Assembly (NCBI RefSeq): GCF_000981785.2
Contig: NZ_CP011304.1
Coordinates: forward strand, 2,970,001 to 3,002,000
DNA from: Microcystis aeruginosa NIES-2549
Lineage (GTDB): Bacteria; Cyanobacteriota; Cyanobacteriia; Cyanobacteriales; Microcystaceae
Direction: 5' to 3'
Length of the DNA: 32,000 nucleotides
Shown: in pieces, positions 1 to 32,000 of the stretch
How positions within the stretch are numbered: the stretch's first letter is position 1
How the letters are laid out: every line of letters starts with the position of its first letter
Made by a program: the position numbers and the translations under genes
Notes under the pieces: generated by a model
The model's database searches: none
The model's input: only the letters and a program-made list of their open reading frames with translations
What the model was told of the DNA's origin: nothing

Positions 1-2905
1 TTGGTCAATGGGAGTATTGCTCAAAGAATTGTCAAGTTTATATCAAGGATTTTTGCTTGATGATGGTTCTGTTCTCTCAGAATTGCCGATTCAATATGCC
101 GATTTTACAATTTGGCAACGGCAATGGTTACAAGGAGAAACTCAAGGTTTTATCACCATCCAAAACCAAATTAATTACTGGAAACAACAGTTAGCCGCAG
201 CCCCTCCTTTGCTAGAATTACCTACGGACAGACCCCGTCCCTCTGTGCAAACTTTCCGAGGTGGATGTTTTTCCTTCCAGTTAGATGCCAAACTGACAGC
301 ATCTCTAAAAGAACTCAGCCACAAATCAGCAACTACCCTATTTATGACGTTGATGGCGGCTTATGTTACTCTATTATTCCGCTATAGTGGTCAAGATGAT
401 ATTCTGGTAGGAACACCGATTGCTAATCGCAACTATCAAGAATTAGAAGGATTAATTGGCTTTTTTGTCAATACCCTAGTGATGCGAACTCGCTTAGAAG
501 GTAATCCCAGTTTTGAAGAATTATTAAGACAAGTGCGTTCTGTTTGTACGAATGCTTATGCTAACCAAGACGTTCCTTTTGAGCAGATTATCGAAACTTT
601 GCAAATAGAGCGCAGTCTTAGTCACAGTCCTTTGTTTCAGGTGATGTTTGTTTTACAAAATGTGGCAATGGAGGAATTAGAAAATCCTGAGTTAAAAATA
701 TCGCATCTACCTCTAGATAATGTTAACGCCAAGTTTGATATCACCTTACAAATGTGGGAAACAAATACAGAAGAAGGCAACTCTCTCCAAGGATTTTGGC
801 AATATAATACAGATTTATTTGATCAAAACACAATTGCTCGCATGACTGGTCATTTTCAGACATTATTAGAGACAATTGTTACTAATCCGCAAGAGTCGGT
901 AGGAACCTTGCCATTACTAACAAAAAAAGAGCGTTATCAACTGTTATTAGAATGGAATAATACTGATACACCATACAGTTATACTCAGTGTATTCATCAG
1001 TTATTTGAAGAGCAGGTAAAACGGACTCCTGATGCTGTAGCTGTAGTATTTAAAGGTGAAAAATTAACCTATAATGAGTTAAATCATCGAGCTAATCAGT
1101 TAGCGCATTATTTGCAATCTTTGGGAGTAAAACCTGATCAATTAGTGGGGATTTGTCTTGAGCGTTCTTTAGAGATGATTGTGGGGTTATTGGGGATATT
1201 AAAAGCGGGTGCTGCTTATGTTCCTCTTGACCCAGAATATCCGATTGAACGGTTAAGCTTCATGTTAGAAGATGCTCAATTATCAGTGCTGTTAACGCAA
1301 CAAAAGCTAGGAGAAACTCTACCTCAACATCAAGCGCAGATTATTTATTTAGATACCGACTGGGAAAAAATTGCCGAAAACAGCCATTCCAATCTAGAAA
1401 ACAGGGTCACTCCAGATAACTTAGCTTATGTTATTTACACTTCCGGTTCCACAGGTAAACCGAAAGGGGTGTTAGTCAATCACTCCAATGTCGTGCGATT
1501 ATTTGCCGCTACAGATGCTTGGTATAATTTTAGTAGTCAAGATGTCTGGACTCTATTTCATTCCTACGCTTTTGACTTTTCGGTGTGGGAAATGTGGGGA
1601 GCTTTGTTATATGGTGGACGCTTGGTAGTTGTCCCCTACTTAATAACTCGTTCCCCCGAAGCATTTTATCAGCTATTATGTCAAGAAAAAGTAACAATTC
1701 TTAATCAAACTCCTACCGCTTTCCGTCAGTTAATTCAAGCTGAAGAATCCTTAAAAGGAAGTTTTCCCCCCTTATCAAGGGGGGTTAGGGGGGATCGTTC
1801 ATCGACAACAGATAACGATTTAAGCTTACGTTTAGTTATTTTTGGAGGAGAAGCTTTAGAAATTAACAGCTTACAACCTTGGTTTCAGCGCCATGGCGAC
1901 CAATGCCCCCAATTAGTTAATATGTACGGAATTACAGAAACTACCGTTCATGTCACCTATCGACCATTAAGTATGACCGACTTGGATAGTACAGCTAGTG
2001 TGATTGGTCGTCCCATTCCCGACTTACAAGTATATTTACTAGACCAACATTTACAACTTGTACCGGTTGGTGTACCTGGGGAGATGTATGTGGGGGGTGC
2101 AGGAGTAACAAAAGGTTATCTCAATCGTCCTGAATTAACAACAGAAAGGTTTATTTCTAGTCCTTTTGAGAAGGATGAAGTGATCCCCCCAACCCCCCTT
2201 AATAAGGGGGGCAATGAGCCGTCAAAATTATATAAAACGGGAGATTTAGCCCGTTATTTACCTAAGGGAGAATTAGAATATTTAGGACGCATTGATAATC
2301 AAGTTAAGATTCGGGGTTTTCGGATTGAGTTGGGGGAAATCGAAGCATTATTAGCATCTCATCCCCAGATTTGGGAAACAGTAGTAATAGTGAGGGATGA
2401 TACAACAGGAGATAAGCGTCTTGTGGCCTACATTGTGCCACAATCGGAAAAAATAATTACCATTAACGAAATACGGCAATTTCTGAAAGCTAAATTACCC
2501 AGTTACATGATACCTAATGCTTTCGTTATTTTAGATGCCTTACCCCTTACTGCTAATGGAAAAATAGATCGTCGAGCTTTACCACCACCAGAATCTAGTA
2601 GTGAACCATCAGAAAAATATGTTGCTCCGCGTAACCCGATCGAGGATATATTAGTAACTGTTTGGTCAGAAGTGCTAAAAGTCGAGAAAGTGGGTATAAA
2701 TGATAACTTCTTTGAGTTGGGAGGACATTCCCTACTAGCCACTAAATTAGTAGCACAGATACGCAATCGCTTGAAAGTTGAACTTCCCTTACGTCAGTTA
2801 TTCAACTCGGCCACACTAGCAGAATTAGCCCAAGGGATTGAACAGTTAAAACAGGAAAAATCCGCTCCCATCGTTCCAGCCATTTTACCAAGAAAAAGAA
2901 AATGA
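1..2905 (+). CDS. mcnA: NRPS, 3' part (partial at window edge): C(partial)-A(Thr)-T module, McnA-like cyanopeptolin/micropeptin synthetase subunit
   Basis: The reading frame is open to the window start. Codons before the ATG at 8 read W-S, the tail of the C-domain HHxxxDGWS motif. A-domain cores are YTSGSTGKPKG (~1437-1470), YKTGDL and GRIDNQVKIRGFRIELGEIE. The PCP motif FFELGGHSLLA lies at ~2709-2740. By-eye Stachelhaus residues D-F-W-N-I-G-M-V-H match the Thr code. The stop overlaps the next start (ATGA at 2902-2905). The symbol is inferred from architecture and is equivalent to ociA/apdA. Confidence 0.85.
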   Translation, partial: WSMGVLLKELSSLYQGFLLDDGSVLSELPIQYADFTIWQRQWLQGETQGFITIQNQINYWKQQLAAAPPLLELPTDRPRPSVQTFRGGCFSFQLDAKLTASLKELSHKSATTLFMTLMAAYVTLLFRYSGQDDILVGTPIANRNYQELEGLIGFFVNTLVMRTRLEGNPSFEELLRQVRSVCTNAYANQDVPFEQIIETLQIERSLSHSPLFQVMFVLQNVAMEELENPELKISHLPLDNVNAKFDITLQMWETNTEEGNSLQGFWQYNTDLFDQNTIARMTGHFQTLLETIVTNPQESVGTLPLLTKKERYQLLLEWNNTDTPYSYTQCIHQLFEEQVKRTPDAVAVVFKGEKLTYNELNHRANQLAHYLQSLGVKPDQLVGICLERSLEMIVGLLGILKAGAAYVPLDPEYPIERLSFMLEDAQLSVLLTQQKLGETLPQHQAQIIYLDTDWEKIAENSHSNLENRVTPDNLAYVIYTSGSTGKPKGVLVNHSNVVRLFAATDAWYNFSSQDVWTLFHSYAFDFSVWEMWGALLYGGRLVVVPYLITRSPEAFYQLLCQEKVTILNQTPTAFRQLIQAEESLKGSFPPLSRGVRGDRSSTTDNDLSLRLVIFGGEALEINSLQPWFQRHGDQCPQLVNMYGITETTVHVTYRPLSMTDLDSTASVIGRPIPDLQVYLLDQHLQLVPVGVPGEMYVGGAGVTKGYLNRPELTTERFISSPFEKDEVIPPTPLNKGGNEPSKLYKTGDLARYLPKGELEYLGRIDNQVKIRGFRIELGEIEALLASHPQIWETVVIVRDDTTGDKRLVAYIVPQSEKIITINEIRQFLKAKLPSYMIPNAFVILDALPLTANGKIDRRALPPPESSSEPSEKYVAPRNPIEDILVTVWSEVLKVEKVGINDNFFELGGHSLLATKLVAQIRNRLKVELPLRQLFNSATLAELAQGIEQLKQEKSAPIVPAILPRKRK
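1766..1803 (-). repeat. Inverted-orientation relative of the palindromic cassette core, in frame inside the McnA-like A domain (FPPLSRGVRGDRSS)
   Basis: ccccccttatcaaggggggttaggggggatcgttcatc aligns with the reverse complement of the cassette core (ccccccttattaaggggggttggggggatcacttcatc). It lies between the TPTAFRQL and LVIFGGEA regions, a stretch that is shorter in the other A domains. Confidence 0.75.
2168..2227 (+). repeat. 60-bp in-frame cassette (EKDEVIPPTPLNKGGNEPSK) with palindromic core, copy 1 (A domain of McnA-like)
   Basis: Sequence gagaaggatgaagtgatccccccaaccccccttaataaggggggcaatgagccgtcaaaa. It contains the near-perfect palindrome cccccctta-a-taagggggg. It sits in the variable loop between A6 (GYLNRPELT) and A7 (LYKTGDL). 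Confidence 0.9.
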
Positions 2906-5900
2906 ATTTTGAAGAATTACCTTTATCTTATGCCCAACAGCGTTTATGGTTCTTAGATCAATTAGAACCAAACAGTCCCTTTTATAATATTTCCCTGGCC
3001 TTGCATTTAGCAGGAAATCTCCAGGTAGATGTCCTCGAAAAAAGCCTACAAGAAATTATTCAGCGCCATGAGTCCCTCCGCACAAATTTCGCCACTATTG
3101 AGGGAAATCCTGTACAAATAATCAAACCAGAAAGTAATTGGCAATTAACGCTTGTCAATGGGAAAGACAGCCCAAAATATCGAGAAGAGCAGGAAATAAA
3201 AAAATGGCTAGAAATTCACAGCCATCAACCCTTTGATTTGGCCAATGACTCCCTAATTAGAGTCACCCTACTTAAGTTATCAGACACAGAACATTTTTTG
3301 CTGATTTGTCTGCACCATATTGTCTCTGATGGTTGGTCAATGGGGGTATTTATTGAGGAATTGACAACCCTTTATAATGCCTATACTAAAGGTTTAGAAC
3401 CTCTTTTACAAGAGTTACCAATCCAGTACGCAGATTTTGCAATTTGGCAAAGGGAATATTTACAGGGAGAAATCCGACAAAATCAGTTAAATTACTGGCA
3501 AAAACAGTTAGCAGCAGCACCCGCTTTATTACATCTACCTACGGATTATCCCCGTCCTCTACAACAAAGTTTTCAGGGAGATCGGATAAAATGTATCCTT
3601 TCTCCAGAACTTAGTCAAGGCTTAAATAAGCTGAGTCGGGAAAAAGGTGTCACCTTATTTATGACCCTCCTGACCGCATTTAAGGTCCTACTCTATCGTT
3701 ACACAGGACAAACAGACATTTTAGTCGGTACTCCCATCGCTAACCGTACTCGTAGTGAATTAGCTGGGTTAATCGGCTTTTTTGTCAATACCTTAGTCTT
3801 AAGAACAGATTTAGCCAGAAATCCCAGTTTTAGCGAGTTATTAAAACAGGTACGAGAAACAGCAACGGATGCTTACGACCATCAAGATTTACCTTTTGAG
3901 ATGTTAGTAGAGGCCCTACAACCTGAAAGAAACATGAGTTATACTCCTTTGTTTCAGGTGATGTTTGGGTTAGATAATGAAATTGTAGATAGCATAGATT
4001 TAGAAGGAATAAAAGCCACTCGTCAGCCTTTAGAATTTAAGACATCTAAGTTTGACTTAAGTTTATCTATACAGGTAAAAGAAGCTGGATTAACTGCGAT
4101 TTGGGAATATAATACAGATCTGTTTGACAAAAGCACAATTGAGCGACTATCAGAGCATTTTGTTAACCTATTAACTGGGATCATTGCTAATCCAGAACAA
4201 GTAATTGGTCAATTACCTTTACTAACAAAAAGCGAGAGTAATCAGTTATTATTTGATTGGAATCAGACTAAAATTGACTACAAAAATGATTTATGTCTGC
4301 ATCAGTTGTTTGAACAACAAGTAAAACAGAATCCACAGGCGATCGCTGTTAGACTAGAAGATGAATTTTTAACCTACGATGAGTTAAACTGTAAGGCTAA
4401 TCAGTTAGCCCATTACCTACAATCTTTAGGGGTAAAATCCGAGAGTTTAGTCGGGATTTTTGTTGAACGTTCCCTAGACATGATTATCGGAATCCTGGGA
4501 ATACTTAAAGCAGGGGGAGCTTACGTTCCTTTAGATATTAATTATCCAAAAGAGCGAATTACCTATATTCTTGAAGATACTCAACTTAGTATTCTCCTGA
4601 CTCAATCACAACTTCTGGAACAATTACCAGCATTTCAAGGAACAACCATCTGTTTAGACCAAGACTGGTCAACAATTGCCAAACAGAGTACAGTTAACCC
4701 TTTGGTAGCAGTTGAGCAGCACAATTTAGCCTATCTTATCTACACCTCTGGCTCCACAGGTCAACCCAAAGGGGTAATGATTGAACATCGCTCAGTAGTC
4801 AACTATATACTGACTACTATTCGAGAGTATGGTATTACCTCAGAGGATCAAATTCTGCAATGTTCCTCTATCTGCTTTGATGCTTCCGTTGAAGAAATCT
4901 TTGTTAGTTTGTTATCGGGTGCGACCTTGGTATTGCGAACAGAAGAGATGTTGCGCTCTAGTGAGGATTTTTGGCAATGTTGTCAAAAATGGCAATTAAC
5001 AGTTTTGGGTATTCCTACTGCCTATTGGCATCAATTAGCCTCTGAATTAACCCCTGATACCCTGCCAATTCTCTCAAAGATTAAACTAATTGTCATTGGT
5101 GGGGAAGCTATTCAACCGGCAAAAGTACAGCAATGGCAAACAATCACAGGCCAATATTCCCCTCTTCCTCGACTATTCAATGCTTACGGACCAACAGAAG
5201 CAACCATTGCGGCGACTTTCTCCGAATTTACTTCACCAACTATAACCAATATTCCCATTGGGCGACCCATCAGTAATACTCAGGTTTATATTCTTGATGC
5301 TTGCTTACAACCTGTTCCTGTGGGGGTAGCTGGAGAATTACATATTGGTGGTATGGGATTAGCGCGGGGTTATTTTAATCGTCCAGAATTAACTCAAGAG
5401 AAATTTATCCCTAATTCTTTTGAGAAGGATGAAGTGATCCCCCCAACCCCCCTTAATAAGGGGGGCAATGAGCCGTCAAAATTATATAAAACGGGAGATT
5501 TATGTCGGTATTTACCCGACGGTAATATTGAGTATTTAGGACGGATTGACAATCAAGTAAAAATTCGGGGTTTTCGCATTGAATTGGGAGAAATTGAAAC
5601 CGTTCTTAGTCAGCACAATGCAGTAAAAACGGCTGTTGTTATTGCCCAAGAAGATGAGACAAATCAGAAACGTTTAGTCGCCTATATTATTCCCAAAATA
5701 GAGATTATTTCCGCCCCAAAAGAGGAAAATTCGCTTAATGTTACTGAACTGCGGCAATTCCTGAAAGCCAAGTTACCAGAGTATATGATTCCTAGTGCCT
5801 TTGTCATTTTGGAATCCCTACCCTTAACGCCCAATGGTAAGATCGATCATCGTGCTTTACCGGCTCCCGAATTCCAAAGCCAAGAGCAGTATATCGCGCC

Positions 5901-8900
5901 GCGTAACCCCATTGAGGAGATATTATCCTCGATTTGGGCAAAAGTGCTAAAAGTTGCACAGGTGGGAATTCACGACAACTTCTTTGAGTTAGGTGGACAT
6001 TCATTATTAGCAACGCAACTAATTTCGCGCATCCGTGAGGCTTTTCAGGTAGAAATGCCCTTACGCGAGTTATTTGTTGCACCGACAATCGCCGAATTGT
6101 CCCAAGAAATAAAACGGCTTTCCGAAGGAGAACAACTAACTGAACTGCCGATTTTACCCAGGGACAAAGCAGCAGAATTACCCTTATCTTTTGCTCAGAC
6201 TCGTCTCTGGTTTTTGGCTGAATTTGAGTCGAATAGTTCTTTTTATAATATCCCCCTAGCCTTGCGTTTAGAGGGAACTTTAAACTCAGAAATCTTAATC
6301 CAGAGTTTAGAAGAAATTTGTGATCGCCACGAAGCTTTACGCACCAACTTTATTACCGTTGATGGTATCCCTACCCAGGTTGTACAAGCACGAAACTGGA
6401 CAGTTACGGTTGTTGATTTACAGCATTTATCTGGTAGTGAAAAAGTAATTGCCTCCCAAGAGTTAGCACAAAATCAAGCGATTCAACCCTTTGACTTAGC
6501 TCGTGAACCCTTAATCAGAATCACTTTAGTGGTGTTATCTGAAACGGAACATCTCTTATTAGTCTGTATGCACCACATTGTCAGTGATGGCTGGTCAATG
6601 GGGGTATTTCTTCAGGAACTAACCGCCCTCTATAATGCCTATATTCAGGGTTTATCTTCGCCTCTAAATCCCCTATCTATCCAGTATGGAGATTTTACCC
6701 TTTGGCAAAGACAATGGCTGCAGGGAGAGGTATTGCAACAGCAACTAGACTACTGGCAAAAACAGTTAGCCGGCGCACCGGCCCTCCTATCTTTACCAAC
6801 AGATAGACCTCGACCCAATCAACAAAGTTTTGCTGGGGGACATTTACCCTTTAGCCTTTCCCTAGAATTAACCGAAAAACTGACCCAATTAACCCAGGAA
6901 CAGGGTGTCACCTTATTTATGACCCTGTTAACAGCTTATGCTGTCTTACTTTACCGTTATACAGAACAGGAAGACATCTTAATTGGTACTCCCATTGCTA
7001 ACCGTAATCGCAGTGAACTTGAAGGTTTAATCGGCTTTTTTGTCAATACTTTGGTTCTGCGAATTGACTTGTCAGGTAAGCCCAATTTTAATCAGTTATT
7101 GGGTCGAGTACGGGAAATGGCAATGGATGCCTATGCTCATCAGGATTTGCCCTTTGAAATGTTAGTAGAAGTCCTACAACCTGAACGAGATTTAAGTCAC
7201 GCGCCTTTATTTCAAGTGGATTTTCTGCTGCAAAATAGTCCTCCGTCTCCCTTGGAACTAACAGGCTTAACTGCCACTCCCCTCACCACGGAAAATGAGA
7301 CCGCCAAATTTGATCTAACCCTGGCGATGGAGAATACTGGTGCAGAATTAAAAGGGGTATGGGAATATAATACCGATTTATTTGATCGCAGCACCATTGA
7401 GCGATTAACAGGAAATTTCATCACCCTACTAGAAGCATTAGTTGTTAACCCGCAGCAGCCAATCTTTCAACTACCATTATTAACCGAAGTAGAGGCAAAA
7501 GAATTATTAAAAGACTGGAATGCCACCGAAAAAGAATATCCTTTACATCAGTGTATTCATCATTTATTTGAAGAACAAGCAGCACGAACACCAGCTGCAG
7601 TAGCAGTGGTCTTTGAAGGTCAAGAATTAACCTATCAAGAATTAAATATCCAGGCGAATCAATTAGCCCATTATTTACAATCTTTGGGGGTAAATTCAGA
7701 AGTTTTAGTTGGTATTTATCTAGAGCGGTCGCTGTTAGTTATTGTCGGATTATTGGCAGTTCTCAAAGCTGGAGGAGCCTATATACCTTTAGATCCAGAT
7801 TATCCCCAGCAACGGTTGACTTATATGGCAGAAGATGCCCAAATTTCTCTACTGCTAACTCAAGAAAGTTTACTCGATTCTTTGCCAGTAGAAGATCTAG
7901 GGGTAATTGTCTTAGATAAATTAGCCGAAAAATTGACGGTTCAAAGTCCAGAAAATCCCCTCAGTGAAGTGGTTCCAGAAAATCTACTATGCCTATTATA
8001 TACATCTGGTTCAACCGGTAAACCTAAAGGAGTGATGTTAACTCACGCAGCCTTAGTTAATCATAGTTGGGGCATTAGTGAAGTATTCGGTTTAACAGAA
8101 TCTGATCGCGTTTTACAGTTTGCTTCCTTTGGTTTTGATGTCGCCGCCGAAGAAATTTTCCCCACCTGGTTAAAAGGTGGCACAGTGGTCTTAAGACCAG
8201 GGCAAATGTTCCCAACTTTGACTGATTTTGCCGATTTTATCGAACAAGAAAGCCTCACCGTTTTAAATATTACCCCCGCCTATTGGCATGAATGGGCAAT
8301 CGCCGTTTCCCAATCATTAGCTACTGTACCATCCAGTCTGCGAGTTGTGGCCGTGGGAGGGGATGCAGTGTTACCAGAAACCGTCAATATTTGGCGACAA
8401 ATGGTCGGGAAACGGGTTGAATGTATTAATGTCTATGGCCCCACAGAAGCGTCTGTAACCGCCATAGTTCATGACTTGCTAGATTATCAGTCAGAGAAAA
8501 TCAATTCAGTGCTGATTGGTCGTCCTATTGCTAACACAAAAGCATACATACTAGATCAAAATCTGCAACCTGTACCCATTGGAGTTAAGGGAGAATTGCA
8601 TCTATGCGGTGTTCGTTTAGCGCGGGGTTATCTGAATCGTCCCGAATTGACTGCTGAAAAATTTATTGACAATCCCTTTGCTAATGCAGCTTTCAATCGG
8701 TTGTATAAAACGGGAGATTTAGCGCGTTATTTACCCGATGGTAATATTGAATGTTTTGGCCGGATTGACAATCAGGTTAAAATTCGCGGATTCCGTATTG
8801 AGTTAGGAGAAATTGAAGCGGTACTTAACCAAAATATTGATGTACAAACATCTTGTGTGATTATTCGGGAAGATACTCCGGGGGATAAATATTTAGTCGC

Positions 8901-11900
8901 CTACATAGTAGCTCATTACGAACGCATACCGATGATTAGTGAACTGCGTCAGTTTCTGTCCAGTAAATTGCCTCTGTATATGGTTCCTCAAGCTTTTGTT
9001 TTTCTGGAATCTTTACCCCTTACTACTAATCGTAAGGTAGATCGTCGCGCTTTACCCGCACCAGATAAAATAGGAAATCGCCGGGATCAATATGTAGCAC
9101 CACGCAATGGAATTGAGGAGATGTTGGTGCAAATTTGGACAGAAATACTCAAAATAGAGCAAGTGGGAATTTATGATAATTTCTTTGAAATTGGCGGCCA
9201 TTCTCTCCTCGCAACTCAATTAGTTTCTCGGATTCGGAGTTTATTTAAAATAGAACTACCTTTGCGGAGTTTATTTGCAGCAGCTACGGTAGCCGAATTA
9301 GCGCATCTTATTGGACAATTACAGCAGCAAAATCTCACTCTAACAGTACCCCCGATTTTACCGAGAACTAAGGATACAGAACTACCTCTATCTTTTGCTC
9401 AACAGCGTTTATGGTTTTTAGATCAATTGCAACCAAATAGCGCTTTATACAATATACCGATGGTGTTGCATTTCCGAGGCAACCTCAATCAAAAGGCCTT
9501 AGAACAAAGTTTACGAGAAATCTGTGATCGCCATGAAGTATTACGGACTAATTTTGTCACGATTGATGGACAACCGACTCAGATTATTCAAACAACAAGG
9601 GAGACAATATCGGTCGTTGATTTACAAGATTTACCCATCCATGAACAAGAAGAAAAAACAGAGCAATTAAAGCAAAAACAAGCCACTCAACCCTTTGATT
9701 TAGCCAAAGAATCCTTAATCAGAATCACTTTAGTGGTGCTATCGGAGACGGAACATCTCTTATTAGTGTGTATGCACCACATTATTAGTGATGGTTGGTC
9801 AATAGAAGTATTTATTCACGAATTGACCACCTTATACAATGCTTATGTGCAGAATCATCCCGCAAATTTAGCTCCTTTACCGATTCAGTATGCAGATTTT
9901 GCAGTTTGGCAAAAACAATGGTTACAAGGGGATGTCCTACAAAGTCAATTAAATTACTGGCAAAATCAACTAACAGCTGCACCCCCTTTATTATCGCTTC
10001 CCACAGACCACCCTCGGCCTGCGGTGCAAAGCTTTGTCGGTACTCAGCAAGAATTTTCCCTTTCCCCCAAACTTAGCCAAGCTTTGACCGAATTGAGTCG
10101 CCAACAAGGGGTGACATTATTTATGACGCTGTTGGCTGCTTTTGATGCTTTATTGTATCGTTATACAGGGTCAAGTGATATTTTAGTAGGAACTCCCATC
10201 GCTAACCGGAATCGCGGTGAAATTGAGGGTTTAATCGGCTTCTTTGTTAATACTTTAGTGATGCGGACGGATTTATCAGATAATCCGAGTTTTAGTCAGT
10301 TATTAACCCGGGTTCGGGAAGTGACAATGGATGCTTATGCACACCAAGACTTACCCTTTGAAATGTTAGTCGAAGCGTTGCAACCAGAACGGGATTTGAG
10401 CCATACTCCCCTATTTCAAGTCGCTTTTGTCCTGCAAAATACACCTAAGTCTGAGATTGGAATGACGGGATTAACGGTGACAGATTTGCCACCGGAAAAT
10501 ACTACAGCTAAATTTGATTTAACCTTAGCTATGGTTAACACCGATGATGGCTTAAAAGGTGTCTGGGAATATAATACTGATTTGTTTGAGAGTAGCACTA
10601 TTGAGCGATTATCTGGGCATTTTCTCAACTTATTAGGGGGAATTGCGGCCAATCCTCAAGCGCGGATTTCCCAATTACCCTTACTGACAGAAAGTGAGAC
10701 TAATCAGTTATTAATTGAGTGGAACAATACTCAAGTTGACTATCCTGAGTATAAGTGTATTCATCAATTATTTGAGGAACAGGTAAAACGCACACCCGAC
10801 GCGGTAGCGGTGGTCTGTTCAGATCAACAATTAACCTACAATGAATTAAATTGTCGTGCTAATCAATTAGCTCATTACCTGCAAAAATTAGTAGTAAAAC
10901 CAGATGAATTAGTGGGGATTTGTCTAGAGCGTTCCTTAGACATGATTGTGGGATTATTGGCTATTCTTAAAGTCGGTGGAGCTTATGTTCCTATTGACCC
11001 AGATTATCCCCAAGAACGCATTAGCTTCATGCTCCAAGATACCCAAGTTAAAATAATATTAACCTGCGAATCTTTACAGAATTCCTTGCCAAATCATCAG
11101 ACTATTGTTATCTGTTTAGACAAAGATTGGGAACAAATTAATCAGGCAAGTCCGGAGAATCTGAACAGCACAGTTTCTGCGGATAATTTAGCCTACGTTA
11201 TTTATACTTCTGGTTCTACAGGAATACCCAAGGGTGTTATCGTCACTCATCAAGCAGTTAATCGACTGGTATTAAATACTAATTACATCCAGTTTACTCC
11301 TGATGACCGCGTTGTTCAAGCGTCTAATATTGCTTTTGATGCCGCTACTTTTGAAATTTGGGGGGCTTTACTTAACGGTGCTAAGATTGTTATTATCGCT
11401 AAATCAGTTTTGCTCTCACCCCAAGAATTGGCACTAAGCTTAAAGGAAAATCGGATTAGTGTCTTATTTTTAACCACAGCACTTTTTAATCAGTTAGCCA
11501 ATTTAGTTCCGCAAGCTTTTAGTAGCTTACGCTGCTTACTATTTGGGGGTGAAGCAGTTGAACCAAAATGGGTACAAGAGGTACTAGAAAAAGGTGCGCC
11601 ACAACGGTTGCTTCATGTCTATGGTCCAACGGAAAATACAACGTTTTCTTCCTGGTATTTAGTGGAAAACGTAGCTTCTACAGCCACAACTATTCCCATT
11701 GGTAAAGCGATTGCCAATACCCAAATCTATTTGCTGGATAAAAATCTCCAACCTGTCCCGATTGGTGTAGTAGGAGAATTACATATTGGTGGCGCAGGAT
11801 TAGCCAAAGGTTATCTCAATCGTCCCCAATTAACCCAAGAAAAATTTATTCCTAATCCTTTTGAGAAGGATGAAGTGATCCCCCCAACCCCCCTTAATAA

Positions 11901-14900
11901 GGGGGGCAATGAGCCGTCAAAATTATATAAAACGGGAGACTTAGCCCGTTATTTACCCGATGGTAAAATCGAATATTTAGGACGCATTGACAATCAAGTA
12001 AAACTTCGCGGCTTCCGTATTGAATTAGGAGAAATTGAGGCCTTACTCAACCAAAATGAGGCGGTACAGTCTTCTTGTGTGATTGTTCGTGAAGATAATC
12101 TAGGGGATAAACGCTTAGTTGCTTACGTTGTACCGCAACCCGAAATCCACCTGACAATTAACGAAATACGGCAATTTTTGCGAGCAAAATTACCCGATTA
12201 TATGGTTCCTACTGCGTTTGTCCTTCTTGATACTTTCCCCTTAACTCCCAATGGCAAAATCGACCGCCGTGCTTTACCTGTTCCCGATTTACAGAGCCAA
12301 GGTGAATATATAGCCCCCCGTAATCCCATTGAAGAAAAAATGGCGCAGATTTGGGCTGAGGTACTGAAATTAGAACGAGTCAGTATTGAGGATAATTTCT
12401 TTGAATTAGGGGGACATTCTCTGTTGGCGACTCAAGTTATTTCTCGATTACAGGAAACCTTTGAGATTGTTGTTCCCTTGCGTTATCTGTTTGAATCCCC
12501 AACCATTGCTCAGTTAAGTGGGGTAATTTTAAAAGAACTGCAAACAGGTTTAGGGTCAAAGCTACCATCAATTGTCCCCGTTAATCGAGAGGAGGACATT
12601 CCCCTATCCTGGGCCCAGGAACGTCTCTGGTTTGTGAATCAATTAGAAGGAGAAAGTGGGGCTTATACTATTGATTTAACGATGCGTTTGCGCGGAAATC
12701 TCAATGTTAAAGCCTTAGAAAAAGCTTTCCAGGCAATTATTCAACGCCATGAACCCCTACGGACTCAATTTAAACTCAAAGATAACAAACCAATACAAGC
12801 GATCGATCCTAATGTAACCTTCACCTTACCAGTTGTTAATCTGCAAAACCTCAGTCATTCTGAGCAACAGGTAAAAAACCTGTTATTAGCAGCAGCATCC
12901 GAACCCTTTGATCTCGAATCAGGGTCAGTATTACGAGTCAAATTATGGCAAGTCAAGACAGAGGAATATGTACTATTATTAGCTATTCATCATATTGCGG
13001 CGGATGGTTGGTCATTAGGTGTTTTAGTTGACGAATTATCGGTCTATTATCGAAGTTTCTGCACCGGTACAAAAGCAGATTTACCTGATTTATCAATACA
13101 GTATGCTGACTTTGCCGTGTGGCAGCGTCAATGGTTAACTAATGAAGTATTAGACCGTCAATTAAGCTACTGGAAGCAACAATTAACCGGGGTTCCCCTA
13201 CTACACCAACTTCCCACAGACCGTCCCCGGCCAGCAATCCAAAGTTTTCGCGGTGGGACGGAGCGACTGCAACTAGATAGTCAACTAACGCAACAACTGA
13301 AAAAACTCAGTCAAGAGTCCGGTAGCACTCTCTTTATGACATTACTAGCGGGTTTTGCTGTGTTACTATCTCGTTATAGTCAACAAACAGATGTGGTAAT
13401 TGGTTCACCAATTGCTAACCGTAACCGCACCGAAATTGAAGGGTTAATTGGCTTTTTTGTCAATACTTTAGTGTTAAGATTTAATTTATCTCAAGACCCG
13501 ACCTTTGAAGATTTTCTCGCGCAAGTCAGACAAACTACTCAAAACGCTTACGACCATCAAGATTTACCCTTCGAGATGTTAGTCGAAAAATTACAAATTG
13601 AGCGTCATTTAGATCGTAATCCTTTAACACAGATAGTTTTTGCCCTTCAGAATGCTCCTAGTTCTCCCTGGGATTTACCCGGAGTAAACATTGAGGAGAT
13701 ACCATCAGGACTTGATTCAGTTAGGGTTGACTTAGAAGTTTACCTCTGGGATGCACCCGAAGGATTAGGCGGTTTTTGCTCTTATAACAGGGATTTATTT
13801 GATGCTGAAACTATTGTCCGTATGATGAATCATTTTACGACTTTGTTAGCGGCAATTGTGGAAAATCCCCGTCAATCATTAGCTTCACTACCCTTATTAA
13901 ACCCAGAGGAAGAGTATCAACTATTAGAGGAGTGGAATGAGACAAAAGCAGATTACTCCTATAACAAGTGTATTCATCAATTAATTGAGGAACAAGCAGC
14001 GCGTACCCCTGATGCAGTAGCAGTAGTCTTTGAAAATCAACAGTTGACCTATGCAGAATTAAATAGTCGGGCCAATCAACTAGCTCACTATTTACGCTCT
14101 TTAGGTGTAGAAACCGAGGTAATAGTCGGTTTATGTGTAGAGCGCTCTTTAGACATGATTGTGGCATTAATAGGCATCCTTAAAGCCGGTGCTGCCTATC
14201 TACCCCTTGACCCAGAATATCCTCAAGAACGCTTACAATTTATGTTAGAGGATAGTCAAGTACCCTTATTACTAACCCAAAGTTCACTGATTGATAAACT
14301 CCCAAATCATCAAGCTAAAGCTGTATTTTTAGCTGAAATTTGGACAGAAATTAAACCAATGAACTGGGATAATTTGACGGGGAAGGTAACAGCTTCTAAT
14401 TTAGCTAATGTGATTTATACTTCTGGTTCTACGGGTAAACCTAAAGGGGTGATGGTTGAACATCAAGGGTTATGTAACTTAGCTCTGGCGCAAATTCAGA
14501 CTTTTGCTGTGTCTTCTCAGAGTCGAGTGCTTCAGTTTGCTTCTTTTAGTTTTGATGCCTGTATTTGGGAAGTTTTGATGGCTTTGGGAGCAGGAGCGGC
14601 ACTTTATTTAGCAAGTAAAGACAATTTAATGCCCGGTTTACCCTTAATCAAGCAATTACGGGAGAATAAGATTACTCATATTACTCTACCGCCATCAGCT
14701 TTAGCGGTTCTGTCTTGGGAAAATCTTTCCTCTCTGCAAACTATTATTGTCGCCGGGGAAGCTTGTTCTCCTGAATTGGTGAAAAAATGGTCACAGGGAC
14801 GAAGTTTCTTTAATGGTTATGGACCCACAGAAGGAAGTGTTTGTGCAACGGTAGCTAAATGTACGCCTGTTGATGCAAAAATAACTATTGGTCGGCCAAT

Positions 14901-17067
14901 TCCTCATGTGCAGGTTTATATTTTAGACTCGCATTTACAACCGGTTCCTATCGGTGTACCGGGGGAATTACATATCGGAGGAGCAGGGGTAGCCAGAGGT
15001 TATTTGAATCGCCCAGAATTGACAGCAGAGAAATTTATCTATTTAGAAAACAAGGAACAGTTAAAAGGTAAACGTTTGTATAAAACAGGAGATTTAGCTC
15101 GTTATTTACCTGATGGAAAAATTGAATATCTGGGACGAATTGACAATCAGGTTAAAGTAAGGGGTTTCCGCCTTGAATTAGGGGAAATTGAAGCAGTTTT
15201 GAGCCAACATCCCCTAGTACAAGAAGCGGTTGTGATGGCTCGCGCTGATCAGGCAAGTGATCATGATTATGATCAGCTTAATACTAATTTGGTAGCCTAC
15301 TTAGTTCCGGCTCTCAAGGGTCAAGTATTGCCCGAACAGCTTGCTCAATGGCAGAGTGAATATGTTAGTGATTGGCAAAAGATTTACGAAGAATCCTACA
15401 GTAAACCCCAACCTCAAACCGATGACCCCACTTTTAATATTAGTGGTTGGAATAGTAGTTATACGCGACAAGCTATTCCCGCAGCAGAAATGCAGGAATG
15501 GGTTGATCAGACGGTGAGCCGAATTTTAGGAAATCAACCACCACAACGAGTGTTAGAAATTGGTTGCGGAAGTGGATTATTGCTATTCCGTGTGGCGAAA
15601 CATTGTCAGGAATATTGGGGAGCCGATTATTCCGCTGCTACTATTAATAACCTCGAACATTTATGTAGCACAATTGAGGGTTTAGAGGGCAAAGTAAGAT
15701 TATTACACCGAACAGCCGATGATTTTACCGGCATTCCCCAAGCTACTTTTGATCGAGTAGTAATTAACTCTGTGGTTCAGTATTTCCCTAGTGTCGACTA
15801 TCTATTACAAGTTATCGCAGGAGCAGTCAAGACGATTGCAGATCGGGGTAAGATTTTCTTAGGCGATATCCGTAGTTTGTCCTTACTAGAGCCTTACCAT
15901 GCCGCGGTACAGTTAGCTCGCACTGAAGCTAATAAAACCCTTGAAGAATGGCAAAAACAGGTGAATCAAAGTGTAGCTACCGAAGAAGAATTGTTAATTG
16001 AACCTCAGTTCTTTATCGCGCTTAAACAACGCTTTCCGCGAATTTCTTGGGTAGAAATTGCACCGAAACGGGGTCAGGCTGACAATGAGTTAACCCAATT
16101 CCGCTATGATGTTACTTTACATCTGGATACTGATGGGCAAAAAACGACAATTCCTTGGCTAAATTGGCAGCGGGAGCGGTTTTCTTTAGGGCAACTACAA
16201 GATAAACTAAAACTGGAACAACCAGAATATTTAGGTATCAGAGATGTCCCCAATCAACGAGTACAAAAGGCACTACAAATTTTAGACTGTTTAGAAAATC
16301 CTCCAGGGGTAAAAACGGTGGGAGAATTGCGGCAATTGTTAGCAAAAAATACCGGAATAGGGATTAATCCTGAGCAAATGTGGCAACTGGGAGAACAGTT
16401 AGGTTACACTGTTCATCTCAGTTGGTGGGAAGGTAGTCAAGATGGTTCTTTCGATGTGGTTTTCTGTCGCCAGAATGCCATCCTAGAACCGATAATAAGT
16501 AAAGTTGATCAACAACCATACCCCAATTTTTGGAATGATGAGACGATTATTCCCAAATCCTGGACTGATTATACGAATAATCCTCTATATGGAAAATTAG
16601 TCCAGAAGTTAGTGCCACAGGTGCGGGAATTTGTCCAACAAAAGCTACCTAGTTATATGGTTCCCCAGGCTTTTGTTTTGCTTAATACCCTACCCTTGAC
16701 TCCTAATGGTAAAGTAGATCGGCAGGCTTTGCCTACCCCCGATACAGCTACACGCAATTTAGCTACGGGATTTCTCGCACCTCGCACCCCGATTGAAACT
16801 CAAATGTCTCAAATTTGGAGTGAAGTTTTGGGAGTCGAACGTATTGGAATTAAGGATAATTTCTTTGAATTGGGAGGACATTCTTTGTTAGCAACTCAGG
16901 TTATCTCCCGTTCCCGCGATCTTTTCTCGGTGGAATTGTCTTTACAAAATTTGCTGGAATACCCAACTATCGCTAATTTAGCCCAAATCATCGAAGTTCT
17001 TACCGTTGCACCGGGAGAAACAGCTATGACTGAAAGCTTGGAAGATTATGAGGATGGTGAATTATAA
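2902..17067 (+). CDS. mcnB: Four-module NRPS (C-A-T)x3 + C-A(N-MT)-T, McnB-like cyanopeptolin synthetase
   Basis: 4721-aa ORF.
- Four HHxxxDGWS C-domain motifs at ~3313, 6571, 9775 and 12988.
- Four YTSGSTGxPKG A3 cores at ~4741, 8004, 11206 and 14413.
- Four FFE(L/I)GGHSLLA PCP motifs at ~5980, 9181, 12397 and 16861.
- By-eye specificity residues: A1 D-A-E-G-V-G-A-I-A (acidic position 239; closest to Arg-type codes as I recall them); A2 D-V-E-N-A-G-V-V-T (the code I remember for the Ahp-position module of mcn/oci/apd); A3 D-A-F-F-L-G-V-T-F (Ile); A4 D-A-W-T-I-A-G-V-C (Phe/Tyr type).
- The SAM motif VLEIGCGSGLL is embedded between A8 and A9 of module 4. Confidence 0.9.
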   Translation: MNFEELPLSYAQQRLWFLDQLEPNSPFYNISLALHLAGNLQVDVLEKSLQEIIQRHESLRTNFATIEGNPVQIIKPESNWQLTLVNGKDSPKYREEQEIKKWLEIHSHQPFDLANDSLIRVTLLKLSDTEHFLLICLHHIVSDGWSMGVFIEELTTLYNAYTKGLEPLLQELPIQYADFAIWQREYLQGEIRQNQLNYWQKQLAAAPALLHLPTDYPRPLQQSFQGDRIKCILSPELSQGLNKLSREKGVTLFMTLLTAFKVLLYRYTGQTDILVGTPIANRTRSELAGLIGFFVNTLVLRTDLARNPSFSELLKQVRETATDAYDHQDLPFEMLVEALQPERNMSYTPLFQVMFGLDNEIVDSIDLEGIKATRQPLEFKTSKFDLSLSIQVKEAGLTAIWEYNTDLFDKSTIERLSEHFVNLLTGIIANPEQVIGQLPLLTKSESNQLLFDWNQTKIDYKNDLCLHQLFEQQVKQNPQAIAVRLEDEFLTYDELNCKANQLAHYLQSLGVKSESLVGIFVERSLDMIIGILGILKAGGAYVPLDINYPKERITYILEDTQLSILLTQSQLLEQLPAFQGTTICLDQDWSTIAKQSTVNPLVAVEQHNLAYLIYTSGSTGQPKGVMIEHRSVVNYILTTIREYGITSEDQILQCSSICFDASVEEIFVSLLSGATLVLRTEEMLRSSEDFWQCCQKWQLTVLGIPTAYWHQLASELTPDTLPILSKIKLIVIGGEAIQPAKVQQWQTITGQYSPLPRLFNAYGPTEATIAATFSEFTSPTITNIPIGRPISNTQVYILDACLQPVPVGVAGELHIGGMGLARGYFNRPELTQEKFIPNSFEKDEVIPPTPLNKGGNEPSKLYKTGDLCRYLPDGNIEYLGRIDNQVKIRGFRIELGEIETVLSQHNAVKTAVVIAQEDETNQKRLVAYIIPKIEIISAPKEENSLNVTELRQFLKAKLPEYMIPSAFVILESLPLTPNGKIDHRALPAPEFQSQEQYIAPRNPIEEILSSIWAKVLKVAQVGIHDNFFELGGHSLLATQLISRIREAFQVEMPLRELFVAPTIAELSQEIKRLSEGEQLTELPILPRDKAAELPLSFAQTRLWFLAEFESNSSFYNIPLALRLEGTLNSEILIQSLEEICDRHEALRTNFITVDGIPTQVVQARNWTVTVVDLQHLSGSEKVIASQELAQNQAIQPFDLAREPLIRITLVVLSETEHLLLVCMHHIVSDGWSMGVFLQELTALYNAYIQGLSSPLNPLSIQYGDFTLWQRQWLQGEVLQQQLDYWQKQLAGAPALLSLPTDRPRPNQQSFAGGHLPFSLSLELTEKLTQLTQEQGVTLFMTLLTAYAVLLYRYTEQEDILIGTPIANRNRSELEGLIGFFVNTLVLRIDLSGKPNFNQLLGRVREMAMDAYAHQDLPFEMLVEVLQPERDLSHAPLFQVDFLLQNSPPSPLELTGLTATPLTTENETAKFDLTLAMENTGAELKGVWEYNTDLFDRSTIERLTGNFITLLEALVVNPQQPIFQLPLLTEVEAKELLKDWNATEKEYPLHQCIHHLFEEQAARTPAAVAVVFEGQELTYQELNIQANQLAHYLQSLGVNSEVLVGIYLERSLLVIVGLLAVLKAGGAYIPLDPDYPQQRLTYMAEDAQISLLLTQESLLDSLPVEDLGVIVLDKLAEKLTVQSPENPLSEVVPENLLCLLYTSGSTGKPKGVMLTHAALVNHSWGISEVFGLTESDRVLQFASFGFDVAAEEIFPTWLKGGTVVLRPGQMFPTLTDFADFIEQESLTVLNITPAYWHEWAIAVSQSLATVPSSLRVVAVGGDAVLPETVNIWRQMVGKRVECINVYGPTEASVTAIVHDLLDYQSEKINSVLIGRPIANTKAYILDQNLQPVPIGVKGELHLCGVRLARGYLNRPELTAEKFIDNPFANAAFNRLYKTGDLARYLPDGNIECFGRIDNQVKIRGFRIELGEIEAVLNQNIDVQTSCVIIREDTPGDKYLVAYIVAHYERIPMISELRQFLSSKLPLYMVPQAFVFLESLPLTTNRKVDRRALPAPDKIGNRRDQYVAPRNGIEEMLVQIWTEILKIEQVGIYDNFFEIGGHSLLATQLVSRIRSLFKIELPLRSLFAAATVAELAHLIGQLQQQNLTLTVPPILPRTKDTELPLSFAQQRLWFLDQLQPNSALYNIPMVLHFRGNLNQKALEQSLREICDRHEVLRTNFVTIDGQPTQIIQTTRETISVVDLQDLPIHEQEEKTEQLKQKQATQPFDLAKESLIRITLVVLSETEHLLLVCMHHIISDGWSIEVFIHELTTLYNAYVQNHPANLAPLPIQYADFAVWQKQWLQGDVLQSQLNYWQNQLTAAPPLLSLPTDHPRPAVQSFVGTQQEFSLSPKLSQALTELSRQQGVTLFMTLLAAFDALLYRYTGSSDILVGTPIANRNRGEIEGLIGFFVNTLVMRTDLSDNPSFSQLLTRVREVTMDAYAHQDLPFEMLVEALQPERDLSHTPLFQVAFVLQNTPKSEIGMTGLTVTDLPPENTTAKFDLTLAMVNTDDGLKGVWEYNTDLFESSTIERLSGHFLNLLGGIAANPQARISQLPLLTESETNQLLIEWNNTQVDYPEYKCIHQLFEEQVKRTPDAVAVVCSDQQLTYNELNCRANQLAHYLQKLVVKPDELVGICLERSLDMIVGLLAILKVGGAYVPIDPDYPQERISFMLQDTQVKIILTCESLQNSLPNHQTIVICLDKDWEQINQASPENLNSTVSADNLAYVIYTSGSTGIPKGVIVTHQAVNRLVLNTNYIQFTPDDRVVQASNIAFDAATFEIWGALLNGAKIVIIAKSVLLSPQELALSLKENRISVLFLTTALFNQLANLVPQAFSSLRCLLFGGEAVEPKWVQEVLEKGAPQRLLHVYGPTENTTFSSWYLVENVASTATTIPIGKAIANTQIYLLDKNLQPVPIGVVGELHIGGAGLAKGYLNRPQLTQEKFIPNPFEKDEVIPPTPLNKGGNEPSKLYKTGDLARYLPDGKIEYLGRIDNQVKLRGFRIELGEIEALLNQNEAVQSSCVIVREDNLGDKRLVAYVVPQPEIHLTINEIRQFLRAKLPDYMVPTAFVLLDTFPLTPNGKIDRRALPVPDLQSQGEYIAPRNPIEEKMAQIWAEVLKLERVSIEDNFFELGGHSLLATQVISRLQETFEIVVPLRYLFESPTIAQLSGVILKELQTGLGSKLPSIVPVNREEDIPLSWAQERLWFVNQLEGESGAYTIDLTMRLRGNLNVKALEKAFQAIIQRHEPLRTQFKLKDNKPIQAIDPNVTFTLPVVNLQNLSHSEQQVKNLLLAAASEPFDLESGSVLRVKLWQVKTEEYVLLLAIHHIAADGWSLGVLVDELSVYYRSFCTGTKADLPDLSIQYADFAVWQRQWLTNEVLDRQLSYWKQQLTGVPLLHQLPTDRPRPAIQSFRGGTERLQLDSQLTQQLKKLSQESGSTLFMTLLAGFAVLLSRYSQQTDVVIGSPIANRNRTEIEGLIGFFVNTLVLRFNLSQDPTFEDFLAQVRQTTQNAYDHQDLPFEMLVEKLQIERHLDRNPLTQIVFALQNAPSSPWDLPGVNIEEIPSGLDSVRVDLEVYLWDAPEGLGGFCSYNRDLFDAETIVRMMNHFTTLLAAIVENPRQSLASLPLLNPEEEYQLLEEWNETKADYSYNKCIHQLIEEQAARTPDAVAVVFENQQLTYAELNSRANQLAHYLRSLGVETEVIVGLCVERSLDMIVALIGILKAGAAYLPLDPEYPQERLQFMLEDSQVPLLLTQSSLIDKLPNHQAKAVFLAEIWTEIKPMNWDNLTGKVTASNLANVIYTSGSTGKPKGVMVEHQGLCNLALAQIQTFAVSSQSRVLQFASFSFDACIWEVLMALGAGAALYLASKDNLMPGLPLIKQLRENKITHITLPPSALAVLSWENLSSLQTIIVAGEACSPELVKKWSQGRSFFNGYGPTEGSVCATVAKCTPVDAKITIGRPIPHVQVYILDSHLQPVPIGVPGELHIGGAGVARGYLNRPELTAEKFIYLENKEQLKGKRLYKTGDLARYLPDGKIEYLGRIDNQVKVRGFRLELGEIEAVLSQHPLVQEAVVMARADQASDHDYDQLNTNLVAYLVPALKGQVLPEQLAQWQSEYVSDWQKIYEESYSKPQPQTDDPTFNISGWNSSYTRQAIPAAEMQEWVDQTVSRILGNQPPQRVLEIGCGSGLLLFRVAKHCQEYWGADYSAATINNLEHLCSTIEGLEGKVRLLHRTADDFTGIPQATFDRVVINSVVQYFPSVDYLLQVIAGAVKTIADRGKIFLGDIRSLSLLEPYHAAVQLARTEANKTLEEWQKQVNQSVATEEELLIEPQFFIALKQRFPRISWVEIAPKRGQADNELTQFRYDVTLHLDTDGQKTTIPWLNWQRERFSLGQLQDKLKLEQPEYLGIRDVPNQRVQKALQILDCLENPPGVKTVGELRQLLAKNTGIGINPEQMWQLGEQLGYTVHLSWWEGSQDGSFDVVFCRQNAILEPIISKVDQQPYPNFWNDETIIPKSWTDYTNNPLYGKLVQKLVPQVREFVQQKLPSYMVPQAFVLLNTLPLTPNGKVDRQALPTPDTATRNLATGFLAPRTPIETQMSQIWSEVLGVERIGIKDNFFELGGHSLLATQVISRSRDLFSVELSLQNLLEYPTIANLAQIIEVLTVAPGETAMTESLEDYEDGEL
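5422..5481 (+). repeat. 60-bp in-frame cassette, copy 2 (McnB-like A1)
   Basis: Nucleotide-identical to 2168-2227 and in the same A6-A7 loop position. Confidence 0.9.
10756..11862 (+). repeat. Near-identical A-domain segment, copy 1 (McnB-like module 3)
   Basis: Aligns colinearly with 18835-19941 at an offset of 8079. I count 5 differences across 10831-11862 (1032 nt) and 6 across 10756-10830. Confidence 0.95.
11863..11922 (+). repeat. 60-bp in-frame cassette, copy 3 (McnB-like A3)
   Basis: Nucleotide-identical to 2168-2227 and in the same A6-A7 loop position. The otherwise near-identical A domain in McnC-like has FSNYPDSR here instead. Confidence 0.9.
15250..16620 (+). other. N-methyltransferase domain inserted in the fourth A domain of McnB-like protein (approximate bounds)
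   Basis: About 450 extra residues lie between GRIDNQVKVRGFRLELGEIE (A8) and LPSYMVPQAFVLLNTLPLTPNGKVDRQAL (A9/A10). They contain VLEIGCGSGLLLF (SAM motif I, ~15550-15588). This placement is typical of NRPS N-MT domains. Confidence 0.85.
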
Positions 17068-17232
17068 AAACAGTTAAAGTTTTAGCTGATTTCAATAGTT
17101 TAGCAAGACAGTTAAAACGGCAAAGGACAAATATTGATCCTAGTCAATGGCAATCTGATGGACTTTTTCATCCTCAGGGCAAACTTCGTGATTTAGAGCT
17201 AATTTAACAACAACTTTGGAGGCAATTGGTAA

Positions 17233-17400
17233 GTGAAAGTAGGAGATTTTTTAGCGTATTTGAAGGGTTTAGAGATTAAACTATGGCTGGAAGGCGAAAA
17301 ACTTCGTTTTCAGGCTCCCAAAGGGGTTATGACCCCAGAAATTAAAGAAGAAATCGCCGCCAAAAAACCTGAAATTTTGGACTTTTTAAGAGCGGCAAAA
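17233..17400 (+). other. TubC-N-like beta-hairpin docking domain at N-terminus of the terminal module
   Basis: The sequence (M)KVGDFLAYLKGLEIKLWLEGEKLRFQAPKGVMTPEIKEEIAAKKPEILDFL matches the LWxEGxxLRxxAPxGxxTPExxxxxxxxKxEIL pattern of NRPS N-terminal docking domains. It precedes the C domain. Confidence 0.7.
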
Positions 17401-20400
17401 ATCCCAACTAATACTGTTGATTTAGAGATTATTCCCGTGTCACGGGATCAGGATTTACCCCTCTCTTTTGCTCAACAGCGACTCTGGTTTTTACACCAAC
17501 TTTCCCCCGATAGTCATTCCTATAATCTGTTGGACGCTTTACGGTTAGAAGGCTCCCTCAATCTGTTGGCTTTAGAACAAAGTCTCAGCGAACTAATTCG
17601 CCGTCATGAAATTTTAAGAACCACTTTTCCCATGATTGAAGGGCAACCAATTCAGCGCATTGCTCCCCCTTCCCCCGTCAGTTTACCCCTAGAAGATTTA
17701 CAAAATTTATCAAAGAATGAACAGACAGAACATTTGCAAGAAATAGCGATTGCTTTCTCCTTAAAACCCTTTAATCTAGCCAAGGAATCCTTAGTCCAAT
17801 TTAAGTTACTTAAACTCAGTTCCCAAGAGTATGTATTGCTGTTGAAGATGCACCATATTATTTACGATGGTTGGTCTTTGAGCATCTTCTTTGATGAATT
17901 ATCGCAACTTTATGCGGCCTTTGTCCGGGGGTTGCCTTCCCCTCTCGCTAAATTATCGATTCAATACGCCGATTTTGCCGTATGGCAACGTCAATGGCTC
18001 ACCGGTGAAGTCTTGGAACGTCAACTTAATTACTGGCAAAAACAGTTACAAGATGCACCTACTATTTTAGAATTGCCGACGGATTATCCCCGTCCTCCAA
18101 TTCCTAGTTTCCGGGGTGATGGGCAGGTTTTTCGCCTGAATCAAGACTTAACGCAACGCCTCAAAAGGTTAAGTCAAGAGTCAGGAGCAACGCTATTTAT
18201 GACTTTACTGGCGGCTTTTTTTGTCCTAATTTCTCGTTATAGTGGTCAATTAGATGTGTTGGTGGGTTCTCCCATCGCTAATCGTAATAGTTCGGCAATT
18301 GAGAAATTAATGGGCTTTTTTGCCAATACTTTGGCTTTAAGGGGTGATATGTCGGGAAATCCGAGTTTTCTGGAGTTATTAGAACGAGTAAAGCAAACAA
18401 CTTTATCAGCTTATGCTCATCAAGATTTGCCTTTTGAAATGTTAGTAGAAAAATTACAATTAAACCGCGATTTAAGTCACAATCCTTTGATACAGGTAAT
18501 GTTCTCACTGCAAAATACTCCCCAATCTGAGGCCAGTTTATCTGGCTTAAAGATGGAGAGTTTGCCTTTATCTGTTGAGCTTAAAGCGCGATTTGATTTA
18601 GAGGTAAATTTTTGGGAAGTTTCTGATCGTTTAGAAGCGGTTTGGTGTTATAGTACGGATTTGTTTGCTGCCCCCACCATTAACCAAATGGGGCAACATT
18701 TTCAAAATCTCTTAACTGCGATTGCAGCTAATCCCAATATGGGAATTTTTGAGTTATCAATGTTAAGTGATGAAGAACGTTATCAATTGTTATCATTGTG
18801 GAACGAAACTCACACAGATTATCCCTCTGATAAATGTATTCATCAATTATTTGAAGAACAGGTAAAACGCACACCCGATGCGGTAGCAGTGGTATGTTCA
18901 GAGCAAAAATTAACCTACAATGAATTAAATTATCGTGCTAATCAATTAGCTCATTACCTGCAAAAATTAGTAGTAAAACCAGATGAATTAGTGGGGATTT
19001 GTCTAGAGCGTTCCTTAGACATGATTGTGGGATTATTGGCTATTCTTAAAGTCGGTGGAGCTTATGTTCCTATTGACCCAGATTATCCCCAAGAACGCAT
19101 TAGCTTCATGCTCCAAGATACCCAAGTTAAAATAATATTAACCTGCGAATCTTTACAGAATTCCTTGCCAAATCATCAGACTATTGTTATCTGTTTAGAC
19201 AAAGATTGGGAACAAATTAATCAGGCAAGTCAGGAGAATCTGAACAGCACAGTTTCTGCGGATAATTTAGCCTACGTTATTTATACTTCTGGTTCTACAG
19301 GAATACCCAAGGGTGTTATCGTCACTCATCAAGCAGTTAATCGACTGGTATTAAATACTAATTACATCCAGTTTACTCCTGATGACCGCGTTGTTCAAGC
19401 GTCTAATATTGCTTTTGATGCCGCTACTTTTGAAATTTGGGGGGCTTTACTTAACGGTGCTAAGATTATTATTATCGCTAAATCAGTTTTGCTCTCACCC
19501 CAAGAATTGGCACTAAGCTTAAAGGAAAATCGGATTAGTGTCTTATTTTTAACCACAGCACTTTTTAATCAGTTAGCCAATTTAGTTCCGCAAGCTTTTA
19601 GTAGCTTACGCTGCTTACTATTTGGGGGTGAAGCAGTTGAACCAAAATGGGTACAAGAGGTACTAGAAAAAGGTGCGCCACAACGGTTGCTTCATGTCTA
19701 TGGTCCAACGGAAAATACAACGTTTTCTTCTTGGTATTTAGTGGAAAACGTAGCTTCTACAGCCACAACTATTCCCATTGGCAAAGCGATTGCCAATACC
19801 CAAATCTATTTGCTGGATAAAAATCTCCAACCTGTCCCGATTGGTGTAGTAGGAGAATTACATATTGGTGGCGCAGGATTAGCCAAAGGTTATCTCAATC
19901 GTCCCCAATTAACCCAAGAAAAATTTATTCCTAATCCTTTTAGTAATTACCCAGATTCCCGTCTCTATAAAACGGGAGACTTAGCGCGTTATTTACCCGA
20001 TGGTAATATTGAATATGTAGGACGGATTGACAATCAAGTAAAAATTCGCGGCTTCCGTATTGAATTGGGAGAAATTGAGGCTGTACTTAGTCAAAATCAG
20101 GCGGTACAGTCTTCTTGTGTGATTGTTCGTGAAGACAATCCGGGGGAAAAACAGTTAGTTGCCTATATTGTACCTAAGCTAGGAGTAAAGCTAACAAGTG
20201 GCGATTTGCGTCAATTTCTTAGCCATAAATTGCCCGGTTATATGGTTCCGGGTGCTTTTGTGATGCTGGAGTTTTTCCCTTTAACAGCTAACGGAAAAAT
20301 TGATCGCCGTGCGTTAAAAGCTCCTAGTAACCCCAGTGATTCAGACAGATTTATTGAAGCGCGTAATCAGTTAGAATTAAACCTAGTACAAATCTGGTCA

Positions 20401-21450
20401 AAAGTGCTAAAAATTGACAAAGTTAGCGTGCATGATAACTTTTTTGACCTCGGTGGCCATTCCCTTTTAGCTCCTTATTTAATCACCCAAATTAAAGAAC
20501 AGTTAGGCAAGGAAATTGCCGTAACAACACTGTTTCAAAACCCAACTATTGAACAGTTAGCGACCATTATCCAAACCGATGCAGATTCCTCTAACCAGTC
20601 TTGTTTGGTTCCCATTCAACCCCAGGGTTCAAAGCCTCCTTTCTTCTGTGTTCCAGGCGCCGGAGGACGACCATTTTATTTTTACCATTTAGGACGTTAT
20701 TTAGGAAAAGATCAACCTTTCTACAGTTTTGAAAATGATCTCTATCAACAGTTTGGAGAAATCACTCGCATTGAGGATATAGCCAGTATTTATCTTAAAG
20801 CCATGCAGGATTTACAACCCCAAGGACCCTACTTTTTGGGAGGACATTCCTACGGTGGTAATGTGGCTTTTGAAATGGCTCAACAGTTGGTTAATCAGGG
20901 TGAACAAGTGGCATTACTAGCAATCATTGATTCTTCAGCACCCACTTATAAAGACAAACAAATTTTGCTTGATTATATTAATTGGGATCATGCGCGATGG
21001 TTAGCTGAAGTCAGCAAAGGTATCGAAGTTTATTTAGATAAAACCATCGATATTTCCTATGAAACTCTTCAACTCTTAACAGTGGAGGAACAATTAAAAT
21101 ACGCCTTAAACTTTTTTAAACTGGCTAATATGCTTCCTCCCAATGCGGAAACTAGACAGCTTGAAAAAATTGTCCAAGCCTATAAAACTAGCTGTTTATG
21201 TCTGATTGATTATCTCCCTAAACAGACTTATCCGGGTAAAATTACGATTATACGGGCCAGTGAGGAATTATCTGATGATCCAAATAAAGATTTAATAGCT
21301 GGAGATTGCGAGGATTCCTCTTTAGGCTGGAGTGAATTTTCTACAGAGCCAGTTGAGATTCATTTCGTCCTAGGAAATCATGTCTCGATTATGGTGGAAC
21401 CCCATGTCCAGATTTTAGCCGAAGAGTTAAAAGTTTGCCTTGAGATTTGA
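17233..21450 (+). CDS. mcnC: Terminal NRPS module: N-terminal docking domain-C-A(Ile)-T-TE, McnC-like
   Basis: GTG start at 17233, with GGAGG 10 nt upstream. Motifs: HHIIYDGWS (~17848), YTSGSTGIPKG (~19285), FFDLGGHSLLA (~20440), thioesterase GGHSYGG (~20838-20858). By-eye A-domain code D-A-F-F-L-G-V-T-F (Ile). Confidence 0.9.
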   Translation: MKVGDFLAYLKGLEIKLWLEGEKLRFQAPKGVMTPEIKEEIAAKKPEILDFLRAAKIPTNTVDLEIIPVSRDQDLPLSFAQQRLWFLHQLSPDSHSYNLLDALRLEGSLNLLALEQSLSELIRRHEILRTTFPMIEGQPIQRIAPPSPVSLPLEDLQNLSKNEQTEHLQEIAIAFSLKPFNLAKESLVQFKLLKLSSQEYVLLLKMHHIIYDGWSLSIFFDELSQLYAAFVRGLPSPLAKLSIQYADFAVWQRQWLTGEVLERQLNYWQKQLQDAPTILELPTDYPRPPIPSFRGDGQVFRLNQDLTQRLKRLSQESGATLFMTLLAAFFVLISRYSGQLDVLVGSPIANRNSSAIEKLMGFFANTLALRGDMSGNPSFLELLERVKQTTLSAYAHQDLPFEMLVEKLQLNRDLSHNPLIQVMFSLQNTPQSEASLSGLKMESLPLSVELKARFDLEVNFWEVSDRLEAVWCYSTDLFAAPTINQMGQHFQNLLTAIAANPNMGIFELSMLSDEERYQLLSLWNETHTDYPSDKCIHQLFEEQVKRTPDAVAVVCSEQKLTYNELNYRANQLAHYLQKLVVKPDELVGICLERSLDMIVGLLAILKVGGAYVPIDPDYPQERISFMLQDTQVKIILTCESLQNSLPNHQTIVICLDKDWEQINQASQENLNSTVSADNLAYVIYTSGSTGIPKGVIVTHQAVNRLVLNTNYIQFTPDDRVVQASNIAFDAATFEIWGALLNGAKIIIIAKSVLLSPQELALSLKENRISVLFLTTALFNQLANLVPQAFSSLRCLLFGGEAVEPKWVQEVLEKGAPQRLLHVYGPTENTTFSSWYLVENVASTATTIPIGKAIANTQIYLLDKNLQPVPIGVVGELHIGGAGLAKGYLNRPQLTQEKFIPNPFSNYPDSRLYKTGDLARYLPDGNIEYVGRIDNQVKIRGFRIELGEIEAVLSQNQAVQSSCVIVREDNPGEKQLVAYIVPKLGVKLTSGDLRQFLSHKLPGYMVPGAFVMLEFFPLTANGKIDRRALKAPSNPSDSDRFIEARNQLELNLVQIWSKVLKIDKVSVHDNFFDLGGHSLLAPYLITQIKEQLGKEIAVTTLFQNPTIEQLATIIQTDADSSNQSCLVPIQPQGSKPPFFCVPGAGGRPFYFYHLGRYLGKDQPFYSFENDLYQQFGEITRIEDIASIYLKAMQDLQPQGPYFLGGHSYGGNVAFEMAQQLVNQGEQVALLAIIDSSAPTYKDKQILLDYINWDHARWLAEVSKGIEVYLDKTIDISYETLQLLTVEEQLKYALNFFKLANMLPPNAETRQLEKIVQAYKTSCLCLIDYLPKQTYPGKITIIRASEELSDDPNKDLIAGDCEDSSLGWSEFSTEPVEIHFVLGNHVSIMVEPHVQILAEELKVCLEI
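18835..19941 (+). repeat. Near-identical A-domain segment, copy 2 (McnC-like)
   Basis: See 10756-11862. Identity drops sharply upstream, in the C domain/linker. Downstream it ends exactly at the A6-A7 loop. Confidence 0.95.
20600..21447 (+). other. Type I thioesterase (macrocyclising release) domain, approximate bounds
   Basis: FFCVPGAGGRPFYFYHLG, then the GGHSYGG nucleophile elbow, then a C-terminal GNHVSIM histidine region, all after the last PCP. Confidence 0.85.
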
Positions 21451-21510
21451 TACCAAACCCGTTTTTAAGACTATGGTTAACTCCCAATCCAACTTGAAAA
21501 ACCCAGTTAT

Positions 21511-21567
21511 GTACCTAAGCAAAATTAGTGACACATTTCGATAAAGCTTTTGCCTTTTGCCTCTTGC
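21511..21567 (+). repeat. ~50-bp dispersed repeat, copy 1 (inverted partner at 31203-31252)
   Basis: gtacctaagcaaaattagtgacacatttcgataaagcttttgccttttgcctcttgc. It matches the reverse complement of 31203-31252 with 2 mismatches and one extra ttttgcc heptamer. Confidence 0.85.
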
Positions 21568-21685
21568 ATGAGTGCCTATCTTCAGTAGGAAATTTATTTT
21601 GCAAGACTACTTATCAATTGTTTCTCCCCAATCTCCTCTATCTTTTAAACAGGATTTAATCTAAGAACTGACGATTTTCTACAAG

Positions 21686-21714
21686 TTGTGTGAACAGTAA
21701 GACTAATGTAGAAT
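21686..21714 (+). promoter_or_regulatory. Candidate sigma70-type promoter for the 159/184-aa ORF
   Basis: TTGTGT (21686-21691), a 17-nt spacer, then TAGAAT (21709-21714), about 115 nt upstream of the SD-preceded ATG at 21832. Confidence 0.4.
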
Positions 21715-21831
21715 GCTGCAAGGCATCTGATTGCTAGACAGCCGATTTGTATTCTTTTGCCTTACCATGGATTTTATATGACTGAAATCCCGACCAACCA
21801 ATCCAACTTAGTGATTTTAGGAGTCTCATCA

Positions 21832-22311
21832 ATGACGGAAACTACTGAAACGGCCATTCCCCATGATTTTCTCGAAATTAATCCCACAGACATCAACAAA
21901 AAACTTGTCTCCTGGGGAATTTCTCTGGATGAAGTTGTTCAAAAACTTGCATCTCTTGGACTCCCCGGCATTATTTTCATTATTGCTGTTGCCGCATCCG
22001 GTGGTACTGCCTATCCTGCGATTTACGCACTTTTTGGGTTAGGCGGTCCGCTGGGACTAATTGGTGGACTTGGGGTCTTAGGCATCTCTACCATTATTGG
22101 TGACATTGTTACGCGTTATGGCATTGAGGCACTGCTTAAAACGGTCTATCTCAAACGTCGTGAAACAGAAACTCAAGAATATCTCATCAATGAGTTGGAA
22201 GGTTTACCAATTTCTCAAGTTCTAAAACTTAACCTGAAAAAGGCTATTGAAGTAGAAATTGCTGCCGAAGAACCCATTGCTCCCAAAGAAGTCGAAATTG
22301 CTGAAGAGTAG
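21832..22311 (+). CDS. Hypothetical membrane protein with glycine-zipper segment
   Basis: The ATG at 21832 is preceded by AGGAG (21819-21823) with an 8-nt spacer. The track ORF extends to a TTG at 21757, and another ATG lies at 21778. The central hydrophobic region GLPGIIFIIAVAASGGTAYPAIYALFGLGGPLGLIGGLGVLGISTIIG carries GxxxG repeats. The C-terminal tail is acidic. I do not recognise a family. Confidence 0.55.
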   Translation: MTETTETAIPHDFLEINPTDINKKLVSWGISLDEVVQKLASLGLPGIIFIIAVAASGGTAYPAIYALFGLGGPLGLIGGLGVLGISTIIGDIVTRYGIEALLKTVYLKRRETETQEYLINELEGLPISQVLKLNLKKAIEVEIAAEEPIAPKEVEIAEE

Positions 22312-22397
22312 TTTTAACTTGACTAAGCACTTTCTCCCTCCTCTCTCCTGCTGCCCTCACCGGCAAATTGACTTTTTCAGCAAACCCTAAATACAAC

Positions 22398-22450
22398 AAA
22401 AAACCGCCATAAATCTTACTCCTGCTTGACTTATGGCGGTGGTTGTTTTC
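22398..22450. terminator. Bidirectional intrinsic terminator between convergent genes
   Basis: 9-bp stem ccgccataa (22404-22412) / ttatggcgg (22431-22439). It is flanked by A6 on the plus strand (T6 on the minus strand, downstream of the small ORF) and by tggttgttttc on the plus side. Confidence 0.65.
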
Positions 22451-22483
22451 TGTGTGAATTACTGAAAGCAATCTTGAAATTAA

Positions 22484-22648
22484 TTAACTATCTTCCCAGT
22501 CAGAAGGCCATTTCCAAGTCCAAACGGGAGCCGGTTCAGAATCGGGGGGGGAATCGGGAGTCGGAGCCTCGTCTTGGTCCACAGATAAAAAACGAGCAAA
22601 GAAGGGTATTGCTTTACTTTGTTCGGTATTGGGATAATTCATGGTCAT
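22484..22648 (-). CDS. mdnA: Microviridin-type (omega-ester peptide/graspetide) precursor peptide, MdnA-like, stand-alone
   Basis: The reverse complement translates to MTMNYPNTEQSKAIPFFARFLSVDQDEAPTPDSPPDSEPAPVWTWKWPSDWEDS*. It carries the PFFARFL leader motif and the T-x-K-x-P-S-D-x-E-D core spacing. AGGA lies 7 nt upstream of the second ATG (22642), which is the likelier start. A terminator hairpin lies downstream. The ORF is not in the supplied track because it is too short. Confidence 0.8.
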   Translation of the reverse strand: MTMNYPNTEQSKAIPFFARFLSVDQDEAPTPDSPPDSEPAPVWTWKWPSDWEDS

Positions 22649-22702
22649 TCCTAGTTTTGAGTAGCAGCTTTTTCAAGATAGCTGCGATTACCTTGTGATA
22701 GT

Positions 22703-22731
22703 AACATATATTGCCGTCTTACTCAAGTCAA
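22703..22731 (-). promoter_or_regulatory. Candidate promoter for the MdnA-like ORF
   Basis: On the minus strand: TTGACT (22731-22726), a 17-nt spacer, then TATGTT (22708-22703), about 55 nt upstream of the ATG. Confidence 0.35.
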
Positions 22732-23061
22732 ATACTCACCTTACCCGCACTCCCATCGGTGACACTTATAGCTTTATTCAGGGTCATCAGGTACGCCAAT
22801 TTTCTTCCCTGTTCTCCGCTCCCCATTCCTAATTCAAAAGCGATAACTTCTGTCCCTCACCAGATATGATAATATAGATTGATGGTTATAGGTTAATTGA
22901 TAAAAACTTTTTTTACCATTAAATTGGGCTGTTAGTTGAACCTCTAAGGGAAATTTATCAGTATCTAAGGGAAAAGGTGTGGCTCCTTTTTTTTATATCG
23001 CCTCAGCCACGCGGTCAATATCTAGTGCCTTAACAGGAGTTTGGCAAGCATTGCTATAACC

Positions 23062-23082
23062 CACTTCTCACTTCTCACTTCC
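23062..23082 (+). repeat. Heptamer tandem repeat (cacttct x3, last copy cacttcc)
   Basis: Read directly from the sequence. STRR-like short tandem repeat in the intergenic region upstream of the methyltransferase. Confidence 0.6.
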
Positions 23083-23149
23083 CGCTCTACTAAGCCCAAT
23101 CGTGTTAAACTAATGTAGTTTTTGCCGAGAGAGTTAAGTGAGTTGAAAA

Positions 23150-23938
23150 ATGGATAAAAATGAATGGATTGCTAGATTCGATGATTTAATTTGTAGTCCT
23201 TCGATTCGAGAGTTTTATGGTGAAAGAGAGTTTTTTAATGTCGGTTATTGGCTCTCCCATACCCAAGATCAACAGGAAGCATCCTCTACTCTGATGGAGA
23301 AACTTTTAGAATTTATTCCCAACAAACAGGGAACAATTCTTGATGTTGGCTGTGGTTTAGGAGCAACTACCCATTATCTTCTCAAATATTACCCATTGAT
23401 AGCAATTGTGGGGATTAACATTTCTCCGACACAAATTTCCAGAAGTCTCTTGAATTTTCCCGAGGGTAAATTTCTGTTAATGGACGCAGTAGAGATGGAT
23501 TTTGCCGATCATTCTTTTGAGCAAATTATTTGTGTAGAAGCGGCTTTTTATTTTAATACCAGGCGGCAATTCCTACAAGAAGCTTGGCGAGTATTAAAGC
23601 CGGGGGGAACCTTAATTCTCTCAGATCTGAGTTTTGCCACAACGGAACTTTTAGGTGATTGGACAGTTCCCCAAGCAAACACGGTCAAAGATATGGCAGA
23701 GTATCAAAATCTTTATCAACAGGCAGGGTTTAAAGATGTTCAATTTGTCGAGGTGACGGAGGAGTGCTGGTTCAGACATTTTCGCCATCTTAAGTCTTGG
23801 TTAACAGAGGAATTGCAATCGGGAAAATTAGACGAAGAAACCTATAATTTAAACATTAAGCCTCTGGATAATTTGCTAAGTTCCTCGGCCATAACTTATT
23901 GGTTAGTTGCTGCCCAAAAGCCAGTAAATATACTGTAA
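23150..23938 (+). CDS. Class I SAM-dependent methyltransferase (natural-product type)
   Basis: Motif I ILDVGCGLGATT, post-I/II region LLMDAVEMDF, and LKPGGTLILSD. The N-terminal FFNVGYW resembles the xGYW motif of small-molecule O/N-methyltransferases. Confidence 0.8.
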   Translation: MDKNEWIARFDDLICSPSIREFYGEREFFNVGYWLSHTQDQQEASSTLMEKLLEFIPNKQGTILDVGCGLGATTHYLLKYYPLIAIVGINISPTQISRSLLNFPEGKFLLMDAVEMDFADHSFEQIICVEAAFYFNTRRQFLQEAWRVLKPGGTLILSDLSFATTELLGDWTVPQANTVKDMAEYQNLYQQAGFKDVQFVEVTEECWFRHFRHLKSWLTEELQSGKLDEETYNLNIKPLDNLLSSSAITYWLVAAQKPVNIL

Positions 23939-23976
23939 TAGTTGTCAGTTTTTCTTGAATTTTTGGAGACAAAAAA

Positions 23977-24711
23977 ATGTTTGATTCCTTATCGGGTAAA
24001 AAAGTCGTTATTATTGGTGCAAACTCGGGGATTGACCTAGCGATTGCCGAAAAATTGCTCTCCCTGGGGGCAAAAGTGGTGCTTTCCCATGCTTCTCAAG
24101 AGAAATTAGCTGCCGCTGTTGCCCTAATTTCCGGGGAGATTGAAGCCAAAACTGTTAATTTTTTAGAAGAAGATTCTGTTAATGCCTTTTTTGCAGAAAT
24201 TGGCAACTTTGACCATTTAGTAGTCACCTCTCTGGGAGACAGAAATATGCCGCGAGCCTTATTAACCGAAATGACCGCAGAAACGGCCCGGGGAGGTATG
24301 GAGAAATTCTGGGCAACCTTTTTAGCAGTGCGTGGCTCCCTGAAAACTTTGGCCAAGGACGGTTCTATTACCCTGACATCCAGCGTCACTATGTTCAAAT
24401 ATTCCAAAATGGGCGGAATTTCTGTCCTAGCCGCCGCTAATAGTGCCGTAGCCGTATTTGGACGCGCCCTCGCCCTAGAACTCGCTCCTATTCGCGTTAA
24501 CGTTGTTGCCCCCGGATTAATAGAAGATACAAGTATCTGGAGCAGTCAAGGTGATTCGGAACGCTCCGACCTGAGCAAATGGGCGGTTTCTGCTCTACCT
24601 GTCGAACATTTAGGGCAACCCGAAGAAGTCGCCCTAGCAGTATTGAGTTTGATTATCAACCCCTATATGACAGGTGTAGTTTTACCCGTGGACGGTGGAG
24701 TTACTCTTTAA
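23977..24711 (+). CDS. Short-chain dehydrogenase/reductase family protein, atypical (no canonical YxxxK by eye)
   Basis: GGAG lies 8 nt upstream of the ATG. Rossmann start KKVVIIGANSGIDLA. SDR-like ...ITLTSSV...ELAPIRVNVVAPGLI and a C-terminal TGVVLPVDGG. Aligning back from ELAP puts Leu151 and Asn155 where the catalytic Tyr and Lys are expected. Confidence 0.75.
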   Translation: MFDSLSGKKVVIIGANSGIDLAIAEKLLSLGAKVVLSHASQEKLAAAVALISGEIEAKTVNFLEEDSVNAFFAEIGNFDHLVVTSLGDRNMPRALLTEMTAETARGGMEKFWATFLAVRGSLKTLAKDGSITLTSSVTMFKYSKMGGISVLAAANSAVAVFGRALALELAPIRVNVVAPGLIEDTSIWSSQGDSERSDLSKWAVSALPVEHLGQPEEVALAVLSLIINPYMTGVVLPVDGGVTL

Positions 24712-25283
24712 TGTTGACAGGGACTAAAAGAGCGCCGGTGCTGAGAAGTAAGTCCATAGTTGCCAATCGCTTCTAGGTGTTGAGCAGTGCCATAACCCTT
24801 GTGACGAGAGAGTCCATAATTGGGATAGCGTCCGTGCCAACGAGTAATTAAGTCATCGCGCCAGACTTTCGCCACGATACTAGCTGCCGCAATTACTGGC
24901 GATTGTTGATCTCCCCGAATTACCGCCTTTTGGGGGATTGACAAATCTTTAATAATGTGCCTACCATCGAGCAAGCAGAGATTGGGGGAAAGGGGTAATT
25001 TCCCGATAGCTCTGCTCATTGCCAGTAGGGAAGCATGAAAAATATTCAAGCGATCGATCTCTTTAACCGTAGCATAACCGATGCGACAAACAAAATCCCG
25101 TTGTATTTGCTGGCTCAATTTTTGCCGTTTTTGGGGGCTAAGTTGCTTACTATCCTTCACCCCCAACTCCCACAGCTGCGGAAAACCAGAGGGGACAGTG
25201 ACCACTACCGCCGCCACCACGGGGCCAAATAAAGCCCCGCGCCCCACTTCATCGACACCGGCAATTAAGGGTTCTGCACTCAT
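24708..25283 (-). CDS. rnhB: Ribonuclease HII
   Basis: N-terminal IAGVDEVGRGALFGPVVAAVV (the DEVGRG metal-binding motif) and a typical length of 191 aa. The start overlaps the rne stop (ATGA), matching the conserved cyanobacterial rne-rnhB operon. Confidence 0.9.
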   Translation of the reverse strand: MSAEPLIAGVDEVGRGALFGPVVAAVVVTVPSGFPQLWELGVKDSKQLSPQKRQKLSQQIQRDFVCRIGYATVKEIDRLNIFHASLLAMSRAIGKLPLSPNLCLLDGRHIIKDLSIPQKAVIRGDQQSPVIAAASIVAKVWRDDLITRWHGRYPNYGLSRHKGYGTAQHLEAIGNYGLTSQHRRSFSPCQH

Positions 25284-27451
25284 GACTCATCGGCAGTGGC
25301 GGAAGAACGACGACGACGACGACGCAGCACCATGGTTTCAGCCTCTATTTGTCGGTCTTCTGTCACCTCGTCGCTCACCGGGGTCTCTAAAGGAATGACT
25401 TCACCCAGAAAAACTGGAGTTTCGGGCGCAATCGGTTCGGGGCTAAAAGTCACTGGCGGACTAGCTTCTTGGTCGATTTCCTGACTAACTTCGCTAGTGG
25501 TGGAACGACGACGACGGCGCACCAAGGGACGATTTTCGGCTTCCTCGCCGGTTTCCGTCGCCTCTATTGGGGCAGTGGCGGCTGTGTCCTCGGCTTCTGG
25601 GGTGGGAGTCAAGGATATTTCAGGAGTGGCAGGCGTTTCTGGGTTTTCCGCTTTTCTTTCCCCTGCCAGTTTCACGGAAACAATCACCGATTTCGGGTCT
25701 TTAAACTCCTTATCCACCAGAATCAGGGGTGAAATGCCCATTAAAGAATAAACTTCCTGTTCTACGGGGGTCATTTCCACGGAAACCCTTTCCCGTTCGG
25801 CGACGGGGATATTTTTGCCCGCACTGGCATCTTCTCCCCGTTTCGATAGACGGGCGGGGCGTTCTCGTTTTTCCTCAAGGCGTTGGGGTTCTGATTCCGG
25901 CTCGATTTCGTTGTTAACACCGTTAGTAGAGGCTTTTTCGCTCCGTTCCTCTTTGAGTAACAGTTCCGAGGGACGACGACGACGGCGACGGCGAGAATTA
26001 TTAACCTGTTCTTGATAGTTGGGATGGAAGGAAAGATCCATTCCTTGGGCGTTTTCTTCGGCCTCAAATTCGGGGAAAACTTCTAGATAGGGTTCGGCAG
26101 CGGCAACGCTAGGAGCGCTCTTATCGGGCAGAACTTTTGTATTAGTCGGCGCAACGACAAAGGTTTCTTTTTCCGCACGGCTAACGGTGGCGGTTTCCAG
26201 GGCGATGGCGTTGCCTTCTCCGGGTAGATGGGCTAAATGGCCTAGTCCGCCGCAATGGTCACAGGTTTTGCCGAATAATTCATAAATGTTTTTCCCTTGA
26301 CGCTTACGAGTTAATTCCACTAACCCCAATTCCGATAATTGGGCAATCTGGGGCCGGGCCTTGTCACTTTTCAGGGCCTTATTAAACAATTCCAGTAGTT
26401 TCAACTGGTCGCGACGGGAATCCATATCGATGAAGTCCACCACCACCACACCGCCGATATTTCTCAAGCGCAGTTGTCGGGCGATTTCTGTGGCGGCCTC
26501 GCTATTAGTCCAGAGTACGGTTTCTCGGGCCGTGGCCGAACGGGTAAAGGAACCGGAGTTAACATCAATTACCGTTAAAGCTTCCGTCGGTTCGATGATA
26601 ATGTAGCCGCCGGAGGGTAAATCAACCCGGGGTTTCAGGGCCTCGCGAATGGCGGCGTTAACCCGGAAATAGTCGAGAATTGGCTGGGTTTCCCGATGGG
26701 AGTCGATATAAACCCCTTCGAGAGCTTTGCCGCCGCCCCAGTTCGTCAATTGTTGTTTAACTCGTTTTACCGCCACCGGGTTATCCACAACAATGCGATT
26801 GACATCGGCACTGTACATATCCCGCAAAACCCTTTGAATAAAGTCATCATCGCGGTTCAGCAGGGCCGGGGCGCGGCTGCTGACGGCCATCTGTTGGATA
26901 TTCTCCCACTGTTTTTGCAGAAATTCCAAATCCTCGATAATCGCTTCTTCCGCTTTGCCTTCGGCCTCGGTGCGTACCAGCAAACCCATCCCCGCCGGTT
27001 TGACCAAAATCCCTAAAGCTCGTAAACGGGAGCGCTCATCTTCACTGCGAATGCGACGGGAAAGATTCACCCCGCGACCATTGGGCATCAATACCAGATA
27101 ACGGCCCGGGAGAGTGACATTTCCCGTTAGCCGCGGTCCCTTGTTGCCGGTGGGTTCTTTCATTACCTGTACCAGCACTTTTTGCTGGGGGGCCAGTAAT
27201 TCGGTGATAGCACCGGCAGTTTTTTTCAGTCTTAAGGGGCCCAGGTCGGTGACATGGATAAAGCCATTGCGTTCCGCATCGCCAATATTGACAAAGGCCG
27301 CATCTATCCCAGGGATGACATTTTCTACTAATCCTAGATAGATGTCGGCCACCTGCTGATTACCTGTGGCTACAACTAATTCCTGAATTTGATCTTCCCA
27401 AAAAACAGCCGCTATATGGTGTTGTTCGGCTATGATTATTTGTTTTGGCAT
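25280..27451 (-). CDS. rne: Ribonuclease E (cyanobacterial type)
   Basis: N-terminal S1/catalytic region: VADIYLGLVENVIPGIDAAFVNIG, IDVNSG, a CxxC Zn-link (CDHCGGLG). The C-terminal half is low-complexity, with Arg-rich blocks and the terminal RRRRRRSSA nonapeptide. GAGGAA lies 7 nt upstream of the ATG. Confidence 0.92.
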   Translation of the reverse strand: MPKQIIIAEQHHIAAVFWEDQIQELVVATGNQQVADIYLGLVENVIPGIDAAFVNIGDAERNGFIHVTDLGPLRLKKTAGAITELLAPQQKVLVQVMKEPTGNKGPRLTGNVTLPGRYLVLMPNGRGVNLSRRIRSEDERSRLRALGILVKPAGMGLLVRTEAEGKAEEAIIEDLEFLQKQWENIQQMAVSSRAPALLNRDDDFIQRVLRDMYSADVNRIVVDNPVAVKRVKQQLTNWGGGKALEGVYIDSHRETQPILDYFRVNAAIREALKPRVDLPSGGYIIIEPTEALTVIDVNSGSFTRSATARETVLWTNSEAATEIARQLRLRNIGGVVVVDFIDMDSRRDQLKLLELFNKALKSDKARPQIAQLSELGLVELTRKRQGKNIYELFGKTCDHCGGLGHLAHLPGEGNAIALETATVSRAEKETFVVAPTNTKVLPDKSAPSVAAAEPYLEVFPEFEAEENAQGMDLSFHPNYQEQVNNSRRRRRRRPSELLLKEERSEKASTNGVNNEIEPESEPQRLEEKRERPARLSKRGEDASAGKNIPVAERERVSVEMTPVEQEVYSLMGISPLILVDKEFKDPKSVIVSVKLAGERKAENPETPATPEISLTPTPEAEDTAATAPIEATETGEEAENRPLVRRRRRSTTSEVSQEIDQEASPPVTFSPEPIAPETPVFLGEVIPLETPVSDEVTEDRQIEAETMVLRRRRRRSSATADES

Positions 27452-28139
27452 TCAATTTCCTCAATCTTTCGGTTTCAAAAGCGACGGACCATGGGCTATT
27501 TGTCTATGCTTTGAGGCTACTTCTGGAAATCTGGTCTTGTTAAGAAAGTTCTAAGAAGATGAGTCCGCATCGTTAAAGCCTCATCTTGATGTTCATCTGC
27601 CTCTCAGACCTGGGAACTGAGTCTTGGTTTCAGTTGTTAAGTCTGTTTGGCAACTGCCGGCTTGACCCACAATTGGACAAGCACAGCCAGGAGACGAGAT
27701 TTTCAATTAATCCCTGAGTCTTGCTCGATAACAGCATTTTTTATCCGTTTCCGCTGGTTCTGTCTATCAGAATCTAGGAAAAAAGGAGTTTTTGAGTTAC
27801 TCCCCTCGGCAACGGGTTTCTGTGGACGGGAAAAATAGCGCACTTTTCAATTTTCCAAAAACCACGATTCTTTTAAGAAATGCTTTAATCGAGTCTTATA
27901 GACGACTATAACTCACTGGGTCACTCTCTGACAAGACGATGATCCCCTGACCAAGATAAATTTTTCGGGGCAAGAAAGGAGTCAGGAGCAATGATAGGCA
28001 ATAAAATAGACCTAAAAAGCTATATAGCCGACTTTTTAGGCTAAAATTCCCTTTTTATCCCCTTTTGGCTTTCTTAAGAATTAATTAACCCGCTAGTACC
28101 GCTAGTATTATCGACGAGATGACCAGATTGACGGTTTCC

Positions 28140-28331
28140 TTAATCCCTTAATTCCTGTTCTGGTAAGGCGATAACGTTCAAAATTCCCTGTAAATCGGCT
28201 TCTGACTCGATTTCTAGCAATTCTTGCCGGTAGGGACGATAACGGTATAGTCGATAACCTTTCCCCTTTAACCATCGGGCCGCGGCCAAATTACTGCCTT
28301 GATTACCGGCAATATTTTCGTAGAGAATCAA
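28140..28331 (-). CDS. Small hypothetical ORF, possibly a gene remnant (no ATG; TTG start only)
   Basis: A 63-codon ORF that opens two codons after a TAG and contains no internal Met. The sequence ...NLAAARWLKGKGYRLYRY... loosely resembles C-termini of FkbM-type methyltransferases, from memory only. Confidence 0.25.
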   Translation of the reverse strand: MILYENIAGNQGSNLAAARWLKGKGYRLYRYRPYRQELLEIESEADLQGILNVIALPEQELRD

Positions 28332-28342
28332 GCGCTAAATAA

Positions 28343-29098
28343 TCACTCATAATCTAGTATGGCCTGCACCCATTTGGGCGGACGAGAAATCGGATTACCG
28401 AGGCGATCAAGAACTAATAACGCCACTAAATGCACGGCAAATAAGTATAATAAACTATTGACAAATATGCCCACAACTGCTACCGATTGCACTTGCAGCA
28501 GCGTCGGTTTAGCGAGAATCCCTAACCAGGTGAAAATCCAATCGATAAAATTAGTCGCTTGGGTAATCACATATAACCAGAGATTTTCGCCTAAAAGAAT
28601 TGAAAACAGCCAAAAACGAAAGAATAAACCAAAAGCCCCCAACAGTCCCCCGGTCAAGATAGAAAATTCCCAGCGCGCACCCCGGCGCCAGCATAGCCCC
28701 AATTGTAACCCCATCAGGCCGTGGGGAATCAAAAAGACGATACTGCGAGTCGGTCCCATTAACACCGACAAAAGTAAACTAGAAACTAATGCTGTCATCC
28801 AAGCACAACGAGCGCCCCAACGTAAATAGGCTAAAGCGATAGGAATCGGGAAGAAAACCCTTAATAACGGTCCCAGGGGAAAATAATAATCAATTAACCA
28901 GATTAAACTGGTAGCACTGGCCAAAAAAGCCGTCTCCACCGTGATCAGGGTAGCGATAGACTTGAGAGGAGATGGTTGGATAGGTTTGGTTGTGGGTTTA
29001 TCTAGGGGTTTCTCCTCTTCCCCCAGATCTACCCAATTGGTTTCATCTATTGTCTCTTGTGAGGATTGAGCGGGAGCATTAGCGTTAGAATCGTTCAT
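28343..29098 (-). CDS. Polytopic membrane protein (DUF2232-like, conserved in cyanobacteria)
   Basis: ATG start. A hydrophilic N-terminus of about 45 aa is followed by about 6 hydrophobic segments (e.g. LITVETAFLASATSLIWLIDYYF, WMTALVSSLLLSVLMG, VVGIFVNSLLYLFAVHLVALLVL). The family assignment is from memory. Confidence 0.6.
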   Translation of the reverse strand: MNDSNANAPAQSSQETIDETNWVDLGEEEKPLDKPTTKPIQPSPLKSIATLITVETAFLASATSLIWLIDYYFPLGPLLRVFFPIPIALAYLRWGARCAWMTALVSSLLLSVLMGPTRSIVFLIPHGLMGLQLGLCWRRGARWEFSILTGGLLGAFGLFFRFWLFSILLGENLWLYVITQATNFIDWIFTWLGILAKPTLLQVQSVAVVGIFVNSLLYLFAVHLVALLVLDRLGNPISRPPKWVQAILDYE

Positions 29099-29246
29099 TC
29101 TATCAGTTATCCGGTGGTCGGGACGGGGTGGCCAGCTATTCTTAGCTTAGACTGGCGACTCCCAGTCAGACAAGAGGCAAAAGGGGGAATAAATAATCAG
29201 TCTTTAATAAGGGACTTGCATGGGAATAATATCCCAATCGATCGGA

Positions 29247-29314
29247 GGGCGCAAGCTTTGCGCCCCTACAGTAACGGATTTTGTCCACAATGTAGGGGCG
29301 AACTGCGTTCGCCC
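29247..29314. repeat. Two related GC-rich hairpins (REP-like)
   Basis: gggcgcaa-gct-ttgcgccc (29247-29265) and gggcgaac-tgc-gttcgccc (29296-29314). Both are perfect 8-bp stems with 3-nt loops, and each is followed by a (c/g)tacag motif. A third half-site, gggcgaa, lies at ~29345. Confidence 0.7.
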
Positions 29315-29358
29315 AAAAGGTACAGGGTTTGCGGCAAAAAGTACGGGCGAATGAGTAG

Positions 29359-29469
29359 GTAGTGGATTGTTTCAGCTAATTTGGTGTATTAGAAAAATGC
29401 TAGAAATTCTATAATCTAAGACTTTAAGCCGAAATCTATTGCCCTATTTTAGCTGAAACAGTCCACTAC
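29359..29469. repeat. 21-bp terminal inverted repeat enclosing 69 bp (MITE-like or structured RNA)
   Basis: gtagtggattgtttcagctaa (29359-29379) versus the reverse complement of ttagctgaaacagtccactac (29449-29469). One mismatch, which would be a G-U pair in one transcript orientation. Confidence 0.7.
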
Positions 29470-29484
29470 GGCTCTCAATTTTCT

Positions 29485-29514
29485 AAAAAAAAAATCGACC
29501 CGTCTAAGGGCGGG
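29485..29514 (-). terminator. Possible weak intrinsic terminator after the kinase gene
   Basis: On the minus strand a short GC stem (cccg...cggg) is followed by tcga and a T10 run (the plus-strand A10 at 29485-29494). The stem is weak. Confidence 0.3.
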
Positions 29515-29547
29515 AGACAAAGGGCAAAAGAGCAAAAGAACAAAGGG

Positions 29548-31131
29548 TTACAGAGTCCTCCCAGCACCGCACACCACCCGAAAACCGAAGTTGCCGGTGT
29601 CGTCGTCGCGGCGGTAGTAGTAGTAGCGGTAAGCAGAACGGCAGTAAGCGGGATTGAAGCACCAAGAACCGCCCCGCAGACACTTAAAGTGCTGAGAACG
29701 ATTATCATTATTGATAAGCCACGCCGATCCATCCTTTGGCGCTCCGATATAGTTATCGTGCCAATCGTCTTCGCACCATTCCCAAACATTGCCACTCATG
29801 TCATACAGTCCCCAAGCATTGGGGTTTTTCTGGCCCACAGGATGAGTTTTACCCCGAAAGAACCCCGAATTTCCGTCATACCAAGCGTAATTTCCTAATT
29901 GATTAGCATCATCACCGAAATAATAACGAGTAGTGGTCCCCGCACGACAAGCATATTCCCATTCCGCTTCCGTCGGTAGGCGATAGGTTTTCCCTGTTAT
30001 TTGACTCAATTTCTGACAAAAAGCTTGAGCATCGTTCCAACTAACATTTTCTACCGGATTTTGCGGATTATTTTTAAACCGAGAGGGATTGGTTCCCATT
30101 ACTGCTTGATATTGTGCCTGAGTCACAGGATATTTCCCAATCGCAAAACTGTTGACTTTAACTTGGTGTGAAGGCTTTTCATAATTGAAAGCATCAGAAT
30201 CACTGTCAGGAGATCCCATGAGAAATTCACCTGCTGGTAAGTTCACCATCTCTAGTGTTACTCGATTGGGTAGTTTTTCGGTAAATGGAGTAGGTGAAGC
30301 AATTAGGGGTATTGGTGAAACAGGCTTTTTGAGTGCTTGTAAGGCATTTAAAACCTGTTGTGCTGTCCATCTTTGTCTTCTATCTTTTTGCAAACACCCT
30401 TCAATAATCGGTTTAAACTCTTTCGGTAAACTGGGGATTTGTAGCTCACAATTTATCACCTTTACCATTAATTGATTATTGTCATTATTGAACTTATAGG
30501 GAAATTGATTAGTGGTCATTTGGATTAACATAATACCTAATGACCACAGATCCCAAGCTGAGGAAATATCACCCCTAAAGGCTTCGGGAGGCATATAAAT
30601 AATTGTACCGGTATTGTGGACTGTTTGAGTGTGGCTTTTGTTATTTAAGGTTCTAATTAAGCCAAAATCTGCTAACTTGTATTGTTGATTAACCTTGAGG
30701 ATATTACCCGGTTTTAAATCTCGATGGACTTTATTTTGTCGATGAAGATAATTTAAGCCCTGGGCGACTTGAGCAGTAATATTTTTAATCTCATCCGCTG
30801 ACAAACTGGCTTTGGCAATGTGATTTTCTAGGCTACCCTGTGCCAATTCCATCACTAAATAAAGCATTTCAGTATTGAGAAAAGTAAATTCCCCCACCGC
30901 ATAACTCTTAATTAAATTAGGATGTTCTAACTTTCTGGAATTTGTTAACTCAATTAATTTATCATCGCTACTTTCGGGGATAACTTTAATGGCAACTTCT
31001 TTGACCGATGTATTTCTGACCATTTCACTAGCATGAAATACACCACCAAAACCACCCGCACCGAGAAATTTATTAAGACGATAGGAGCCTATTTGTTGCC
31101 CTTCTAACATCTTCATCATTTGGTCTAGCAT
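29548..31131 (-). CDS. Ser/Thr protein kinase fused to a formylglycine-generating-enzyme (SUMF1/FGE-sulfatase) domain
   Basis: Kinase motifs: GAGGFGGV, VAIKVI, HRDLKPGNIL, DFG, PPE. C-terminal FGE-type motifs: GKYPVTQAQYQAVMG, NVSWNDAQAFC, YRLPTEAEWEYACRAG, GLYDMSGNVWEWCED, LRGGSW. The ATG at 31131 has AGGAG 8 nt upstream. The track ORF begins at a TTG at 31155. Confidence 0.88.
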   Translation of the reverse strand: MLDQMMKMLEGQQIGSYRLNKFLGAGGFGGVFHASEMVRNTSVKEVAIKVIPESSDDKLIELTNSRKLEHPNLIKSYAVGEFTFLNTEMLYLVMELAQGSLENHIAKASLSADEIKNITAQVAQGLNYLHRQNKVHRDLKPGNILKVNQQYKLADFGLIRTLNNKSHTQTVHNTGTIIYMPPEAFRGDISSAWDLWSLGIMLIQMTTNQFPYKFNNDNNQLMVKVINCELQIPSLPKEFKPIIEGCLQKDRRQRWTAQQVLNALQALKKPVSPIPLIASPTPFTEKLPNRVTLEMVNLPAGEFLMGSPDSDSDAFNYEKPSHQVKVNSFAIGKYPVTQAQYQAVMGTNPSRFKNNPQNPVENVSWNDAQAFCQKLSQITGKTYRLPTEAEWEYACRAGTTTRYYFGDDANQLGNYAWYDGNSGFFRGKTHPVGQKNPNAWGLYDMSGNVWEWCEDDWHDNYIGAPKDGSAWLINNDNRSQHFKCLRGGSWCFNPAYCRSAYRYYYYRRDDDTGNFGFRVVCGAGRTL

Positions 31132-31202
31132 AATAATAACTCCTGAATTAGCCAATTTTTACGTTCTGTAACTATCCTATTAAGTGGGTGGTTTTAACGA
31201 AG

Positions 31203-31252
31203 GCAAGAGGCAAAAGCTTTATCGAAATGTGTAATTAATTTTGCTTAGGTAC
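31203..31252 (-). repeat. ~50-bp dispersed repeat, copy 2 (inverted relative to 21511-21567)
   Basis: Its reverse complement is gtacctaagcaaaattaattacacatttcgataaagcttttgcctcttgc. Confidence 0.85.
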
Positions 31253-31391
31253 TTAATACTAAATCTGGCTATTAAATACTGATTATTTATTCCCTCGAGT
31301 AGAAAACGAGTTTCTCGGAAAAACCCGTTTTCTGTGGGTTACTCAACGGATTTAGTATTAGTATGACTTGGGGTTCGGTTATCTCATAATC

Positions 31392-31417
31392 AAAAAAAGG
31401 TGGGCGATAAACCCACC
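31392..31417 (-). terminator. Rho-independent terminator of the CO2-hydration protein gene
   Basis: The minus strand reads ggtggg-tttatcg-cccacc followed by T7, about 20 nt after the TAA at 31438-31440. Confidence 0.75.
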
Positions 31418-31437
31418 AGAAAAATAACCCAAAAACC

Positions 31438-32000
31438 TTAACGATAATTAGGACTTTGGATATCTCTAAGACGCGCTTCGGGACGTTTAAATCTGTCCAT
31501 TTGTGCCTCAAAGAATTGACGATTTTTAAGTAAATGTTTGGGATTAGGATCGTCGAGGGGATAGAGTAAAGCAGTGCGTAGAGCTTGAATAACTGCTGAA
31601 GTGACATTATACATCGAGCGCTGGAAACTAATCCCCAATTGAATCAAAATATCATCTTCCCCCCGGCAGTTTTGCTGATAGTAATCAATCAGATATTGGG
31701 GTAAAAAATGATACATATCATCCATTAACAACGTCGGCGGAATTCCCGCAGTACCCACGGGGAAAACATCCGCATAAAGAATGCCATAGTGAAAGTCTTT
31801 TTGTTCGTCAGGAACCTGTTTTGCTTGGGCATTATAGGACTTTGTACCCCGGAAGGGAGCAGTACGATAAAAGACCGCTTCCACATAGGGTAAAGCCGCT
31901 TCATAAAGCCAAGTAAAAGCCTTTGATTTGGGGATAATTTCGTAGCATTGACCATCAATATAAACGTGATGATAAATCGGCCGGCCAGCGATGGCAAAAA
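31438..32000 (-). CDS. CO2 hydration protein (ChpX/ChpY, CupA/CupB family), C-terminal part; continues beyond window
   Basis: My own translation shows the frame open to position 32000: FAIAGRPIYHHVYIDGQCYEIIPKSKAFTWLYEAALPYVEAVFYRT.... The stretch PYVEAVF(Y/F)R..PF.G..SYNAQA...GIPPTLLM.DM.H.LP.YL...Y...RGEDD matches my recollection of ChpY/ChpX C-terminal regions. The track ORF start at 31884 is an internal GTG. Confidence 0.75.
   Translation of the reverse strand, partial: FAIAGRPIYHHVYIDGQCYEIIPKSKAFTWLYEAALPYVEAVFYRTAPFRGTKSYNAQAKQVPDEQKDFHYGILYADVFPVGTAGIPPTLLMDDMYHFLPQYLIDYYQQNCRGEDDILIQLGISFQRSMYNVTSAVIQALRTALLYPLDDPNPKHLLKNRQFFEAQMDRFKRPEARLRDIQSPNYR

What the first reader, a model, noticed from the sequence alone, without database searches (positions are those of the whole stretch)
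1766..11922. Identical 60-bp palindrome-bearing cassette embedded in frame in three A domains, plus an inverted relative in a fourth site
The 60-mer gagaaggatgaagtgatccccccaaccccccttaataaggggggcaatgagccgtcaaaa occurs without a single difference at 2168-2227, 5422-5481 and 11863-11922. Each copy sits in the A6-A7 surface loop (FxxxPF | LYKTGDL) of A domains that are otherwise clearly diverged and carry different specificity codes. Each copy adds EKDEVIPPTPLNKGGNEPSK.

The other three A domains in the window have short, unrelated loops: FANAAFNR, YLENKEQLKGKR and FSNYPDSR.

The cassette core (gatcccccc-aa-cccccctta-a-taagggggg) recurs in the opposite orientation at 1766-1803, at a different position in the first A domain. 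There it is read as FPPLSRGVRGDRSS.

Two explanations fit:
- A very small mobile palindromic element (SDR/MITE-like, as described for cyanobacteria) has colonised NRPS coding sequence without breaking the frame.
- The cassette is spread between modules by gene conversion.

It also marks the exact downstream edge of the 1.1-kb identical A-domain tract, so it may act as a recombination junction.
Basis: partly seen in the sequence, partly recalled or inferred. Interest (0 to 1): 0.7.

Follow-up and report, generated by a model that had tools for sequence, protein, structure and literature searches.

The report
Tiny palindromic repeat inside NRPS loops
A roughly 31-base GC-rich hairpin repeat found across cyanobacterial genomes has landed, without breaking the reading frame, in surface loops of the adenylation domains of a Microcystis cyanopeptolin-type peptide synthetase, and the loop version that carries it has since been copied between modules by recombination.

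Summary
The 60-mer occurs three times without a difference, and an inverted relative lies at 1766-1796.

The window is a Microcystis aeruginosa cyanopeptolin-type NRPS cluster. The three host A domains are only 47-51% identical in protein.

- **The mobile unit is a ~31-nt module, not the 60-mer.** Its form is GATC-C6-(T)AA-C6-TTRATAA-G6.
- **The module is widespread in cyanobacteria.** One capped scan of species-representative genomes gave 120 stretches, at least 114 of them cyanobacterial and from many orders.
- **It takes several forms.** About 37% of copies form MITE-like inverted pairs. The rest are solo copies or tandem arrays.
- **Some copies sit in frame inside real proteins.** Examples are GltB, CobN, PutA, MutS2, TnpB and an Okeania NRPS hit in the same loop.
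- **Microcystis A-domain loops carry several junction types, in two reading frames.** That implies repeated insertions.
- **The site at 1750-1804 has filled, empty and partly deleted alleles** between near-identical flanks.
- **The identical 60-mer also includes native loop codons.** The last-module loop is either SNYPDSR or the cassette in different strains, a clean loop replacement inside a mosaic A domain.

So the origin is transposition and the spread between modules is recombination. A role as a recombination junction is plausible but unproven. I found no published description of this module. The key paper on small cyanobacterial repeats could not be read.

The parts
2168..2227 (+). Cassette copy 1, in the A6-A7 loop of the A domain of ORF 8-2905 (module M1). 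The repeat module proper is 2182-2211.
   Evidence: Exact match. Reading frame and flanking motifs. The same 60-mer sits at the orthologous site in L132 and L090.
5422..5481 (+). Cassette copy 2, in the A6-A7 loop of the first A domain of ORF 2902-17067 (M2). The module is 5436-5465.
   Evidence: Orthologous copy in L132.
11863..11922 (+). Cassette copy 3, in the A6-A7 loop of the third A domain of ORF 2902-17067 (M4). The module is 11877-11906.
   Evidence: In the AlphaFold2 model of this A domain the cassette residues 389-408 are low-confidence coil.
1766..1796 (-). Inverted copy of the module, of the T/G subtype. On the minus strand it reads GATCCCCCCTAACCCCCCTTGATAAGGGGGG. It lies in the loop between TPTAF and LRLVIFGGE of the M1 A domain and is translated as PPLSRGVRGD.
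   Evidence: The same subtype, orientation and peptide occur in the A6-A7 loop of an Okeania NRPS (L066).
1750..1804 (+). The whole stretch that is extra in this strain's M1 A4-A5 loop compared with the empty allele of another Microcystis strain. It is about 51 nt net and contains the module 1766-1796.
   Evidence: Alignment of the window, L132 (empty, AEES-QENLGN-LSL) and L090 (12-nt in-frame internal deletion), with near-identical flanks. Protein alleles P0208 and P0219.
19942..19965 (+). The cassette-free loop allele (SNYPDSRL) of the last-module A domain (M6). Other strains have the 60-mer plus TTA at this position.
   Evidence: Orthologues are 1405 aa with SNYPDSR or 1418 aa with the cassette. 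DNA of L133 M6 compared with window M6.
10829..11862 (+). A-core tract of M4 that is 99.5% identical to M6 (18908-19941). It ends at the cassette and is a recombination tract.
   Evidence: 5 mismatches in 1034 nt. The same stretch is only 41-65% identical to the orthologous M4 of L132 and L133, while the flanks are 96-100% identical.
18908..19941 (+). The partner of the M4 tract, in M6.

Best explanation
**Proposed sequence of events**
1. A very small non-coding palindromic repeat module of about 31 nt, GATC-C6-(T)AA-C6-TTRATAA-G6, inserted into NRPS coding sequence. It contains an 8-bp GC hairpin. Elsewhere it serves as the terminal module of MITE-like inverted pairs, and the family is spread through cyanobacteria.
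2. Insertions persist only where the frame stays open and the protein tolerates extra residues. The module has 2 open frames out of 6 in the T variant and 4 out of 6 in the variant without T. In A domains the tolerated places are flexible surface loops: the A6-A7 loop and the loop before the GGE motif.
3. In the mcn-type cluster of Microcystis, one such event turned a native loop of the F-EK-x-E-x-SK-L kind into F-EKDE-VIPPTPLNKGGN-EPSK-L. That is 13 extra residues.
4. This loop allele was then copied among paralogous A domains, and between strains, by the homologous recombination or gene conversion that shuffles A-core segments in these clusters.
5. The result in this genome is three identical copies in modules M1, M2 and M4, none in M6, and a second independent insertion of another subtype at 1766-1796.

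**Shown:** family membership, dispersal, in-frame residence in unrelated proteins, several junction types, filled and empty alleles, mosaic A domains.

**Inferred:** the insertion mechanism and its enzyme, the reconstruction of the native loop, the direction of the conversions, and that the peptide is functionally neutral.
For: **Dispersed family**
- AACCCCCCTTNATAAGGGGGG gave 120 stretches in species-representative genomes. At least 114 carry cyanobacterial titles, from Microcoleus, Calothrix, Moorena, Okeania, Nostoc, Chamaesiphon, Prochloron and Microcystis.
- Of 140 cores, the left end is GATC in 102 and AATC in 26. 52 have an inverted partner module 11-75 nt away. There are also solo copies and tandem arrays.

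**In-frame copies elsewhere**
- 19 sites outside Microcystis lie inside long ORFs. 14 of the 17 ORFs scanned have Pfam domains, and the element usually lies in a linker between domains.
- The GltB copy appears as an insert relative to solved GltB sequences.
- An Okeania NRPS carries a full paired element in the same A6-A7 loop.

**Repeated insertion in Microcystis A domains**
- Loop alleles found: EKDEV-IPPTPLNKGG-NEPSK...-TQGGAK, EEQGL-IPPTPLNKGG-NQWSK, DPPLTPLDKG-VEQPSK, VSL-DPPLTPLDKGG-EQPSK, and decayed forms.
- Filled, empty and deleted alleles exist at 1750-1804.
- Intergenic relatives exist in Microcystis.

**Spread by recombination**
- Cassette identity is 60/60, against 70-87% in the adjacent 60 nt and 47-51% protein identity of the domains.
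- Orthologous M6 is dimorphic through a clean loop replacement.
- A-core mosaics are seen.
- 19 of 21 exact 34-mers in metagenome contigs are in NRPS loops.
- A-core recombination is documented for Ahp-cyclodepsipeptide clusters (PMC8097286).

**Tolerated loop**
- The A-domain model has mean pLDDT 86, but about 50-65 over the cassette, which is modelled as coil.
- Related A domains have native loops such as EKAEGSK and EKTEDSK.
Against: - No precise empty site (FEKDEPSKLYKTGD) was found in metagenome contigs. The reconstruction of the primary type-I insertion therefore stays an inference.
- The filled and empty alleles are not simple insertions. SNYPDSR versus the cassette is a replacement, and the flanks next to the insert at the 1750-1804 site also differ.
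- No transposase, and no consistent target-site duplication, was identified.
- The copy number in the source genome itself could not be counted, because only about 336 kb of Microcystis DNA biased towards NRPS clusters was available.
- In allele EEQGL...NQWSK the 30-nt core is identical to that of the window while its leader and tail differ by about 30-40%. That could mean constraint on, or repeated homogenisation of, the core rather than neutral hitch-hiking.
Confidence: 0.75

Rival explanations
1. The 60-nt unit itself transposed three times independently into M1, M2 and M4, without recombination.
For: Identity drops sharply at the cassette edges. The ends TTTTGA...TCAAAA form a 6-bp inverted repeat.
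Against: - The leader and tail of the 60-mer are not part of the family consensus elsewhere.
- They vary independently of the core among Microcystis alleles.
- The tail resembles native loops (xEPSKL).
- The M6 alleles differ by replacing the whole loop, with no remnant of SNYPDSR.
- The exact core is almost confined to NRPS loops.
Confidence: 0.07
2. The loop is an ancestral, functionally selected peptide of an A-domain clade. Its resemblance to a repeat is incidental.
For: Diverged versions exist (EEEGLIPPNPINKGSNESSK in L130), so the cassette is not only recent. It is kept in frame in many strains.
Against: - Orthologous sites are dimorphic.
- The DNA is identical across paralogues that are 47-51% identical in protein.
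- The same DNA module occurs in intergenic DNA and in unrelated proteins in many orders.
- It is read in two frames and both orientations in A-domain loops.
- The loop is predicted to be disordered.
Confidence: 0.05
3. The module is kept because it acts at the DNA or RNA level. It could be an identical homology patch or hairpin that promotes A-core exchange between diverged modules, or an mRNA hairpin that paces translation between A-core and A-sub. Selection or repeated conversion would then preserve the core.
For: - The core is 100% conserved in an allele whose leader and tail have diverged.
- An 82-nt identical patch sits in otherwise diverged paralogues.
- The 3' ends of the A-core mosaics fall at, or within about 100 nt of, the loop.
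- A fragment joining M1-type upstream to M2-type downstream sequence exists (P0002).
- The RNA hairpin is moderately stable: -18.9 kcal/mol, z = -2.0.
Against: - A-core swaps with a 3' limit before A-sub are general, and occur without any cassette (PMC8097286).
- Breakpoints cannot be resolved to the cassette.
- P0002 comes from a 562-nt contig and may be an assembly chimera at the repeat.
- Point variants that weaken the hairpin occur (PPTLL, PPTSL, CCCCCATT).
- The fold z-score is modest.
Confidence: 0.13

Closest known systems
Rickettsia palindromic elements (RPE), 'selfish DNA in protein-coding genes' (as summarised in PMC10969869)
   Same: A palindromic non-autonomous repeat inserted in frame into unrelated, functional protein-coding genes. 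It adds a short peptide at positions compatible with the fold. It is also found in intergenic DNA.
   Different: - RPEs are about 100-150 bp, whereas this module is about 31 nt (39-55 nt with what came along).
- The sequences are unrelated and the phylum differs.
- Here the insert was also propagated between paralogous domains by recombination.
Small dispersed repeats (SDR1-8) of Nostocaceae (Elhai et al. 2008, Genome Res 18:1484; known here only through citing papers PMC5861425 and PMC4390886)
   Same: Very small (21-27 nt) mobile repeat modules in cyanobacteria. SDR5 is reported to insert precisely within HIP1 (GCGATCGC). The present module begins with GATC, and the Okeania copy is flanked by GCGATC...GATCG.
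   Different: - Sequence identity to any SDR could not be checked, because the paper is not held.
- The citing paper says no SDR-like repeat was found outside the Nostocaceae, whereas this family spans several cyanobacterial lineages well outside the Nostocaceae.
Bacterial MITEs, including those of Microcystis and Anabaena, and Nezha
   Same: Short, non-coding, with terminal inverted repeats in the paired form, and dispersed in many copies.
   Different: - The window copies are solo modules without terminal inverted repeats.
- No target-site duplication or parent IS was identified.
- Described cyanobacterial MITEs are typically 100 bp or more.
A-core subdomain recombination in cyanobacterial NRPS (Baunach et al. 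2021, PMC8097286)
   Same: Tracts of an A domain are closer to another module than to the orthologue, in Ahp-cyclodepsipeptide (cyanopeptolin) clusters, with A-sub kept native.
   Different: That work does not describe an embedded repeat. The word 'loop' does not occur in its main text. Here a repeat-bearing loop allele is carried along at the 3' edge of the exchanged unit.

Membership tests
MITE | Short non-coding element present in many dispersed copies | tested here: met
No ORF of its own.
MITE | Terminal inverted repeats | tested here: inconclusive
   52 of 140 cores have an inverted partner module 11-75 nt away. The four window copies are solo modules with only an internal hairpin.
MITE | Target-site duplication | tested here: inconclusive
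   Candidate short repeats are seen: ATGA around the type-I insert, ATC at 1750-1804, and GATC in Okeania L066. There is no consistent rule, and the base before GATC varies.
MITE | A parent insertion sequence with the same ends | not tested
   No search for an autonomous partner was made.
Small dispersed repeats (Elhai 2008) | Sequence match to one of SDR1-8 | not testable with these tools
   The paper is not held. Sequence strings are not found in the library.
Small dispersed repeats (Elhai 2008) | Presence/absence at the same site between related strains | tested here: met
   Window filled, L132 empty and L090 partly deleted at 1750-1804.
RPE-like in-frame selfish element (functional analogy) | In-frame insertion into unrelated conserved protein genes | tested here: met
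   The hosts are an Orn/Lys/Arg decarboxylase (Pfam OKR_DC_1), MutS2, CobN, PutA, a U32-family peptidase, GltB, a protein with VIT and VWA (von Willebrand A) domains, TnpB and NRPS.
RPE-like in-frame selfish element (functional analogy) | Sequence homology to Rickettsia RPE families | not tested
   No comparison was run. The size (31 nt against 100-150 bp) already differs.
REP/REPIN | GTAG or CGTC tag at the 5' end of the palindrome | tested here: not met
   The 5' end is GATC or AATC in 128 of 140 cores.
REP/REPIN | An associated RAYT transposase gene | not tested
   No search for a RAYT gene was made.
Known RNA family (Rfam) | Match at the gathering score | tested here: not met
   No match in the window. 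Only a tRNA and sub-threshold noise in four element-rich loci.
NRPS A-core recombination / gene conversion | A tract closer to a paralogous module than to the orthologue | tested here: met
   Window M4 against M6 is 98-100% over about 1 kb. Window M4 against the orthologous M4 of L132 and L133 is 41-65% there and 96-100% outside.

The most novel reading that the evidence does not exclude
The module belongs to an undescribed pan-cyanobacterial class of ultra-small mobile DNA (about 31 nt) that repeatedly writes itself in frame into protein loops. In NRPS genes it would also supply an identical homology patch at the 3' edge of A-core, raising the rate of A-core exchange between otherwise diverged modules. 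It would then contribute to the diversification of cyanopeptolin-type peptides.
Probability: 0.2. Interest if true: 0.8.

Novelty: new variant of a known kind. Interest (0 to 1): 0.55.

Why it matters
**Mobile DNA**
- This would be a clear cyanobacterial counterpart of the Rickettsia in-frame palindromic elements, but several times smaller.
- It occurs across several cyanobacterial orders, and in housekeeping enzymes as well as NRPS.
- It raises the question of which enzyme moves a 31-nt module.

**NRPS biology and engineering**
- It marks two A-domain loops, A6-A7 and the loop before GGE, that tolerate 13-26 extra residues in natural, presumably active synthetases. The A6-A7 loop also hosts peptides derived from other repeat families in other cyanobacteria.
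- It offers a testable idea: an identical patch in diverged paralogues helps the A-core swaps that create peptide diversity.

**Genome assembly**
- The 82-nt identical block is a likely source of chimeric contigs in short-read assemblies of these clusters.

Tried and rejected
- **Key paper unavailable.** Elhai 2008 (the SDR paper) could not be read by DOI or PMC id. Rounge 2007 is not held either.
- **Literature string searches.** Searches for the DNA strings and the encoded peptides found nothing relevant.
- **Cyanopeptolin recombination paper.** Rounge 2008 does not mention a repeat.
- **Protein search, full ORF.** The search with the whole 4721-aa ORF timed out.
- **Protein search, 120-aa query.** It returned only short fragments, because candidates appear limited to about 1.75 times the query length. 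It still revealed loop variants.
- **Precise empty site.** The back-translated FEKDEPSKLYKTGD gave 0 hits in metagenome contigs.
- **Viral contigs.** Only 1 hit, so a phage vehicle is not indicated.
- **Rfam.** No family matched.
- **Rejected: CRISPR.** The tandem arrays (L081, 9 units of 42 nt) have no unique spacers.
- **Rejected: assembly artefact.** The cassette is present in a complete genome and in many independent assemblies.
- **Not relied on.** P0002 as a chimera at the cassette, since a 562-nt contig could be an assembly join. Likewise the shared GATGAA next to GATC in the cassette and the inverted copy. It is also seen as ATGAAGTGATCC in L153 but absent from other copies.
Full report
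**1. What the window is**

Three collinear ORFs encode NRPS modules:
- ORF 8-2905 is C-A-T and is cut at its 5' end.
- ORF 2902-17067 has four modules, the last with an N-methyltransferase.
- ORF 17233-21450 is docking domain-C-A-T-TE.

This is the back end of a cyanopeptolin/micropeptin-type (Ahp-cyclodepsipeptide) synthetase. The RNase E/G protein encoded at 25280-27451 is found exactly in Microcystis aeruginosa assemblies. One of them is the complete genome CP012375.1, whose neighbouring genes match the window. I call the six A domains M1 to M6. Their A7 motifs (YKTGD) start at 2231, 5485, 8704, 11926, 15079 and 19966.

**2.

- The 60-mer occurs three times without a mismatch, at the stated coordinates, and nowhere else in the window.
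- Each copy lies between ...PF and LYKTGDL and adds EKDEVIPPTPLNKGGNEPSK.
- M3, M5 and M6 have ANAAFNR, YLENKEQLKGKR and SNYPDSR instead.
- M1, M2 and M4 are only 47-51% identical over the 400 aa before the loop and differ in A4-motif residues. M4 and M6 are 94% identical.
- The 60 nt next to the cassette are 70-82% identical upstream and 78-87% downstream. The cassette itself is 60/60.
- The block identical in all three copies is 82 nt, because it runs into conserved codons.
- The inverted relative is at 1766-1796. Reverse-complemented it reads GATCCCCCCTAACCCCCCTTGATAAGGGGGG, against GATCCCCCCAACCCCCCTTAATAAGGGGGG in the cassette. That is one extra T and one A/G difference.
- It is translated as PPLSRGVRGD in the loop between TPTAF and LRLVIFGGE of M1. 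That loop is about 16-20 residues longer than in M2 and M4.

**3. The core is a member of a dispersed cyanobacterial repeat family**

The single scan of species-representative genomes used AACCCCCCTTNATAAGGGGGG. At least 114 carry cyanobacterial titles. The genera include Microcoleus, Calothrix, Dulcicalothrix, Moorena, Okeania, Floridaenema, Nostoc, Chamaesiphon, Prochloron, Phormidium and Microcystis.

I aligned the flanks of the 140 cores:
- The left boundary is sharp: GATC in 102 cores and AATC in 26.
- 83 cores have a T between the first C-run and AACCCCCC, and 42 have none. The window holds both subtypes.
- 52 cores have an inverted partner module 11-75 nt downstream (median 24.5). These give MITE-like palindromes of roughly 80-130 nt.
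- The rest are solo modules or tandem arrays. L081 has nine units of 42 nt.

Only one hit was found in viral contigs. No Rfam family matches.

**4. The family often sits in frame inside real genes**

Outside Microcystis, 19 sites lie within stop-to-stop ORFs of at least 150 aa, with at least 30 aa on each side. The encoded peptides are (S/I)PPTPLNKGG, SPLTPLNKGG, PPL(L/S)RGVRGD or PLIKGGWG. These correspond to the open frames of the module. Fourteen of the 17 ORFs scanned carry Pfam domains, and the element usually lies between domains. The host proteins are:
- an Orn/Lys/Arg decarboxylase
- a NACHT-HEAT protein
- MutS2
- CobN/Mg-chelatase
- PutA
- a tetrapyrrole methylase
- peptidase U32
- an Eco57I-type methylase
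- TnpB (twice)
- GltB
- a VIT-VWA protein
- a cytidylyltransferase
- an Okeania NRPS

In GltB the element is an insert relative to solved GltB sequences. In the Okeania NRPS a full paired element lies in the same A6-A7 loop, in the orientation of the window's 1766 copy, and gives the same PPLSRGVRGD. It is bounded by GCGATC...GATCG.

About 15% of sites lie within ORFs. That is far below the share of a bacterial genome that is coding (general knowledge). It fits selection removing most genic insertions.

**5. In Microcystis the A6-A7 loop was hit more than once**

Protein and DNA searches recovered these loop alleles:
- F-EKDEV-IPPTPLNKGG-NEPSK-L, as in the window.
- F-EKDEV-IPPTPLNKGG-TQGGAK-L.
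- F-EEQGL-IPPTPLNKGG-NQWSK-L, in an M5-type domain. Its core is identical to the window's, but its leader and tail have diverged.
- F-EEEGL-IPPNPINKGS-NESSK-L, which is decayed (L130).
- F-DPPLTPLDKG-VEQPSK-L and F-VSL-DPPLTPLDKGG-EQPSK-L. These have the T/G subtype, read in another frame, starting right after or close to the Phe codon (L129, L142, P0172).
- Truncated forms such as DPPLTSPNSPTKL (L131).

Two subtypes, two frames and different junctions mean at least two independent insertions in this loop in Microcystis, plus one in Okeania. Other cyanobacterial A domains carry peptides in the same loop that look derived from unrelated repeats. Examples are KDEGGRMKDE...SFILHPSSFIL, GDWGLGTGDWG and GAGEQGGRGAEILPNSQSPIPSP in NosD. 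So this loop is a generally permissive site. An AlphaFold2 model of the M4 A domain is confident overall (mean pLDDT 86, pTM 0.84). Over the cassette it drops to about 50-65, and the cassette is modelled as coil.

**6. Presence/absence in Microcystis**

At 1750-1804 three alleles exist:
- The window is filled.
- Strain L132 is empty (AEES-QENLGN-LSL), with near-identical flanks.
- L090 and P0219 have a 12-nt in-frame deletion between the G-runs (FPLSRGDRSS).

Intergenic relatives of the form GATCCCCCCT(T)GCCCCCCTTAATAAGGGGGG-TGCCGAYAGGCGG occur in other Microcystis strains.

**7. Recombination spread the 60-mer among modules**

- The leader (GAGAAGGATGAAGT) and tail (CAATGAGCCGTCAAAA) are not part of the family consensus.
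- The tail resembles ordinary loops (xEPxSRL or xEPSKL). Related A domains have native loops EKAEGSK, EKTEDSK and EKLGESK.
- The simplest reconstruction is therefore a native EKDE·PSK loop plus a 39-nt insert. The 13 residues equal the 1418 versus 1405 aa length difference of the orthologues.
- A precise empty site was not found, so this remains an inference.
- Orthologues of the last module are dimorphic. Ten representatives of 88-95% identity carry the cassette, while the window, P0123 and P0131 carry SNYPDSR.
- At the DNA level the difference is a clean replacement of 24 nt by 63 nt, between CCTTTT and TATAAAAC.
- The 60-mer is identical in L132 (M1, M2, M4), L133 (M4, M6) and L090 (M1).
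- Gapped sliding comparisons show mosaics. Window M4 is 96-100% identical to the M4 of L132 and L133, except from about -1000 to -200 relative to A7, where it is 41-65%. In that stretch it is 98-100% identical to window M6. Window M6 and L133 M6 differ from about -700 up to the loop.
- This is the A-core exchange described for Ahp-cyclodepsipeptide and other NRPS clusters (PMC8097286).
- In metagenome contigs, 19 of 21 exact copies of the 34-nt cassette core are in NRPS loops of several module contexts. The other two are in repeat-rich non-NRPS DNA.

**8. The 'recombination junction' idea**

The M4/M6 tract ends at the loop because M6 lacks the cassette. Against the orthologous M4, the nearest informative mismatch lies more than 33 nt upstream of the cassette. 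The breakpoint therefore lies at, or within a few tens of bases of, the cassette, and cannot be pinned to it. An 82-nt perfect patch in diverged paralogues should ease homologous pairing. That is an inference from general knowledge of minimal homology requirements. However, A-core swaps with a 3' limit before A-sub occur without it. I rate this role as possible but not shown.

**9. Comparison with known systems, and novelty**

- In behaviour the element is closest to the Rickettsia palindromic elements, which are in-frame selfish palindromes.
- In size and host it is closest to the small dispersed repeats of Nostocaceae. Identity with those could not be tested.
- It is not a REP/REPIN by its 5' tag.
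- No paper in the searchable library contains the sequence or the peptide.
- I class it as a new variant of a known kind.
- Interest is moderate. It is a tidy, well-supported case with a broader family behind it and one testable, more ambitious reading.

Noticed in passing
window 21511-21610, with a second inverted copy at 31201-31256: A stretch of about 100 nt just after the NRPS stop codon contains a 56-nt repeat (93% complementary to 31201-31256). The stretch is absent at the same place in strains L133 and L146. It looks like a different small mobile element with a presence/absence polymorphism.
   Followed up: partly
L001 and L003 (other Microcystis strains), next to rne/rnhB; window about 21450-24711: At the same chromosomal position beside RNase HII and RNase E, other strains carry a different gene set in place of the mcn-type cluster end: sulfotransferases, a TPP enzyme, a methyltransferase, an epimerase and another NRPS. 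This is a replaceable secondary-metabolite island.
   Followed up: no
L002 14810-14968, equivalent to the window between about 22300 and 23150: A 52-aa ORF with the Pfam family Inhibitor_I10 (peptide protease-inhibitor precursor) lies just downstream of the NRPS. It is conserved in L133.
   Followed up: no
P0149, P0153, P0156, P0221 (NosD-type and related Nostoc NRPS); P0037, P0120, P0097, P0051: The same A6-A7 loop carries 15-30-aa inserts that look like translations of other cyanobacterial repeats. Examples are GAGEQGSRGAEILPNSQSPIPSP, KDEGGRMKDE..SFILHPSSFIL, GDWGLGTGDWG and IQNPKSKIQN. The loop therefore seems to collect small repeats in general.
   Followed up: partly
L105 4389-5102 and L116 57-1307 (Baaleninema MAG): The module is inserted in frame in two TnpB (OrfB_IS605 / Cas12f1-like) genes, between the OrfB and TNB domains.
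   Followed up: no
L133 8127-10004: Strain L133 has a 625-aa gene between the four-module NRPS gene and the last NRPS gene that the window lacks. It has a TubC docking domain and only weak or faint Pfam hints of an FAD-dependent enzyme (FAD_binding_3 weak; DAO and Trp_halogenase faint). If it is a halogenase, that would fit halogenated versus non-halogenated cyanopeptolin variants.
   Followed up: no
L081 118-474 (Microcoleus MAG): There is a tandem array of nine 42-nt units, each consisting of the module plus an 11-nt linker (AACAAGATTCT). It has no unique spacers and forms a 173-aa open frame on the opposite strand.
   Followed up: no

Follow-up and report, generated by a model that had tools for sequence, protein, structure and literature searches.

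We found that the minus-strand reading frame at 22484..22642 of the window (the whole stretch of Microcystis aeruginosa NIES-2549 DNA analyzed, 32,000 nucleotides in length) is, judged by its sequence, a real gene encoding a microviridin-type precursor (group 1 graspetides). It is probably a functional gene, and would represent a second microviridin-family precursor, with a conserved core, in M. aeruginosa. Both the sequence and the kind of element are already known, and the isolation of the gene in the window is secondary to deletion.

Sequence and family membership of the precursor

Re-translation of the reverse complement of 22484-22648 gave MTMNYPNTEQSKAIPFFARFLSVDQDEAPTPDSPPDSEPAPVWTWKWPSDWEDS*, in exact agreement with the first-pass annotation, which had placed a 54-codon gene there on the minus strand, starting 6 nt upstream of the ATG at 22642. 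The frame stood but the start did not: in several orthologues an ACG stands in place of the first ATG (22648), and therefore the true start is the second ATG (22642), which gives a 52-aa precursor, MNYPN...VWTWKWPSDWEDS, followed by the stop codon. The profile search proposed in that annotation was run on the 54-aa product, and both models were passed, Pfam PF12559 (Inhibitor_I10) with 35.9 bits (E=9e-9, cut-off 21) and NCBIfam NF033738 (microviridin/marinostatin family tricyclic proteinase inhibitor) with 35.7 bits (cut-off 26), so that the refutation by a missing HMM hit fails; at the level of sequence, the family match is far above chance.

The leader and the core were also as claimed. PFFARFLS occupies residues 13-20 of the 52-aa form, PFFARFL is conserved in all orthologues, and the peptide keeps Arg17 and Ser20 of the PFFARFL recognition helix, which contact MdnC (PMC7823629). 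The core reads T42-W-K44-W-P-S47-D48-W-E50-D51-S52 (52-aa numbering), with the T-x-K-x-P-S-D-x-E-D spacing present and all ring-forming residues kept; TxKxPSD and the following acidic acceptors are the core motif requirement for two lactones and one lactam (PMC7823629).

Expression signals and the conserved cassette

The ribosome-binding site AGGA that had been noted before the second ATG was found at 22649..22652 (minus strand), 6 nt upstream of the ATG at 22642, and is conserved in the Microcystis, Woronichinia, and Snowella copies. A consensus scan placed a promoter-like TTGACT-17-TATGTT element, which we assign to the peptide gene, at 22731-22703 of the minus strand (TATGTT box at 22708-22703). 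Promoter-like sites in this region are no more numerous than in shuffles and the match alone is not distinguishable from chance, so the promoter reading rests instead on conservation, the element being identical in all Microcystis copies; the hexamers of the earlier claim are thus present. The claimed hairpin and T-run proved to be a real intrinsic terminator at 22440-22397 (minus strand, 13-bp stem plus U-run, RNA fold -27.8 kcal/mol, z = -4.6, none of 200 shuffles as stable), which is conserved in orthologues and sits between the peptide gene and a convergent gene for a 159-aa protein.

The peptide gene with its promoter-like element and terminator forms, together with the 159-aa gene, a conserved cassette of 1098 bp (21776..22873, minus strand). 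Full-length matches of 93-100% were present in 29 Microcystis loci, with the left end identical in all; at loci of the lectin type (see below) homology begins from cassette position 138, 5 bp upstream of the -35 box.

Genomic setting in the window and in relatives

In the window, the peptide gene stands between non-ribosomal peptide synthetase (NRPS) genes and a methyltransferase gene. According to their Pfam domains, the three NRPS genes (8-2905, 2902-17067, and 17233-21450, the last on the plus strand) form a micropeptin/cyanopeptolin-type cluster, the middle gene with four modules and an embedded methyltransferase, and the last with a docking domain followed by C-A-T-TE. The NIES-2481 genome paper reported a micropeptin cluster, and its statement on a predicted microviridin cluster is ambiguous. 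On the other side, a spacer of 501 bp separates the peptide gene from the methyltransferase gene (23150-23938), which is followed by a short-chain dehydrogenase, RNase HII, and RNase E. The ORF list, Pfam, and NCBIfam revealed no intact ATP-grasp, GNAT, or ABC gene within the 32-kb window, as the first-pass annotation had stated, although a 146-bp remnant of mdnB is present. Adjacency to the genes for two paralogous ATP-grasp ligases (MdnB/MvdC and MdnC/MvdD), a criterion of the family, is thus lacking at this locus, which concerns the gene organization and not the peptide.

Among relatives the setting is different. We obtained 56 loci by look-up of the peptide and its variants in other assemblies; the contig scan used exact 8-residue patterns, which retrieved only close relatives and provide no census of canonical mdnA or ligases. 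In most relatives (Microcystis, Woronichinia, and Snowella), the peptide gene is located directly downstream of mdnB-mdnC and is followed by the convergent 159-aa gene; it comes directly after mdnC in L001, L009, L010, L013-L024, L026, L028, L030, L032, L034-L036, L053, and L056. The commonest Microcystis order is FtsW, mdnA-mdnB-mdnC, peptide, 159-aa gene (convergent), mdnD (GNAT) and mdnE (ABC) on the opposite strand, and DUF7219 (L017-L024, L026, L030, L053, and L056). A second arrangement occupies the window's own position between methyltransferase and NRPS and runs GNAT, mdnA, mdnB, mdnC, peptide, 159-aa gene (L001 and L028), and in Woronichinia CP073041.1 (L009) the order is ABC, GNAT, mdnA, mdnB, mdnC, peptide, 159-aa gene. 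A shorter arrangement, in which the PFFARFL motif revealed no canonical mdnA, consists of mdnB, mdnC, peptide, and 159-aa gene; it was present in Snowella (L035), on the metagenome contigs L013-L016, and at two Microcystis loci (L032 and L034), where the peptide is the sole precursor beside the ligases. Such regular placement after mdnC indicates that the peptide is a regular component of the mdn cluster, a second precursor. Therefore, the description of the gene as stand-alone applies to its isolation in the window and not to its nature, since it is normally the gene directly after mdnC.

Deletion scar and reciprocal decay of two mdn loci

The mdnB remnant (23019-22874, minus strand, 146 bp) corresponds to mdnB nt 58-203, contains an in-frame stop, and has 97% identity to the mdnB of L001. 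At 22874/22873 it is fused to sequence that in intact loci starts 35 bp after the mdnC stop, which indicates that mdnA, most of mdnB, and all of mdnC have been deleted. The isolation of the peptide in the window is thus due to the loss of these neighboring genes by deletion. L002, L006, L007, and L008 are colinear with the window across the spacer and accordingly have the scar in common with it; in L003-L005, L033, L041 (NIES-298), and L042 the spacer holds a cyanovirin-type (CVNH) lectin gene instead.

Over the 8.3 kb compared, the window and the chromosome of M. aeruginosa NIES-2481 (CP012375.1) show 100% identity, and on this identity rests the equation of the two and with it the finding that the cognate ligases are in the same genome. 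A canonical MdnA (P0058, core FGGTLKYPSDWEEY) maps to CP012375.1 3,169,039-3,189,191, a region with FtsW, mdnA, mdnB, mdnC, mdnD (GNAT), mdnE (ABC transporter), and DUF7219; this find settles the ambiguity left by the NIES-2481 genome paper. Its MdnB (326 aa) scored 532.7 bits against TIGR04185 (cut-off 425) and its MdnC (324 aa) 557.2 bits against TIGR04184 (cut-off 475). The peptide gene itself is at 2,990,789-2,990,947 of this chromosome, about 186 kb from mdnC.

The distant cluster has no cassette, and just after its mdnC there is a 28-bp remnant of peptide linker codons. Taken with the mdnB scar in the window, this remnant indicates that two mdn loci lost complementary parts: the distant locus kept the enzymes and the canonical precursor, and the window locus kept the peptide and its 159-aa neighbor. 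Similar remnants were present in the cluster of Microcystis sp. T1-4 (57 bp, beginning in the FFARFL codons) and in the cassette-less clusters L044, L046, L047, L048, and L052 (35 bp each) and L050 (32 bp). The same split was observed in GCA_002897275.1 (L005 and L051), and an isolated copy also exists in NIES-298, which is listed as a microviridin B producer.

Conservation of the peptide and its probable function

The check in relatives that had been proposed showed the frame and the core to be widely kept, with exceptions. All 38 orthologous loci that were examined have an open peptide frame, and the core (V/I)WT(W/L)KWPSDWEDS is common to all intact copies of Microcystis, Woronichinia, Snowella, and a Merismopediaceae MAG. 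The 16 distinct nucleotide alleles comprise 27 extra synonymous codon types against 12 extra amino-acid types (5 against 2 in the core), and this excess of synonymous over replacement variation is indicative of purifying selection on the peptide frame. The exceptions are a frameshifted copy in M. panniformis FACHB-1757 (L042), truncated copies in L037, P0011, and P0012, and Microcystis sp. T1-4, in which the gene is present only as a remnant; the gene is therefore dispensable.

Two claims of the first-pass annotation about the core need revision here. The Trp-rich core had been called atypical, and it is in fact the usual core of this paralogue, conserved in several genera. KYPSD had been regarded as near-invariant, and KWPSD occurs in canonical precursors of Microcystis L026, Woronichinia L009, and Aphanizomenon, and KFPSD in L010.

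The main rival of a functional gene is a non-functional relic that survived the dismantling of the local mdn locus, is unexpressed or unprocessed, and is on its way to becoming a pseudogene. The loss of the adjoining ligase genes with only the mdnB scar left, the decayed copies named above, some of them at ligase-less loci, and the failure to find a product with this core in the searchable literature would all agree with such a relic. However, of the 13 isolated Microcystis copies examined, all except L042 and L037 are intact with an unchanged core, replacements are outnumbered by synonymous changes, and the promoter-like element, the ribosome-binding site, and the terminator are all conserved. 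Moreover, the genome keeps intact MdnB and MdnC that could process the peptide, and it was the copy inside the distant cluster that decayed, which means that exactly one intact copy was retained. We thus consider a relic unlikely and presume that the gene is functional.

Proposed maturation and product

With no ligase in the window, maturation of the peptide must occur in trans, which is feasible because this chromosome also encodes an intact MdnB and an intact MdnC at a distance of about 186 kb. Maturation in trans to a tricyclic Trp-rich inhibitor is therefore a plausible prediction from the gene content, and its steps can be outlined from the established biochemistry of microviridins as summarized in PMC7823629. 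MdnC would bind the PFFARFL leader helix through its contacts with Arg17 and Ser20 and would form the Thr42-Asp48 lactone and then the Ser47-Glu50 lactone, after which MdnB would form the Lys44-Asp51 lactam; the leader would then be cut off by a protease, and MdnD may N-acetylate the new N-terminus. The product would be a tricyclic peptide close to VWTWKWPSDWEDS, the predicted mature species ending in ...WTWKWPSDWEDS, minus 3 H2O. The computed monoisotopic mass of tricyclic VWTWKWPSDWEDS is 1666.720 Da ([M+H]+ 1667.73) and that of its N-acetyl form 1708.731 Da ([M+H]+ 1709.74); if one more Pro were kept at the N-terminus, the predicted [M+H]+ values would be 1764.78 and, after acetylation, 1806.79. 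Identity with microviridin LH1667 (1666.7) was considered and rejected as a coincidence of mass, LH1667 being Ac-YSTLKYPSDWEEY.

Protease specificity depends on which residue stands between the ring-forming Thr and Lys (PMC7823629); because this residue is Trp in the peptide, chymotrypsin-like serine proteases are predicted as the most likely targets. From Leu19 to the ring Thr there are 23 residues in the peptide compared with 18-21 in canonical MdnA, and the longer linker, the Asp lactam acceptor, or the C-terminal Ser could each lower the efficiency of processing.

The 159-aa neighbor and other readings of the locus

The convergent neighbor (21832..22311, plus strand) encodes a glycine-rich helical protein of 159 aa and adjoins the peptide gene in every Microcystis, Woronichinia, Snowella, and Merismopediaceae locus. 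It matches no family in Pfam or in NCBIfam. Among the 1.84 billion representative proteins searched there were 259 representative homologues, which have a Gly/Pro-rich helical region in common; some are fused to AIG1-type GTPase, Mrr nuclease, endonuclease/phosphatase, nitrilase, ankyrin, or HTH domains, two gave weak C19orf12-like matches, and a few gave weak holin matches. AlphaFold2 predicted an all-helical structure (mean pLDDT 73.7), for which the PDB gave no significant fold match (E<=0.001). The protein is an uncharacterized candidate accessory gene product, and its constant adjacency is the sole link between it and the peptide.

This adjacency suggests another reading, in which the peptide and the convergent 159-aa glycine-rich, membrane-type protein have a role independent of the ligases and the microviridin ancestry is only historical; the peptide might then be an unmodified or differently processed signal, or the partner of a membrane effector. 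Consistent with this, the two genes move as one cassette and stay adjacent in four genera and after ligase loss, the fusions of the 159-aa homologues to GTPase, Mrr nuclease, phosphatase-type nuclease, and ankyrin domains resemble modular conflict or signaling systems, and the core is near-invariant next to the diversifying canonical cores. Conservation of all the leader-recognition residues and of all residues of the three rings is nevertheless hard to explain without processing by the ligases, and in Snowella and L013-L016 the peptide is the only precursor beside mdnB-mdnC. Further, a Nostocales copy with the same core lacks the 159-aa neighbor, and the protein matched no family and no fold. 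We regard a ligase-independent role as very improbable and retain the reading as a microviridin precursor that is probably processed in trans.

Within that reading, a stronger form can be proposed only tentatively, and we hold it to be rather doubtful: that the peptide is a distinct, anciently conserved second class of microviridin precursor. The near-invariant core across genera, the cassette formed with the 159-aa gene, and the survival after ligase loss would suggest a fixed, conserved target, which could be a particular protease of a grazer or parasite or a protease of the cell itself; this suggests a contrast with the arms-race diversification of canonical microviridins. If this were true, the 159-aa protein would serve the peptide as its dedicated export, immunity, or regulatory partner.

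Lastly, the antisense 90-aa ORF on the plus strand (22426-22698) is, as the first-pass annotation had remarked, the sole ORF at this position in the list of ORFs of at least 60 aa, but that it should be the real gene and the microviridin-like frame a coincidence has next to no probability and is refuted by the orthologous loci, since its frame contains stop codons in every Woronichinia and Snowella copy and in many of the Microcystis orthologues, and the peptide frame, open throughout, matches two curated models (E ~1e-8); the antisense ORF is thus spurious.

Previous records and significance

The gene had been presented as unlisted, and this does not make it undiscovered. The exact 54-aa and 52-aa sequences are in public databases from many Microcystis strains, with identical-protein records from NIES-298 (GBD54542.1), NIES-2481 (AOC53747.1), and NIES-2549 (AKE65340.1), and RefSeq multispecies records carry the name microviridin/marinostatin family tricyclic proteinase inhibitor. 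A GenBank entry of 2014, 'MdnA [uncultured Microcystis sp.]' (AHF21217.1), is different at two residues, and the PCC 9432 copy (CCH94922.1) is among the microviridin-group precursors in supplementary file 12 of Makarova et al. 2022 (PMC8939145). Given the RefSeq name and the 2022 catalogue entry, no new kind of system is added here.

A full-text literature search returned no paper for KWPSD and nothing relevant describing a 'second precursor' or 'mdnA2', and the searchable literature yielded no characterized product with this core. To our knowledge, only canonical microviridins have been reported from heterologously expressed mdn clusters. A second microviridin precursor, its Trp-rich core fixed and its product apparently undescribed, is present in many Microcystis strains. 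If the peptide is made, bloom-forming Microcystis would have an extra, probably chymotrypsin-directed inhibitor, which may be missing from metabolite inventories. The two mdn loci with complementary losses constitute a natural test of whether a precursor gene at a distance of 186 kb supplies MdnB and MdnC with a substrate, and the genomic context could guide natural-product work.

Comparison with known systems

MdnA of Microcystis and MvdE of Planktothrix are the closest counterparts of the peptide. They have in common with it a length of about 50 aa, the leader MxYPN...KA(L/I)PFFARFLS with Arg17 and Ser20, the core scaffold T-x-K-x-P-S-D-W-E-(D/E)-x, the same Pfam and NCBIfam families, and a normal location beside the same MdnB and MdnC ligases. 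However, the peptide gene is located downstream of mdnC and not upstream of mdnB as are the canonical genes, it has its own promoter-like element and terminator, and the linker it encodes is Pro/Asp-rich and 2 residues longer. The peptide core, with four Trp, a C-terminal Ser, and Asp as the predicted lactam acceptor, is near-invariant across genera, whereas canonical mdnA cores vary by strain (YGGTFKYPSDWEEY, RQTLKYPSDWEEI, MAVTRKYPSDWEEL, FGTTLKYPSDWEEY, TSTRKYPSDWEDF, YNVTLKYPSDWEEF, and ANTYKYPSDWEDF).

Microviridin L of M. aeruginosa NIES-843 (precursor P0059, core YGGTFKYPSDWEDY) ends like the peptide in ...PSDWED-x, and the Asp lactam acceptor, which the first-pass annotation had counted as a departure from known cores, therefore has a precedent in a characterized microviridin. 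Unlike the peptide, microviridin L contains KYPSD, carries Phe at the specificity position, and ends in Tyr, and its precursor is the canonical first gene of the cluster.

An isolated copy in a Nostocales MAG (L038, IWTWKWPSDWEDM; Pfam PF12559 39.1 bits) has the same core, with no ligase within 10 kb. It differs from the peptide in the leader outside PFFARFL and in its surroundings, where it adjoins an MdnE-like ABC transporter and the suf operon and lacks the 159-aa neighbor.

In RiPP systems such as the prochlorosins with ProcM, the precursor genes lie dispersed over the genome and their products are modified in trans. The peptide resembles prochlorosin precursors in that a precursor with a cognate leader is encoded far from the modifying enzymes; it differs in that the separation is secondary, arising from reciprocal deletions in two paralogous loci, and that processing in trans is here a prediction. 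Further, the prochlorosins are a large diversified family, and here a single peptide is concerned.

Convergent neighbour of the peptide gene and variation upstream

The gene for a 159-aa protein (window 21832-22311, plus strand) is convergent with the microviridin-family peptide gene, and the two were convergent in every case, across four genera. The 159-aa protein is glycine-rich and predicted to be all-helical; Pfam and NCBIfam profile searches gave it no family assignment, and some of its homologues elsewhere are joined to GTPase, Mrr nuclease, endonuclease/phosphatase, nitrilase, ankyrin and HTH domains. Among loci retrieved from other assemblies (L handles, locus-internal coordinates), two show minor structural variation upstream of the peptide's promoter-like element: compared with the window, L001 has a stretch of 44 bp duplicated in tandem (9786-9829), and L002 carries a 360-bp insertion (9514-9873, position 104/105 of the conserved 1098-bp cassette).

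Precursors and mdn clusters in other genomes

Two canonical mdnA genes stand in tandem within one cluster, that of L026 (5038-5399), with the cores RQTLKWPSDWEESF and RQTLKYPSDWEEL; therefore, KWPSD arises inside canonical precursors too. A precursor in a Nostocales MAG (L038 9980-10132, RDXV01000004.1) has the same core as the peptide, IWTWKWPSDWEDM, with a different leader, and is flanked by a suf operon and a HEAT-repeat gene on one side and an MdnE-like ABC transporter on the other; no ATP-grasp ligase was found within 10 kb of it. In L051 (9513-10063, GCA_002897275.1), the 5' end of mdnC is repeated three times in tandem, in units of about 175 bp that give three 66-aa ATP-grasp fragments upstream of an intact mdnC. 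A cyanovirin-N-homology (CVNH) lectin gene is a recurrent neighbour of mdn genes or of the peptide gene (about 9489-9821 in L003-L005, L033, L041 and L042; L032 7032-7355; L050 6947-7273; L055 6039-6365); it is present at both chromosomal mdn locations, and in some strains stands in place of the GNAT and mdnA genes.

Other genes of the window

The protein encoded at window 29548-31155 (minus strand) combines two domains, one a Ser/Thr protein kinase and the other of the FGE-sulfatase type (formylglycine-generating enzyme-like). The large NRPS (window 8-21450, plus strand) comprises a partial first gene, a second gene of four modules with one embedded N-methyltransferase, and a last gene in which the domains C-A-T-TE come after a docking domain of the TubC type. 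This organization fits a micropeptin/cyanopeptolin-type cluster, and two serine-protease-inhibitor pathways would therefore lie side by side in the window.
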